Source of the DNA: Somniosus microcephalus
Taxonomy: Eukaryota
Length of the DNA: 64,000 bases
Reading direction: 5' to 3'
NCBI GenBank assembly: GCA_052327205.1
Contig: CM126225.1
Span: forward strand, 11,532,001-11,596,000
Shown here one piece after another: positions 1 through 64,000 of the stretch (positions within the stretch are counted from its first letter, which is position 1; the number at the start of each line of letters is the position of its first letter). The notes below the pieces were generated by a model. The model saw only the letters and a list, made by a program, of their open reading frames with translations. It had not been told where the DNA came from and made no database searches. A program made the translations under genes and the position numbers.

Positions 1-226
1 TTGCGGCTGCCACGGGCGAGGCGGCCGCAACTGAATTTCGGCGCTGGGGCCCGTCGCCATGGCAACCGGGACGCTGCGCACACCGATGACGTCATCGGTG
101 CCGGCGCAGCGCTACCGGTCTAGCGCGGCGGAAGGGCCCCAGGCAATTTCGGCGCCGGCGCCAATTGCAGCGCTAGGCCCTCTAGCGCCGCAAAAGCGGC
201 GCTAAGGCAACTCAATTTCTAGGCCC
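1..226. mobile_element. End of a Harbinger-type non-autonomous element (MITE), cut off by the window start
   Basis: Ends ...ACTCAATTTCTAGGCCC, the reverse complement of the Harbinger TIR at 32328 with one mismatch. GC-rich, with TAGCGCC motifs and TGACGTCA at 87-94. Confidence 0.8.
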
Positions 227-247
227 TTGTCTTCGATGGCACATCAG

Positions 248-770
248 GATGTTCTTGCCATGGAAGGAGTTCAGTGAAGATTCACCAGGCTGATACCTGG
301 GATGGCAGGAATGACGTATGAGGAGAGATTGGGTTGATTGGGCTTGTACTCGCTGGAGTTTAGAAGAATGAGAAGGGATCTCATCGAAACTTATAAAATT
401 CTAACAGGACTAGACAGACTAGATGCTGGAAGGATGTTCCCGATGTTCGGGGAATCCAGAACCAGGGGTCACAGTCTAAGGATAAGGGGTAAGCCATTTA
501 GGACAGAGATGAGGAGGAATTATTTCACCCAGAGAGAGTGGTGAACCTGTGGAATTCTCGACCAAAGACGGCAGTTGAGGCCAATTCATTAAACATATTC
601 AAGAAGGAGTTGGATATATTTCTTAAGGCTAAAGGGATCAAGGGATATGGGGAGAAGGCAGGAACAGGGTACTGAATTTGGATGATCAGCCATGATCTCA
701 TTGAATGGCGGAGCAGGCTCGAGTGGCCGAATTGCCTACTCCTGCTCCTATCTTCTATGTTTCTATGTTT
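248..770 (+). mobile_element. CR1 (HER1-like) LINE, 3' fragment
   Basis: Encodes LGLYSLEFRRMRRDLIETYKIL...FTQR, the CR1 ORF2 C-terminus; tail CTCCTATCTTCTATGTTTCTATG. Confidence 0.9.
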
Positions 771-1279
771 CATTTTCTGCACCATTGGAGAGGGAGAAAT
801 AAATATGACTTGTGGGCCTATTTTTGCTCTTTTGCTGAGAGAGAATTTTGGTGATGACTGACAGGGTTAGCAACCAAACTGGAAATTGCTTCAGATTTTT
901 TTTTACTTCGGCTGGTTTCGTTCAATGTTGAATTTGAAAATGACAACCACCGTGATGTGCCTGCAATGATGCTCGCCTCACACTTCTCAAGCGCCCAGAT
1001 TGGTCCTCCAACTAGGAGTGTGCAAAGCCTGGTCCGAACAGCTCCAGAATGATTTTCCGAAGCCCACTTTATACAAAGGCCCCCCTCGTGCCGTAGCTTC
1101 ACCGCAATGCATGGCACCCCCCGCAACCACTGATGGTCACATGATATGCGTCATGCCTCTAAATATAATTTTGGGTTCAGGCCTGTCGAATCAGGCACGA
1201 TTGCACACCCATGTATATTTTTAAAATTCAATTTAGTCTTTCATTATGACAGACTTCAATTTTCAGCAAAGCAACGACA

Positions 1280-1582
1280 TGTAACCTCTTCCAGCCCTAC
1301 AACCCACCGAGACCTCGGCGCTCCTCCAGTTCTGGCCTCTTGAGCAGCCCCATTTCCTTCGCCCCACCATTGGCGGCCGTGCCTTCAGCTGTTTGGGCCC
1401 TAAGCTCTGGAATTCCCTCCCTCAACCGCTCCGCCTCTCTCTCCTCCTTTTAAATACGTTCCTTCCTGTCCCAGTATCTCCTTATGTGGCTCGGTGTCGA
1501 ACTTTGTCTGATTACGCTCCTGTGAAGCGCTTTGGAACGTTTTGCTGTGTTAAAGGCGCTATATAAATACAAGTTATTGCTG
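1280..1582 (+). mobile_element. L2 LINE 3' tail fragment
   Basis: Matches the tail of the longer copy at 16420-17450 (GCCCTAAGCTCTGGAATTCCC...GGCGCTATATAAATACAAG). Confidence 0.8.
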
Positions 1583-1689
1583 TACGGCAGTAAGAGGACA
1601 CTGCAATACGTTGTCGCAATGGGGAAACCCAATGGAACACGGGGATTATCTCTATTCCGGGAGCTATGGCAATGATGGTCTTCTTTCTT

Positions 1690-2085
1690 TTTTTTTATTC
1701 GTTCCTGGGATGTGGGTGTCTTTATTGCCCATCCCTAATTGCCCTCGAGAAGGTGGTGGTGAGCCGCCTTCTTGAACCGCTGCAGTCTGTGTGGTGAAGG
1801 TACTCCCACAGTGCTGTTAGGGAGGGAGTTTGACCCAACGCCGATGAAGGATCGGTGATATATTTCCAAGTCAGGATGGTGTGTGACTTGGAGGGGAACT
1901 TGGAGGTGGTGGTGTTCCCATGCGCCTGCTGCCCTTGTCCTTCTAGGTGGAAGAGGTCGCAGGTTTGGGAGGTGCTGCCGAAGAAGCCTTGGCGAGTTGC
2001 TGCAGTGCATCTTGTAGATGGTACACACTGCAGTCACGGTGCGCCGGTGGTGGAGGGAGTGAATGTTTAAGGTGGTGGATGGGGT
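1690..2085 (-). mobile_element. CR1-superfamily LINE, second family (Zenon/Crack-like), 3' fragment
   Basis: ORF2 C-terminus LNIHSLHHRRTVTAVCTIYKMHCSNSPRLL, shared with copies at 6735, 15462 and 58385; A-rich tail. Confidence 0.8.
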
Positions 2086-2214
2086 GGAGGACTTCTGTGG
2101 AGGACTTGTCATAGCTCCCTGTCCAGCTATAGACTCTCTCCCTCTAAACACTTTCTTATCACAGGCAGCTCTGTCGTAACTCCCTTTCATTTCTCAGCCT
2201 TCCCATTAACTTAA

Positions 2215-2868
2215 AAACATAGAATCATAGAAATTTACAGCACGGAAGGAAGCCATTTGGCCCATCATGTCCGCGCCGGCCGACAAAGAGCTACCCCACC
2301 TAATCCCACTTTCCAGCTCTTGGTCCGTAGCCCTGTACGTTACCGCACTTCAAGTGCACATCAAAGCACTTTTTTAATGTGGTGAGGGTTTCTGCCTCTA
2401 CCGCCCTTTCAGGCAGTGAGTTCCAAACCCCCACCACCCTCTGGGTGAAGAAATTTCCTCTCAAATCCCCTCTAAACCTCCTACCAATTACTTTAAATCT
2501 ATGCCCCCTGGTTGTTGACCTTCCTGCTAAGGGAAATAGGTCCTTCCTATCCACCCTATCTAGGCCCCTCATAATTTTATACACCTCAATAAGGTCTCCC
2601 CTCAGGCTCCTCTGTTCCAAAGAAAACAACCCCAGCCTATCCAATCTTTCCTCATAGCTGAAATTCTCCAGTCCCGGCAACATCCTCGTAAATCTCCTCT
2701 GTACTCTCTTTAGTGCAATCACATTTTTCCTATAATGTGGTGACCAGAACAGCACGCAGTATTCTAGCCGAGGCCTAACTAGTGTTTTAAACAGTTCAAG
2801 CATAACCTCCCTGCTCTTGTATTTTATGCCTCGGCTAATAAAGGCAAGCATTCCGTATGCCTTCATTA
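2215..2868 (-). mobile_element. CR1 LINE, 3' fragment
   Basis: ORF 2300..2923 contains LVRPRLEYCVLFWSPHY...RGDLIEVYKIM...FFTQRVV; (TTCTATGA)-type tail. Confidence 0.9.
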
Positions 2869-3803
2869 CACTTGTCTGAAGAGATGGCTGTTGATGTCTG
2901 CAGTCAGCACTGGTAAACACCAACTACCTTTGATCCAGCCAACCTATTCTTTCCCTTTCTGGTAGCTATTGAACTCTGTGACCTGTCCCTCTGGCAGGTC
3001 TGCAGATTTCAGCATTTTCTAAGGACATTGCCACACTTTCTTATTTGTGCCTACAGACTACTTTCTTATGCAGAATTAGCTGTTCAGATACTCCAAAGCA
3101 TTGATTAGCTGTTTCAAAACATTATGGCCTAAAGCTACATTATGTTCAACTTTCACACAGCCACAGTGCGCTCAGAAAAACACACAGCACGTGCAAAACT
3201 CCATCAAATTCTGCAGTTAGCCTGATTAACCCTTGCCATCCTAGTTTCTTAAATGAACCCAAAGTTATTATCCAACACCGCTCACAGCCTGAACCTGAAC
3301 TGACTCTCACTGCAGACCCAACCTGACCTCACTCCCACAGCCAGGGCACACGTCCAAATTAATTAACTTACAGCTGCAAAATCACTCATTCTCAATATGG
3401 AGAAGACGACACACTGTATATGTTTTAGCTTTTTTTAAGTTATAAATGAAATTGATAGATATTGACACTCTGAAATAAGTAAGGATGCAACTTGTGACTA
3501 TCAGTGGGAGCTCAGAACTCAATCTTCCTTTCTATTATCCCCGTGCAAAGTTGTGTGATTTTATCAATGCTTGCTATTTAACAAGGTCTTGACGTTCCTT
3601 AACAAATACTTAGGAAGCATCTCCAATCTTTTTTTGTACCTTTCAATTCTTTTACAGGATACAAATTAGCACCAGAAACAAACTGTCGATGGTCAGATTT
3701 GTCAATTTAGTCACTGTTTACCCCTGTCGTTTATTTGCTACACGGAGAGAAAACTATAGGCCTAAATTATTGCTGAGGAACTCGCCTGACCAGACAGTGG
3801 AAC

Positions 3804-4680
3804 AGTGCAGTGGGTATCTCCTGGTGCAGTGGGTATCTCGTGGGGCAGTGGGCTTCTCGTGGTGCAGTGGGTATCTCGTGGTGCAGTGGGCTTCTCGTGG
3901 TGCAGTGGGTATCTCGTGGGGCAGTGGGTATCTCGTGGTGCAGCGGGTATCTCGTGGTGCAGCGGGTATCTCGTGGTGCAGCGGGTATCTCGTGGTGCAG
4001 CGGGCTTCTCGTGGTGCAGCGGGTATCTCGTGGGGCAGTGGGTATCTCGTGGGGCAGCGGGTATCTCGTGGTGCAGTGGGTATCTTGTGGTGCAGTGGGG
4101 TTCTCGTGGTGCAGGGGGTATCTCGTGGTGCAGTGGGCTTCTCGTGGTGCAGTGGGCATCTTGTGGTGCAGTGGGTATCTCGTGGTGCAGTGGGTATCTC
4201 GTGGTGCAGTGGGCTTCTCGTGGGGCAGTGGGTATCTCGTGGTGCAGTGGGTATCTCGTGGTGCAGGGGGTATCTCGTGGTGCAGTGGGTATCTCGTGGT
4301 GCAGTGGGCTTCTCGTGGGGCAGTGGGTATCTCGTGGTGCAGTGGGTATCTCGTGGTGCAGTGGGCTTCTCGTGGTGCAGCGGGTATCTTGTGGGGCAGT
4401 GGGTATCTCGTGGTGCAGTGGGTATCTCGTGGTGCAGTGGGTATCTCGTGGTGCAGGGGGTATCTCGTGGTGCAGTGGGTATCTCGTGGTGCAGGGGGTA
4501 TCTCGTGGTGCAGTGGGCTTCTCGTGGGGCAGTGGGTATCTCGTGGTGCAGTGGGTATCTCGTGGTGCAGTGGGCTTCTCGTGGTGCAGTGGGCTTCTCG
4601 TGGTGCAGCGGGTATCTCGTGGTGCAGCGGGCTTCTCGTGGTGCAGGGGGTATCCTGGTGCAGCGGGCATCTCGTGGTGC
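3804..4680. repeat. 19-bp minisatellite, roughly 46 units (GTGCAGTGGGTATCTCGTG and variants)
   Basis: Period 19 seen directly. All six frames are open with a 19-aa periodicity, as expected for a stop-free tandem repeat. Confidence 0.97.
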
Positions 4681-4869
4681 TATATGTAATTTACTAGCCT
4701 CCCCCCTCCAAAGGTAGACCATGAACGATGACAATAATATAATTTCCCTCCAACCTTGGTCCAGCTCCCACAGGATTTTCTGAGGAAAACTGAAGAAATT
4801 ATAAAAAATTTAATTTAAAAAAAGATCATTGCTATGCAAAGGTTAATTCTTTTTCATTTGAATTTGTAA

Positions 4870-6340
4870 TACAGGAGCTGATGCATTTTGGCAGAAGGAA
4901 CAGGGAGAGGCAATATACACTTAATGGCACAGTTTTAAAGAGTGTGCAGGGACAGAGGGACCTGGGAGTTAATGTGTATAGGTCCCTGAAGGTGGCGGGA
5001 CATATTGAGAGAGTGCTTAGCAAAGCATATGGGATCTTGGGCTAAGTAGAGGTATTGAGTACAAAAGTAGAGAAGTTATGCTGAACCTTTATAAAGTGCT
5101 GGTTAGGCCACAACTGGAGTATTGCATCCAGTTCTGGTCACCACACTTTAGGAAGGATGTGAAGGCCCTTGAGAGGGTGCGGAGGAGATTGACCAGAATG
5201 GTTCCGGGGATGGGCAATCTTAGTTACAAGGACAGGTTGGAGAAGCTGGATTTGTTTTCATTAGAGCAAAGGAGGTTGAGGGGTGATTTGATAGAGGTGT
5301 ACAAGATTCTGACAGGTTTGGATAGGCTAGACGGGGAAAGGCTGTTCCCACTAGTTGATGGTACAAGGACTAGGGGTCACAGATTTAGGGGGAAAATTCA
5401 GTATTGCCCCATTTGGGGCGCCATTATCGGCCGTGCGCAAAGTTTAGCGCCTGGCGCTAATTATCGCCTCCGACGGCAAACTTGGCTTTTATCGCCCCTC
5501 GAGGTGATTGGAGCGCTAAATCAGGCGCTTCACACCTGTCTTAAGGCGCAAATGCCGAGGAGCGAGGCGCTACCTCAGAGCGCGGGCGAAGCAAGGAAGA
5601 GCAAATCAAAATGAACCTGCAAAATGTTGCTCAGTACCCAAAACTCATTCACACAGCATTGAATCTCTCCAGAAGTCTCTCTCTCTCTCTCTCTCAGAAT
5701 GCGTGGTGCAAAAATATCACCAACAAAAAAAGGCAGGAAGCGGTCGCCTTTAAATAGTGCTCCCCCAGTCCCTTTCTGACTGCAAAACGCTCCCCTCAAC
5801 CTGTCGTTGCTACCGGCAGGTGGTAAGGCAGGGGGTGCCACTCAATATCCGGTCCGGGGCGCTACTGGGGCGTTGCGCACTCGACTGACGTCACGATCTG
5901 CCGGTGCAGGAGATCGTGGCGGTAGTGTTTAGCGCTGCCGCAAAATGTCTAGTTAATTTCGCGAGCGGCGCAAACATCGCCGCGCCTGGGCGCTAGTTGC
6001 TTTGCGCCCCATTAGCGCCCTCTTAATGCGTTAACGGGCGGCGCAAGCAACTGAATTTTTCCCCCTTAAGGTTTTGGGCAAGAGATACAGGGGGGATGTG
6101 AGGGAAAACCTTTTTACGCAGCGAGTGGTGAGGACCTGGAATTCGCTGCCGACGGAAGTGGTGGAAGCGGAGACACACAATGTTTTCAAGGGGAGACTGG
6201 ATAGGCACTTGAGGGAAATAAACTTGCAGGGCTACGGGGATAGAGCGGGGGAATGGGACTGACTGGATTGCTCTACAGAGAGCTGGCTTGGATTCGATGG
6301 GCCGAATGGCCTCCTTCTATGCCGTATGACTCTATATGAC
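4870..6340 (+). mobile_element. CR1 LINE 3' fragment interrupted by a MITE
   Basis: ...TRGHRF at 5387 resumes as KVLGKRYRGDVRENLFTQRVV after 6068; CR1 tail ends near 6340. Confidence 0.9.
5388..6065. mobile_element. Harbinger-type MITE, 678 bp
   Basis: TIRs GGGGGAAAATTCAGT / ACTGAATTTTTCCCCC; 3-bp TSD TTA (5385-5387 and 6066-6068) inside a CR1. Confidence 0.92.
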
Positions 6341-6554
6341 TCCAAACATTTTCATTACGTTGCTAGTTTAAGGCGATCACTCTCGGGTGCTTCACTGATC
6401 TGCCTTCCTGTTGCAATGAGCCCAAGCAACAAGGGGGGCTGCCTTAGGTATCAGCACAGAAATTATTCTGTAATTACAAAAGCAGGGAGTCTCGCATTCA
6501 ATGCTCTTTGTTTTTAGTTTCTCTTCTTCTGTGTCAGATGGGCGTAGTTGATAG

Positions 6555-6730
6555 AAGCTGGCATCAGTAAAAGGTAAACATGAAGCTGTCGGATTGTCAT
6601 TAAAAACCCAACTGGTTCACTAATGTCCTTTAGGGAAGGAAACCTGTCATCCTTGCCTATATGTGATTCCAGTGCCACACCAACATGGTTGAGTCTTCAC
6701 GACCCTCCGAAGTGACTTAGCAAGCCACTC
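6555..6730 (+). mobile_element. Fragment of a tRNA-derived SINE (same family as 23228-23490)
   Basis: GGATTGTCAT...CTGGTTCACTAATGTCC...GCAAGCCACTCA is shared with 23360-23490. Confidence 0.65.
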
Positions 6731-6734
6731 AATC

Positions 6735-7302
6735 GTTTTTTATTCGTTTTTATTGGATGTGGGCATCGCTGGCGAGGCCAGCATTTATTGCCCATCCCTA
6801 ATTGCCCTTGAGAAGCTGGTGATGAGCCGCCTTCTTGAACCGCTGCAGTCCGTGTGGTGAAGATACTCCCACAGTGCTGTTCGGGAGGGAGTTCCAGGAT
6901 TTTGACCCAGCGACGATGAAGGATCGGCCGATATACTTCTAAGTCAGGATGGTGTGTGACTTGGAGGGGATCTTGGAGGTGGTGGTGTTCCCATGCGCCT
7001 GCTGCCCTTGTCCTTCTAGGTGGTAGAGTTCACGGGTTTGGGAGGTGTTGCCAAAGAAGCCTTGGCGAGTTGCTGCAGTGCATCTTGTAGATGGTACACA
7101 CTGCAGCCACGGTGCGCCGGTGGTGGAGGGAGTGAATGTTTAAGGTGGTGGATGGGGTGCCAATCAAGCGGGCTGCTTTGTCCTGGATGGTGTTGAGCTT
7201 CTTGAGTGTTGTTGGAGCGGCACTCATCCAGGCAAGTGGAGAGTATTCCATCACACTCCTTACTTGTGCCTTGTAGATGGTGGAAAGGCTTTGGGGAGTC
7301 AG
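6735..7302 (-). mobile_element. CR1-superfamily LINE, second family, 3' fragment
   Basis: LSTIYKAQVRSVMEYSPLAW...IQDKAARLIG (post-RT region of ORF2). Confidence 0.85.
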
Positions 7303-7709
7303 GAGTTGTATCATATAGGAACTGGCATAGGTTATTCAGCCCCTCGAACCTGTTCTGCCACTGCTACAAGGAATATCTTCACCACATGGATGGTATAGTG
7401 GTGCAAGAAGGCAGCCCACCACCACCTTCTGGGGACACCTAAGGGGCGGGCAATGAGTGCCAGCCTTGCCAGCGCCCCGCACATTGCGAGATTGAATACA
7501 AAAACACCTCTCACCTATAAGGTTGTGGCCCCCTGCCACACTGCTTGGCTTTTACAAGACACTGCTCCTCAATGGGAGAACGGTTGGGAAATGGAGCCAG
7601 TGTGCCCAATTTGTGGCATTTCCAATTTTAATGACTGGAAATTTGATCATTGGAAGCATCACAATGCGGGCATGCTAACCTCTGTACCTGGTTATTCGAT
7701 CGACACAAG

Positions 7710-8146
7710 GAAAGAAAAAACTTGCATTTATATAGCACCTTTCACAATCTCAGGATGTTCCAAAGGGCTGTACAGTCAATTAAGTACTTTTGAGGTGTGG
7801 TCACTGTTGTAATGTAGGAAACGCGACGACCAATTTGTGCACAGCAAGCTCCCACAAACGGCAATGCGATATTGACCAGATAATCTGTTTTAGTGATGTT
7901 GGTTGAGGGATAAATATTGGCCAGGACACCAGGAAAACTCCCCTACATTTCTTCAAAATAGTGCGTGGAATTTTGTACATCCAGCTGAAGGGGCCAGACG
8001 GGCTTGGGTTTAACATCTCATCCAAAAGACGACATCTCTGACAATGCAGCACTGGAGTGTCAGCCTAGGTTATGGGAGCAAGCCTCTGGAGTGGGACTTA
8101 AACCAACGACCTTGGCGAGAGTGCCACCACTGAGTCACAGCTGACA
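7710..8146 (-). mobile_element. DeuSINE (SacSINE1-like tRNA SINE with L2-type tail)
   Basis: Reverse complement of the family body (GTCTTTCGGATGAGACGTTAAAC...GCTATATAAATGCAAG) found about 12 times in this window. Confidence 0.8.
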
Positions 8147-8239
8147 TTAAACACTATGGCACTGCCATTAAACAAGGCTTTGTACCAGGAACGGACACTC
8201 TCAAAATCTACCTAATAATTTAAGGTGACACACCAATAC

Positions 8240-8580
8240 AGGACTGAGGCAGTGCCACATTGGCAGAGACACTGTTGTTCAGACATGATGCTAAACTGAG
8301 GTATTCTTCACGTGGACATTAAGGATGCCATGGCACTATTTGAAGAGCAGCAAGGAGGCTGCCTTTCATCCTGGCCAACACTCCTCAACCAATACCATCC
8401 AGATTAACTGATCATTCATCTCATTGGCCTTTGTGGGATCTTCCTGTTTGCAAAATGGCAGCTGCACTTGCCTACCTGACAACGGTCGCTGCTCTTCAAA
8501 GTAATGAATTGTAAGTGAAGCATTTGGAGATGTTTTGCGGAGATGTCATTAAGGGGCTAAATTAACACAAGTCTTTCTTT
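8240..8580 (+). mobile_element. Older, diverged DeuSINE copy
   Basis: GCCATGGCACTATTTGAAGAGCAG...TTGTGGGATCTT...CAAGTCTTTCTTT. Confidence 0.6.
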
Positions 8581-8746
8581 TCCAAAGATACTTCCTTGTG
8601 CTGCAAGCATTTCCAGCGGTACCAGTGCCTATATCACACACTCATACACTGGGTCACTGGGCATCAGTCACAACAGGGAACCCAGGCTAATCTTTCTCCT
8701 CCTCAATCTAGGGTGCTAAGGCCATTACAGTGACCCCACCACAGCC

Positions 8747-8997
8747 TAGGGCTGCCAACCCTCCAGGAGTCTCCAGGAATTAAAGAGTAATCTCCTGCTC
8801 TGAGCAAACACACGAGAAAAATCACTGGAGCATTAAAAAAAAAGTTTTTTTTCCCCATTTTCTTTGAACACTTTCATTTATTAATTCTAAAAATATCGTA
8901 GATGGGGGGAAAAGATAGTCTGTTTGCCTGGTTTGGGGGCTGGAGGGCATGTGATCAAAACCTCCAGGAATACGTCCAACCAGAGTTGGCAACCCTA
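8747..8997. mobile_element. hAT-type MITE
   Basis: TIRs TAGGGCTGCCAAC / GTTGGCAACCCTA; body shared with 36912-37301. Confidence 0.75.
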
Positions 8998-10169
8998 CCC
9001 CAACGTCAGCTGAAGTCAACCTAACGATCAAAGATTGTACCTGGTATCTCCATGGTTGGGACGACCTAATGCCACTCCATGCAGTTCCCCTGATGTTGTC
9101 ATCGGCACTGATGACTTAAGCAACTCTTCTGAAATCAAAGTACTGACAACAGGTTGTTTCTGGTGAACTTTCCTCCTTCTCTTGACAAGATCATCGGGAA
9201 ATAGAACGTTATTCCCCTTTGTGCACCTGACATTCCTGTTTCTCACAGCAGCCATCGTAAGTGAAGTTGACAATTTAGCTCCAATTACTGTCAAACTACG
9301 AGTAGGTTTGTGTTGTGCTGTGGGCCTACTAAAGTTCTGACTGAGATGACCCAAAGAAATTTCATTTCAAAGCTCTATAGTTATCAGAGACAGGCTTTCA
9401 ACCCATGATCAATCTGTATCACATTCAAACAGGTACCGGAGATGAAAGAGTAATGCTCTAACCCACTCTATCACCAGTTCTTCTGCCAGCTGATGTTCAA
9501 AAGGAGTTTGGTGCCTTGTATGTTACCTTTCAATGTTGTGTATAATTTTAAAAGTGCTGCCATTCCACCCTTTTGCAAAAACGCTTTCAGTTTTTAAATC
9601 TACGTTTAAACAGTTAGAGCATCAATCTCCCAATCCAACTGCTCCGGCCTCCCTCTACCCTTTCTCCTGGTGGCTGCAGGGAGAGGAGCAACACTGAGAT
9701 GATTGGGGTCAGCACTGCACTACAGGGCAAGCTCCACAAGAGGCAGGTTGCCCGTGCATCCCTATTGGCAGGCAGAGATGGTGCAGCTTGATTATTTTCA
9801 AAACAACAGCTCAAAGGGCCTAATTATATCAAAGCATCGTTCCTCACTGAAGATCTTGTCTCTGATGACAGTATAATTTCTATCACCTAGCATCATCCCA
9901 TTAGCAAAGAGCCCTTCCCAATTGTCTCCAATCGCAATCTTAACCTGTTTGAGCATCGTTTTGAATAAATTCTGGTCGGGAACTGAGGCCCATATTAAGA
10001 ACAGAATGTATTTTGCCCTTTGTTACTTACCCTGCCATCCGCCAAACATTCTCCCCTCCTCTCTTGAAAGTTCCTGCTCACACTAGAATGTAGACCATCT
10101 ACATTGGCCCTCACGCTGGGATGTGGACCCTCTACATTGGCCCTCACGCTGGAATGTAGACCATTGGCC

Positions 10170-10440
10170 CACTGGTACCTCACCCAAGTGGCCATTCTTC
10201 AAGATGAACTTTGACTGTGAGCGCCAGGATATTCAACCGTGGAGTGCATGATCCATGAGCCGCATCTGGTCTTTACCCAATGTCTACAAGTGCAGAAAGG
10301 CCATTTGTTTCCCCCTTCCCCAGCCCATTGGCACTGAGGTCAATTGTAGCTCCCATCACCATCTCAACTGAGAGCAGCGAACTCCACGCAAAGCATGGAT
10401 GGAACTCAGGAACTTGCTGATCTGAAATAGTCGTCATTCT
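10170..10440 (-). mobile_element. Ancient SINE fragment (AmnSINE2-like, by recall)
   Basis: GAAGAATGGCCACTTGGGTGAGGTACC motif on the minus strand; related degraded copies near 8590-8740, 11735-11805, 12790-13000 and 24210-24400. Confidence 0.5.
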
Positions 10441-10824
10441 AAGCCCAACAATCAGCAAGAAAGAGAACAGAAGGGACTAGGCACTGCATGAGGAACTCGG
10501 TCATTAATCATGTAATTTTCTATGTAGTGAAGAAGTCTTGTAAGCATCACACCCACACACAGTATGACAGTCCTTAGACAACAAGCTCCATTAATAGTGA
10601 CATACCTGATGCATAAGAAGCTGCACTTAAAGCGACAAGAAAACAAGCTTGTTTTTTGAAATACTTTGTTCTTATTTGGAAAAGATATAAACCAGCATTA
10701 GTGTCCCACAAAGCCTTCATTCACCCACTCAGCAGTGAATTATTTTATATGTAACAGCACAAAAAACGCTGGATGGAAATGCTCATCTGGTTGCCTAGTA
10801 TCGGAGGAAATCACAATCAAACTG

Positions 10825-11155
10825 TCCAGTGTGCTGGTCAGACCACAGCTTGAGTACTGCGTCCAGTTCTGGTCACTGAGGCACAAGCGGCACGTTCAAG
10901 CACTGGAGTAAGTGCGGAGAAGAGCCACAAGGCTTCTCCCCCAGCGTCAGAGCTCTGAGTTATGAGAAAGAAAGAGTGTACATTGGGCTTTTCCGTCTGA
11001 AAGAACGGTACCCGAGAGGTGGCCTTATAGAGGTACACAAGATAGTCAAATTCAGAATATTACTGTGAACTATGAGAATAGGACAAGGGGACACGGATTC
11101 AAACTAGTAAAAGGCAAATTTAGGACAGGTGTCAGGAGCTTCCTCTTCACACAAA
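10825..11155 (+). mobile_element. Degraded CR1 3' fragment
   Basis: CTGGTCAGACCACAGCTTGAGTACTGCGTCCAGTTCTGGTC (LVRPQLEYCVQFWS) and ACAAGGGGACAC (TRGH). Confidence 0.7.
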
Positions 11156-11199
11156 GGGGGTAATTTTGGGTACCTAATTTGCATCCCGCCTAATTTTTC

Positions 11200-11610
11200 C
11201 TTCTATAGCACTTTTCCTGTCCTCAAGACGTCCCAACGCGCTTCACAGCCACTGAAGTACCTTTGAAGCACAATCACTGTTGCAATGTAGGGAAATGCGG
11301 CAGCCAATTTGTGCACAGCAAGCTCCCACGAACAGCAATGAGATAAATGGCCAGTTAATTTGTTTCAGTGCTGTCGATTGAGCGATAAATATTGGTCAGG
11401 ACACGGGGAGAATTCCCCTGCTCTTCTTTGAATAGTGCCAATGGGATCTTTGATGTCCACTTGAGAGGGCAAACTAAGCCTTGGTTTAACGTCTCATTCG
11501 AAAGACGGCACCTCTGACAGTGCAGCACTCCCTCAGTACAGCACTGGAGTGTTGGGTCAAAACCTTCTGACTCAGAGGCCGGAGTGCTACCACTGAGCTA
11601 AGGCTGGCAT
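11200..11610 (-). mobile_element. DeuSINE copy
   Basis: Matches the family body and tRNA-like head. Confidence 0.8.
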
Positions 11611-12789
11611 GAGACAGAACGTTGGTGCCATGCTTAAGTAGAAGATTTGTTTTCAAAGCCGATGGGGTCATGTTGGAGTTTGAGTGAATGCGAAGGGGGA
11701 GGGGGAGGAGGAGTGAAAGGTTAAGGAATAAATACCCTGCCGATACTCAGCTGTTTAGGCTCCCACATGAAGAATGGTCACGTCGGCAAGGTATCACTAG
11801 CCTGCTATGATGAGAGAAGTGCCTTTAAGAGAGGATGGATGAAAAGGGCAAAAAATTGGAAAGAACAGACATCAGTGTCTATTGACACCATTATGTCAGC
11901 CAATGAGTTGGAGGTTAGATGGGACTTATGGCAGGATTCACAGCAAATAGTCTACTTTAGAGTAAACAAAGTCTATTTACTCAGCAAACCGAGTCCTCTT
12001 AAATAGCACACTAAAGCAAACAGTCTACAGAGTCTATTTAAAAAGAGTCTCTGCAAACTGCAGCAAACAGAAACTACAGCAACATCTCCTGATAAAAGCA
12101 GGATTATTTCTCCAGCAAAATGCAGCAAGTGGAGGATAGTTACCTACAAATGATGTACGTAAAATCAATCCCAGTCACTACAGCAGTGTGGTCTCCCCAC
12201 GTAAGTGACGGGGGAATTACCAAATCTTCTCCATTTTGGCCAGGAACAGTGGTGTCAGCCAAAGCTGTATTCTGCTGATCTCACTGCATACATTAATTGA
12301 CTCCCACTCCTCCCTCCAATGCTTCCCTCGTTATTTTCACACTGCATTTATTCTCCTTCCTTGTGCTCAGCTTTTCATACTCTGATCATTTCATGCTTGT
12401 CGCTGCAGATCAGGTGAGCGTTGTTTCAATATGTCGGTATAACCTAGCTTTGTGGCTTTTAATTCCGTGAAGTCAGTGCAGTTTTGATTGCCAAAAGCTC
12501 CAACTGCTATCGGACATCTCCCGGGAATTACTGATGATGAAGGGAACGTGTGTGACCCTCAAAGCTCCTGGAGAGAAACCAACTGTTGTCTAATAAAAAA
12601 ATTATCACAGTTGCGAGAATATAAAGGTTAGGATTGGGAGACATTGTGACATCACAGTGGGCAAAGGACAAATGATAGGAACCATAACCATGGAATATAG
12701 TATTGAAACATTAATCTGCCTTTTATAAGGCTCTTCATCATCCATCAAAAATAGTAAGGCCAGTTGGCTGCAAGTACCTCCAGCAAATG

Positions 12790-13000
12790 GAGTGGGAAAA
12801 TCAGCGCAGAGCTCCCATCCCTGAGTGCTATCCAGTGACGCCCTGACAGAACTCGTGCGTGTCGGCCCAAGACAGGGCCAAGCACAGGCGTGGTTCCCTC
12901 CATGGTCGAATAGTCTGCTTCAACCCATCTTAGCTCATAAACAAAGAACGAATGAGGTACAAGAGACCTGCCGGTGCTCGTGGAACTATAGCCCGGTAAA
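12790..13000 (+). mobile_element. Ancient SINE fragment (AmnSINE2-like, by recall)
   Basis: GCTATCCAGTGAC...GGTCGAATAGTCTGC...GAGGTAC, colinear with the 10170-10440 copy. Confidence 0.45.
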
Positions 13001-13002
13001 GG

Positions 13003-13420
13003 GAAAGACTTGCATTTATATAGCGCCTTTCATGACCTCAAGACACTTTACTGACAATTAGTACATTTTGGAGTGTAGTCACTGCTGTAATGTAGGAAAC
13101 GCGGCAGCCAATTTGCACACAGCAAACTCCCACAAACAGCAATGTGATAATGATCAGATAATCTGTTTTTAGTTGAGGGATAAATATTGGCCAGGATGCC
13201 AGGGAGAAACTCCCCAGCTCTTTTTCACAATAGTGCCATGGGATCTTTCACGTCCACCCGAGAGATTTTACGTCTCATCCGAAAGACGGCACCTCTGACA
13301 GTGCAGCACTCCCTCAGTACTAGCACTGGGAGTGTCAGCTGAGATTTTGTGTTCAAGTGTCGGGAGCGGGACTTGAACCCACAACCTTCGTGACTCAGAG
13401 GCAAGTGTGCGACCCACTGA
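13003..13420 (-). mobile_element. DeuSINE copy
   Basis: Near full-length match to the family. Confidence 0.85.
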
Positions 13421-13990
13421 GAATAAAGAAGGTGGGATATGCAGAAAACCAGGGAAAGAGGACAGGAAAAATGACATAATCCCAGGCAGTTATTTCTGCA
13501 GACACATTCATGGTTTGTGTTGCTTTTAGTGGGGGAGATAGGCTGCGCGTGACTCTGTCTGTCTCTCTCTCTCTCTGCAATCCCAAATGACCTCATTCAA
13601 CATACAAAAATAATTCTCACCCCTTCCACAACAAATACATTCTGAACAACATAAATCATTATTCGGCGAGCTTGTGAAACAAAGAGGATGGATTCCAAGA
13701 GGATATTAGCTGCAGTGTTGTTATCAGATCTCATGGGGGCTGTAAAAAAACCATAGTGAGGTCAATCCTGACGTCTGCAATCTGTTTTTGGTCCTAGAAA
13801 TCTCAGTTTAATACTCTATTAGTACATAGATAATAAAATGCATGTAATGCACTGCTAACCTGGCACTAATCCATGACACACGCCATATTTTGGAAAACTT
13901 TGATTCCGTTTCCAAAAGAACGCTGCAAAAATAGATTTTCTTAAAGGGTCCATGCACCAAAATGCAGTCAATCTGATGAGTATTTTTACA

Positions 13991-14308
13991 GCAGTGACTG
14001 CACTTCAAAAGTACTTCATTGGCTGTAAAGCGCTTTGGGACGTCCTGAGGTCGTGAAAGGCGCTGTAGAAATGCAAGTCTTCTTTTCTTTTTATTACAAA
14101 ATGCCTCAATGAAGGTGATCATACCAAAATTTAGAAGATCTAAGTACAACTATAATCTGTTTTTGTTATGTTGGTTGAGAGATAAATATTGGTCAGGACA
14201 CCGGGGGTAACTCCCCTGCTCTTCTTCGAAATAGTACCTGTGGGATCTTTTACGTCCACCTGAGAGAGCGGACGGGGCCTCGGTTTAACGTCTCATCCAA
14301 AAGACGGA
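13991..14308. mobile_element. DeuSINE pieces: tail on + (13991-14090), body on - (14153-14308)
   Basis: Direct match to other copies in opposite orientations. Confidence 0.7.
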
Positions 14309-14789
14309 TTTGGGGGTCAGAGGAATTACCCAGAAATTGTTTTTTCCTAAATTGGCCTACTTTTTTTGCTTCTCCCAGCAGATTGCATGGCTGTGGGCTG
14401 GGGGTTGGGGGTGGGGAGCGGGGGGCGGGAGGGCAGGAGGGGGGGGAAGGGAATGGGGGAGGGGACAGTGTGCAGAGGTTACACCACGACAGGGTAGGAC
14501 AGGATCACTGGACCAGCTGGTCTGTGGTTCCCTTTTGCATATGTTTGTATTGCCCATCTCTAATGGCTCCGAGAAGGTGGTGATGGGCCTTCTCCCTGAA
14601 CCGCAGCAGCCCCCTGTGATAATACTGATCCCAGAGTGTTCTGCATAAGGACCATTAAAAGAGGGAGCCTCAAGTCAAACCCAAAGAAAAAGCCCCTACT
14701 GCATATCAAACCAAACACTGCAGTGACAAGGTCTGATGAAAGGGCATCGACCTGAAACATGAACTCTCTCTCTACGAATGCTGATCAAA

Positions 14790-15460
14790 AGGTTTAATGG
14801 GATGCTGGCCTTTATATCGAGAGGGCTAGAATACAAGGGGGTAGAAGTTATGCTGCAGCTGTACAAAGCCCTGGTTAGGCCACACATGGAGTACTGTGAG
14901 CAGTTCTGGGCACCACACTTCAAGAAGGAGTTGGATATATTTCTTAAGGCTAAAGGGATCAAGGGGTATGGGGAGAAAGCAGGGACAGGGTACTGAATTT
15001 GGATGATCAGCCATGATCTCATTGAATGGCGGAGCAGGCTCGAGGGGCCGAATGGCCTACTCCTGCTCCTATCTTCTATGTTTCTATGGAAGGATATATT
15101 GGCCTTGGAGGGAGTGCTGCGTAGGTTTACCAGAATGATAAAGGGTTAAATTACAAGGAGAGATTACACAAACTAGGGTTGTATTCCCTGGTTATGGGTT
15201 GATTTGATCAAAGTTTTTAAGATGTTAAGGGGAACTGATAGGGTAGATAGAGAGAAACAATTTCCGCTGGTTGGGGAGTCTAGGACTAGGGGGCAGAGTC
15301 TAAAAATTAGAGCCAGACCATTCAGGAGTCAAATTAGGAAACACTTCTACACACAAAGGGTGGTAGAAGTTTGGAACTATCTTCCGCAAACAGCATTTGA
15401 TGTTAGGTCAATTGTTAATTTTAAATCTGAGATTGATAGATTTTTGTTAACCAAAGGTAT
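14790..15460 (+). mobile_element. CR1 3' fragment with a second (HER1-like) CR1 tail nested at about 14920-15088
   Basis: ...FWAPHF is followed by the KKELDIFLKAKG tail, then the host CR1 resumes at GGAAGGATATATTGGCC. Confidence 0.85.
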
Positions 15461-15461
15461 T

Positions 15462-15940
15462 CTTTTTATTTGTTCCTGGGATGTGGGCGTTGCTGGCAAG
15501 GCCAGCATTTATTGCCCAACCCTAATTGCCCTTGAGAGGGTGGTGGTGAGCCGCCTTCTTGAACCGCTGCAGTCCATGTGTTGAAGATACTCCCACAGTG
15601 CTGTTAGGGAGGGGGTTCCAGGATTTTGACCCAGCGATGATGAAGGAACGACGATATATTTCCAAGTCAGGATGGTATGTAACTTGGAGGGGAACTTGGA
15701 GGTGATGGCATTCCCATGCACCTGCTGCCCTTATCCTTCTAGGTGTAAGAGGTCGCCGGTTTGGGAGGTGCTGCCGAAGAAGCCTTGGCGAGTTGCTGCA
15801 GTGCATCTTGTAGATGGTACACACTGCAGCCACGGTGTGCCAGTGGTGGAGCTAGTGAATATTTAAGGTGGTGGATGGGGTGTCGATCAAGCGGGCTGCT
15901 TTGTCCTGAATGTTGTCGAGCTTCTGGAGTGTTATTGGAG
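15462..15940 (-). mobile_element. CR1-superfamily LINE, second family, inserted in a CR1 tail
   Basis: AAVCTIYKMHCSNSPRLL; the host CR1 tail resumes at about 15955-16076. Confidence 0.8.
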
Positions 15941-16419
15941 CAGTACTCCATATCATTAAGGGATATGAGGCAAAAATGGGTATATGGAGTTAGGTCACAG
16001 ATCAGCCATGATCTCATTGAATGGCAGAACAGGCTCAAGGGGCTAATTGGCCTCCTCCTGTTCCTATGTTCCTATGCCTGGCCGACTGAGAATTTTCCAG
16101 CAATTTCTGTTTTTTATTTCAGAATTCACAGTGACAATTCCTGCTTAACAAAACCTAACCTTGTTAAGAATTTCTTTGTCGGGCTCCTGTGAGTTTGTAC
16201 GATTTGGAAGCGACTGTATCTAATATGGTTTATACTTAATCTTCTCCCAGCTTTGATTCACCTTGTGCTCTAATTAGGTCTCTGTTCCTCTTACGATCTA
16301 CATTTGTCTCCACACATCAGAGCCACCTGAATATTTAAACCCGTTGATAGTTGGGTTTTATTTTTTTCCCCTGAAATAGGGTCACAAAACTGGGTGCAAT
16401 CTGCAGCGACCAAATGCAG

Positions 16420-17450
16420 ACTCCTATTTCTCATCTATATGTTGCCCCTTGGTAACATCATCCGAAAACAGAGCGTCAGTTTCCACATGTACGCTGACGA
16501 CACCTAGCTCTACCTCACTAACTCTTCTCTCGACCCCTCCACAGTCTCTAAATTCTCAGACTGCTTGTCCGACATACAGTTCTGGATAAGCAGAAATTTT
16601 CACCAATTAAATATTGGGAAGACCGAAGACATTGTTTTTGGTCCCTGCCACAAACTCCGTTTATTAGCCACTGACTCCATCCCTCTCCCTAACGTCTGTC
16701 TGAGGCTGAACCGCACTGTTCGCAACCTTGGTCTCATATTTGACCCTGAAATGAGCTTCTGACCACATATCCGCAGCATAACAAAGACCGCCTACTTCCA
16801 CCTCTGTAACATCGCCCGTCTCCGCCCCTGCCTCAGCTCATCCACTGCTGAAACCCTCATTGATGCCTTTGTTACCTCTAGACTTGACTATTCCAATGCA
16901 CTCCTGGCTGGCCACCCACGTTCTACCCTATGTAAACTTGAGGTCATCCAAAACTCGGCTGCCCGTGTCCTAACTCGCACCAAGTCCCGTTCACCCATCA
17001 CCCCTGTGCTCGCTGACCTCCATTTGCTCCCGGTTAAGCAGCGACTCGATTTCAAAATTCTCATCCTTGTTTTCAAATCCCTCCATGGTCTCGTCCTTTC
17101 CTATCTCTGTAATCTCCTTCAGCCCCACAACCCCCTGAGATATTTGTGCTCCTCTAATTCTGCCCTCTTGAGCATCCCCGATTATAATCGCTCAACCTTT
17201 GGTGGCCGTGCCTTCTGTTGCCTGGGTCCTAAGCTCTGGAATTCCCTCCCTAAACCTCTCCACCTCTCTTTCCTCCTTTAAGACGCTCCTTAAAACCTAC
17301 CTCTTTGACCAAGCTTTTTGTCACCTGCCCTAATTTCTCCTTATGTGGCTCGGTGTCAAAATTTTTGTCTTATAATACTCCTGTAAAGCGCCTTGGGACG
17401 TTTTACTACGTTAAAGGCGCTATATAAATACAAGTTATTGTTGTTGTTGT
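16420..17450 (+). mobile_element. L2 LINE 3' fragment (RT C-terminal half and tail)
   Basis: YADDT motif at about 16490; LHLLPVKQRLDFKILILVFKSLHGL; tail TATATAAATACAAGTTATTGTTGTTG. Confidence 0.9.
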
Positions 17451-18159
17451 CCATAACTGGAAAACCTCGGGTTTAAAAACCAGCAGAACAAATTGGGAGG
17501 AGCAAATTAAATGCCACAAGTAAATAATAAACACGAGAGTCTTCACAAGGCACCCTGCTAAAAGGAGTTAACATGGATCATTAGCTGAAGCTCCAGTGTC
17601 TCCTGCCCTTATGGAACTTCAGCTGGCTGTCGGTATGAGGTATGAGACCTAATTAGAGCATCAAAGCTGCCCGTCGGCGAGGGAGGATTGAGTGCTCCCT
17701 GTGCCAGAGGAAACAGCTGCACGCGTTGCAGTTTGCCAGAATTGACATTTCTGCGGGAATTTATCGTTGCGGAGAAAGGGGGATTTTATTCCGTTTAATC
17801 CTAAAATGAGAGGGTTTTGAATATTCTCCTGCTTTGCAGTTCTCACACACAATTTTCCCTGTACTTAAAATCCACATCTACAAACTGGGCTAACCATGTT
17901 CGGTCCCTGCATGACACAAACTGGCAATTCGTGCACTCAGTGTAAACGAGGAAACGGACGCTCTTAACCTGACCATAGAACCACACAGCACAGAAGGCGG
18001 CCATTCGGCCCATCGTGCCTGCGCCAACTCTTTGCAAGAGCTATCCTATTAGTCCCACTCGCCTGCTCTTTCCCCATTGCCCTGCAACATTTTTCACCTA
18101 CATCTCCATTTACCATCCTCGCACTGCTCTTTCCCAACTCTGTCCTTCACTCTGCGGCA

Positions 18160-18530
18160 GACTTGAGCACATAATCCCGGCTGACATTCCCAGTGCAGCA
18201 CTGAGGGTGTACTGCACTGAAGTGTCAGCCTGGACTATGTGCTGGCACTCCAGTGCAGTAAAAGATACCATGGCACTATTTCGAAGAAGAGCAGGGGGAG
18301 TTCTCCCTGGTGTCCTGAGGCCAATATTTATCCCTCAACCAACATCACTAAAACGCATTATCTGGTCATTATCACATTGCAATTTGTGGGATCTTGCTGT
18401 GTGCAAATTGTCTGCCATGTTTCTGAAATTACAACAGCAACTACACTCAAAAAGTACTTCATTGGCTACAAAGTGCCCTGGGATGTCCGGTGGTCCTGAA
18501 AGCCGCTATATAAATACAAGTTCTTTCATT
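18160..18530 (+). mobile_element. DeuSINE copy
   Basis: Matches the family body and tail. Confidence 0.8.
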
Positions 18531-18839
18531 CACTGACCCACATTAATCAGCCTGGACTCCCAGGGAGCTGTTGATAGTTTGAGGCATAGACTGGCTCCAA
18601 CTACCATTCAGGATAAAACTTGGCTGAGTGCCGCATTAACCTGAAGAATCCATCACACACAAAACACAAAGCATTGCTGTGGTTAAACTCGTCTCCCTCA
18701 TTGCTGCTGCTTCACACACCAGCAGAGAGTCCGTGATTTTGCAAGGGCGCTCCCCGACAGGCAGTGGCATGTTAACATGTGCAGTCCCATTCGACCTGAC
18801 ACACAGTGAGAAAAGAAGATGTTGAAATACAATGCATTA

Positions 18840-19362
18840 CTTTGTACAATTCTGGTCGTCATATTATAAAAAGGATATAGAGGAACTGGAGAGGGTGCAT
18901 AAAAAAGATTTACAAGGATGATACCAGAAATGCGAGGGTCTACCTATCAGGAAAGGATGAACAGGCTGGGTCTAAGAGAAGGCTGAGGGGTGACCTAATA
19001 GAGGTCTTTAAAATTATGAAAGGTTTTGATAGAGTGGATACAGAGAGAATGTTTCCACTTGTGGGGAAGAGCATAACTAGAGGCCATCAATATAAGATAG
19101 TCACCAAGAAATCCAATAGGGAATTCAGAATAAACTTCTTTACCCAGAGAGTGGTGAGAATGTGGAACTCGCTACCACAGGGAGTGGTTGAGGTGAATAG
19201 TATCGATACATTTAAGGGGAGGCTGGACAAGCATATGAGGGAGAAGGGAATAGAGGGTTACGCTGATAGATTTAGATGAGGAAAGACGGGAGGAGGCTCG
19301 AGTGGAGCATAAACACCGGCAGGGACTGGTTGGGTCGAATGGTCTGTTTCTGTGCTATGTGT
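18840..19362 (+). mobile_element. CR1 3' fragment
   Basis: MFPLVGKSITRGHQYKIV...FFTQRVVRMWNSLP. Confidence 0.9.
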
Positions 19363-20303
19363 AACATTATTATATATTATTGTATATGATTCTGGGTAGA
19401 TGAGATGGGGGGGAAGAGATGTTGAGAGGGACATGTAGAGATAAATGGGGGTTTGTGGAGAAGCACAGACACTGGCTTCAGCGCTGAACATTATTGGGTA
19501 GTTTACCTCCTTGATCAGTATTTATCTTCGGCAGCGGGACCCGAGCCCCGACCTCCCTCAAAACGTTCAAGTCTTTTACATAGGGGAAAAATACAGATTC
19601 AGCTCTGTGCGTTTTGAATCAACCTGCCCAATCGCACAGCCGCGAGTCACAGCAGCCTTAAGGCTTTATCATTTTCAATAATATTTTCTAAAGTACTTTC
19701 CCAAACGTTTTTCTTAAAAAAGCGCAGAAGAGCAAAAAAAAACACCACACAAACCAAAGTCAAAACACATCATCACCCTGCCACTTGCCAAGCAACGCCG
19801 CTGTTACAATAAACGACATCTAGTACTTGGGCAGCTTTAAGCAAACAAAAACAAACTGGGTTTGCCAAAGATTTGCTTTGCACCCTGACAAGTGAGTGCC
19901 TCTTTTAATATTTACAGCAACTTTTCAGATACGTGTGTGGTCGGCGGATGGTAACATTGCATGCCAGCCCTTCAGTGCAGAACCCAGGCTTGGGATGAGA
20001 CGCGCAGATACTAAACAGACACCTAACAGGCAAGGTAATGAGATGCGAGATGAAATTCTGCTGCATAGCATCTTTGCAACAAGGAAAAAAACACCACCAG
20101 CTCATCCTAAACGAGGAAGCGTGCACTGTCACCTTAAGAAGCATCTTTACAACGTTGCCTTGGCTCTTTGCAGTTGGCTAAATAAACAAAAAAAGCTTTC
20201 ACCGCCACTCGCCCCCTTTTTTTTTGCAATTGATGAGGAAATTAATGGAAAAAGAGAGAGAGAGAGCGAAATAAAGGGGGGAAAGAGTCGGATTGCACCT
20301 TAC

Positions 20304-20388
20304 CTGCTCGCTCCAGCACCTCCGCGGTACCCAGGTCAGCGGAAACTATTGAAGGCAAGTACAGGAGTAACAAAGTGCAAAGTGCCAT
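20304..20388 (-). CDS. First coding exon of an unidentified host gene for a secreted or membrane protein (signal peptide MALCTLLLLYLPSIVSA-DLGTAEVLERA, phase-1 intron)
   Basis: GCGACATGG Kozak context; hydrophobic leader ending VSA; 85 nt followed by a canonical CAG|GTAAGG donor; lies in a TE-free island of about 2 kb. Confidence 0.75.
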
Positions 20389-20950
20389 GTCGCTGCCACC
20401 CCGGTTGGGAGTGTGTTTCAACCGGCTGTCCCCTTGAAGCAGAGGCCGGCGTGAGTGAGGGCGATGCTCAGGTCCACCTCGTTCAGACTTTTACGTCCTG
20501 AGCCCCATCAGAAACAGATGGAAGGGATTTCTCGGGGAGACTTTTTTTTGGGGGGGGTCTGATGTTGAGAGTATCTGGGTTTTTTTTCTCCTTTCCCACC
20601 CTCCTCCTCTCTCTTTGGCTGTCTTTTCTACTGATTATTTTCCCCTCACTCTCTGTTGCTGTGCTTGTTTAAGAACAATGCCGAGCTTGGAGAGAGAGAG
20701 AGAGAGAGCGAGAACGCCACACTCTGTCAGACTCTCAATATAACACGAGCAAAGTGGGACAGAGCGAGAAAGGGGGAAGATTACACCTGACGCCAGACAG
20801 CCAGCCTTGTTCTTATCCATTTCCCACCCAGATCACCAGGCTCCAATCTGATTTCACAAACTCACCTGTCAATCATAACTGCTGAATAATTCATTAACCG
20901 GACTCATTAAAATAAAACTCTCTTCAAACCTGCCATTTTTTTCACCCTCT
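20389..20950 (-). promoter_or_regulatory. Probable 5' UTR / proximal promoter of the host gene
   Basis: Unique sequence directly upstream of the ATG, with retained CpGs, a (GA)n tract at 20690-20710 and purine/pyrimidine tracts. The TSS cannot be located. Confidence 0.5.
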
Positions 20951-21459
20951 GACGGATTTTTAATTAATTTTTTTGCAATTGCTATTGAAGAAATGGTTCT
21001 AAAAACATTTACTTTCAATCCGATTTGTGCGCAATCACTCGCACTCACTTGCACAAACACAAGATAGCGTTAGAACTGGGCTGTTTAAATGGAGTTTTTA
21101 ATATGAGGTGCATGTCCATAAACGCTACACATCCTTCCAAATATATTATTTTAAAAGTGCTCAGATAATTTAACCCTCCGATAGATCTCTTAGCCTGTAT
21201 TGATCAGCCCATTCTGTAACAGGACATGGCTTTCTGTACACCCTCCGTGTTGCATAAAGTGGGGAGTGGAACTAGAAGGAAGCAGAATATCCTTGAGATA
21301 AACTTTTTTTTAAATATACTATTTTAGTTGTGCTGCAAAAATAGCACTTCTGTTCGCCAAGAATTATTCTCACAAATTGTGGCTTTTTGAAAGATGACTG
21401 CATGGTTTCCTTCCCTACACCTTTTTTGCTTTTCCAATTCCTTTTTATTGGTCTAACTT

Positions 21460-21785
21460 TTATTTTTCCACCTTTCACGACCTCAGGACGTCCCAAAGCG
21501 CTTTACAGCCAATGAAGTACTTCATGAAGTGTGGTCACTGTTGCAATGGGCAGCCAATTTGCGCACAGCAAGCTCCCACAGACAGCAACGTGATAATGAC
21601 CAGATCATCTGTTTTTAGTGAAGTTGGATGAGGGGTATTGGCCCCAGGACTCCATTGTTCTTTTCGAAATAGTGGCCTTGGGGTCTTTTACCTCCACCTG
21701 AGAGGGCAGACGGGTCCTTGGTTTAACGTCTCTTCCAAAAGGCAGCACCTCCAACAGTGCAGCGCTGCCTCAGTGCTGCACTGCA
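21460..21785 (-). mobile_element. DeuSINE copy
   Basis: Matches the family body. Confidence 0.8.
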
Positions 21786-21873
21786 GTTACCTTTCACCAC
21801 ACACCGAGAAAAGACAGGCAGCGATGAGACAGCTCTCTAACCAAAGGCGTTGCCAGCAACTTACGGTTGCTTT

Positions 21874-21888
21874 CTCCCCTCTGGTGGC
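21874..21888 (-). promoter_or_regulatory. Possible CTCF site
   Basis: GCCACCAGAGGGGAG on the minus strand resembles the CTCF core; motif match only. Confidence 0.35.
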
Positions 21889-22234
21889 ACAATTCGACAA
21901 CACACTTTTAATGTAATGTTTCTGCTCTTGGGGGTGGGAGGGGGAGGGGTTTGATGGCTGCATATTCCTAGGACAATTGGAGCTCTGAAGACTGAGATCG
22001 ATAGATTTTTGTCGGGTAAGGGTATCACGGGATATGGAGCAAAGGCAGGAAAATGGAGTTGAGGTCCAGATCAGCCATGATCTGATTCAATGGTGGAGCA
22101 GGCCTGAGGGGCCGAATGGCCTCCTCCTACTCCTATGCTCCTACATGACTCAAGCACAGACACCACCCTTGTTGCTCTCACTTCACCTCTGCTCAGTTCT
22201 CAACTTTCCCTCCCCCCCCCGATGACCGTGGGAT

Positions 22235-22752
22235 ATGAACATACGGAAATGACCGAGAGGAACAGACCCACTGGCCCATCCAGCCTCTCCCACACAGTTA
22301 GGATACGCCCCACCCCACCTGGAGACATGAAATCTCCCGGGAGAGATGAAAAAACGAATAAAAAAAAAACAGGCTAATTAGGGAAAAAGAAAACTGGAAA
22401 ATTCCTCTTCCACCCCGTTAGGCGATCAAAGATAGTTCAGGAGATCACATTGGGCCTGAGTCACTTTACAGGATACCTACCTCGTGTGCAAGGTGGTCTC
22501 CGCCTCAGCCAGAAACAGCTCTCGCTCGAAGGAATTCAGCGAATCAGCGTTCTCTGCACGAGCCTGCAACCTGTTCCACGGGTCCAATATCCTCTGGGAA
22601 AAGAAGAACCGCCCAACATCTAACCTAGTTTTGCCCTTACATAACTTGTAAACGTGACCCCTGGGTCCCCCCCGCTAACCTATTCAATTGAAATAACTGG
22701 CCCGCATAAACGCAATCTAGTCCCTTCATTATTTCATAAACCTCGATCAAAT
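22235..22752 (-). mobile_element. CR1 3' fragment of a further subfamily
   Basis: Minus strand reads ...RGHVYKLCKGKTRLDVGRFFFSQRILDPWNRL, typical of the CR1 C-terminus. Confidence 0.65.
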
Positions 22753-22996
22753 GTGTTTGTGTCTCATTGCTCCGTGGTGCAGTTTGGTCATCGCATTTTT
22801 AATGCGACGTTTCTGCGTTTTTAATGCACGTTCTGTTGCTGCAAATCAGCTACATGTCGATTGATCAATGTTAATGATGCATTTATCTCACTATGGCTTA
22901 TGTTCATCCAGTGACCTGTCAATTTTCTCCCCACCTCTCCTGAAGGAACTGATTCATACTGGGGTACTACTCCATAGTGTCCAAGGGGAACAGTAG

Positions 22997-23224
22997 TGAC
23001 GTAAGAAAACTACTAGGCCCTTGGTCTAAGCATTAAACAAATCTTTAATCAACTGTTTTACAACATGGAGGTCTCTTTGTGTCCTTCACTAGTTCCTGTT
23101 AAAGAATGTCCTGCGCAAGCTGGGCCCGTGCCCGAGTATTTATACTCTCCCTGGATAGCACCACCTGTAGGCTGCTCAGTATTATTTCATAAGTCTTTCT
23201 TGCATGAATGACTGATTCATGTCA
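22997..23224 (-). mobile_element. Solo LTR (same family as 61682-61876)
   Basis: Reverse complement of the 61682-61876 copy; TGAC...GTCA termini. Confidence 0.7.
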
Positions 23225-23227
23225 GGC

Positions 23228-23862
23228 AGCCTAGTGGTTCTGCTACTGGACTTGTAATCCAGAGACCTGAGTTCCAAATCCCACCACGGCAGCTGGGGAA
23301 CTTAAATTCAGTTAGTTAAGCTTGGTAGAAGCTAATATCAGTAATGATGACCATGTAACTACTGGATTGTCATAAGAACCCATCTGGTTCACTAATGTCC
23401 TCACCCGGTCTGGCCTATATGTAACTCCAGACCCACAGCAATGTGGTTGATTCTTAATTGCCCTCTGAAATGGCCTAGCAAGCCACTCAATTGTACTAAA
23501 CTGCTATGAGAGTACCTAGGCCCTAAGCTCTGGAACTCCCTCTCTGCCTCTCTACCTCGCTTTCATCCTTTAAGATGCTCCATTAAACCCACCTCTTTGA
23601 CCAAACTTTTTGGTCATCCGCCCTAATTTCTTACGTGGCTCGGTGTCAATTTTCTGGACTTAAAACACTCCTGTGAAGCGCCTTGGGACATTTTACTATG
23701 TTAAAGGCACTACATAAATACAAGTTGTTGTTGTTGTTGTTACTATGCAGACTGCAGCAGTTCAAGGAGGCGGCTCACCACCACCTTCTCAAGGGCAATT
23801 AGGGATGGGTAATAAATGCTGGCCTTTCCAGTGACACCCGCATCCCATGAATGAATTTAAAA
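23228..23862 (+). mobile_element. tRNA-derived SINE sharing its tail with the second CR1-superfamily LINE, interrupted by an L2 tail (about 23518-23742)
   Basis: A/B-box-like head (CTAGTGGT...GAGTTCCAAATCCC). Tail AAGGGCAATTAGGGATGGG...CATCCCATGAATGAAT(A)n is the reverse complement of the LINE ends at 6735 and 58385. Confidence 0.65.
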
Positions 23863-24754
23863 AAAAATCCATACTGGGGTACAGAACCACAGTGTCCCTC
23901 CATACTGGGGTAGAGCTCCTCAGTGTCCATTCTTTATATGTGAGCTTAGACAGTCTATTTAACTGGAACAGTGGGAGAAAATCCAAGGTATAAGAAGTCA
24001 ACAACAGATGCATGCAAGGGGCTGTAATGAGAACCTTAGATGCATTCAAGGCGCAGCTAGATAAGCACATGAGGGAGAAGGGAATAGAAGGTTATACTGA
24101 TAAAGTTAGATGAAGTAGGGTGGGAGGAGGCTCATGTGAAGCATAAACACTGGCATGGACCTGTTGGCCAAAATGGCCTGTTTCTGTGCTGTAGATCCCA
24201 TGCAATTCTATGTAAGCACAATCCAGTCTTCACCTAAACTCCACAAGCATGTACTCCCCAGCAGGAATCACTGGGGAGAGATCGGGAGAAAGAAGCCTTG
24301 CTAATTTTTCCCTCCCTATCCTGGGGACAATGAGGTCAACTATGCCATCTTGCCAGAGATCAGCTACTTCAGGCAAGGGATCAAACCTTGGGCCTTCCTG
24401 TTTTGTTTGGGGTTGCCTTTATGAGGGAAGGCAGGAGGTTGTGGGACTCATTCTCTGCTTTCTTTGGACCAACTAAGGTCCTGCAAAGAATTTTCTGACA
24501 CAACTTGGATGGTGATTAAATTAATTTTGTGCTGATGTGAGTTGAATTGCTTTATTAATCAACATATAAAGCAGTGAAAGCAAAGTAATGAGGCACGAAG
24601 GGTCAAGGGCAGACATCCATAATGCACCAGTGAGTATCCATTACCAAGCTCTACGTGATACAAGACGTGATATGTCATTTTGTACCATGTTGGGTTTGTA
24701 GCTGCTTTGCACCCTCACTATAATGAAGTGAACGTGTTCTGTGGTACACTCTAC

Positions 24755-26032
24755 AGAAACATAGAAGATAGGAGCAGGAGTAGGCCATTCGGCCCCTCGA
24801 GCCTGCTCCACCATTTAATGAGATCATGGCTGATCATCCAAATTCAGTACCCTGTCCCTGCCTTCTCCCCATATCCTTTGATCCCTTTAGCTTTAAGAAA
24901 TATATCTAACTCCTTCTTGAATATATTTAATGAATTGGCCTCAACTGCCTTTTGTGGTAGAGAATTCCACAGGTTCACCACTCCCTGGGTGAAGAAATTC
25001 CTCCTCATCTGTCCTAAATGGCTTACCCCTTATCTTTAGACTGACCCCTGGTTCTGGACTCCCCCGCCATCGGGAATATTATTCCTGCATCTAGTCTGTC
25101 TAGTCCTGTTAGAATTTTATAAGTTTCAATGAGATCCCCTCTCATTCTTCTAAACTCCAGCGAATATAAGCCCAATCGACCCAATCTCTCCTCATACGTC
25201 ATTCCTGCCATCCCAGATATCAGTCTGGTGAATCTTCGCTGCACTCCCTCCATGGCAAGAACATCCTTCCTCAGATAAGGCGAGCAAAACTGCACACAAT
25301 ACTCAAGGTGTGGTCTCACCAAGGCCCTGTACAACTGCAGCAAGACATCCTTGCTCCTGTACTCGAATCCTCTCGCTATGAAGGCCAACATACCATTTGC
25401 CTTCTTAACCGCCTGCTGCACCTGCATGCTTATCTTCAGCGACTGGTGCACAAGGACACCCAGGTCTCGTTGCACTTCCCCTTCTCCCAATCTATTGCCG
25501 TTCAGATAATAATCTGCCTTCCTGTTTTTGCCACCGAAGTGGATAACCTTGAATTTATCCACATTATACTGCATCTGCCATGCATCTGCCCAATCACTCA
25601 ACCTGTCCAAATCATACTGGAGTTTCTCGGCATCCTCCTCACAGCACACATGCCCACCCAGCTTTGTATCATCTGCAAACTTGGAGTTATTACATCTAGT
25701 TCCCTCGTCTAGATCATTAATATATATTGTGAAAAGCTGGGGTCCTAGCACCGATCCCTGCGGTACCCCACTAGTCACTGCCTGCCACTCGGAAAAAGAC
25801 CCGTTTATTCCAACTCTGTGCTTTCTGTCTGCCAACCAGTTCTCTATCCAAGTCAATACCTTGCCTCCAATCCCATGTGCTTTAACTTTACACGCTAATC
25901 TCTTATGCGGGACCTTATCGAAAGCCTTCTGAAAGTCCAAATACACCACATCCACTGGTTCTCCCTTATCTATTCTACCAGTTACATCCTCAAAAAATTC
26001 CAGTAGATTAGTCAAGCATGATTTACCTTTTG
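24755..26032 (-). mobile_element. CR1 (HER1-like) LINE, 5'-truncated, RT domain
   Basis: 330-aa ORF with YLDFQKAFDKVPH, SGVPQGSVLGP and KFADDTKL. Confidence 0.95.
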
Positions 26033-26277
26033 TTCATGACATACCAACTGAGGCACAGGCAGAGAGAGAGATCAAAGGTCTCAAAGGCCTTGCCCAACGT
26101 CAGGGATGTAACTATGAATAAGGCTTTGCCTAATGCTGTGGTTATAAACTGAGAGCACACGAAAAATTTCAAAGCAAGAGATCGAAATGTTTCCACTAGT
26201 GAATAAAGGTGAGGGGTTTAATATTGTAAATGATACCATTTTGCCTGAAGTGAGGTATCACAGTCGGTTGAGTCATA

Positions 26278-27005
26278 GGCCATGACATTCCTCGAACCGC
26301 TCGACTGCCATAACTTTGGCGGAAACCCCCATTTGCTGGCGTAAACTTCTGGTGAAGTTACGGCGACGAAGCGGGAGGAGCCCTGAGGACATTCCCGGAC
26401 CTAGACTCAACCAAAACCAGATGTTCTTGGGTCCAAACCCTAGTAGAGTTCATTCAAGCTTCTACCTGTCAAAGGTGGATATCGGGGTTGAAACGGGTCC
26501 TTCTTGCTCCTGTTTGCCAGGTGGAAAACGGGGAAAAAGGGAGCAATGTGCTGCGCCCGATTAGCGCACGTGTTACAGGTGCCGTTGTATTGGTGCACGC
26601 GGCTTTACAGGCGTTCCATGTGGGCGCCTAAAACAGCTGCTAAGCCGTATGTAAATGTGGGGCCTAACGTCTGTTCTCGGCCTCCATGCCGTAATTTGTT
26701 GGCGATCAGCGGAATAGGTCCTGGGCCTACTCAGCTTAGGATTCTTCAGTGGTCCATGCAACCAGGAACGGAATGTAAGCCGTTTATTCTTTTTAAATCC
26801 ATCAGTAATCGTTACTGTGGAGCCAGGAGGAGCAGGAGCACTCCCGCAACTCCATGGTACTACCCAAATGGGCGAGCTGCCTGTGGCACCAGCAACTTGC
26901 CTAAATTATTGAAATGAGGGCCGAAATTGGGCCTTGGGCCTCTCAGCTGGAGGATGCACTGCCAGCACAGCGCCAATTCTGGGCCCTAAAACAAACTTCT
27001 ATCCC
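26278..27005. mobile_element. Degraded GC-rich non-autonomous DNA transposon (Harbinger-like)
   Basis: GC/CpG-rich block with imperfect TIR-like ends; resembles the other MITEs but no clean TSD. Confidence 0.4.
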
Positions 27006-27469
27006 ATCGTGTGTGAGGACACCTCCCGGGCTGAGCAGTGTTTACTTTGTATTGATCATTCTCAAGATGTGAGCTTTTATTGCCCATCCTTAGTTATCTT
27101 GAGAAGATGGTGGTGAGCCTCCTTTTTGAAGCACTGCAATTGTGTAGCAGTTTGATACAACTGCGTGGCTTGCCAAGACACTTCAGAGGGAAGTTACGAG
27201 TCAACTACATTGGGTAAGGAACGCAGGTTTCCTTCCCTAAAGGGCATGGTCACTTTTGCTGATTTTTACTCAGCTTTTTATTTCAAGATTTTTTAAAAAA
27301 TTGAATTTAAATTCTCAAACTACCATGGTGCTGTTTGAACTCAGTCTCCTGATTATTAGTTTAAACCTGCTGTATTATTGCAGCATCTCCTGACGGTCAG
27401 TACTGCTCCCAACAGGCATTTTATGCTTAATGGAGACTAACCTCCATGGGTAATCCCTCTCTCATCAGT

Positions 27470-28232
27470 ATCAGCCATGGCCCAGTGGGTAGCACTCTTG
27501 CCTCTCACATCAGAAGGTTGTGGGTTCATAGTCCCACTCCTGACACTTGAACGCAAAAAATCTAGGCTGCTGCTCGGATGAGACGTTAAACCGAGGCCCC
27601 GTCTGCTCTCTCAAGTGGACATAAAAGACCCCGTGGCCACTGCTTCAAAGAAGAGGAGGCATAGTGGTTAGCACTGTTGCCTCACAGCGCCAGGGACCCG
27701 GGTTCGAATCCGGCCTCGGGTGACTGTCTGTGTGGAGTTTGCACATTCTCCCCGTGTTTGCGTGGGTTTCCTCCGGGTGCTCCGGTTTCCTCCCACAGTC
27801 CAAAGATGTGCGGGTTAGGTTGATTGGCTATGATAAATTGACCCTTAGTGTTGGGGGGATTAAATACGTGGGGATAGGGTGGGATATGTGTTGGTGTAGG
27901 GGTTACGGGGATCGGGTGGGATATGTGTCGGTGCAGGCTCGATGGGCCGAAATGGCCTCTATCTGCACTGTGGGGTTTCTGTGATTCTGTGAAGAGCAGG
28001 GGAGTTATCCCTGGTGTCCTGGCCAATATTTATTCCTCAATCCACTAAAAAAAACGATTATCTGGTTATTATCACATTGCTGTTCGTGAAAGCTTGCTGT
28101 GCGCAAATTGGCTGCCGCAATTCCTACATCACAATATTGACTACACTTCAAAAAGAAGTTCATTGGCTGTAAAGCGCTTTGGGACGTCCGGTGGTTGTGA
28201 AAGGCGTTATATAAATGAAAGTCTTTTCTTTC
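27470..28232 (+). mobile_element. DeuSINE interrupted by an HE1 SINE
   Basis: Head at 27475-27650; body resumes at 27991; GAAGAG is duplicated around the insert. Confidence 0.85.
27656..27990 (+). mobile_element. HE1-type V-SINE (tRNA-derived, CR1/HER1 tail)
   Basis: Head GTGGTTAGCAC...GGTTCGAATCC; V-domain TGTGTGGAGTTTGCACATTCTCCCCGTG...CCTCCCACAGTCCAAAGA; CR1-like tail. Confidence 0.88.
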
Positions 28233-28451
28233 ATCCATTTCCTCCGCTGGCTTAATATGGAGCATCCAGTGCCTTTGAGTTTAATCACAGGCTATGCGTT
28301 AGTTTTCACTGACAGTGTTGGTCAATTCATTTAGGGGTATATCCGATTCATGTAGAAATTGAGTGTTTTTCCCCGGTGGTCTGATGAGAATGTATCCACA
28401 TTCTATGGGGATTTCGCACATCCATCAAGAGTATCAGACTGTTGACATATC

Positions 28452-29150
28452 AGACATATCCGAGGTATAACAAAGACCGCCTATTTCCACCCCCGTAACA
28501 TCGCCCGTCTCCATGCTTGCCTCAGCTCATCCACTGCTGAAACCCTCATCCCTGCCTTTGTTACCTCTAGACTTGACTGTTTCAACGCACCCCTGGCTGG
28601 CCTCACACATTCTACCCTACATAAACCTGAGGTCACCCAAAACTCGGCTGCCCGTGTTCTAACTCTCACCAAGTCCCGTTCACCCATCACCCCTGTGCTT
28701 GCTGACCTACATTGGCTCCCGGTTAAGCAATGCCTCGATTTCAAAATTCTCATCCTTGTTTTCAAATCCCTTCATGGCCTCGCCCCTTCCTATCTCTGTA
28801 ATCTCCTCCAGCCCCACAACCCCCCCAAGATATCTGCGCTCCTCTAATTCTGCCCTCTTGAGCATTCCTGATTATAATCGCTCAACCTTTGGTGGCCTTG
28901 CCTTCTATTGCCTAGGCCCTAAGCTCTGGAATCCTCTCCCTAAACCTCTCCGCCTCTCTACCTCTCTCTCCTCCTTTAAGATACTCCTTAAAACCTACCC
29001 CTTTGACCAAGCTTTTGGTCACCTGCCCTAATTTCTCCTTATGTGGCTCGGTGTCAAATTTTTTGTCTTGTAATACTCCTGTGAAGCACCTTGGGACGTT
29101 TTACTATGTTAAAGGTGCTATATAAATACAAGTTGTTGTTGTTATTGTTG
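28452..29150 (+). mobile_element. L2 LINE 3' fragment
   Basis: Colinear with 16765-17450. Confidence 0.9.
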
Positions 29151-29658
29151 AATTTGTCTTTGCTAAAACAACCTAAAGTCAAATTGGGAAGACAACCATC
29201 CCATGTATTATGTGGTTTGTATTGGCTACAGATAGATTGGTTGCTAGGAGTATTGTCAGAGAATCATAAGCAATGGAGAGGGTGTAACATCTAACCCATT
29301 TCTGCAACCTAAAACGAAGCTCCAGTACATCCTATGACATTGACCATCTTGAGCAAGTGTGGCTGCATCATCTATAACACATTGGGAGGGGTTGTGGCCC
29401 AAGAGCTGGCAAAAAAGAACAAGCAAGGAGGAAGTCTAGAGAAATTGACGAGAGCACTGTAGGATGCAAGAACAACTAGGAAGAGAGAACCTAGGAACAC
29501 ACCACGCCACAGTGTGAAGCTGATCAAGTAGTGTTTACCCTTGCTCCCTAGCACAGGTAGGCTGGTGTCACCTGCACTAAGGATCATGTGTAGGGTTGCT
29601 GTAATGAAATCTGTTTGTCTTGATTCTGTATTCGTTTTGCACTCATGTATATTACCCT

Positions 29659-30059
29659 GTTCCTGGGACTAGGGACAGGGTCATGGGCAAGGCTTGGAAG
29701 CTAAGCAAGAGCCAGGTCTGGTTAGTACCTGGAAGGAGTGACCATTAGAGAAGACCAGGTGCAGAAAGTCACAGAATGGAGCCCTGAGGAGGGGCGGTTG
29801 GTACGGAAGGGGGCGGCTGGTGAGCAGGCCCGGGCGTTGGGCTGAAGATTGTCAGACAGGAGGAATGGTGGAAATGGAATGGCGGCGCGCACAGATGCAG
29901 CGGCTTTTGCTTCTCCCAGGACGGTGCTATTTACGTTTAATGTTAATGTTATTTGTACTGGACTCATGGGAGCTTGCAAGATCACATTTCGTTGTTCATG
30001 TACTTGTGCATTGTACAATGACAATAAAGTTGAATTATATTATTATTATTATATTATAT
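29659..30059 (+). mobile_element. 5S rRNA-derived SINE (SINE3-type) with Rex/Babar-like tail, inserted in the 5' LTR
   Basis: Absent from the 3' LTR; 11-bp TSD TATATTACCCT. 29693-29770 aligns to the 3' part of 5S rRNA (GGAAGCTAAGCA...CTGGTTAGTAC.TGGA...ACC.GGTGC). Ends GTACAATGACAATAAAGTTGAA(TTA)n. Confidence 0.8.
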
Positions 30060-30324
30060 TATATTACCCTCCCCCACGGTGTATAGTTTCACTTCCTCTT
30101 TCCCGACTAACCTGGAAGGTTCCAGGTCTTGGCTCTTGGCTCCGCCCCTGACTTCTCTTACATAAAGATCCCAGGATCTGTATGACTCATTCCTGTGAAC
30201 CAGTCGGCGTGTTGAGATGTTAGCTCTGATCTTAGTGATTAAAAGCCAACTTGTTTAAGTCTATAACTTCTAGTTTTGTGGTTATTGAAGGCCCATCAAT
30301 TTTTAATCACTAAAGAATACTAGG

Positions 30325-30906
30325 ATGGATCGACTCCTAAAACCAGAGCGTCTGGACTTGGATCCACATTCTGCTGAAGCATCAAATCAATTTGGACACT
30401 GGCTCAAATGTTTCGAACTCTTCGCGGGGGCCTCATCCACTAGCGAGGTAGATAAACTGAGTCTACTGACTACTCGCGTAAGTCATCGGATTTATTCGTT
30501 CATCCGGGACGCCACCTCTTACACGGAGGCCATCACTATCCTGAAGGCCCAATACCAGAGGCCGGTAAACGAAGTGTACGCCAGACATCTGCTGGCTACA
30601 CGCAGGCAGCGACCACAGGAATCAATGGACGATTTCTTACAGGGCCTAAAGGACCTGGTCCGGGACTGTAACTGCAAGGCAGTGATGGCCAACGCGTACT
30701 CTGACGAATTGGTCCGCGATTCCTTCATCACGGGCCTCAAATCGAATTATATCCGGCAGAGACTGCTGGAGAAGGAGGTCCTGGATTTAAAAAAGACAGT
30801 GGCCACTGCGCGATCGCTGGACGTGGCCCAGAGAAACTCTGACTCTTATTCTTCCGGCCATGCGGCCCTCACCGTCTCGTGCGCGCCGAGGGGGCCGCCA
30901 TCTTAG
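30325..30906 (+). CDS. Gypsy gag, N-terminal/capsid part (truncated)
   Basis: ATG 25 nt after the LTR; ARHLLATRRQRPQESMDDFLQGLKDLVRDC...VRDSFITGL is the Gypsy gag major-homology-like region. Confidence 0.85.
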   Translation: MDRLLKPERLDLDPHSAEASNQFGHWLKCFELFAGASSTSEVDKLSLLTTRVSHRIYSFIRDATSYTEAITILKAQYQRPVNEVYARHLLATRRQRPQESMDDFLQGLKDLVRDCNCKAVMANAYSDELVRDSFITGLKSNYIRQRLLEKEVLDLKKTVATARSLDVAQRNSDSYSSGHAALTVSCAPRGPPS

Positions 30907-30964
30907 AATCAGCCATCTTCCCCATCCAGGTCTCAGACCAGCTCTACGCCGCCGGAGTCCCCAC

Positions 30965-32047
30965 ACAGAAGTTCACCCAGGGGTCACCCGACTATACCAT
31001 TTTATAAAGTCCCGCAATCTGCCCCACTCCATCGAGGAGGTCAGGGCAATGACCAGAGCCTGCCGCATCTGTGCGGAATGCAAGCCTCGTTTCTACAGGC
31101 CTGACCGTGCACACCTTATCAAAGCCACACGGCCATTCGAGCGCCTAAGTCTGGACTTCAAGGGACCCCTTCCCTCTGCTGACCGTAACGTATACTTCCT
31201 CAATATCATTGATGAATATTCCCGCTTCCCCTTCGCCATTCCCTGCCCAGACATGACCAGTGCCACGGTCATCAAGTGTCTCTGTAATCTATTCTGCATG
31301 TTTGGCATGCCAAACTACATACACAGCGATAGGGGGACGTCATTCATGAGTGACGAGCTGCACCAGTTCTTGCCCTCGAAGGGGATAGCCACTAGCAGAA
31401 CCACTAGCTACAACCCCCGGGGTAATGGGCAAGTGGAAAGGGAGAATGCTACTGTTTGGAAGGCTGTCACGTTAGCCTTAAAGTCAAAAGGCCTTCCGAC
31501 CTCCCACTGGCAGGAAGTCCTCCCAGACGTGCTCCACTCCATAAGGTCTCTGTTATGTACTGCCACTAACGTTACCCCTCACGAAAAGATGTTCGTTTTC
31601 CCCCGGAAATCCACCTCGGGCATATCTCTACCCGCGTGGCTGATGTCTCCGGGGACAGTACTATTGCGGAAGCACGTGAGAGGCCATAAAACGGACCCCC
31701 TTGTGGAAAAGGTACAGCTCCTCCATGCAAACCCTCAGTACGCCTATATCGAATACTCTGACGCGCGAGAGGACACTGTTTCCATAAAAGACCTCGCTCC
31801 CTCGGGGAGCGGAGAGAACGATGGGAGACTACCCGATGAAGACCTACACTACAAAGAGACAGGATTCCCAGAGGTATCAATACCCAACTTTAACCTGGAG
31901 GACACTGCAGATAACCTGGAAGACACTGCGGAGGCCCGGACAGCGGAGGAACCAGAATCCACTCCCCTAGAGGCACCCCAACCGGCTTTGCGCCGATCCC
32001 TGAGAACTGCAAAACCTCCTGACAGACTCACTTATACCAACTTTTAA
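30965..32047 (+). CDS. Gypsy integrase (pol 3' remnant)
   Basis: HPG...CRIC zinc-finger remnant; catalytic LSLDFKGP, IHSDRG and NGQVERENA (DDE); uninterrupted to the stop just before the PPT. Confidence 0.9.
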   Translation, partial: TEVHPGVTRLYHFIKSRNLPHSIEEVRAMTRACRICAECKPRFYRPDRAHLIKATRPFERLSLDFKGPLPSADRNVYFLNIIDEYSRFPFAIPCPDMTSATVIKCLCNLFCMFGMPNYIHSDRGTSFMSDELHQFLPSKGIATSRTTSYNPRGNGQVERENATVWKAVTLALKSKGLPTSHWQEVLPDVLHSIRSLLCTATNVTPHEKMFVFPRKSTSGISLPAWLMSPGTVLLRKHVRGHKTDPLVEKVQLLHANPQYAYIEYSDAREDTVSIKDLAPSGSGENDGRLPDEDLHYKETGFPEVSIPNFNLEDTADNLEDTAEARTAEEPESTPLEAPQPALRRSLRTAKPPDRLTYTNF

Positions 32048-32827
32048 GAAACATCACCCCGATGGACTAAATCTATAGAAGGGGTGAATGTAATGAAATC
32101 TGTTTGTCTTGATTCTGTATTCATATTGCACTCATGTATACTACCCTCCCCCACGGTGTATAGTTTCACTTCCTCTTTCCCGACTAACCTGGAAGGTTCC
32201 AGGTCTTGGCTCTTGGCTCCGCCCCTGACTTCTCTTACATAAGGATCCCAGGATCTGTATGACTCATTCCTGTGAACCAGTCGGCATGTTGAGATGTTAG
32301 CTCTGATCTTAGTGATTAAAAGCCAACGGCCTAGAAATTCAGTTGCGTTCGCCAGCCGTTAGCGCCTTAGGAGGGGTAGATCTCGAGCGCTAGGCACTTA
32401 GCGCCTGGGCGCAGGACGATCTGCGCCTACGCCCAACTTCAGTAGACATTTAGCGCCGGCGCAAAGTGTTTGCGCGCGCTCAGCTGCGCGCGCAACTTAT
32501 GACGTCATTTCGTCGTGCAACGCCCTTTGTGCGCCCCAAACCGGAACTTCAGTCGCGCCCGCCCAATGTGGGCGTGGCGGTGTTAAGAACTGTGAAGTGG
32601 AACGCAGCAGAGGCCCTGCGGGCCTCGGGGAGCGCTAATTAAAGGGCACTTACACTGAACTATAAAGGCCAGCCATTTTGCTGCAATGACTTTTCTGCAA
32701 CGGATTTCTGGACAGAGACCAAGGAAGAGACCTTACTGATTTGGCCCAACATAGGAGAGGTATTTTTGGCTTCTGGCCAGAGCTTGGAAATTTGCCTCAT
32801 TGTGATTTCATTGTTTGCAAGTATATT

Positions 32828-33973
32828 ATGGGGGCTGCATGGGGTTCCAACCCTCAGTTCCAGCATTATGTGCAAAGGGCTCGCAGACGCTGTGTGAGAG
32901 GGGCAGCCATGCCTAGACACAGAGGGGGCATCAGGCATCAGCAACGTAGGCCTTACCCACTCAGGGAATACCGCCAGCAGGTGTCCTATCTCACCATGAC
33001 TGCCGCGCAGTGTGTTAAGAGGCTGCGCTTCAGAAGGGAGGTGGTTGCAGAGATCTGCCAGCTGCTTCACAGAGATCTGCGTCCACAGCTGATGTGCAGG
33101 ACGTCTCTGTCGGTGGAAGTGAAGGTCACGGTGGCTCTGAACTTTTATGCAAGCGGCTCCTTCCAAGCCGCTGCTGGGGACATAGCTAACATCTCCCAGT
33201 TCGCCGTGCATCGCTGCATCCGGCAGGTCACCGATGCCCTTTTCACAAGGAGACACCAATTCATCTCCTTCCCCATGACCCTAGAGAGGCAGGAGCAGCG
33301 TGCAGTCGGATTTGCGAGGGTCGCCGACTTCCCCATGGTGCAGGGCGCCATTGACTGCACGCATGTGGCTTTGCGGGCACCTATCGACAATGCCGAGAAT
33401 TACCGCAACCGGAAGTGCTACCATTCCCTCAATGTACAGCTGGTGTGTGACCACAGGCAGCGCATCCTAGCTGTCAATGCCCGCTTTCCAGGCAGCAGCC
33501 ACGATGCTTTTATCCTGCGCCAGACTACTGTGGCTGACATGTTCCAGGCACAGCCTCCCCCAAGAGGATGGCTTATCGGGGACAAAGGCTATCCTTTGTG
33601 TACATGGCTCATGACCCCGCTCCGCGTGCCCAGGACCCCTGCTGAGGAGGCATACAACGAAAGCCATCAAGCCACAAGGAACATCATAGAGCAAACGATT
33701 GGCGTCCTCAAGCAACGGTTCCGCTGCCTGGATCGCTCCGGCGGATCTCTGCAGTATTCGCCGGATAGAGTCTCCCAGTTCGTCGTCGTTTGCTGCATGC
33801 TGCACAACCTGGCTATCCGCAGGACTCAGGCACTGCCACCTCACGTTGGACCACCACCTCAGGAGGATGAGCAGGAGGACCATGAGGAGGAGGAGGAGGA
33901 GGAGTACCAGCCCAGGAGGGAGCCACAAGGTCCAAGGGCCGTCCGTCGGCGGCTTATTGAACGACACTTCTAG
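32828..33973 (+). CDS. Harbinger DDE transposase (HARBI1-like nuclease family), 381 aa from the first ATG
   Basis: HTH region (VALNFYASGSFQ...ISQFAVHRCIRQV); GAIDCTH, YRNRKCYHSLNVQLVCD, PGSSHDAFIL, GDKGYP and IEQTIGVLKQRFRCL; AATAAA at 34087. Confidence 0.93.
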   Translation: MGAAWGSNPQFQHYVQRARRRCVRGAAMPRHRGGIRHQQRRPYPLREYRQQVSYLTMTAAQCVKRLRFRREVVAEICQLLHRDLRPQLMCRTSLSVEVKVTVALNFYASGSFQAAAGDIANISQFAVHRCIRQVTDALFTRRHQFISFPMTLERQEQRAVGFARVADFPMVQGAIDCTHVALRAPIDNAENYRNRKCYHSLNVQLVCDHRQRILAVNARFPGSSHDAFILRQTTVADMFQAQPPPRGWLIGDKGYPLCTWLMTPLRVPRTPAEEAYNESHQATRNIIEQTIGVLKQRFRCLDRSGGSLQYSPDRVSQFVVVCCMLHNLAIRRTQALPPHVGPPPQEDEQEDHEEEEEEEYQPRREPQGPRAVRRRLIERHF

Positions 33974-34312
33974 GCCCCCTGTCAGGGAATGGCTTGTGGC
34001 AATGAAGGCACATGAATGCAACCGCTCCGCAAGCCCTCAGCCGGTTAACGCAACAACCACTCGAAACATCACACATGGACAAGCTGAATAAAGAAAAAGC
34101 TTTATTGAACAAACTCAGGGCCCTTCCCACATGAAACCCAAAAACAGACAACACCCCCAAAAAACAGTCAAAAACATATCTCACTCCCACAACCTGGGGA
34201 GGAATAACAAAACTTATCTATCCAAATGGCCTTCATCCTCGGCCTTACCAAAAGAACCCCCCCCATAGACAACACAACCACCCCCATATAAAAAAACATT
34301 TGCCAACACACT

Positions 34313-35649
34313 CTACTTTGTGTGCCGAGAGGGCGAGTCCTTGTCCAGGCTTTTCCGGCCCCTGGCCAACCTGCTGCTCCGCCTCAACCTGGGCCCTGTG
34401 GGTGCTGCAAGGCTGGGGGAAGGCTCCTGAGGGGCACATTGCGTGACGGCAGATGCCCTTGGGGGTCGGCCTAGACGAGCTCTGGCCCTCGAGGGGCCGG
34501 CTGCCGACTGCTGCAGCTGTGGCTGGGCAGCATCAGTCCCTCCAGCAGCTCGTCGCAGCTTCGCTGGGGGAGTGGCAGTGGCGGCTGCAGCAATGGGGGC
34601 AAGCTGGCTGATGCCAGGCGCTCGCTGCTCGCCTGAGACACTGGCACTCGGCCGGGCTGGCACTGCAGCAAGCGCAGCAATCTGGTGAAGGCCAGACCGC
34701 TGTGCTGCTGCAGCGCGGCGGGTGCCCTGGCGATGCCTGCCTGACACAGCGAGTGTGGCAGCAGTGAGTGCCCGTACTGCCCTGGTCTGTGCCCGCATCA
34801 GACCAGCCAGTGACTGCACGGCACCACTGATCAACTGTCCACTCGCTGCCTGTGCTGCCCTGAATTCGTCCCGACTCGCGTCCTGTGCTGCCCTGAATTC
34901 GGCCCGACTCGCGTCCTGTGCTGCCCTCAATTCGGCCCGACTCGCGTCCTGTGATGCCCCGAATTCGGCCCGACTCGCGTCCTGTGATGCCCCGAATTGT
35001 TCGAGACCCCTGGCCTGTGCTGCCGCGAGTTGTTCGAAACCCCTGGCCTGTGAGGCCCCGAAATCGGACACACTATGAGCCAGGGACTCAATGGCCTCAG
35101 GCAACTGTGCCACAACCCCCATGAACTCGGTGTGCCGACGATCCGAGTCCGCGGACATTTGATCAAGGAGGCGCACCTCCTGGGCGAGGACCGTCTCCGG
35201 ACTGGAGGCCGGACTCTCCCTCTGGGGAGAAGGCCGCCGAGCTGCCCGACCCTTCCCGCGTGGCTGCACGCCACTGGGCCCAGCAACTACACTCCCCTGC
35301 AACACTTCCCCCCTCTGGGGAGAAGGCAGCCGAGCTGCCCGACCCTTCCCGTGTGGCTGGACGCCACTGGGCACAGGAGCTACACTCCCCTGCAACACTT
35401 CCCCCCTCTGGGGAGAAGGCAGCCGTGCTGCCCGACCCTTCCCGCGTGGCTGGACGCCACTGGGCACAGGAGCTACACCCCCCTGCAACACTTCCCCCTG
35501 GCTCTCCTCCAGGGAAGACGTGTCCCCTCCATTGCCATCCCCTGGCGCGGATGAGGGTTCCCCCGATGGGCCGCCTTCCTCTTCCTCCTCCTCGTCCTCC
35601 TCTTCCGAGGGATTGACACTCACAGCTTCAGGGACCTCCTCCTCACCAG
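34313..35649 (-). CDS. Harbinger Myb/SANT partner protein, exon 3 (acidic, repeat-rich, basic tail)
   Basis: Acceptor CCTTCCTGCTTTCAG; a phase-1 join to exon 2 is in frame with the 436-aa ORF; minus-strand AATAAA at 34101-34106. Confidence 0.8.
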
Positions 35650-35808
35650 CTGAAAGCAGGAAGGCACAAGAGTAGCTTTAGAGTGAGGACAGGGCATCAG
35701 CGAGGGAGGCATGAGTGGTGGCATTCTGCGCATTGGTCGGACAGTGGCAAAGGATGTAGATCTGAAGCGCAAGGGGAACGAGAGAGGTCCAAAAGGTCAT
35801 GTCCTTAC

Positions 35809-35971
35809 CATTGGGGCCCAGCACAGGGTCGGCATCTCCAATTGCAACGGGGCCAATCACCCGGGCACCCATGAGTCGACCCACGCGCTCCTCCAGGTCA
35901 CTGAGCTGCTGGAACTGGGGACGGCCTCCCCCGGTGACAGTCCGGCTCTTCAGATTCTGGGCCAGCTTGGC
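35809..35971 (-). CDS. Harbinger Myb/SANT partner protein, exon 2
   Basis: CCTTTCTCTTGCAG|AKLAQNLKSRTVTGGG...LSDLEERV...|GTAAG; 163 nt. The TGGG motif is typical downstream of Myb/SANT-like domains. Confidence 0.85.
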
Positions 35972-36256
35972 CTGCAAGAGAAAGGACGGCCTCTAAGTAC
36001 AGTGTGGTGCCCTGTTGTTGTGTGCACTGCCTCCCATGGTCGAATAGCTTGGCCAGTGTGGTGCCCTGTTGTTGTGTGCACTGCCTCCCATGGTCGAATA
36101 GCTTGGCCACTGTGTAAAGTGCAGAAAGTGCAATTGATGTTCATGCCAGTGCCATAGCTGCTGGATGAGGGCTGGCCATTAGGCCTTTGAGGTCCCTTTG
36201 CCCATAATGTGAGGTGCACATGCAAGGATGAGGAGGACACTGGAAAGGGTACTCAC

Positions 36257-36493
36257 CCTGACAATCCGAGTGAGGTCGTTAAACTTTTTCCGGCATTGGA
36301 CAACAGTCCGGGGGACATCGCAGGTGGCTGTGACCCTCTGGGCGATATCCCTCCAGGCTCTCCTGTACACCCTGTTGGGAGGCTTCTTGCCACTGTCCGG
36401 GAACAAGATATGGCTTCTCTTCTCCAAAGCCCTAACCAGCACCTTTAAATCATGGCCAGAGAAGCGCTGCGCTCGCTCACGGGCCCTCTGCAT
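36257..36493 (-). CDS. Harbinger Myb/SANT partner protein, exon 1 (DNA-binding domain)
   Basis: RFSGHDLKVLV...AWRDIAQRV...RTVVQCRKKFNDL is a Myb/SANT-like trihelix; 79 codons then a GTGAGT donor. Confidence 0.9.
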
Positions 36494-38612
36494 CCTTCCT
36501 GGCGCTATTTCTCTCCAGCAGCAGTGTTTAGGCCTAGCTGGAGGGCTGCAGTATCCAGGGCGTGGCAGCAGACCAAGTCGACCCTTCCCCCTTTAAGAGC
36601 TGGCCGGCGCCAGGGTGTCTGCTGTCAATCAAAACATGACCGCACCTGCGCTGCGCCCGGCCTCGGCGGTATCAGTCTGCACCGCCGGCTTAGCGCCTAA
36701 GGATAGCCGTGCATCGCCAGTTTTAGCGCTCGAGCAAACTCCTTGGCCAAAGCTACTGAATTTCGGCGAACTGCCCTCCACTTTCCGGCGGGCGCAAACT
36801 TTAGCGGCCGCCCGACTTTACCGCCCCAAAAGTGGCTATACTGAATTTCTAGGCCAACTTGTTTAAGTCTATAACTTCTAGTTTTGTGGTTATTGAAGGC
36901 CCATCAATTGCCAAGTGCCCAACCCTGTCCAGGATTGCCCTGGGGTCTCCAGGAATTAAAAACTAATCTCCAGGACCCTGCTGCCAGCAAAACCCAGGAG
37001 AGAAAACATTGGGACGTTAAAAAAAATTGTGTTTATAAAAAAAATTAATTACTCGAACACTTTTGTTTACAAGTCATAAAAATACTGGACGTGGGAAACA
37101 ATGCTGGTTGGCTGACAGTCAAGAATCATCCAATCGCGTAATGATGAGTCTGCTTGCTTTCCGATTGGCTGTGGGAAGGCAGGGCACCATGAGAATGGAC
37201 ATGTTGGGCGACCAATGGCAGGAGTGTAAGGGGGGGCGGGGCAGTTGGAGATCATGTGATGAAACCTCCAAGAATATGTCCAACCATAGTTGCCGACCAT
37301 AATCACGTGTACTCACGGCTACCATTTTGAATGGCGTACCACTTCGGGACTGAAATCAGCAAAACTGATTTCCGCTGTTCGTGTTGAAGGTACTGTTTGC
37401 ATGAAGCTGGGAAAACATTTGAGGAGAAATCATCTCTGCACAAAGACGATTTGCATGAATCGGATAGTAAGTTTGAGATTGAGGGAAGCTAACTGGGGCG
37501 TAGGAAAAGCCGACATAAAACTTACCAGCAAGGTAGCTTGGCGAGGGGCAGATAGATGAATGGATAAACTGGTGGATATATAGATTGATTGGTAGAAAGC
37601 AATGTGCAGTCAGTATCGTTAATGTGGCTTTGATTTAAGAAGTGAGAAAGATGATATAATGCCCAAGGTAGGACTTCTTCTGTCAGTATTAGTAACAAAT
37701 GGAAAAGGCTGAATTTAAAAAAATCTTCAATCTATCGGCAATTTCCCCTTCATGCATAAAACAGTGTAACCCTCCTGCTCTGACAGAGTTTCAACAGCAG
37801 GCTGATTGAGCATTACTGGTTGACAGTTTGATAAAAGAGATAAAGCTGCAATTGGCAGCTCGCTTCCAGTAAGCAGGCAATTGAGTTTGAAAAGGATGGA
37901 TTCTCAACATTTACTCAGAAAATCTCACAGATCTAAAGGCAGTTAGAACATAAGAACATAAGAAATAGGAGCAGGAATGGGCCACTTGGCCCCTCGAGCC
38001 TGCTCCGCCAGTCAATAAGATCATGGCTGATCTTGGGCTCAAAGCCACTTCCCCGCCCGCTCCCCATAACCCTTCACTCCCTCATCTTGCAAAAATCTGT
38101 CTCTCTCCACCTTAAATGTATTTAATGACCCAGCCTCCACGGCTCTCTGGGGCAGAGAATTCCACAGATTTATGACCCTCTGAGAGAAGAAATTCCTCCT
38201 CATCTCAGTTCTAAACGGGCGACCCTTTATTCTGAAACTGTGCCCCCGAGTTCTAGATTTCCCCACGAGGGGAAACATCCTCTCTGCATCTACCTTGTCG
38301 AGCCCCCTCAGGATCTTATATGTTTCAATAAGATCACCTCTCATTCTTCTAAATTCCAATGAGTATTGGCCCAACCTGCTCAACCTTTCTTCATAAGTCA
38401 ACCCCCTCATCTCAGGAATCAACCAAGTGAATCGTCTCTGAACTGCCTCCAATGCAAGTATACCCTTCCTTAAATAAGGAGACCAAAACTGTACGCAGTA
38501 CTCAAGGTGTGGTCTCACCAATACCCTGTACAGTTGTAGCAAGTCTTCCCTGCTTTTATACGCCAACCCCCTTGCAATAAAGGCCAACATTCCATTTGCC
38601 TTTTTGATTACT

Positions 38613-39280
38613 CAATTCAATTTAATTTGCCATATGTAACCAGTACAAGTACAAGTAGAATGGAATGCTTACTCCCCGTGGGGACACGTCAGCTATTTTT
38701 ACAGCGCCGTGCTCAGAAAATCAATTCTTTGGCATCCCGTGGCAGTGGGAGCACGATGTCCCTCAGCCGCTCCGTCCTCCTCGTCACCGCAGCCTCCTCC
38801 TCACTGTTGCCGGCTCGGCTCCACGTGTGGTGGCCTGCTTCTCCCGCTCACCCTCAGGCCACCATTCCCGGCTCCCCTCCTCCCAGTCGGACTGCGAGTC
38901 ATTGTGGCTGCTGCTGCTGCTCGATGCGCTGCGCTGCCTCCGCCCGACTCGCCGAACACATCCTCCGGTCGCTGCGGCCTCCACCTCACCGTCGCCGGCT
39001 CCATGGTCCGATGGCCCGGGCCTGTTCTCCCGCTTCCGGTCCGGCCTCTGGCCGCCATGCTCGGCTCCCCTCCTCCCAGTTGGAATGCCTTCCCGCTGAG
39101 GAGCAGCTGGCCGACGTGCCCTAGCGGGCCGACGTGGCTGCTGCTGCGTCCCGATGCGCTGCGCTGCCTCCGCCCGACTCGCCGAACACCTCGCTCTGGT
39201 TGCGGGAACGAGCGGCGAGAGCGGGCCGCCCGAAGCAGGGAGAGCGCGCTAGCGCTGGACCGTCTCGGGCGCCATCTTGA
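38613..39280 (-). mobile_element. GC-rich non-autonomous retroelement (Rex/Babar-like ends)
   Basis: Clean insertion in a CR1 with ACT duplicated; minus strand starts TCAAGATGGCGCCC and ends GGCAAATTAAATTGAATTG. Confidence 0.65.
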
Positions 39281-39599
39281 ACTTGCTGTACCTGCATGCT
39301 AACTTTTTGTGTTTCATGCACAAGGACCCCCAGGTCCCTCTGAACTGTAGCATTTTGTAATCTCTCTCCATTTAAATAATAATTTGCTTTTCTATTTTTC
39401 CTGCCAAAGTGGATAACCTCGCACTTTTCCACATTGTACTCCATCTGCCAAATGTTTGCCCAATCACTTAGCCTGTCTATATCCCTTTGCAGATTCTTTG
39501 AGTCTTCTGCACAACTTGCTTTCCCACCCATCTTTGTATCATCCACAAACTTGGCTACATTACACTCGGTCCCTTCATCCAAGTCATTACTGTAGATTG

Positions 39600-40065
39600 G
39601 GATGGCAGGAATGATGTATGAGGAGAGATTGAGTCGATTGGGCTTATACTCGCTGGAGTTTAGAAGAATGAGAGGGGATCTCATTGAAATTTATAAAATT
39701 CAAACAGGACTCGACAGACCAGATGCAGGAAGGATGTTCCCGATGGCAGGGGAGTCCAGCACCAGGGGTCACAGTCTAAAGATAAGGGGTAAGCCATTTA
39801 GGACTGAGATGGGGAGGAATTTCTTCACCCAGAGAGTGGTGAACCTGTGGAATTCTCTACCACAGAAGGCAGTTGAGGCCAATTCATTAAATATATTCAA
39901 GAAGGAGTTAGATATATTTCTTAAGGCTAAAGGGATCAAGGGATATGGGGAGAAAGCAGGGACAGGGTACTGAATTTGGATGATCAGCCATGATCTCATT
40001 AAATGGCAGAGCAGGCTCGAGGGGCCGAATGGCCTACTCCTGCTCCTATCTTCTATGTTTCTATG
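39600..40065 (+). mobile_element. CR1 (HER1-like) 3' fragment nested antisense in another CR1
   Basis: Near-identical to 300-770. Confidence 0.9.
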
Positions 40066-40239
40066 TAAATAGTTGAGGCCCCAGCACCGATCCCTGTGGC
40101 ACCCCACTAGTTACCGTGTACCGGAAAATGGCCCATGTTTGGTGACTCATACCTCTTCAGGTTGGAAGCTTGATGTGAAGTTGCCTGTATACTTCACACA
40201 AAAAAAGCAGACAAGCCGTTTAAACTGACTGTTTCCTGT

Positions 40240-40392
40240 CAATGTTCCCCCCCCCATTGTTTTTTTTGTGGGGGGGGGCCGCGCGAACCATTCAAACTGC
40301 CGCTCACGCGCAATTTTTTGCCTTGGGACGCCGGCTCACCGGCTGCACGGGACCTCGAGACAGCAGTGTGCTGCAGCTTAAAGGGAATGTTG
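40240..40392. mobile_element. Short hAT-type MITE
   Basis: Ends CAATGTTCCC / GGGAATGTTG; 8-bp TSD TTTCCTGT / TTTCCTGA. Confidence 0.6.
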
Positions 40393-40416
40393 TTTCCTGA
40401 AGTGAACTGGATTTTT

Positions 40417-41162
40417 GGGGGAGAAATTCAGTTGGTTGCGCCACCCGTTAGCGCCTTAAGAGGGCGCTAAGTGGGTCGCAAGCCAACTCGCGCCCGGGTG
40501 CGGCACTGCCCACGCCTCCTGCTAAATTCCGCGGGACGTTAGTGGTGGCACTAACCGTTAGCGCTGCGTCGCTGCCGATGACGTCATCGGTGTGCGGAGC
40601 GCCCCGCTGATATCCCGGCCGCGATATTCGGGAGCGCCCCCCGATTTACCGCCGGACGCTATGTCCGACAGGGTCAGGGTGGTGTACCTGCGGCCGGGGA
40701 GGCGCAAATTAAAGGCGAGGTGCGGAGTGGCCATTTTTGTTGTTGGCCGCCTGCCAGCACCTGCCTGCGCTCCCGTCCCCGGCCTCCTGAACGCCCCCCC
40801 CCCGTGGAGTGCTGGCTGCGCTCTGCACTCCAAGAGCCCAGCACGAATTCTCCTCGGTGCTGGGCTCTTTTGCCTGCACTCCCGATCGCGCTGCATAAGG
40901 CCCCTCCCCTTTAAGGAGGGGAGGAAGGCCAGCAATACCGCAGCGCGACGTGCCGCGGCGTGTGGCGCTGCGGCACGTTGCGCCACGATATTCACTCGCA
41001 GCGCCCCAAGAGGGATGCGGGGCGCCTCCAGTAGTGCCCCGCTTCCCTTTGGGGCGCAACCGCTCAATTTCCGGTGCGGGGGCGCAAATGTTTCCGGGGC
41101 GCTACTTTTAGCGCCCTGGCGAGGCTGGCGCCCCAAACGGGGCTATACTCAATTTCCCCCCC
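40417..41162. mobile_element. Harbinger-type MITE, 746 bp
   Basis: TIRs GGGGGAGAAATTCAGT / ACTCAATTTCCCCCCC; TTT on both sides; right end GGCTATACT.AATTTC is shared with the autonomous element. Confidence 0.88.
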
Positions 41163-41574
41163 TTTGTGTTTTAAAAGGCACAGGATCCAGTTTGCGTTAG
41201 TTTTAACAGCGCAATCCGGTTGAAATCGGCCGAACCAGTGCAAAAAAATCGGGGAATCACAAACGTAAGTCACGACAAGCGTGCGTCGATCTTTAACGCT
41301 GGTTTAGAAATCATTTCGCCCGAAGCCGGCCCTGCCCACAAAACTGGCCATGGCTCCCAGATCAATATAATGAGCGCGGCGAGTTTCCGCTGTTTATGGC
41401 CGTTCGATGAAGCTCTTCAAATTGCGCTCGTTTTCTTAGGCGCAGCGGCACTAGTAGGTGCATTTGAATAGTTTTTGCATGTTAAAAAATATTTCATATA
41501 TTTCTGTCTTGCAACAAAGCCTTTAAATTATACAGTAAGTAACAAGCTCTACATTATGCTACAAGATGTCCCCT

Positions 41575-42310
41575 TTGGCTCAGTGGCTAGCACTCTCGCC
41601 TCTGCGTCAGCAGGTTGTGAGTTCAAGCCCCACTCCAGAGACTTGAACACAGAAATCTAGGCTGAGACTTCAGTGCAGTACTGAGGGAGTGCTGTACTGT
41701 CGGAGGTGCAGTACTGAGGGAATGCTGCACTGTCGGAGGGGCAGTACTGAGGGAGTGCTGCACTGTCGGAGGGGCAGTACTGAGGGAGTGCTGCACTGTC
41801 GGAGGGGCAGTACTGAGGGAGTGCTGCACTGTCGGAGGGGCAGTACTGAGGGAGTGCTGCACTGTCGGAGGGGCAGTACTGAGGGAGTGCTGCACTGTCG
41901 GAGGGGCAGTACTGAGGGAGTGCTGCACTGTCGGAGTGGCAGTAATGTGGGAGTGCTGCACTGTCCGAGGGGCAGTACTGAGGGAGTGCTGCACTGTCGG
42001 AGGGGCAGTACTGAGGGAGTGCTGCATTGTCGGAGGGGCAGTAATGAGGGAGTGCTGCACTGTTGGAGGGGCAGTACTGAGGGAGTGCTGCACTGTCGGA
42101 GGGACAGTACTGAGGGAGCGCTGCATTGTCGGAGGTGCGGTACTGAGGGAGCACTGCATTGTCGGAGGTGCCGGCTTTCAGATCAGATGCCAAACTAAGG
42201 CCCTCCCTTCCTGCCTTCGCAGGTGGGCATAAAAGATCCCATGGTGCTCTGTGCAGAAGAGCAGAGGAGTTTACCTGGTGTGCTGGGCAATATTCATTCC
42301 TTAACCAACA
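41575..42310 (+). mobile_element. DeuSINE with an internal tandem expansion
   Basis: tRNA-like head at 41575-41670; body resumes at 42170. Confidence 0.85.
41675..42170. repeat. 33-bp minisatellite, about 15 units (GCAGTACTGAGGGAGTGCTGCACTGTCGGAGGG)
   Basis: Period 33 seen directly; the unit is single-copy in other DeuSINEs (e.g. 43510-43540). Confidence 0.95.
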
Positions 42311-42934
42311 CCACCAAACACAGTCGCTACGGATGGTGCAGTTAAAAAAAAACCCCACAAAATGCAGTTTTCAAAATGATTGGGGAGAAAGAATGAAATG
42401 CAACAGGACTGCATTAAAGTGATCTGGAAGTTGGGAAAGAGAGAGCGAGAGAGGAAAGGAGCTGCAAAGTGTGTGTGTGTGAGAGAGAGAGAGAGCGAGA
42501 GAGAGCGAGAGAGCGCCCATTGCATTTCAATGGCAGCCACCTCAGCACTGTGTAACTGCATGTTTTTTTTAACCTGGGGCTGGGGCCGGGGGGGGGGGGG
42601 GGTGGGGTGGGTGGTGGAGGAGCGAGAGAGACTTAAATGTATTAATGTGTATCAGATTGATGTGTGTTTCCTCCTGAGCCGCTTTTATCAACACCATTGC
42701 ATTTATATTACAACATCATTATCACCATCGTGGCCTGAGGACAGTCACCAAAAAAAAAAGTTAGATCCGAAGCTAACAAGCAAGCAAAAAAAAAATTGCA
42801 TTGTAATGATTATTGATTGTTTATAACTAGAGGGCTGAGTGTAACTCTTTTGGGGGAATATAGGTCCGCTCCCCACGCGTTCAGAAATCCTTAGTTTTTT
42901 TAACATTTTTTGATCAGAGGTGCCTATTTCTTAT

Positions 42935-43150
42935 ACGATAGCAAAATACTGCGGCTGCTGGAAATCCGAAATAGCAACAGAAAATGCTGGAAAAACTCAG
43001 CAGGCCAGGCAGCATCCGTGGAGAGAAAAATAGAGTCAACGTTTCGGGTCAAGAACTTCTGACGAAGGGTCATCAACCGGAAATGCTGACTCTGTTTCTC
43101 TCTCCACGGATGCTGCCCTGGCCTACTGAGTTTTCCCAGCGTTTTCTGTT
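42935..43150. mobile_element. Palindromic Penelope-derived pseudo-LTR insertion
   Basis: Long imperfect inverted repeat; hammerhead-like CTGACGA...GAAA at 43059-43083; flanked by a 15-bp direct repeat GTGCCTATTTCTTAT. Confidence 0.7.
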
Positions 43151-43457
43151 GTGCCTATTTCTTATGTCAGTAATCGGTTAGTGGCGACCGAACGCGCTTC
43201 CTGTCCAAGAGCAAAGGTCAGTGAGGGGGGTCGGGTCAGGAAAAAGATAGCGTCTCATGATTTCTGTACCAAATCTCATGATTTTTTAAGATTTTGTCTC
43301 ATGATTTATGAAAGGCTGGGGTTGGCATTACTGTGACTCTTGGTCAAATAACTCCAAGGGCTGCTGGCGTTTGTGATACCATTGACTGACAGGGCCCTGA
43401 ACATTACCTTGTTCGTTTATTTCTTTTGTGCAGTCTTTTGTAACCCTCCTCTCCAGG

Positions 43458-43875
43458 AGTCCCACTCCAGGGACTTGAGCACAAAAATCGAGGCTGACAC
43501 TCCCAGTGCCAGTGCTGAGGGAGTGCTGCACTGTCGGAGGCGCCGTCTTTCGGATGAGACGTTAAACCGAGGCCCCGTCTGCTCTCTCAGGTGGACAGAA
43601 AAGGTCCCGTGGTCACTATTTCGAAGAAGAGCAGGGGGAGTTCTCCCCGGTGTCCTGGCCAATATTTCTCCCTCAACCAACATAACAAAAACAGATTATT
43701 ATCTGGTCATTATCACCTTGCTGTTTGTGGGAGCTTGCTGTGTGCAAATTGACTGCCGCGTTTCCCACATTACAACAGTGACTACACTTCAAAATGTACT
43801 TCGTTGGCTGTAAAGCGCTTTGAGACGTCCGGTGGCCGTGAAAGGCGCTATATAAATGCAAGCCTTTCTTTCCTT
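43458..43875 (+). mobile_element. DeuSINE copy (5'-truncated)
   Basis: Matches the family body and tail. Confidence 0.85.
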
Positions 43876-43897
43876 CTTTTACTAAACCCCAGTTTGA

Positions 43898-43913
43898 GTC
43901 GCCATCTACTGGA
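43898..43913 (-). promoter_or_regulatory. Candidate CTCF site
   Basis: TCCAGTAGATGGCGAC on the minus strand closely matches the CCASYAGRKGGCR core. Confidence 0.5.
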
Positions 43914-45291
43914 GAAGAGGGTTATAAAAGACTGCACAAAATAAATAAATGAACAAGGTAACCCTCAGGGCCCTGTCAGTCAATGGAAAATAATATCACG
44001 GGCAGACAATTCTGGCTGGAATAGTGTTCCCTGTGCAGCTCCCCCTCAATCTTAAATGAGGGCACGATGCTGGGCCAGTGTGTCGGGGGAGCTTTGCACT
44101 GGCTCCAACCTATGCTAATAACAAACCTGGGAGTTAGAGTTTGGCCCTGAAGGCAGAACTCTAAGGAACTATTCCATCTAGGTTTTCTTCAACAAATATG
44201 AAATGCAATATTAAAATAAAAATTTAAGCAGAGCAAATAAAAATCCCAGGGTTTACATCCGGTTGTGGAAGTGCATGATTAAATTGGCTAAGTTAAAAAA
44301 AATATTGCAAGCTGGTTAATTTTTGAAAGGAGTCAATGAAATTTCTGTTCCAGCCATAAAATTACACTCCACAGTTTGGAGGGATACAGCTGTATTGCAC
44401 AGTGCACCAAACAACAAGCCCTTATAAATACTACAGCATGTCCTGCTGTGTCCAGCACTGTTATGCAGTGCTGTTAAACAAGTCACCGAGCTTATAAATG
44501 CTGAAAAGACTCTGGTAGCACTTATTGCAGTTATTTTTTTGCACGCAAGGGGCTTATTTCAAAACCGAAAGCAAATATGCTTAATGAATAAATAACTGGT
44601 CTGTGTTGAAAGGTAGTAAACCAACCGAGCACTCGATGTCCTGTGCAGTTTTCCAAAATACATACGTTCAGCTGCACATCTGCAGAAAATCAGCAGCTGG
44701 AAAATGTACGCCAGAACTGAACAAATTTTTTTATTTTTCGGAAATTAAATCATTGCACCAGTGAACTGTTTGATTAAGTGCTGGCAGTGGGATGAGAAGA
44801 TGGGAACAGAGGTACTAACTTAAATGAATTTGGACCCAAAACTGCCTTCAGCAGTGCGATTAAGATGAATTTAATCTTGTCACAGGCATATTTCACAATA
44901 TTGAATTTGGATGTAGTGCTGCTGTTTATCTGTTTTACTGGCTGTCTATATCTCTTTGTCTATCGCTATCTGCCCTTCTCTGTTTTGAATTGACCTGATA
45001 TATATTGGGCTTTTAGCTATAAAGATCTCTCAATTTTGACTATATCGGATGAAAATTCACCTCCGCTGGATTTCCTCACTTTCAGTTGCAGCAGTCTTAA
45101 CTCTTTGTCTTCATTAGATTCCCTCGCCCCACAGTTTCTATGTAATCGGGCACACACATACAAAACCGTTCAGTCCTTCACCAGCTAACTTTGGCGAAAT
45201 TGGGAGACGTCACTTAAAAAAATATAGGACAGAAGACGTGATGACTTCAGAAGTACCAGTTGGTGATGCCAGCCTTAGGATTTAGAAGCCA

Positions 45292-46237
45292 GGGAGGTGA
45301 AATCCAACTTGGGCGGGGTCGCCTATTATTCAGCCCACTTGATATTCAGTTCTATTGAAGTCAATGTTTCGATACCGACCGTTTTTGCAGTGCCGCCCAA
45401 GACACATTTTTCACGCCCCCCTGTTTGAGACGGGGAAGTGAAAACTTTGGAAGGGAAGAAGTTCCAGAAATCCTGGGAAAGAATGAGTAGAATAGACATC
45501 TCATCGAGTCTTGACTTCAACACAGTGAGGCGGTCACACATGAAGAACGGCTACTTTGAGTGAGATATGGAAAGTGCCTGTCACTTAACAGGTAGTTAAC
45601 AGGCAGAAAATAGGATTGTCCCCTTTTTGAGCCCTGAAGTGCGAGCTTCCCGAAGGCTCCGAAACCCGCCAGGGTCACCGAGGCGAGCAGTGGGTCTGTG
45701 GGGGTCGGAGGGGTCCAAAAGTGCGCTGTGGAGGTGAGTGATGGGTGCAAGTGTGGAGAGGTGAGTATCTGAAGTAAGTGCAAAGTGTTAGAAAAAGTTT
45801 ACTTACCTTTGTTTCTTCCTGCAGGCTTCAAGAGTTGGGGATGCAGAGGGTCTCGCACCTCCGCGGCAGAGATGACAGGTGGCCGTTGCATTCTCCAATG
45901 CAACAACCATCTAATTTCTACACAAGAAAGAGGTTTGATGAGGTCTTGAATTCAATAACTCATCAAACTACAGAGAATGTCAGTGTTTGACAGCTTCACA
46001 GAGCTGTCAAACAATGACAATTCATCTGTCAAAATTTTTTGACAGATGAAATGTCATGCGTTGACATTCTCAGTAATTGGCTTTCCCTTAATTGGCTTGC
46101 TAAGCCCACTGGGCGGGCTTAACAAGGTCAATCAAGGGAAAATAGCGTGGGTTGGCCTGAAGTTGATGGAGGCGGGACTGAAACCTGACAAGTGGGAGTC
46201 CCGCCTCCAACGTGACCCCGTTGGCAAAATCACCCCC
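45292..46237. mobile_element. Non-autonomous DNA transposon related to 55200-56035 and 59649-60433
   Basis: Shared blocks AACAGGTAGTTAACAGGCAG, GTTTGACAGCTTC...GCTGTCAAAC and CCCTTAATTGGC; ends AAAATCACCCCC. Confidence 0.7.
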
Positions 46238-46520
46238 AATGTTTCAGGTCGATGATCTTTCGTCAGAACTGGAAAAAGTTGGCGATGTAACAGGTTTCAA
46301 GCAAGTACAGAGGCAGGGAATTGGGGGGGGGGTGATGAAAGAACAAAATGAAAGGTCTGTGATAGGGTGGAAGGCAGGGGAGATTAAATGACAAAAGTGA
46401 TAGTGGTGCAAGGCAAAAGGAGATGGTAAAAGGAGATTCTTTTCTTTTTAATGGGACAAGTAAAGAAACAAAAGATGGGTCCAGAAGAGGTGTAAATGGG
46501 AATAGTGGAATCATCAACAA
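46238..46520 (-). mobile_element. Penelope-like element 3'/pLTR fragment
   Basis: Reverse complement of 63460-63630; hammerhead-like CTGACGA...GAAAC on the minus strand at 46243-46266. Confidence 0.7.
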
Positions 46521-46704
46521 GCTGAACAGACAACTCCTTTCAACAACATTATACTGTAGTCTATAATTAATGATGTTTATTATTTAGATACAGATTTCAA
46601 GTAATAGTTTCATTAATGGATTTAAACCCCAAGAGTGAAGCTCAAATGGTTTGTAATTTATCATCGGATCCACAATGTTAGATTGGTGCCTTGTAAAGAC
46701 TACA

Positions 46705-48180
46705 CTAACGAAAGAGAGATAGAGAGTATGATGAAGCAGAAAAAGAGTGCGTATGACAGATGTCAGGTTGCAAATACATCTGAGAATCAGGCTATATATA
46801 GAAAGGTCAGAGGAGAAGTGAAAAAGAAAATAAGAGGGGCAAAGAGAGGGTATGAGACTTATATGGCGGCCAACATAAAAGGTAATCCAAAAGTCTTCTA
46901 TAGGCATATAAATAGTAAAAGGGTAGTAAGAGGAGTGGTGGGGCCGATTAGGGACCAAAAAGGAGACCTACGCATGGAGGCAGAGGGTGTGGCTGAGGTA
47001 CTAAATGAGTACTTTGCATCTGTCTTCACCAAGGAAGAGGATGCTGCCATAGACATAGTGAAGGAGGAGGTAGTGGAGACACTTGTTAGGATAAAAATTG
47101 ATAAAGCAGAGTTATTAGAAAGGCTGGCTGTACTTAAAGTAGATACAGGAAACTTTCGATTAACCGGCCCCTAAATAACCGGAACGCTCTATCCACCGGC
47201 AAAATTCAGGAGTCGGTTCAGATAACTTTTTTTACTTTTAGTTACTTTTTTTACTCCATTTGTTGCTGTGCAAGGGTGTAGCTGAAGCTATTGCTAAGCT
47301 ACAGAGACGCTTGCAACTTGTATCAATTGTTTACAGGGTTTGTTGCTTTAAACGGAGCTCTGAGCTCCGTATCTTTTACTATAGCGTTCGGTTATCCGGA
47401 ATTGTTGATGAACCGGCAACACGTCAGTCCCGTCCATGCCGGATACCAGAAAGTTTCCTGTAAATCACCAGGAGCAGATGGGATGCATCCTAGGATGCTG
47501 AGGGAATTGAGGGCAGAAATCGCGGAGGTACTGGCCATAATATTCCAATCCTCCATAGACATGGGAGTGGTGCCAGAGGACTGGAAAATTGCAAATGTTC
47601 AAAAAAAGGGTGTAAAGATAAACCCAGCAACTACAGGCCAGTCAGTTTAACCTCGGTAATGGGGAGGCTTTTAGAAACAGTAATCAGGAACAAAATTAAC
47701 AGTCACTTGGATACATGTGGATTAATTAAGGAAAACCAGCCTGGATTTGTTAAAGGCAGATCGTGTTTAAACAACTTGATCGAGTTTTTTGATGAGGTAA
47801 CAGAGAGGGCTGATGAGGGTAATGCAGTTGATGTGGTGTACATGGATTTCTAAAAGGCGTTCGACAAAGTGCCACGTAATAGGCTCGCCAACAAAGTTGA
47901 AGCCCATGGAATAAAAGGGACAGTGGCAGCATGGATACGAAATTGGCTAAGTGACAGGAAACAGAGAGTCGTGGTGAACGGTTGTTTTTCGGACTGGAGG
48001 AAGGTATACAGTGATGTTCCCCAGGGGTCTGTTCTAGGACCACTGCTTTTCTTGATATATATTAATATTAATGACTTGGACATGGGTGTACAGGGCAAAA
48101 TTTCAAAATTTGCAGATGACACAAAACTTGGAAGTATAGTGAACAGTGAGGAGGAGAGCGATTGACTTCAGGAAGACCTA
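46705..48180 (+). mobile_element. CR1 LINE internal ORF2 fragment (disrupted)
   Basis: NPKVFYRHINSK, KSPGADGMHPRML, VVYMDF*KAFDKVP, PQGSVLGP and FADDTKL. Confidence 0.92.
47146..47460. mobile_element. Tc1/mariner (Tigger/pogo-like) MITE
   Basis: TIR CAGGAAACTTTC / GAAAGTTTCCTG; TA TSD; splits CR1 codons ...KVD|KSPG. Confidence 0.88.
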
Positions 48181-49777
48181 ACAGCGGGAATCTGACGGGA
48201 TTGGATCGATCGCTCGTTTTATGCCCTGCCCGATTTTTACTTTCTATTAAAGTCAAAGGCTTCCACGTCTTCTCCATTGTGACTTCTTGGTGGGGGGGGG
48301 GGGTTAATCTTCTCTGGGAGGTTACTGACTGCATTAAAATAGCATTAAGAAGAAATGTGTCCATATGGGTTGATCAGTATGTTACCTGGATAAATGGGAC
48401 CCGATCAAACTCCTGAAAATTGGATGTGAAATTCTTTGCTTTAAAATGTTCGAGCTAGTGATGGCCACCAAATGTTATACACGAGTTGATTTCAGTTTAC
48501 TTTGGTAATCTCTGGCATTAATGCTAAGCTGTAACTGCATAACTAACCATACAATTATACGTTTAATTCCTTTGTTTTAAAAATATAATGATGGCTCCCT
48601 ACTTATAAATGCAGAATTTTTTCATTACAATTTAAATGGAACTTCAGCAATTTCTTTTTCATTACTTCTTAATTGTAACTCCATGACTTAACAATACAAT
48701 TGCATGTTAATCGCTTTATAATTGCATTTATTAATCGTGAAACTTGCAATGAATTATTACCAAAGCTGATGGAATGTTTGAATAATAAGCAATCGTTAAA
48801 TATGAAATTGTGCTCAAAATTGACTCCAGGACCCGTGGAAACCTTCCATTAGATAAGGCTGGACTACTGACTCCCCTGGCTAGAGGTGCTCGCTGAATAT
48901 TTCCATATTCAGCACTTCATTGATCCTGCCTGTCCTTTGTTTATTTCATACAGCGTAATTCATTTTTTAAAATATTAAACGAAACTGAATAACTTTTGCG
49001 AAGAAAAAAGGAAAAAAAAAGCGCTCAAAAAAAAACCTGCAATTTTTTTGCAGAAAAAACAAAAGGCACAGCTGGGGTGGGAATTGAGGTAAGAAATTAA
49101 TTTTCATCCGAGAAATAGAAAAATCTTGTTACTTGACCTGAAACGATCTTATTTTACAAGATTGGGGAAGTAATTAATGAAGCAATCAAGCTGTCGCTGA
49201 TACCGACTCTAAAAATAGAAGGAACAATGTCCTAGCTTTGGGTTTAATGCCTCTTGTTACTGGGATATATTTTGCAAAGACCAGCGCAGGGAGAATAAGC
49301 AATGCTTGTGACCCTGAAACAACCTTGAGTTTAAATCGCTCATCATAACATATGAGGGAAGTGACAAGTATGCCGTTATTAATACCTCCTCCGTCTTGAT
49401 GAACTGATAATTCTGCATCTCAAGGCAATTAATTTTCTGTAATTATATAGTCTGAATAGCTAATGCAGTGTCTGAGGTGGTACAGGTTTGTGATTCTGAT
49501 AGAACCTGACTGATCCCACAATACAGGAACTGGGTTGTATTCAAGTGCTGTGTAATCAACACATATTATAAATGATCACCGTGAAAAGATTTACTCCTTG
49601 ACACAGCTATTTACCCAAACAGATAATTAAATCTTGTTTTGCCAATGAGCATCAGTTTAAAAAGGGTGTTAATTCACTCACCTTATGTCAAAGCCACAAA
49701 TCCCCCAGCACTTTCTTGCTCAAGGGCCATTCTCAGGAATGCTCGATACTCTGTGATGAGGAGTGATGAAATTTCCC

Positions 49778-52420
49778 TACATAGAATCATAGAATGGTTA
49801 CAGCACAGAAGGAGACCATTCGGCCCATCGAGCCCGTGCCAGCTCTCTGCAAGAGCACTTCAGCTAGTCCCACTCCCCCGCCCTTTCCCCGCAGCCCTGC
49901 ACATTTATTTCCTTCAGGTACTTATCCAACTCCCTTTTGAAAGCCATGATTGAGTCTGCCTCCGCCACCCTTTCAGGCAGAACATTCCAGATCTTACCCA
50001 CTCGCTGCGTAAAAATATTTCCTCATGTCACCTTTGGTTCCTCTGCCAATCACCTTAAATCTGTGTCCTCTGGTTCTCGACCCTTCCGTCAATGGAAACA
50101 GTTTCTCTCTATTTGCTCCGTCTGAGCCCCTCATGATTTTGAACACCTCTGTCAAATCTCCTCTCAACCTTCTCTGCTGTAACGAGAACAACCTTAGCTT
50201 CTCCAGTCTATCCACGTAACTGAAGACCCTTTTCCCTGGAAACATTCTTTAAATCTTTTCTGCACCCTCTCTAAGGCCTTCATAGCCTTCCTAAAAGTGC
50301 GGTGCCCAGAATTGGACACAATACTCCAGTTGAAACCGAAACAGTGTTTTATAAAGATTCATCATAATTTCCTTGCTTTTGTACTCTATGCCTCTATTTA
50401 TGAAGCCCAGGATCCCGAATGCTTTTTTAACCGCTTTCTCAACCTGCCCTGCCACCTTCAACGTATACCCCCAGGTCTCTCTGTTTGTGCACCCACTTTA
50501 GAGTTGTACCCTTTAGTTTCTATTGCCTCTCCTCATTCTTCCTACCAAAATGCATCATTTCACACTTTTTTGCGTTAAATTTCATCTGTCACGTGTCCAC
50601 CCATTCCACCAGCCTGTCTATGTCTTCCTGAAGTCTATCACTATCCTCCTCACTGTTCACTATACTTCCAAGTTTTGTGTCATCTGCAAATTTTGAAATT
50701 GTGCCCTGTACACCCACGTCCAAGTCATTAATATACATCAAGAAAAGCAGTGGTCCTAGAACCGACCCCTGGGGAACACCACTGTATACCTTCCTCCAGT
50801 CCGATAAACAACCGTTCACCACTACTCTCTGTTTCCTGTCACTTAGCCAATTTCGCATCCATGCTGCCACTGTCCCTTTTATTCCATGGGCTTCAACTTT
50901 TCTGGCAAGCCTATTATGTGGCACTTTATCAAACACCTTTTGGAAGTCCATGTACACCACATCAACTGCATTACATAAGAACACAAGAACATAAGAAGTA
51001 GGAGCAGGAGTAGGCCATACGGCCCCTCGGGCCTGCTCCGCCATTCAATAGGATCATGGCTGATCCGAATCTAGACTCACGTCCACTTCCCTGCCCTCTC
51101 CCCGTAACCCCTAATTCCCTTATCTGCTAGGAAACTGTCTATCTCCATTTTAAATTTATTTAATGTTGCAGCTTCCGCAGCTCTCTGGGGTAGCAAATTC
51201 CATAGATTTACTACCCTCTGAGTGAAGAAGTTTCTCCTCATCTCAGTTTTGAAAGGGCAGCCCCTTATTCTTAGATTATGCCCCCTAGTTCTAGTCTCAC
51301 CCATCAGTGGAAACATCCTCACCGCATCCACCCAATCAAGCCCCCTCACAATCTTATATGTTTCGATAAGATCGCCTCTCATTCTTCTGAACTCCAATGA
51401 GTAGAGTCCCAACCTACTCAACCTTTCCTCATACGTTACCTTCATCAATCCTCTCTGTTACCTCATCAATAAACTCAATCAAGTTAGTTAAACACGATTT
51501 GCCTTTAACAAATCCGTGCTGGTTTTCCTTAATTAATTCACACTTGTCAAAGTGATTGTTAATTTTGTCCTGGATTATCGTTTCTAAAAACCTCCCCACT
51601 GCCGAGGTTAAATTGACTTGCCTGTAGTTGCTGGGTTTATCCTTACACCCTTTTTTGAATAAGGGTGTAACATTTGTGATTCTTCAGTCCTCTGGCACCC
51701 CCATATCTAAGGAGGATTGGAAGATTGTGGCCAGTACCTCTGCAATTTCCACCTTTACTTCCCTCAGCATCCATGGATGCATCCCATCTGGTCCTGGTGA
51801 CTTAACTACTTTAAGTACAGCCAGCCTTTCTAGTACCTTCTCTTTATCAATTTTTATCCCATCAAGTGTCTCAACTACCTTCTCTTTTACTATGTCTATG
51901 GCAGCATCTTCTTCCTTGGTAAAGACAGATGTAAAGTACTCAGTTAGTACCTCAGCCTTGCCTTCTGCCTCCATAGGTAGGTCTCCTTTTCGGTCCCTAA
52001 TCGGCCCCACCCCTCCTGTTACTGCCTGTTTACTATTTATATACCTGTAGAAAACTTTTGGATTCCCTTTTATGTTAGCTGCCAATTTATTCTCAGACTC
52101 TCTCTTTGCCCCTCTTATTTCCTTTTTCACTTCCCCTCTGAACTTTCTATATGCAGCCTGGTTCTCACTTGTATTCTCAAACTGACATCTGTTATACACC
52201 CCCTTTTTCTGCTTCATCTTACTCTCTATCTCTTTCATCATCCAGGGAGCTCTGACTTTGGTGGCCCTACCTTTCCCCCTTGTGGGAATATACCTCAACT
52301 GTACCCGAACCATCTTCTCCTTAAAGGCAGTTTTGCCTGCCAATCTTTGATTCCAATTTACCCGGGCCAGATCCATTCTCAACCCACTGAAATTGGCCTT
52401 CCTCCAATTAAGAATTGATT
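49778..52420 (-). mobile_element. CR1 LINE, 5'-truncated, with another CR1 3' fragment nested at about 50975-51447
   Basis: ORFs 51684..52424, 50589..51044 and 49994..50245 are consecutive ORF2 parts. Confidence 0.9.
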
Positions 52421-52424
52421 TCAA

Positions 52425-53300
52425 GCGTACGGGATCCTGGGCTTTATAAATAGAGGCATAAAGTACAAAAGCCAGGAAGTTATGCTAAACTTATGAAACA
52501 CTAGTTTGGCCCCAGCTGGAGTGTTGTGTCCAATTATGGAAGGACATGAAGGCTTTGGTGAGGGTACAGAAGCGATTTACCAGCATGGTTCTAGGGATGA
52601 GGGATTACAGTGACGTGGATAGACTGGAGAAGCTGGGCTTGTTCTCCTTAGAGGAGATTTCATAGAGGTGTTTAAAATCATGAAGGATTTAGATAGAGTG
52701 AATAAGGAGAAACTGTTTCCAATGGCTGAAGGGTCGATAACCAGAGGTCACAGATTTAAGGTGATTGGCAAAAGAACCAGGGGCGACATGAGGAAAAATC
52801 TTTTTACGTAACGAGTGGTTAGGATTTGAAATGCACTGCCTGAAAGGAAATCTAGAGACTTGCACACAGTTTTGGTCTCCCCACATAGTGGATGATATAG
52901 TGGTCTTGGAAAAGGTCCAGAGGAGGGCTACAAGGACGATTCTTATCTTAAAGAACCTCAGCTACTCAGATAGGTTGAAGGACGTTGGTCTATTTACCTT
53001 AGAGCAGCATAGACTTGGAGGCGACCTGATAGAGGTCTATATAACAATTAAAGGGCTGGATAGCGTCCCTATTGATAGTTTATTCTAGTTTAACAGATTG
53101 GGAAGGACTAGGGGACATGAGTTAAAATTATTTAAAAGTAGGAATAGACTGGTTATTAGGTGGTTCTTCTTTTCCCAGAGAGTAGTGAGCCTCTGAAATA
53201 CATTGCCGACTGATGCGTTGGGTGCTGACTCTCTGCCTTCAAGAGGGAGCTGGGCCTGTTCCTGACTGGGGCAGAGATCACATCATATAGAAGGTAGGCT
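52425..53300 (+). mobile_element. Two adjacent degraded CR1 3' fragments
   Basis: CR1 C-terminal motifs (QFWSPH, VQRRATR, GDLIEVY, TRGH). Confidence 0.75.
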
Positions 53301-54606
53301 AGTAGACCTTGGATTGTACTGTGAGTGCCATGGATTCTTAACCGAGGGCTAGTGGAGAAAGATTGGAGGGAGTCTTTAAGATGGCATCTGAGACATTTAT
53401 TTCATTTTAAATTAATCTCAATAAGGTCTACTTACATCCAGAACTAAGAACTTAAAAAGTTCCTCCAGCAACCCCCAACTCCTTTAAAGGTACTAAAAAA
53501 ACGTTCAACTTTTGTGTGTGTAATATTGTTTAAAGTTCACTGAAAGAAAATAAGATTATCTGTCTGCCCTTTGTTGCTTTGTGATTTTCCCCCTACCCCT
53601 TTGTTAATTTCCTTGCCCTTCTCAGTACCAAGCACCACTTTCTGAATGACAGTGAATGAGCAGCCTACCAGTCACCAGCCGTGTACCCAATGCTGTTTGG
53701 GAATTGCACAAGAGTTTAAAAGAGGCCAAGGCCCTGATCTCAACAAGAGGGAGGAACTTTCTCATTGATTTGACTGGCCCGCTGTAGCATTGTTGGGATC
53801 TGTGAGGGCAACTCTACACTTCTTCATGCACAGCCCGACAACTTGACTTGGGGGAAGATTGGCGAAACAGCAACATAGGCCTCAATGCAAGATAAAAGTC
53901 TTCATTACAGCTTCATGGAGGGTAAGCAAGAGTTAAAAAAAAGGAACTACCTGACGATTGGTTTTTTTCTCTCTTTCTGCAGACCAGCGTTTCAATGACA
54001 TTATCCCTATTCCCACTGGTCTTATAAATGAATATTGTCTCATTGTTCATGAACCGTGCTGCCTTCTGACAGTTTGTATTAAATGTGCCCCTGTTCAATC
54101 TCTCTTTGTTTCAGTCTTGGGAAATAGAATCTCTCTCACTGCTTCATCATTGCTGCAATAGAGTCTTGCTAGCTTGTTCCCTGAAAACAGGCTTGTCTAT
54201 TACCCGACTGAACAGCACCAATTTCTGAAAAGATTTTTAAAAGAAACATCTTTTTTTAACATAAGGTACAGGGAACAAAATTACCTGGCTCAACAACTGC
54301 AAATTGAAATATTTGCCCCCCGGACTTTTTATGTTTCAAGTTTGTCAAAGTCACGGATTCTCTTGGAAGATTTAATTCTGTGTAATACATCCCAGTTGCC
54401 TAGTAGTTATAGAACTGGATTCTCAACTGGAAAATCGTGGATCTGAAACATCTGTCTGAGAGTTGTTTCCCCATCAAAACACCTAATGCAGTAGAGATGA
54501 GTTTTATTAATTCATGCCTGGATCACTGGGAGAATGTTAATAAAATATCCTCATGCTCTGTCACTAAATCCACTGGTTTGCGGCTTCCACAGAAAAATCG
54601 GTGTGT

Positions 54607-54800
54607 TTATTGACCTACATTGGCTCCCGGTCCGGCAACGCCTCGATTTCAAAATTCTCATCCTTGTTTTCAAAGCCCTCCATGGTCTCGCCCCTCCCTA
54701 TCTCTGTAACCTCCTCCAGATCTACAGTCCAACGAGATCTCTGCGTTCCTCCAATTCTGGCCTCTTGCGCATCCCCAATTTTAATCGCTCCACCATCTTA
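54607..54800 (+). mobile_element. L2 fragment
   Basis: DLHWLPVRQRLDFKILILVFKALHGLAPPYL. Confidence 0.85.
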
Positions 54801-55199
54801 TTTCTGTAAGTCTGCTTTTGTCTCCATCTCCTCTCTTTTATCTGGGTGACTTCCACTATCTCTGTACGCCTCTCACACATGTTTCTTTACTCGTTTTCTG
54901 AATTTTCATCTTTCACCAATTTGAAGGCCAGGGCACATAGCATGGTGGTAATCGATATGTACTGGGTCAGAGGTAGGTGCAGGGGATGGGCAGAGAAAGA
55001 CTTCCAGGACCTGGTGCAACACATGAATGAGAATGAAGCTGAGCAGCAGGGTGTGAGAGCCTGGGTTGGATGAAAGTAGGGGTCCAGGTTCTGACCCGCA
55101 GTGTACCTCTACCCTATGTCGATGTCAAAATGGATCAGAAGCCATGAATATGCTGCCTGCATGGTCACTTAGTGCCATCAGTGATTACCTGTACTCTCT

Positions 55200-56035
55200 G
55201 GGGGTGATTTTCATTCAGAAGTCGGGAAGGAGGCGGGACTACAACTTTCGGGGTTGTAGTCCCGCCTCCTTCGAGATGCAGCCAATCCACACGATTTTAA
55301 CTTGATTGACCTTGTTGAGCCCACCCAGCGGGTTCAGCAGGCCAATTAAGGGCCACCCGGCAACAGGTGAGGTCACAGACTGAAATTTGATCTGATGTTT
55401 TGACAGATGAAATAGCAGTATTTCACAGCTGTTTGAAGCTGTCAAACACTGACTCTTACTTCTAACCTGAGTCCTTCTACACAAACTCAGTTAGAAATCT
55501 CACCGGCACAGAAAGCTGCAGGCTGTCACTTTTGACAGTTTGCAGCCATTCTGCTTTCTGTGCCGGTTAGATGATGGACTCCCGAAACCTAGAGGAAGGA
55601 AGGCTGAAAAGGTAAGTACAAGTAATTTAAACTTCTTTACACACTTTAGACACACCAAACACACTTACTTTTGCACTCATGCACCCATCACTCACCTGAT
55701 CACCGACATCTCGACCCCTCCAAGTCCTTCAACCCGACGGCCCGACTCCTCTAACTTGGCGTGGTTTGGAGCTGTCGGGAATCCCACAATTCAAGCTTTA
55801 AAATAGGGATTAGGCTAAAAACTGCCTGTTAACTACCTGTTAACAGGCAGTTAATTGTCACTAATCCCTTCCCGCCTCGGGTAGGCGGGTCCCAGTGCGG
55901 GGCGGGTACCCGCCTCCTTTGAAACTTACATGGGGGCGGGCTGGGGGTGGGATGGTGTCGGGACCACCGAATTCGGGACTTTAACCCCCCGCACGCCTCC
56001 AATCCCGACTCCACGGGTCAATGAAAATCGACCCC
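55200..56035. mobile_element. Non-autonomous DNA transposon (Harbinger-like G-rich TIR)
   Basis: GGGGGTGATTTTCATT / AATGAAAATCGACCCC; inverted homologue of 59649-60433. Confidence 0.8.
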
Positions 56036-56419
56036 TTTAAATCCAGCAATGCCTAATTGGACAACCAATCTCCTGCTGCTATTCAATGGGAAAGAAGATG
56101 AAAGGGCTGTCCCTGTTCCTATGTGAAATGAGTTTGGGAAGTTTGGGAAGCCTCTGCCTAATCTGGTGCTATTTACCACTGCATCGCAATTTTAGTCAAA
56201 TATATCTGGTGATGAAAATGGGAATGACACACAGTTCGAGGAGAGGGTGCTTTACTTACATTGGGTTTTAGCCTCTTTGTTGGGGTCAAGTAAAGGGCAT
56301 CTAAAGAAAGAAAGACTTGCATTTATAAAGGACCTTTAATGACCTCAGGATGTCCCAAAGCGCTTTGCAGCCAATGAAGTACTTTTGAAGTGTAGTCACT
56401 GTTATAATGTAAGAAACTG

Positions 56420-56915
56420 TGCACAGTTATGGTGCAAAAAAGGTCTACAAGGATGGTACCAGAACTGAGAGATTACAGCTATCGGGAATGATTGAACAGG
56501 TTGGGCCTTTTTTCTTTAGAAAAGAGAAGACTTAGAGGTGATCTGATAGAGGTCTTTAACATTATGAACGGGTTGGACAGTGTAGATGTGGAGAGAATTT
56601 TTCCACTTGTGGGAGAATCCAAAACTAGGGGCCAAAAATACAAGATAGTTACTAATACATCCAGTAGGGAAATAAGGAGAAATTTCTTTACTCAGAGAGT
56701 GGTTAGAATGTGGACCTCGCTCCCACAGGAAGTGGTGGAGAAAAATAGCTTAGATGCTTTCAGAAGGAAACTAGACAAGTACACGAGAGAAAAGGGAATA
56801 GAAAGATATGCTGAAAGGCTGAGATGAGGTAGATGGAATGGGGGGAGTATAAACACCAGCACAGATTAGTTGGGTTGAATGGCCTGTTTCTGTGCTCTAT
56901 AGCCTATGTAAATCT
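56420..56915 (+). mobile_element. CR1 3' fragment (preceded by a DeuSINE tail on -, about 56305-56420)
   Basis: LGLFSLEKRRLRGDLIEVF...FFTQRVVRMW. Confidence 0.88.
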
Positions 56916-58384
56916 GTATGAAAACCATACATACCTTATCTGGGAGCGCTAATGCTGGTCTTGAGCCTGGAATCAGTAAGGTTCCATTTCCCAGGACTAA
57001 CATCCCTCAGAAAGACATATTTCTGGAGCATATTTGCTGTTTTGTTAAAAGCACCAATCAGTGGAAATATTCTCCACTTGTTTATGATGTTGGTACACAT
57101 CACGACAGAAGGAATCAACCAACTGCTGAGCACTAAAATGCATCAAAATAATGAATGGTTTCAGACCATGTAGTTAGGAGGGAGTTAAAGGCTGCAATAC
57201 TGTCTTGGAATTCAAATGAGTCCTCCAAACTACTCAAGCTTTGCAGAAATGGTTTACAAGGATAATCTAAAGCAGTTACACCCTCGTAACTCCCTGCCAG
57301 CTATCGTATGTGTGTATTTTTTTTGGTATACGTTGTCTTTCAAGGAATTTACTGAGCTTTGCGATTGTTGTCATACATCATGTAACATAATATCCACCCA
57401 TTGGAAGGAAAATCAAAGGTCACTTTTAAACCACATAAATTCCCCAGCAATACATCAAAACCTCTGCACATAAAACACTGTGCCTGTGGGTCCAGGGTGT
57501 CAGGCAATGGTGCATTCATGCATTTCAAAATCTGTTCATCATCACAGGAAAGATTGATCGTTATGGTTAAGGAAGGAAGTCAAGAAGCTCCTGCTTTTTC
57601 TTTCTTAACCCTCAATATTACTGTGTAAAGTTACAATCTCCCATCACTTGCCTACTAACTAATCCTTCTCTCGTCCCTACCCTCCAACCTCTCTCTCCAT
57701 GGAAACCTTTGATGTCTTTCTCTCTATTACTCAATATTACTATGATTCACTCAATGACTCATCACATTGTCCCTGACCCAGGACCTCAGAACTATGGGCT
57801 TCCTCAAGCTTCCTTTCCTGTTACAACCTACAGTGCTTGAATACCCAAAATTGACATCACCTGACCACTCCAGTACTTCTTGACTTATAAGGGTCAATTT
57901 TAATTGAGGATGAGTTTGGAGCAAGCAGTGGTGCAAGGCGGAAGGGAACCCCCCCCCCCCGCCCGCCTCCACTGGGAGTTCAGTGAGGCCCGGGCTATTT
58001 TAACTGCCAGGCCTTATTATATAAAGCAAGATGGCCTCCCGCCTGAAACTAGCGGGAGTGACATCAAGGCTGGCGGGCTGGAGCAAAGATCTGGTGGGAG
58101 ACCGGGGACCCAGGGGAATGGTCCCCCACGTAAAGTTAGCGCTGGGAAGTGGGGTGGGGGGAGGGTTGGGAGTTGGCAGCCTATATCAGGATTGCGACTG
58201 AGAGGCAAGGCTGAAGGAGCCCTGGTCCACAGGGTTTCAGAGAATACATAATTTTCTAAACTTACCTTGGCCTCTCTGACTCTCACCATGGTTCAGCCCC
58301 ATGCAGGTCTCTTGGGGAAACCAGAAGATAAAATATCATTGTGGTGCTGATGATGACATCAGGCTGCAAATTTCCAAAGTAAAA

Positions 58385-59303
58385 TGTTTTTTTTTTATTC
58401 GTTCATGGGATGTAGGCGTCGCTGGCATGGCCAGCATTTATTGCCCATCCCTAATTGCCCTTGAGAAGGTGGTGGTGAGCCACCTTCTTGAACCTCTGCA
58501 GTCCGTGTGGTGAAGGTACACCTACAGTGCTGCTAGGGAGAGAGTTCCAGGATTTTGACCCAGCGACAATGAAGGAACGGCGATATATTTCCAAGTCAGG
58601 ATGGTTTATAACTTGATGGGGAACTTGCACTTGATGGTGTTACTGTGCGCCTGCTGCCCTTGTCCTTCTAGGTGGTAGAGGTCGTGGGTTTGGGAGGTGC
58701 TGTCGAAAAAGTCTTGGCGAGTTGCTGCAGTGCATCTTGTAGATGGTACACACTGCAGCCACAGTGCGCCAGGAGTGGAGGGAGTCAATGTTTAAGGTGG
58801 TTGATAGGGTGCTTTGTCATGGACGGTGTCGAGCTTCTTGAGTGCTGTTGGAGCTGCACTCATCCAGGAAAGTGAAGATTATTCCATCACACTCCTGACT
58901 TGTGCCTTGTAGATGGTGGAAAGGCTTTAGGGAGTCAGGAGGTGAGACACTCGCCACAGAATACCCAGCTTCTGACCTGCTCTTGTAGCCATAGCTGGTC
59001 CAGTTAAGTTTTTGGTCAATGGTGACCCCCAGGATGTTGATGGTGGGGTATTCGGCGATGGTAATGCCGTTGAATGTCAAGGGGCGGTGGTTAGACTCTC
59101 ACTTGTTGGAGATAGTCATTGCCTGGCACTTGTGTGGCGCGAATGTTACCTGCCACTTATCAGCCTAAGCCTGAATGTCATCCAGGTCTTGCTGCATGCG
59201 GGCATGGACTGCTTCATTATCTGGGAAGTTGCGAATGGAACTGAACACTGTGCAGTCATCAGCGAACACCCTCACTTCTGACCTTATGATGGAGGGAAGG
59301 TCC
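58385..59303 (-). mobile_element. CR1-superfamily LINE, second family, RT C-terminus and tail
   Basis: FADDCTVF near 59260, INILGVTIDQKLNW, and the same 3' end as 6735. Confidence 0.85.
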
Positions 59304-59648
59304 CTGCCTGTTGGGAAGGGTGGCCATTCCATGCCTGTTCTCAGGTAAGTGAAGATGGTGGGTGGGAGCTGTATTGCATCGAGAATGCTGTGTGAGTCCC
59401 TCCATCATCTTAACTCCCGCCCACACCATTCTCAATGGGCAGGGAGGTTAAAAAGGGCCCAATATTGCTTTTACTTTTTTTCAACTTTGGTTGTGTCCTG
59501 TACTTTGGCTCTTCACCTAATACTCACAATTAAACAACGTTTCAACCGCTCAACCCTGATTCTGAAGTCTCCTTCTGATCTCTGTGTAGAAAGAAGAATA
59601 TAATGAATCGGGTGTGTAGCCTTATTGCAGTTAACTTCCTGAGTCCAT

Positions 59649-60433
59649 GGGCAGGATTTTCATTGAGCCGTGGAGGAGGGATTGGGGGCGTGTGGGGGGT
59701 TAAAATCCTGAAATCGGGGGGGGGGTACCCGCCCCGCACTGGGACCCGCCTCCCCGAGGCGGGAAGGGGATTACTGCCAATTAACTGCCTGTTAAACAGG
59801 TAGTTAACAGGCAGTTTTTAGCTTAATCCCTATTTTCAATGGTGAGGTGAGGGATTCCTGACGGCTCCAAACCACGCCAAGTTAGCGAGCCGGGCCGTCG
59901 GGCTGAAGGGCTTGGGGGGGTCGAGATGTCTGTTGTTCAGGTGAGTGATGGGTGCATGAGTGCAGAGGTAAGTGTGTTTGGTGTGTGTAAAGTGTTTAAA
60001 GAAGTTTTACTTACCTTTACAGCCTTCCTTCCTTCAGGTCTCGGGAGTCCCTCATCTCACCGGCACAGAAAGCAAAATGGCCGCGATCTGTCAAAAGTTG
60101 CAGCATTCAGCTTTCTGTTCCGGGGAGATCTCTAAATCATCCTGAGAGGAAGGAATTAACTTAGAGTACAGATTGTCAGTGTTTGACAGCTTCAAAGAGC
60201 TGTCAAACGCTAATATTTCATCTGTCAAAAGGTCTTGACAGATGAAATGTCAATCTGTGATGTCACCTGTTGCCGGGTGGCCCTTAATTGGCCTGCTGAG
60301 CCCGCTGGGCAGGATCAGCAAAGTCAATCAAGTTGAAATCGCGTGGGTTGGCTGCAACTCTATGGAGGCGGGACTACAACCCTGAAAGTTGTAGTCCCGC
60401 CTCCTACCCACCTCCTCAATGAAAATCCAGCCT
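59649..60433. mobile_element. Non-autonomous DNA transposon (same family as 55200-56035)
   Basis: GGGCAGGATTTTCATTGAG / CTCAATGAAAATCCAGCCT; flanks CAT / CTT. Confidence 0.8.
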
Positions 60434-61214
60434 CTTACCTTGCCATTACAATCTCTCAGTTGTTCTCCATCTGCCTTTCTCTCTTTAATTCCTATTTAAA
60501 ATGCAGTTCTTCCGTGCTTCACTTTGTTCGGGGTTCTATTTTGAATGGGTTAGGTTTAAATCTCGTCTTACTTATTTTCTTTAAGCTATAGTGGCACAGA
60601 TTCTTGCTCTAATCTCTAAGAAGTGAAAGTTGCTGGGGTTGGAGTGGAAATCGTTACTTGCAGAAGGAAAGCAGCAAGGGATGCATCAGCATTCATAGAA
60701 CAACAAAGCAAACTTCAATTTTGTGCCTTGGAAGGGGGTTCATTTAATATATCTTTCTATCAGTGGATAAAAGATAAAACATAAGAATGACAGGAATTGA
60801 ATTTGAGGGAAAAAGCACCTTAGACAAAATAAAACAGAATGAAATAAACCTTAATGAAAGGGCAGGAGGATGCTGAGGAGTTCAAGGAGATTTGTTGACG
60901 GGAATGAATAATGGCCTTTGACAGTCAAGTCTTCTAGACCGAAGTATCTGCAGTGTTTAACTGGAGCCTCTACCTTCAATTTACAGATCCTGTCAAATAA
61001 TAAATAACTGTCTGTGTCCCAGGCCCTTCCATTAAACAAAGATATACAGGATGTTCAACAGCAGACTGGTGAATACCTAACATGCTCACTTGTCTGCGTA
61101 ATCCATGTGGAATGGAGTGATACTGCAGCCCTGTCATCAGATTTGTGACTTCTGACACCAAGGTTTGGGTGAAGATCAGCAACCGTGGCAGTCTTCTGTT
61201 TATACCTCTCTTTT

Positions 61215-61680
61215 CATAGAATCATAGCATGATGCAGCACAGAAGGAGGACATTCGGCCCATCGTGCCTGTGCCAGCTCTTTGCTAGACTGCCTTTCCCC
61301 ATAGCCCTGTAAATTATTTCCCTACATGTATTTATCCAATTCCCTTTTGAAAGCTACTACTGAATCTGCTTCCACCACCTTTTCGGGCAGTGCATTCCAG
61401 ATCACAACAACTTGCTGCGTAAATTTTTTTACCTCTGTTGCCTCTGGTTCTTTTGCCAATTACCTTAAATCTGTGTCCTCTGATTACTGAACCTTCTGCC
61501 ACTGGAAACACTTTCTCCTCAGTTACTCTATCAAAATCGTTCATGATTTTGAACACCTTTATCCAATCTCCTCTTAACCTTCTGTGCTCGGAGGAGAACA
61601 ACCCCAGCTTCTCCAGTCTCTCCAAATAACTGACGTCCCTCATCCCCTGGTACCATTCTAGTAAATCTCTTCTGTACCCA
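61215..61680 (-). mobile_element. CR1 3' fragment
   Basis: LEKLGLFSSEHRRLRGD...RGHRFKVIG; CATAGAATCATAG tail. Confidence 0.88.
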
Positions 61681-61681
61681 A

Positions 61682-61876
61682 TGACATGAATCAACTGAGC
61701 GGCCTGCGGGTGGCGATGTCCAGGGAGAGTATAAATACTCGGGCACGGGCCCAGCTTGCACAGGACATTCTTAACAGGAACTAGTGAAGGACACGACTAG
61801 ATCTCCATGTTGTAAAACAGTTGATTAAAGCTTTGTTTAACGCTTAGACCAAGTGCCCAGTAGTTTTCTTACGTCA
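61682..61876 (+). mobile_element. Solo LTR, about 195 bp
   Basis: TGAC...GTCA termini, TATAAATA at 61730 and ATTAAA at 61824; second copy at 22997-23224. Confidence 0.72.
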
Positions 61877-62159
61877 CCCCCATCAAGACCATGACAAGTC
61901 TTTTACTTTTGTTTCTTTGCTCTCCTCCACCTCAATCACCCATCTGCATTCACCGCCATCTTGTTTGGTTGGGGAAGTGGTGAGATAGTACATCGTTGTC
62001 CGCATTCTTTGTTGACCCACGAAAAGGGACAGCCGATTGGTCTCTGGTCGGTTTACCCTCCATTCCTTAGGGACTATCAGCCACCAACGACACACTATAT
62101 AATTTCCACTCGGTCACTAAATCTATCCACACCACTTGATCTCCTGAGAAAAGCTATTT

Positions 62160-62628
62160 CAAAAAGACTTGCATTTCTATAGCGCCTTTCACGACCACCG
62201 GACATCCCAAAGCGCCTTACAGCCAATGAAGGGCTTTTTGAAGTGTAGTCACTTTTGTAATGTTGGAAACATGGGAGCCAATTTGTACACAGCAAGCTCC
62301 CACAAACAGCAATGTGACAATGACCTGATAATCTGTTTTAGTGATGTTGATTGAGGGATGAATATTGTTAAGGACACAAGGGATAATTCCCCTGCTCTTC
62401 TTCGAAATAGTGCCATGGGATCTTTTGCGCCCACCTGAGAGGGCAAACGGGGCCTCGGTTTAACGTCTCATCTGAAAGACGGCACCTCCGACAGTGCAGT
62501 GCTCCCTCAGACCCTGCACTGGGAGTGTCAGCCTAGATTTTTGTGCTCAAGTCTCCTGGAGTGGGACTTGATGCCACAACCTCCCTGACCCAGAGGCGAG
62601 AGTGCTACCAACCACGCCATGGCTGACA
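62160..62628 (-). mobile_element. DeuSINE, near full length
   Basis: Head, Deu domain and tail all present. Confidence 0.88.
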
Positions 62629-63311
62629 CACAAAGGCTCCCCTGCTCAACCAAAGACAAAAGAAAGAAAATCCAGAGTTCCAACCTATGTGCTCTATCAT
62701 ATATCCTTGAAATGTTACCATACATGTGCTCCATCATAGTCTTGAAATGTTACCATACATGTGCACTATCATATGTCCAATATTCCCAATTTCATTCAAG
62801 CAGTTCAAATCCCTCCACCCAGTTTTGGGGTAATTAGGTTTGTCAGGAGCTGGTTTGGGGGGGAAGGGAAGCCCGAACCCCAACAGTCCAACACCCTGAA
62901 CTTATTCATTTACCTTTTAAAAAAGTCGAAAAGTTATTATACACGTTCTCCCTCATCTTCGGAAGATTATCTTTCTTCGCATGATATGTTCATAGTCACC
63001 ATAACCAGGAGCTATGTTCCACACTGTATTTGATTATCTGTACCTGCCTCATTCTTTTAACCATCAATCCCATTAATGAGATATTCATCAAAGTCATCCT
63101 ATATTGTAGCTTTATAACTCTTGTGTGGACACAAGCTCACATGAAGGCACCAACGGTACCCAGTGACATGCTATTCGTATGACCGTAGCTGACCTTAAAG
63201 CTGATTCAGCCCTCCTGATACAGAGTGGGTAAGTATGAGTGGCAGTCAGTTTGTGACATTGTTTTGTGTGTGGACACTCGGCTGACATCATCATACAGTT
63301 AAGTACTTAAA

Positions 63312-63636
63312 GGGCAAGCTCGAGGAACAGCACCTCATCTTTCTATTAGGCAATTTACAGCCTACCGGCCTCAACATTGAGTTCAACAACTTTAGATCAT
63401 AACCACTGCTTGCATTTTCTTGGACAGCAGGTGCTGGTAATGGTTCTACTGCTAGCATTTACATCTCCTCTAGATCCGTCTTTTGTTTCCTTACTTGGTC
63501 CCATTACCACCCCATTTTGCCTCGCACCATCATTCCTTTTGTCATTTCTCCTGCCTTCCACCCTATCACAGACCTTCCCTTTCGTTCTTTCCTCCCCCAC
63601 CCTTTTTCCCTGACCCTGTACCTGCTTAGACACTAA
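63312..63636 (+). mobile_element. Penelope-like element 3' fragment
   Basis: Encodes KLEEQHLIFLLGNLQPTGLNIEFNNFR*, a GIY-YIG C-terminal 'P.GLN' motif. Confidence 0.8.
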
Positions 63637-64000
63637 GGGGGAAAAATTCAGTCGGTTTACGCCTTCTGTTAGCGCCTTAAGAGGGCGCTAATGGGGCGCA
63701 AAGCAACTAGTGCCCGGGCGCGGCGATGTTTGCGCTGCTCGTGAAATTGACCAGACATTTTGCGGCAGCGCTGAACACTACCGCCACGATCTCCTGCACC
63801 CGCAGATCGTGACGTCAGTCGAGCGTGCAACGCCCCGGTAGCACCCTGGACCGGATATTGAGTGGCGCCCCCTGCCTTACTGCCTGCCGCTATCAACGAC
63901 AGGTTGAGGGGAGCGTTTTGCAGTCGGGAAGGGACTGGGGGAGCGCTATTTAAAGGTGACCGCTTCCTGCCTTTTTTTGTTGGCGACATTGTTGCACCAC
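63637..64000. mobile_element. Harbinger-type MITE (runs off the window)
   Basis: TAA then TIR GGGGGAAAAATTCAGT; close reverse complement of 5705-6065. Confidence 0.9.

Follow-up and report, generated by a model that had tools for sequence, protein, structure and literature searches.

The window analysed here, 64,000 nt of the forward strand of Somniosus microcephalus contig CM126225.1 (contig positions 11,532,001 to 11,596,000), contains an internally deleted gypsy-type LTR element whose 5' LTR is split by an insert at window positions 29659-30059 (Table 1). The insert is 401 bp long, is enclosed by two copies of the 11-mer TATATTACCCT, and is probably a SINE with a 5S-derived promoter and both ends of a LINE in its body. 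Outside the two insertions that they carry, the 5' and 3' LTRs are unequal in 5 of 288 columns (1.7%); since an LTR pair is identical when its element integrates, and the insert is absent from the 3' LTR, the insert is younger than the integration of the LTR element. A first-pass annotation of this DNA had described the insert as confined to the 5' LTR and flanked by an 11-bp target site duplication. The insert and the repeat are both there, but the duplication proper could be 7 bp long, with microhomology making up the rest: two contigs with unrelated DNA upstream (X2 records 18 and 19) start at 29655, so the element may share its first bases with the final 4 nt of the left repeat.

The host element has about 1.8 kb between its LTRs, with one frame that we presume from its position to be gag-like and an integrase-containing frame in which no RT domain was found. 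Read depth indicates that its LTR belongs to a very high-copy family, and the element is possibly a non-autonomous deletion lineage. Its two LTRs have each been struck by a different mobile element, the one inside the 3' LTR being a Harbinger transposon (32328-36855) with 15-bp inverted ends, a 3-bp AAC duplication, a DDE_Tnp_4 transposase (32690-33973, plus strand), a Myb/SANT exon (36179-36592, minus strand) and tandem repeats of 33, 93 and 54 nt; the top 63 of the 120 transposase homologues listed are all labelled as sharks or rays, in line with an elasmobranch host. Elsewhere in the window we see a 33-nt tandem array of about 15-20 units (41576-42268), with related single units at 43501 and 21745, and a tRNA-Gly called by ARAGORN (40538-40612). 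There are also RT-bearing LINE remnants in both orientations (24755-26033, 37948-40066, 47629-48159 and 50565-50966), which we take to be CR1/L2-like and which are 26-30% identical to the Rex-type protein discussed below. A SINE3 within one LTR has been proposed as the first step toward Cassandra and Ajax (PMC10886601). In the present element the insert lies close to the beginning of the 5' LTR, and ordinary reverse transcription would probably fail to pass it on from such a place.

Table 1. Features of the insert and of its host LTR element, in window coordinates.
Feature	Position	Strand	Remark
5' LTR of internally deleted gypsy-type LTR element, split by the insert	29600..30298	+	borders from many loose ends at 29600 and 30298
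Direct repeat, left copy, 11 bp (target duplication)	29648..29658	+	last 4 nt possibly the element's first bases
Non-5S head	29655..29692	+	29655-29680 folds as an 11-bp hairpin
5S rRNA-derived segment, internal control region	29693..29768	+	Rfam model positions ~45-118
G-rich linker	29769..29878	+	degenerate ~40-nt unit (29763-29802), unit number varying among copies
5' end of single-ORF Rex1/Babar-type LINE, from its ATG	29879..29957	+	reads MAARTDAAAFASP
Short stretch between LINE-derived parts	29958..29984	+	deletion variant removes about 29920-29963
3' end of Rex1/Babar-type LINE, conserved stem-loop motif	29985..30035	+	90% over 52 nt to L071
Microsatellite tail, TTA and TTATA units	30035..30059	+	
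Direct repeat, right copy, 11 bp	30060..30070	+	
Gag-like frame of host LTR element (presumed)	30307..30906	+	no Pfam match
Integrase-containing frame of host LTR element	30791..32047	+	PF00665, E 5e-18
3' LTR, without the SINE, split by Harbinger transposon	32089..36906	+	transposon at 32328-36855

A dispersed family with many copies

Although the window holds no further copy of the insert, the sequence is abundant in sequencing reads. Between 29% and 45% of its sampled words are present in 10 of the 24 runs listed, from three organisms; four runs were mapped to 29351-30340, and runs sharing 0.05-0.10 of the words were left out. No indexed RNA run is listed among those that contain these words. 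In X1 the unique flank has a depth of 13.3 (over 277 nt without a difference) against 9,719-688,191 in the bins of the insert, in X2 the corresponding values are 7.5 and 3,113-338,794, and in X10 they are 0 and 308-8,683. The insert-to-flank ratio in X1, about 700 to 50,000, is one of summed contig depth and not a copy number, but its size makes a high copy number very likely; the excess over the unique flank is on the order of 10^3-10^4 in organisms A and B, and depth is high in organism C as well. Of 4,729 contig pieces, 24 are shown; the starts of five of these lie at 29655, 29655, 29661, 29663 and 29670, each preceded by unrelated letters (64-1,118 of them). Such flanks indicate that there are copies at other, non-LTR sites and that the window copy is approximately full length. 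Diverged contigs cross the borders between modules in three organisms, and loose ends at 29658, found in 52 reads of X23 and 3 contigs of X10, reveal LTRs empty of the insert.

The suggestion that the insert is one copy of a mobile family is thus borne out by high depth and unrelated flanks. At 401 bp, and dispersed among unrelated flanks, the element agrees with the SINEBase definition of a SINE in so far as this calls for a short (<1 kb) interspersed repeat (PMC3531059), and the additional body and LINE-type tail common to its copies separate it from a 5S pseudogene. The window copy differs from the family majority by 10 substitutions (4 of them at CpG) and several indels, and it probably derives from a non-majority source element. 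A variant lacking about 29920-29963 is found in 75 RNA reads and in X1 and X10 contigs too. The description of the insertion as recent therefore holds in the sense that it is younger than LTRs that are 1.7% apart, but sits less easily with a copy that has departed from the majority at so many places.

Head, 5S-derived segment and linker

The hairpin in the head has a z-score of -2.49, and equal stability was reached in 3 of 200 shuffles. We agree with the first-pass annotation that this part is not 5S-like, as the 48 nt preceding box A are only 19/49 identical to the 5' half of a 5S-like sequence. The segment that follows is 5S-derived: it contains what we take to be box A (from 29698), an intermediate element and a degenerate box C. 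For reference, a pattern scan yielded four eukaryote-type 5S-like loci, three of them above the Rfam gathering threshold (L087, L088 and L089) and one below it (L090). All four are eukaryote-type 5S or 5S-derived sequence within bacterial genome records, apparently as host contamination, and L087 contains two diverged 5S copies. Positions 29693-29768 are identical to L088 at 59/76, to L089 at 58/76, to L087 at 54/76 and to L090 at 58/76 positions. The 76-78% identity to L088 and L089 over 76 nt sustains the earlier claim of a 5S origin and exceeds the SINE3 threshold of SINEBase, which asks for 60% or more identity with 5S rRNA along 60 nt or more (PMC3531059). Across the window the two-block 5S motif has a single occurrence, and 100 shuffles yielded none. 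The structure-aware Rfam score of the insert against 5S is weak (14.4 bits, E 7.2 across 4,227 families, gathering threshold 38; 12.7 bits on a narrower stretch), because the 5' half and the fold of 5S are absent from it, and no Rfam family matches at gathering level anywhere in the window.

The position of the boxes nonetheless says something about where a transcript might begin. Transcription of 5S genes starts about 50 nt upstream of box A, and box A of the insert, at 29698, corresponds to position 50 of the Rfam model, so that a 5S-type start is expected at about 29649. The contig 5' ends (29655-29670) lie 6-21 nt from this point. From the 5' end at 29655 to box A there are 43 nt, compared with 49 in 5S, and the 5S part is preceded by a non-5S hairpin of about 38 nt. 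Four majority differences fall inside the 5S segment, and in three of them the family majority carries the 5S letter, which places the family nearer to 5S than the window copy is. The strong divergence of the 5S part had been read as the mark of an old family with a remodelled head; the head is indeed foreign to 5S, but part of the divergence is private to the window copy.

The unit that some copies repeat in the linker is seen from a joint linking 29802 to the earlier position 29763; loose ends also occur at 29802 and at 29810, and depth dips over 29780-29812. The self-alignment of this roughly 40-nt unit is weak in the window copy.

Both ends of a LINE

The part that follows the linker resembles the start of a LINE. 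When the middle of the insert was aligned to DNA upstream of LINE tails, the three best of 62 loci were three full-length LINEs, with start-motif scores of 41, 40 and 32 against maxima of 29, 33 and 30 in 300 shuffles each; in all three, 3,150-3,222 nt separate the start motif from the tail that follows it, and wherever the ORF is intact the motif coincides with its ATG. The first codons at 29879 encode MAARTDAAA. An MAA start occurs within the first 60 residues of 40 of the 120 listed homologues of the LINE protein, several of them almost identical. When the 73,271 window peptides were scored with a profile built from 35 LINE N-termini, the one at 29879 came out on top with 36.9 bits (next 11.6; members of the profile 15.8-41.1). 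Many of the homologues continue from MAAR..AA into a hydrophobic, Phe/Cys-rich stretch that resembles a signal or membrane anchor, and the DNA there is T-rich. Taken with the LINE 3' end described below, the LINE start at 29879 means that 29879-30035 is a LINE without its middle 3 kb, and the short stretch between the two parts is probably LINE 3' UTR. The "unique G-rich body" of the first-pass annotation is therefore right about a G-rich linker and wrong about uniqueness, since 29879 to about 29957 is the start of the same kind of LINE as the tail. We also considered the insert as a coding gene and rejected this, as the frame from 29879 is dissimilar beyond about 20 codons and enters the tail.

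Searched with two blocks of the tail, metagenome contigs yielded 83 loci, of which L033, L052 and L068 were dropped as non-fish chance matches, leaving 80 fish-type loci. A scan of viral contigs for the tail motif gave 3 matches, in phage genes, that we regard as chance. The last 52 nt of the insert's LINE part are 86.5% identical to L055, where an ORF ends upstream, and to others, and a LINE ORF ends 141-643 nt upstream of the tail on the same strand at 17 of the 80 loci (at least 400 nt of upstream sequence being present in 47). The tail is thus one common to single-ORF Rex1-type LINEs, as had been proposed; its description as (TTA)n is accurate for the TTA units, but these are mixed with TTATA. 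At 64 of the 80 loci a tandem repeat of 4-7 nt directly follows the tail motif (5-7 nt at 44, 4 nt at 20, none at 16), and Rex1/Babar elements are defined by a 3' UTR followed by tandem repeats of 5-7 nt (PMC4635592). The tail hairpin is stable in L036 (z -5.15) and L055 (z -2.10) and no better than shuffles in the window copy (z -0.14), and among 50 distinct tails one of four variable stem positions covaries above shuffles.

The full-length LINEs, which like all LINEs compared are teleost-type, encode APE, RT and PF09004 in a single ORF of some 1,000 aa. The open frames of L036 and L026 are 1,016 and 996 aa long, with RVT_1 in both and Exo_endo_phos in L036 only, and L026, L036 and L070 carry the start motif and the tail motif at their two ends. 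The peptides corresponding to the published Rex1 primers, whose product is about 550 bp (PMC4635592), are encoded 573-576 nt apart in 3/3 LINE ORFs, and the other RT in the window lacks them; at the DNA level the primers themselves do not map, with 6-8 mismatches over 21 bases for one and 8-11 over 24 for the other. Homologues of the LINE protein bear generic names without a clade label, Rfam returned nothing meaningful on seven LINE or bipartite loci, and the window contains no Rex-type ORF. Like Zenon, Rex1 is without an ORF1, and its abundance is greatest in rays, salmon and barracudina (PMC13343379), so a single-ORF architecture is common to Zenon as well. Judging from architecture and primer peptides together, we consider the donor LINEs very probably Rex1/Babar.

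Bipartite relatives of this body occur in teleosts. Four loci (L058, L069, L044 and L014) have only 48-90 nt between start motif and tail; L058 and L069 have no visible head, and L044 and L014 have other sequence on their 5' side. The head of L044 matches a window repeat at 27662-27774 and, we presume, resembles a tRNA/V-domain head; Rfam found nothing meaningful on it and did not confirm the tRNA label. These loci may be families of their own. In all of them, and in the insert, the same stretch of about 27 nt at the LINE's start codon is kept beside the 3' stem-loop, which might reflect a cis-acting retrotransposition signal in the first codons of Rex1.

A probable bipartite SINE3 and its alternatives

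We think it likely that the insert represents an elasmobranch SINE3, composed of a hairpin head, a 5S internal promoter, a linker of tandem units and a bipartite Rex1/Babar body, that would be transcribed by Pol III and mobilised by a Rex1-type protein. By analogy with Kojima's model, a single-ORF Rex1-type LINE may have lost its middle, so that the first ~80 nt came to abut the last ~75 nt, and a template switch as modelled in PMC5786205 would next have placed the 5S-derived head in front. TFIIIA and TFIIIC would act on the 5S boxes, Pol III would begin some 50 nt ahead of box A, close to the first bases of the element, and the ORF protein of a Rex1-type LINE would in trans bind the 3' stem-loop and carry out target-primed reverse transcription. 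By comparison with known stringent LINE-SINE pairs, priming might take place where an AT-rich target resembles the tail unit; the first bases of the target duplication are similar to the TTATA unit of the tail, in keeping with priming by such microhomology. Transcription by Pol III is suggested by 5' ends within 6-21 nt of the predicted start and by the retention of only the promoter half of 5S. Counting against this reading are the lost 5S fold, the degenerate box C, donor LINEs that are all of teleost type, and a tail hairpin that in the window copy is no more stable than shuffles. The RNA reads (cDNA RNA-seq run X23, organism B, 1,123 reads) are found on either strand and reveal no start in the head, which speaks neither for nor against Pol III. 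Four consecutive T residues at 29905-29908 of the window copy (a T4 run) might terminate Pol III transcription; this run is shorter in nearly all X10 depth and in most X23 reads, and in only 4-5% of X1 and X2 depth. The LINE-derived part is not significantly poor in T4 runs (P 0.37).

It is also conceivable that the mobile unit is an internally deleted LINE (SIDE) transcribed by Pol II, in which the captured 5S boxes are passengers and RNA arises by read-through or from a LINE 5' promoter. A promoter at 29879 would, however, be unable to copy the 220 nt upstream of it, and the head and 5S bins equal the LINE-derived bins in depth. Headless bipartite elements do occur in fish (L058 and L069), and one contig begins at 29851 following 453 unrelated letters, as might be expected of such a unit; the degenerate box C and RNA reads on both strands only point the same way. 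Given that the 5' ends cluster near the start predicted from box A and that 5S is retained as its promoter half only, we regard this alternative as unlikely. Still less probable, and largely refuted, is an LTR with a built-in 5S promoter that was amplified together with the LTR. Cassandra and Ajax are recognised by a 5S piece inside their LTRs (PMC10886601), and LTR and insert have similar depths. In Cassandra and Ajax (TRIMp3), however, 5S is in both LTRs, whereas the insert is in the 5' LTR alone, with its own duplication and a LINE tail, and we find both empty LTRs (loose ends at 29658) and insert contigs with non-LTR flanks. A one-off chimera formed at this site, by a template switch between 5S RNA and a LINE transcript, could account for the odd head and for the many places in which the window copy differs from the majority, but it is refuted by modules that are all multicopy and by diverged contigs that cross their borders in three organisms, and we give it next to no weight.

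Turning back to the bipartite SINE3, it is fair to ask whether the family is already catalogued in Repbase, Dfam or SINEBase, as a shark SINE3 or as an unclassified repeat, possibly with its Rex1 parts noted. Repeat libraries exist for several shark genomes, and an element of very high copy number might well be in them. There is precedent for 5S joined to RSg-1 in OS-SINE1 (PMC3747384), but the literature searched contains neither a shark SINE3 nor a bipartite Rex1 element, the named shark SINEs (HE1, SacSINE1 and CmiSINEs) are tRNA-headed, and vertebrate SINE3s are said to use the CR1 clade (Kojima 2020, PMC7245038). Prior cataloguing is a serious possibility in our estimation, albeit one we lean against. 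In the literature searched, mostly without subscription papers and Repbase Reports, we did not find a 5S promoter joined to the start and end of a Rex1-type LINE, and no shark SINE3 is named in the available parts of PMC5499810, PMC7245038, PMC4824008, PMC6887750, PMC10886601 and PMC6274825.

The body of the insert answers to Kojima's (2018) description of a bipartite SINE, its middle coming from the 5' region of a LINE and its 3' end from the same kind of LINE. In the portions available of that survey, RTE and Vingi are the sole LINEs with a 5' region reported from SINE bodies, bipartite LINEs devoid of an ORF are limited to the RTE, Ingi, Vingi and R2 clades, and the word "Rex" is absent (PMC5786205); a bipartite case from Zenon was added later, in a text whose accessible part likewise has no occurrence of "Rex" (PMC6740152). 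The nearest relatives in build are CoeSINE5 (coelacanth), Ped-1 (springhare), SINE-1_Pmo (python) and HaSE3 (moth), which also join a 5S head to 5' and 3' pieces of a LINE (PMC5786205, PMC3747384). In these the LINE is RTE and the 5' piece lies in its 5' UTR, whereas in the insert the LINE is Rex1/Babar-type and the 5' piece runs from the ATG of the ORF. Persaeus, a SIDE from Zenon (PMC6740152), and RIME, Bov-A and the R2 SIDEs (PMC5786205) resemble the insert as internally deleted LINEs with both ends, but they are without a Pol III head and belong to other LINE clades. The shark SINEs HE1, SacSINE1 and CmiSINEs share the host group and have tRNA heads with CR1 or L2 tails (PMC5499810, PMC3747384).

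A Rex1 tail by itself is not new. We take the LINE RSg-1 to be of the Rex1/Babar clade, and SINE3-1 (zebrafish) and AmnSINE1 have a full 5S-like 5' end. OS-SINE1 of salmonids shares the 5S head of the insert and ends in an RSg-1 tail (PMC3747384, PMC5135761), and SINE2-5_NV pairs with Rex1-24_NV (PMC3747384). The first-pass annotation was accordingly correct about the Rex1-type tail and overstated the novelty of such a partner. OS-SINE1 is described as a Deu-SINE, with no LINE 5' piece reported in the parts of those papers available, and on that description it would differ from the insert; SINE3-1 and AmnSINE1 share a 5S promoter head with the insert but carry a Deu domain and a CR1-4_DR-type tail (PMC3747384). 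The Deu domain is about 330 bp long (PMC4824008), and the unassigned sequence of the insert, about 110 nt, is too short for a whole one. The more novel point is the Rex1 5' piece in the body, rather than the tail.

More widely, we speculate that Rex1/Babar is an unrecognised, recurrent source of bipartite elements (headless ones, a teleost SINE and a shark SINE3), that its first codons also act in cis as an RNA signal for retrotransposition, and that LINEs without ORF1 in general give rise to bipartite derivatives. This is tentative, and we put it slightly short of an even call. Kojima left open whether the short list of bipartite clades reflects sampling bias or mechanism (PMC5786205). A high-copy Rex1-type case in sharks, and independently at teleost loci, adds a clade to that list and makes the question testable, since Rex1 and Zenon share the absence of ORF1 and the retained piece is short enough to be deleted in a retrotransposition assay. 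The family would be the first 5S-headed SINE of cartilaginous fishes in the literature searched, and it would provide insertion markers for shark phylogeny.

Follow-up and report, generated by a model that had tools for sequence, protein, structure and literature searches.

A Ty3/Gypsy retrotransposon at the locus

The window, i.e., the whole 64,000-nucleotide stretch of DNA analysed here, contains an LTR retrotransposon of the Ty3/Gypsy group on the plus strand (29600-36906), with LTRs running from TG to CA, a short target duplication and a polypurine tract. The domain order gag, protease, reverse transcriptase (RT), RNase H and integrase was found in 4 of 4 natural relatives, and the window copy retains only gag and integrase. 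Its 5' LTR follows the left target-site duplication GTTGC (29595-29599, delimited by a 5-bp rule taken from relatives), and the first piece, which begins with TG (29600-29658), has 3 mismatches in 59 positions with the corresponding part of the 3' LTR (32089-32147). The second piece (30071-30298) ends with CA at 30297-30298. Between the two lies an unrelated insertion of approximately 400 nt (29659-30070), with AATAAA and a (TTA/TA)n tail at its end, which is flanked by an 11-nt duplication (29648-29658 and 30060-30070). Reads from other copies of the element continue past its boundary at 30071. This insertion occurs once within the window and resembles, and may be, a truncated non-LTR element. 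Without insertions the LTR measures around 287 nt.

The second piece of the 5' LTR carries the segment of main concern here, a putative self-primer at 30232-30244, referred to below as the arm. It includes ATTAAA (30238-30243) and AGT (30234-30236, 11 nt from the arm's 3' end). Directly after it comes GCC (30245-30247), which supplies the 5' side of a conserved small stem located at the putative cut site; its partner is GGT at 30280-30282 or GGC at 30290-30292. The CA of the LTR is followed by a one-base spacer, A at 30299, and then by the primer-binding site (PBS, 30300-30313), the complement of the arm. Roughly half of the reads have one T fewer in the T run of this site. The N-terminal part of gag (30325-30906) ends at a stop codon; it has 84 homologues and is 51% identical to residues 1-188 of the natural polyprotein L001. 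An integrase remnant follows at 30974-32047 (rve, E 5e-18), with 68% identity to L001 over residues 845-1122. The part between the two, with protease, RT and RNase H, has been deleted; this copy cannot replicate alone and would need the RT of another copy.

A polypurine tract, identified by its sequence and by a layout shared with relatives, is located at 32077-32088, with AA adjoining the 3' LTR. The first piece of this LTR (32089-32327) carries a second copy of the arm and hexamer at 32309-32321, and the last piece (36859-36906) ends with CA and matches the end of the 5' LTR without a mismatch; overall, of 296 positions compared between the two LTRs, 5 are different. The right target-site duplication, ATTGC (36907-36911), matches the left one at 4 of 5 positions. 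The 3' LTR is interrupted, 6 nt past its arm, by a Harbinger/PIF-like DNA transposon (32328-36858, no strand assigned) with a 16-nt terminal inverted repeat, an AAC duplication, internal tandem repeats of 33, 93 and 54 nt, and a DDE_Tnp_4 match (E 8e-38) in an open reading frame at 32690-33973. Harbinger-like end sequences are also present at 40422-40464 and 5833-6058, and a LINE-like element occurs twice on the minus strand of the window, in copies that have diverged (70-86%), at 24758-26033 and 37955-39583, with an RVT_1 match in 25023-26033.

The earlier note on this DNA had placed the end of the LTR at CATCAA, on the basis of the target duplication, and this proved wrong. Reads from other copies run into mixed flanks directly after the canonical CA at 30298 (33 reads in RNA run X23 and 125 in X24, with an agreement of 0.49 and 0.39, respectively), and TG..CA ends with a perfect 5-bp duplication were seen in 9 of the 11 distinct related insertions for which the flanks on either side could be read. 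Seven of these 9 are unambiguous and two begin with A, like that of the window; the other two insertions (L014 and L035) have mismatched duplications. A CAA end with a 4-bp duplication was rejected on both grounds, and together they assign the window a GTTGC/ATTGC duplication with 4 of 5 matches and make A30299 a spacer.

The LTR is complementary to the site that follows it

As the earlier note had observed, no TGG follows the 5' LTR, and the bases at 30301-30313 are exactly those of 30232-30244 in reverse complement, a match of 13 bp. When the LTR was shuffled with its dinucleotides preserved, and complementarity to a stretch beginning at most 3 nt from the LTR end was scored, 13 Watson-Crick pairs were reached in none of 5000 shuffles (the best was 12, once); with G-U pairs allowed, 14 pairs were reached in 2 of 5000. 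A 13-mer with its complement at most 240 nt upstream was found at 34 of 63,687 positions in the window, so that beside the length of the match its position and its conservation count as evidence. Both these shuffles and the per-locus shuffles of relatives described below led us to reject a chance origin of the helix. The additional G-U pair that was thought to extend the helix to the LTR edge is not a constant feature: the fifth T that it requires is missing in 15 of 33 reads of X23, 62 of 111 reads of X24, and 8 contigs of X1.

The complementarity is conserved with changes on both sides

The window gag was aligned with 38 of its 84 homologues, and this alignment was used to find related loci. 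The relatives comprise the best 80 of 138 confirmed stretches of metagenome contigs and two loci in genome contigs; 15 pattern matches in viral contigs included no relatives. Of these 82 loci, 72 were used, as their match starts at residues 1-4 of gag, and 70 of them have at least 85 nt of upstream sequence. For each, the longest perfect stem was determined, and its 3' arm was free to lie at any point of the 130 nt that precede gag, thus the register of the helix was not imposed by the search. A perfect helix of at least 12 bp was present in 48 of the 70 loci and absent in 22, and in 40 of the 48 it directly follows CA-A(T) or CA-G, although many of the loci come from few samples, so that these counts overstate their independence. 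Shuffled sequences (30 per locus) gave mean stems of 5-7 bp and never exceeded 12 bp.

At 78% DNA identity the loci form 21 clusters, and the best member of 17 has a perfect helix of 12-18 bp, nearly always starting one base past the CA of the LTR. Four clusters have no perfect helix in the 5' region: L013 shows a 12-bp match via its 3' LTR that is not preceded by CA-A, L034-36 have an imperfect helix in the usual register, and no helix was found in the 5' region of L019 and L063/64. In cluster 16, only one of six judged members has a perfect helix.

For a closer comparison, 18 representatives were used: the window and the best members of 16 clusters (two from cluster 1), leaving out L050, in which the helix is offset. 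Since they were chosen as best members, their perfect pairing is by construction; what is informative is how the letters vary. Gag identity among them is 41-79% (median 51%), and they possess 16 distinct PBS 12-mers. Helix positions 5-8 each show three to four different Watson-Crick pair types, and in L026 the A/T core is altered on both sides of the helix. The own LTR is the best partner of the PBS in 17 of 18, and when PBS and LTR were swapped between representatives only 4 of 306 combinations reached 12, all among families that share a 12-mer. The PBS is preceded by CA-A in 16 of 18, by CA-A-T in the window, and by a degenerate sequence in one. Loss of the complementarity in relatives had been set beforehand as the observation that would speak against self-priming; instead, the pairing is kept while letters change on both sides, LTR by LTR, and no single fixed host RNA can follow such a site. 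A gag tree of 23 rows, with 6 of 20 inner branches well supported, does not order these events.

A compact Gypsy lineage without a chromodomain

The relatives are approximately 4.0-4.5 kb long with a single gag-pol frame of around 1,190 amino acids. A chromodomain (Pfam chromo) was found in none of 14 distinct integrase-bearing polyproteins (16 scans minus one duplicate and one without integrase; L081 ends at its contig end), nor in the integrase remnant of the window. Membership of the Gmr1 group, in which integrase precedes RT, was rejected, as integrase comes last in 4 of 4. Among the best 120 of 1565 proteins at E 1e-20, RT or gag matches came from Trichuris, Trichinella, Actinostola, Apostichopus, Styela, Narcine, and Mustelus, so that the lineage ranges from cnidarians to sharks and includes a cnidarian, nematodes, an echinoderm, and a tunicate. 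Two of its elements, L081 and L082, lie in contigs labelled as bacterial metagenome-assembled genomes, which probably reflects host DNA that was binned in.

Sequence features of the arm

Counted back from the 3' end of the arm, base 1 is A in all 18 representatives, base 9 is T and base 10 is G in 16 each, and base 11 is A in 13. Transcription starting at the A of this AGT, a motif that we take to resemble the metazoan initiator, would give a primer of 11 nt, the length of the Tf1 primer. The window arm ends in four A, yet its AGT lies at the same distance, indicating that AGT tracks the end of the helix and not the hexamer. Shared descent could be another cause of its conservation, and no conserved TATA box was detected 30-45 nt upstream of the arm end.

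The earlier note had also pointed to an overlap between primer and poly(A) signal. This overlap is common, as the arm contains ATTAAA in 10 and AATAAA in 4 of the 18 representatives; it is not required, as the remaining 4 keep the helix with neither hexamer. Pairing is thus better kept than the hexamer. Where a hexamer is present, its end coincides with that of the primer in 13 of 14 representatives. The related idea that the helix masks the poly(A) signal of the 5' LTR is possible, though so close to the cap masking is perhaps unnecessary. Upstream of gag in L001 (~900-960), the arm ends with TTTAAA, and the small stem has an ATTAAA in its loop, 5 nt downstream of the arm; here, the hexamer may have shifted out of the primer.

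The bases directly after the arm read R in 18, C in 17 and C in 16 of the 18 representatives, and GGY occurs in the loop of 17, against 6.1 expected (reached in 0 of 100,000 simulations). The resulting RCC/GGY stem is significant at the level of single loci in only 2 of 19, so that its support comes from the aggregate. Reading AGGY as a downstream promoter element was rejected, since its spacing varies. The distance from primer to PBS is 24-72 nt across the lineage, and the gag ATG follows 13-81 nt after the start of the PBS.

Predicted folding and RNA reads

When folding was begun at the arm, the helix was predicted with a probability of at least 0.92 in 19 of 19 sequences, and with 40 nt added upstream this remained at least 0.88 in 17 of 19, the exceptions being the window (0.20) and L030 (0.43). 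In the window, the primer helix competes with an alternative pairing between U5 and PBS of practically equal predicted energy (-13.0 against -13.1 kcal/mol). The minimum free energy structure of 30190-30340 lacks the primer helix (z -0.25), and its probability ranges from 0.07 to 0.92 for RNAs ending at 30335 and from 0.91 to 0.97 for RNAs ending at 30380. The U5 stretch involved (30266-30292) is similar to the arm and able to form pairs with PBS and leader (30300-30326), and echoes of this were noticed by eye in L037 and L002; the alternative pairing could possibly act as a conformational switch. The Tf1 'pretzel' has a third duplex, and the pairing that would correspond to it, with the leader 3' of the PBS, did not exceed shuffled sequences (p<=0.05 in 1 of 19).

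In the RNA runs X23 and X24, reads of either strand span the LTR and its junction with the PBS, and run X21 has 0 reads at the element. Neither a start at the arm nor a poly(A) site or a primer end showed up among the reads listed for X23 and X24, runs whose strandedness is unclear. In region 30512-30589, X23 has 11 reads from two start places with many T-to-C differences on the plus strand (30519-30577) that are absent from contigs; this pattern would fit A-to-I hyper-editing of antisense RNA, or a diverged copy.

The element's own RNA as the probable primer

The primer of minus-strand synthesis must anneal directly after the 5' LTR, and it is because this site is paired by the element's own LTR that self-priming is likely. 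The conservation of the pairing with letter changes on both sides supports the tRNA-independent self-priming proposed in the earlier note well, and we consider it highly probable that self-priming in some form operates in the lineage. Specifically, we propose, with a probability of roughly 0.7, that minus-strand synthesis is primed by the 5' end of the element's own RNA, in the manner of Tf1. Across the lineage, the stretch of LTR that pairs with the PBS has A as its last base, and the pairing keeps a constant register, one base past CA. The last A of a retroviral tRNA primer gives the same register relative to CA, that is, one base followed by the T that is paired with the terminal A of the primer. 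According to this proposal, which is read from the DNA sequence, transcription would start at or near the conserved AGT, and the transcript's initial ~11 bases would fold onto the PBS. RNase H of the RT would then cut between the helix and the short RCC/GGY stem, and the freed 3'-OH would prime the copying of U5 and the rest of R. With the hexamer at the 3' end of the primer, the RNA from the 3' LTR would extend 10-30 nt beyond the cut position, the usual distance from hexamer to cleavage, and so provide the overlap for the first strand transfer; the hexamer of the 5' LTR would be both near the cap and paired. The earlier note had gone further and suggested a distinct priming mechanism. Nothing points to a distinct chemistry, as the layout fits the Tf1 scheme with, probably, an 11-nt primer.

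Both LTRs carry the arm (at 30232 and 32309), so covariation cannot tell the 5' from the 3' copy, and the RNA's own 3' end might prime instead: the arm of the 3' LTR, on the same or a co-packaged RNA, would pair with the PBS after its tail had been cut or trimmed to the helix. The coincidence of primer and hexamer ends in 13 of the 14 hexamer-bearing representatives would suit such a primer. However, strand transfer would then require R to extend upstream of the arm, and a 5' primer agrees better with an AGT fixed 11 nt from the helix end and with the stem that lies immediately 3' of that end. We know of no precedent for priming by the RNA's own 3' end and regard it as unlikely. We likewise give little credence to the broader scenario of an animal-wide Gypsy lineage in which self-priming evolved apart from Tf1/sushi and a poly(A) signal turned into the primer end, and which, in its boldest form, has the 3' LTR copy, cut or trimmed to the hexamer, act as primer, tying 3'-end processing to primer formation.

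A purely regulatory helix, which would mask the 5' poly(A) signal or control gag translation while some host RNA primes, is slightly less probable again. The AATAAA or ATTAAA in 14 of 18 arms and a PBS that abuts the gag ATG in several families speak for it; however, the 4 representatives without a canonical hexamer keep the helix, and the site right after the LTR, where the primer has to anneal, varies with the LTR arm and not with a fixed host RNA. Priming by a host tRNA or tRNA half, with the LTR match as a by-product, is very improbable, as the PBS starts with TGG in 0 of 18 representatives, its 16 distinct 12-mers are A/T-rich and each match their own LTR, and Rfam gave no match at E<=1 in 29500-30600. 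A TGG upstream of gag in L013 is doubtful as a tRNA site because of the 12-bp self-match to its 3' LTR further on. ARAGORN reported a tRNA-Gly at 40538-40612, near a Harbinger-like end, which by eye is unlike a real tRNA and probably spurious; between it and the complement of the PBS, no more than 6 nt are shared.

Comparison with known self-priming elements

Self-priming with a three-duplex structure is described for Tf1, Tf2, Tj1, Tosmo, and Tf1/sushi chromoviruses (PMC4600332, PMC7175516, PMC5341516, bioRxiv 10.1101/2022.12.06.519325). For Tf1, the primer is given as its first 11 bases, with the RNase H cut between bases 11 and 12 (PMC7175516). The present lineage shares with Tf1/sushi the Ty3/Gypsy domain order, the lack of a TGG-type tRNA PBS, an LTR segment complementary to the site after the LTR, an LTR end at CA and, with Tf1, probably an 11-nt primer. 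Of the three duplexes of the Tf1 structure it shows the central one, and the third was not above shuffles. Unlike Tf1/sushi, it lacks a chromodomain, has a Gag with two zinc knuckles and an RT with YLDN (3 of the 4 polyproteins that were read), combines the primer with a poly(A) hexamer, and separates primer from PBS by only 24-72 nt. Moreover, chromoviruses are reported to be missing in cnidarian, nematode, echinoderm, and tunicate groups (PMC2774666). With no chromodomain and with hosts in invertebrate groups that are reported to lack chromoviruses, the lineage should not be filed in Tf1/sushi. As to where it does belong, the Cigr-1 clade or a Mag-related branch of non-chromoviral Ty3/Gypsy is a possible lead: Cigr-1 of Ciona carries LTRs and one frame that is similar in size, and a tunicate relative is among the matches of the lineage.

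Self-priming has also been predicted for the TAR lineage (Houba and Osr-1, plant Ty1/copia) and for moss Tcn1, based on an LTR-PBS complementarity of at least 10 bp that starts 0-5 bp after the LTR (PMC6317226). The lineage described here shows this complementarity and position as well; unlike it, TAR and Tcn1 belong to another superfamily or another branch and live in plants. With TAR, self-priming had thus already been proposed outside Tf1/sushi, although so far it has been tied mainly to yeast Tf1 and its kin. We found no account of self-priming in a non-chromoviral animal Gypsy lineage in the literature covered, which is not proof, as most subscription papers and Repbase notes lie outside that coverage. 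We consider the finding a real, lineage-wide variant of known self-priming, with a mechanism that is read from sequence. If true, tRNA-free priming would be no speciality of chromoviruses, being widespread in an animal Gypsy lineage, and this would bear on whether self-priming is ancestral or arose repeatedly; an ancestral hairpin primer has been floated in earlier work (PMC3601003). tRNA fragments are described as targeting the tRNA-complementary site (PMC7472051), and elements such as these would be without that target. PBS-based annotation would likewise overlook or mislabel them. Finally, a leader of less than 100 nt that holds start site, primer, poly(A) signal, and PBS would make a compact substrate for studying how RT cleaves an RNA duplex.

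Follow-up and report, generated by a model that had tools for sequence, protein, structure and literature searches.

Introduction

For the Harbinger superfamily, both element-encoded proteins are stated to be required for transposition (PMC9179366), and binding of the Myb-like partner is reported for the N-terminal end of the transposase (PMC9392472). Harbinger3_DR from zebrafish is a reconstructed element (PMC3016246, PMC8151067, PMC9179366, PMC9392472) and, in the reviews consulted, the sole Harbinger named as moving in vertebrate cells. Activity is suspected for Harbinger-Snek of sea kraits, with 269 intact two-ORF copies in one sea krait and 1 in another species (PMC8437027). Four PHIS groups are distinguished by motif, namely NuwaI (CWG), the narrow PIF/Harbinger group (TWA), Pangu (ANT) and NuwaII (C|TNA|G) (PMC4482050). 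A 2022 survey gave the elephant shark as without Harbingers and called for checks in other cartilaginous fishes (PMC9179366). Genome papers had already reported members of the superfamily for both the whale shark and the grey reef shark, so their occurrence in sharks is no novelty. The literature covered gave no account of a shark Harbinger family; most subscription papers, Repbase and Dfam fall outside that scope, and the supplements of PMC12498223 and PMC8455134 may list some.

Here we analysed a two-component Harbinger element in a 64,000-nucleotide stretch of the Somniosus microcephalus genome (the window). The element shows the broad PIF/Harbinger characters, that is, a DDE_Tnp_4 transposase, a Myb/SANT ORF, TIRs and a 3-bp duplication. 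It is probably one full-length member of a large Harbinger family of elasmobranchs, inserted into a 3' LTR and since then ageing neutrally with its frames still open.

Results

The element spans positions 32328-36855 (4528 bp) and ends in TIRs of the sequence GGCCTAGAAATTCAGT, with 16/16 identity between both ends. Loose ends of RNA reads stack at 32328 (117 and 265 reads), and loose read ends stack at 36855 (178 reads). An empty-site joint in the reads omits 4531 bases, equal to 4528 plus 3; such joints are present in all four read runs and could also be yielded by other copies of the LTR. The GCGCTAA motif occurs six times in the two subterminal regions and is absent from the 3.9-kb interior, and of the window's 39 GCGCTA hexamers, 29 fall within the element or within four related ends. 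The GCGCTAA repeats are candidate binding sites of the Myb-like protein.

Table 1. Features of the Harbinger element and its host LTRs (window positions).
Feature	Position	Strand	Evidence or remark
Sister 5' LTR, empty at Harbinger site	29600..30298	+	Itself interrupted by about 390 bp
Host 3' LTR, split by Harbinger	32089-32327 and 36859-36906 (span 32089..36906)	+	Loose read ends at 32089 mark LTR start
Left target-site duplication AAC	32325..32327	.	Single AAC at matching place in sister LTR
Left TIR, 16 bp	32328..32343	+	16/16 vs right TIR; loose read ends at 32328
Left subterminal region, repeated GCGCTAA/TTAGCGC motifs	32344..32660	+	Motif counts; candidate Myb-like binding sites
Putative TATA-like box upstream of transposase	32661..32666	+	Sequence
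Harbinger DDE transposase ORF, 381 aa	32828..33973	+	PF13359; D176, D252, E288; at least 8 copy-specific amino-acid changes
Opposed poly(A) hexamers	34087..34106	.	AATAAA at 34087 (+); TTTATT at 34101 (AATAAA on -)
Myb-like gene, predicted exon 3	34313..35649	-	Open frame; acidic stretch, repeats, basic C-terminus
Myb-like gene, predicted exon 2	35809..35971	-	GT-AG ends; protein matches crossing junction 1
Myb-like gene, exon 1, Myb/SANT domain	36257..36493	-	PF13873; identity to shark/ray Myb-like proteins
Right subterminal region, GCGCTAA motif and internal partial TIR copy at about 36755	36560..36839	-	
Right TIR, 16 bp	36840..36855	-	16/16 vs left TIR; loose read ends at 36855
Right target-site duplication AAC	36856..36858	.	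Empty sister LTR comparison

The transposase matched PF13359 (DDE_Tnp_4 type; E 6e-38, 130 bits against a cut-off of 24.8). Residues D176, D252 and E288 align with conserved columns of homologues, and the Met-Gly start is common to all nine homologues inspected. The AlphaFold2 model had a mean pLDDT of 85.8. No solved structure was similar to the transposase by sequence, and none reached E 0.001 in the fold comparison; the leading fold matches, all weaker than this threshold, came from mariner, TnsB and ISCth4 transposases and from integrases. Distant homologues are at least 80% conserved at 47 positions; the protein agrees with 45 of these, the two differences being conservative, and departs from 3 of 90 conserved columns, which is tied seventh fewest among the 83 sequences covering them. 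The position of C197 is glycine in 97/112 close homologues but in just 67/124 distant ones; C197 is therefore weak evidence of damage.

The Myb-like gene is convergent to the transposase. Its three exons, with GT-AG ends, join to 578 aa without a stop. Exon 1 matched PF13873 (E 5.8e-14, 52 bits against a cut-off of 21.7) and has 49-51% identity to Myb-like proteins of sharks and rays. Junction 1 is crossed by eight of nine protein matches, extending to residue 95-109. Exon 3 carries in-frame repeats (3 x 93-bp and about 5 x 33-bp) and had no homologue among 8,000 candidates scored, and junction 2 is a prediction from the sequence. The two opposed poly(A) hexamers are the only ones between the genes. 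Thus, the structural description given by the first-pass annotation was borne out: perfect 16-bp TIRs with an AAC duplication against the empty sister LTR, an uninterrupted 381-aa transposase with three DDE motifs, a convergent three-exon, 578-aa Myb/SANT gene with GT-AG sites, and opposed AATAAA signals.

With the insertions in each excluded, the two LTRs show 5 differences over about 287 sites, in line with the 5 of 288 counted earlier, and the Harbinger must have been inserted later than its LTR host element. The divergence per LTR is 0.87%. The Harbinger copy diverges from its family by at least 0.38% overall and at least 0.7% in the transposase ORF, which is of the same order. At the measured shark mutation rate of 7e-10 per base per generation (PMC10587355), the age of the copy is millions of generations, and it still exceeds 200,000 at an assumed 1e-8. 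With a divergence of the same order as the per-LTR value and a slow shark mutation rate, an insertion later than the LTR element does not make the copy recent. At the nucleotide diversity of 0.002 recorded in one shark, insertions as old as 0.2-0.4% might still be segregating.

The DNA and RNA reads came from organisms A and B, which are related to the window's species and are other than the window's own genome. Contig depth summed to 0.3-2.8 million over the Harbinger against 15.6 and 23 in the single-copy flank. Read as a rough bound, since such depth is not itself a copy number, this corresponds to 750-23,000 family copies of at least 90% identity, the figure varying with the contig-overlap correction; the family probably comprises a thousand or more copies. 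The depth ratios for A and B were 23,184 and 23,088, with a Spearman correlation of 0.94 between depth profiles. Because the end bins have only 1.2-1.3 times the interior depth, the copies are mostly full-length.

Among the variant rows listed (40 of 1,365), 24 lie inside the element, and at 17 of these 24 sites the window letter differs from at least 95% of the depth in both DNA runs. CpG-to-TpG/CpA changes account for 7 of the 17 copy-specific differences. All eight copy-specific differences in the transposase ORF, among the listed rows, are nonsynonymous, an outcome with P = 0.07 under neutrality and 1.6e-4 at a dN/dS of 0.2; five are CpG decay, and four take arginines out of the N-terminal tail. 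Taken together, the all-nonsynonymous differences and the CpG decay fit neutral ageing of this copy. The probability that both ORFs stay open by chance is 0.32 at 0.4% divergence and 0.14 at 0.7%. The CpG observed/expected ratio is 0.62 for the Harbinger and 0.67 for its LTR host, and over the window as a whole it is 0.51. At position 37051 in the single-copy flank, the DNA runs of A and B both disagree with the window. Where some contig rows lack the private letters, this was not counted as a sign of polymorphism, since such contigs drop rare variants. A TIR-pattern scan gave 17 metagenome-contig loci, which were attributed to chance: blastn found merely 22-bp matches in four and tblastn none.

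Judged against organisms A and B only, the copy does not show the near-identity and freedom from copy-specific decay expected of a natively active element. The more dynamic claims of the first-pass annotation fared unevenly. The copy had been called younger than the LTR pair, and it did insert after the LTR element, but its divergence, of the per-LTR order, gives no support to a recent age. It had been said to keep its CpGs, which is only partly so: 7 of 17 copy-specific differences are CpG decay. A young and natively mobile copy is unsupported in view of the 17 of 24 listed sites that differ from the family, the CpG loss and the neutral-looking changes. The label of a complete two-component Harbinger and candidate active element holds for completeness, whereas the candidacy of this copy is weak.

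The two RNA runs had 24% and 31% of their reads covered, with joints taken at a 5% share threshold. Neither predicted junction of the Myb-like gene is among the 15 of 111 joints listed. Reads at least 99% alike to the window copy numbered 916 of 12,820 and 1,530 of 18,208, and 55% of RNA reads are just 90-95% alike to it. RNA depth correlated with DNA depth over 24 bins (Spearman 0.49 and 0.73). RNA was found on both strands and passes both element ends into mixed flanks (agreement about 0.4). The 3' half of the transposase had a 2.8- to 7.4-fold strand bias in both runs, which would be the sense strand in stranded libraries of the usual kind and fits real transposase transcripts from some copies. 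Myb exon 3 had no sense bias.

The outer target arms of the Harbinger and its relatives in the window match the Harbinger3_DR target at 34/48 positions, against a random mean of 14.05; none of 200,000 draws reached 34. The flank consensus at loose read ends similarly resembles the Harbinger3_DR arms and has an A/T-rich centre. The central triplet is AAC for the window copy; four relatives elsewhere in the window have TTA, TTT, CTT and TAA. None of the five is the CWG that marks NuwaI, which leaves the element outside that group; two of the five are TWA, with AAC in the window copy, so the narrow PIF/Harbinger group does not accommodate it either.

Discussion

The alternatives differ in what the family and this copy can still do. 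The window copy might belong to a currently active autonomous subfamily of its own species, its private letters being subfamily markers and its proteins still mobilising it. The perfect TIRs and duplication, the two open ORFs, the intact DDE residues and the departures from only 3 of 90 conserved columns (tied 7th fewest of 83 sequences) speak for such a subfamily, as do the strand-biased family RNA over the transposase 3' half and the fact that the family comparison covers A and B, other than the window's species. We consider it unlikely, however, in the face of 8/8 nonsynonymous transposase differences, five of them CpG decay and four removing arginines from the N-terminal tail, the end reported for partner binding. 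The 15 joints listed out of 111 include neither predicted junction, and Myb exon 3 is without sense bias. Less likely again is an extinct family that amplified before A and B separated, all of its copies being passive and merely read through by host transcripts. The near-equal depth ratios (23,184 and 23,088; profile Spearman 0.94) agree with extinction; more than half of the RNA reads (55%) show no more than 90-95% likeness to the window copy, RNA tracks DNA depth, and low shark mutation rates make small divergences old. Yet copies that are mostly full-length should in many cases keep open frames, strand-biased RNA covers the transposase 3' half, and short contigs are unable to show a small young subfamily.

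Two further readings, a HARBI1/NAIF1-like gene pair domesticated by the host and a chimera of the assembly, are close to refuted. Database homologues bear the label 'putative nuclease HARBI1', and some of them group into short-branched clusters of shark and ray sequences with a domesticated look; the window transposase, with a terminal branch of 0.39, lies outside these clusters, and its substitutions look neutral. The TIRs, the duplication, the empty sister site, the very high copy number and the sharp read-defined termini argue against these readings. We prefer a neutrally ageing full-length copy of a large family. The 17 letters could be shared by a subfamily confined to the window's species, which runs against such ageing, as do the strand bias over the transposase 3' half and the retention of 45/47 conserved positions.

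By analogy with Harbinger3_DR, the Myb-like protein would bind the element ends, probably at the repeated GCGCTAA motifs, and would bring the transposase into the nucleus and recruit it, presumably through direct contact between the two proteins. The DDE transposase would then cut at the 16-bp TIRs, and the element would be inserted, staggered by 3 bases, into the middle of a 15-bp target that is roughly palindromic and has outer arms like AAASAC. Since the catalytic core is conserved, the window copy may still be mobile; it is a weak candidate for activity, and its family is a reasonable place to find better ones. It is conceivable, if on balance rather unlikely, that some natural copies of this thousand-plus-copy shark family, possibly including this one, encode a working pair that moves without reconstruction, with Harbinger3_DR-like arms and a relaxed A/T centre outside the PHIS groups. 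If true, this would provide a natural enzyme pair for finding what reads the target arms and what reads the centre, and a Harbinger that works natively and prefers a long target would make a useful tool.

Harbinger3_DR resembles the window element in its DDE transposase and Myb-like partner, its TIRs and its 3-bp duplication. In the published target of Harbinger3_DR, AAACACCWGGTCTTT, the outer arms match the insertion sites in the window, whereas the centre is CWG and that of the window element is A/T-rich. Harbinger3_DR is a reconstruction; the window element is a natural genomic copy. Harbinger-Snek, too, is a high-copy vertebrate Harbinger; it has natural intact two-ORF copies and shows RNA over both ORFs (PMC8437027). 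Harbinger-Snek came by horizontal transfer (PMC8437027), in contrast to the window transposase, which nests within a shark/ray clade (SH-aLRT 99 in a quick tree; terminal branch 0.39). Such nesting fits a long residence in elasmobranchs. The nearest named proteins, with up to 66% identity to the transposase, are shark/ray 'putative nuclease HARBI1' sequences from Pristiophorus, Heptranchias, Mobula, Narcine, Carcharodon and others, which form one clade with it. These annotations are gene-model labels without described ends, target site or partner gene, and many of the proteins are truncated or more altered at conserved columns than the window copy. The 16-bp TIR is shorter than the 'usually 25-50 bp' given for the superfamily (PMC9179366). 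The NuwaI and PIF/Harbinger groups of PHIS elements are alike with the window element in their two ORFs (DDE and Myb/SANT) and 3-bp duplication, but its AAC agrees with no motif of the four groups. The element is a further member of the known Harbinger kind, represented by a full-length copy for which ends, partner gene and target arms are defined.

Structure of the Harbinger element

The main element, a Harbinger transposon inserted in the 3′ LTR of a host LTR element, displays all four features by which membership of the PIF/Harbinger superfamily, broadly defined, could be tested. The first-pass annotation had described terminal inverted repeats with an AAC duplication, an uninterrupted 381-aa transposase with DDE motifs, a convergent three-exon Myb/SANT gene, opposed AATAAA signals and an LTR pair differing at about 5 of 288 sites; each of these was recovered. 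The sister LTR, the 5′ LTR of the same host element, carries a lone AAC at the matching position ∼2 kb upstream and is empty of the Harbinger. Loose read ends pile up at 32328 (117 reads in one RNA run, 265 in the second) and at 36855 (178 reads in a single run). All four runs (DNA of organisms A and B, and two RNA runs of organism B) also contain a joint that omits 4,531 bases, equal to the Harbinger plus one copy of the duplication. Transposase residues D176, D252 and E288 fall in conserved alignment columns. The host LTR pair is mismatched at 5 of ∼287 sites.

Features of the Harbinger element, its host and related elements (window positions)
Feature	Position	Strand	Description
Harbinger element	32328-36855		4,528 bp; perfect 16-bp inverted repeats at ends, AAC on either side
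Transposase ORF		+	open, 381 codons; DDE_Tnp_4 match, E 6e-38
Myb-like gene		-	three GT-AG exons, predicted 578 aa; Myb/SANT domain within exon 1
Poly(A) hexamers, opposed	34087 and 34101
Short upstream ORF	32686-32739		after a TATA-like box (by-eye reading and ATG list)
Possible intron	32760-32821		62 nt, GT-AG, directly before transposase ATG (by-eye reading)
In-frame tandem repeats	34841-35067, 35218-35498		33 bp and 93 bp; extend exon 3 of Myb-like gene
Duplication	36000-36114		54 bp; intron 1 of Myb-like gene
Host LTR element	29600-36906		multi-copy
5′ LTR insertion	∼29659-30050		∼390 bp; AATAAA and TA/TTA-rich tail at end, ∼11-bp repeat at borders
gag-like ORF of host	30307-30906
Integrase ORF of host	30791-32047		PF00665
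Related Harbinger-type end or short non-coding element	1-225		15/16 TIR letters common to main element
Other related ends or short non-coding elements	5388-6065, 40417-41162, 63637-64000

All four related ends or elements share the TIR core and a GCGCTA motif with the main element. The host LTR element leaves no space for a reverse transcriptase, and the insertion in its 5′ LTR resembles a non-LTR retroelement 3′ end.

Junction 1 of the Myb-like gene has support from homology: in eight of nine protein matches the alignment runs from the Myb domain across it as far as residue 95-109 of the predicted protein (in the ninth the alignment is interrupted), and read-through of the intron ends after 26 codons. 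Junction 2 is predicted from good splice signals. A homologue search with exon 3 found none.

A large family, probably of sharks and rays

The best protein matches of the transposase are shark and ray sequences, at no more than 66% identity. A quick tree built from 50 of the fetched proteins placed the query inside a branch with all 24 named shark/ray rows (SH-aLRT 99), and the three named bony-vertebrate rows fell outside it; this nesting points to a shark or ray as the most likely host, and the lineage looks long resident. Several short-branched transposase clusters spanning shark/ray genera (P0004/P0012/P0013/P0014/P0015/P0017, P0007/P0009, P0019/P0061, P0011/P0021 and P0027/P0029) look like single-copy domesticated genes from this lineage. 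One highly conserved Myb-like protein of ∼410 aa, found in seven shark/ray genera (P0121-P0128) with 49-51% identity to exon 1, is possibly a domesticated partner gene.

Near-identical DNA occurs in runs of three organisms (word shares 0.81, 0.80 and 0.63). Single-copy flank had a summed contig depth of 15.6 and 23, the element one of 0.3-2.8 million, a median ratio of ∼23,000, or ∼750 if overlapping contigs count every position 31 times; as contig depth is not copy number, a family of roughly a thousand copies, possibly more, is a rough estimate. End bins had 1.2-1.3 times the interior depth, which argues that most family copies are full-length. A second letter made up at least 5% of DNA depth at ∼740-770 places across 5.7 kb, C/G swaps being commonest, which suggests several subfamilies. 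Contigs of run X2 connect the right end of the element to a left end over 24-27 unrelated letters, representing either tandem copies lying close together or circles; among these contigs, one contains another AAC junction, preceded by AAACAC.

Age and state of the main copy

The first-pass annotation had also proposed a young, possibly mobile element. Its observations stand, and its interpretation is upheld in part: a complete two-component Harbinger is supported, a young and mobile copy is not. In view of copy-specific decay against the family, the main copy is probably an ageing member of a large Harbinger family. Among the 40 of 1,365 variant rows listed from organism A and B reads, 24 lie inside the element, and at 17 of these both DNA runs have a letter other than that of the window in at least 95% of depth (the other seven, below this cut, were left uncounted). 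Seven of the 17 differences are CpG decay. Eight lie in the transposase ORF, four in Myb exons (two silent) and five in non-coding sequence. All eight transposase changes alter the amino acid (P = 0.07 under neutral change, 1.6e-4 at dN/dS 0.2), and four of them exchange an arginine of the N-terminal tail for glutamine or histidine. The same differences stand against membership of an active subfamily, which we consider improbable. In its favor, the window departs from both DNA runs at one site of the single-copy flank, so that its letters could mark a subfamily confined to the source species. Also in its favor, only 3 of the 90 transposase columns conserved among close homologues are altered, 45 of the 47 conserved among distant homologues are kept, and the predicted structure is confident (pLDDT 85.8). 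The one conspicuous change, C197 in place of glycine, affects a position that is variable among distant relatives (glycine in 67/124). Judged by these columns and the modelled fold, the ageing copy may remain functional.

The main copy diverges from the family by at least 0.38% overall and at least 0.7% in the transposase, of similar size to the per-LTR divergence of 0.87%; by-eye reading places the odd letter in the Harbinger-bearing LTR at four of the five LTR mismatches. At the epaulette shark mutation rate of 7e-10 per generation (95% interval 1.4-14.1e-10, as given in the accessible text of PMC10587355) these values equal 3-12 million generations, and at an assumed 1e-8, 0.2-0.9 million; the lower end of the range is safer because CpG sites change faster. 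At such divergence, chance would leave both ORFs open in 14-32% of copies, so intact ORFs alone say little in a family this large.

Transcripts

RNA data came from two organism B runs, of which 24% and 31% were read. Reads at least 99% alike to the main copy made up only 7% and 8%. RNA depth tracked DNA depth (Spearman 0.49 and 0.73), intron coverage about equalled that of exons once corrected for DNA depth, and RNA lay on both strands and extended past each terminus into mixed flanks, which is the pattern of host transcription running through many copies. Neither predicted Myb-gene junction was among the 15 of 111 joints listed for the two runs at a 5% threshold. At 33419-33991, first mates were biased to the minus strand (-:+ = 594:81, 364:72 and 314:112 in run one; 591:98, 335:60 and 300:83 in the other), which would represent transposase sense transcripts of some copies if library strandedness is of the usual kind. 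Myb exon 3 had no sense bias; at 35138-35519 the bias runs in the opposite direction.

Target site and comparison with known Harbingers

The loose-end consensus has low agreement; its left side reads ...AAAACAT-ATA in one run and ...AAAAGAT-ATA in the second, its right side TAT-GTGTTTT. This consensus resembles AAACACCWGGTCTTT, the target reported in the accessible text of PMC3016246 for Harbinger3_DR, the reconstructed zebrafish element, whose 15-bp target consists of outer arms and a central CWG triplet. The zebrafish arms match 34 of 48 positions in eight flanks of the main element and the four related elements or ends (random mean 14.05; 0/200,000 draws reached this score). Among its 30 permutations the true arm order scores top; one flank has 0/6 matches. 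This likeness is a lead from a small sample that mixes related families. The central triplets AAC, TTA, TTT, CTT and TAA, two of them known from one end only, all have A or T in the middle and include two TWA and, unlike Harbinger3_DR, no CWG. GCGCTAA occurs six times near the element ends and never in the interior, and we infer a candidate Myb binding site. That this is a natively mobile shark Harbinger using a variant of the Harbinger3_DR target seems unlikely.

In Harbingers, according to the accessible parts of PMC9179366 and PMC9392472, the transposase is bound at its N-terminus by the Myb-like protein, which carries it to the nucleus and recruits it at the ends; transposition requires both proteins. 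By analogy, the Myb-like protein of the main element would bind the transposase N-terminus, import the transposase into the nucleus and direct it to the ends, and movement would need both.

A search of mainly openly accessible papers listed no work describing a Harbinger family in sharks; the superfamily is listed for whale shark (PMC8455134) and grey reef shark (PMC12498223) in the portions accessible. The main element fits none of the duplication-defined subgroups in the accessible text of PMC4482050, which counts 88 potentially active PIF/Harbinger families from intact ORFs alone. As far as the available text of these reports goes, naturally intact, transcribed vertebrate copies are already known in the sea krait Harbingers (PMC8437027), and natural Spy transposases, which belong to the same broader superfamily, were shown to be active (PMC11304231).
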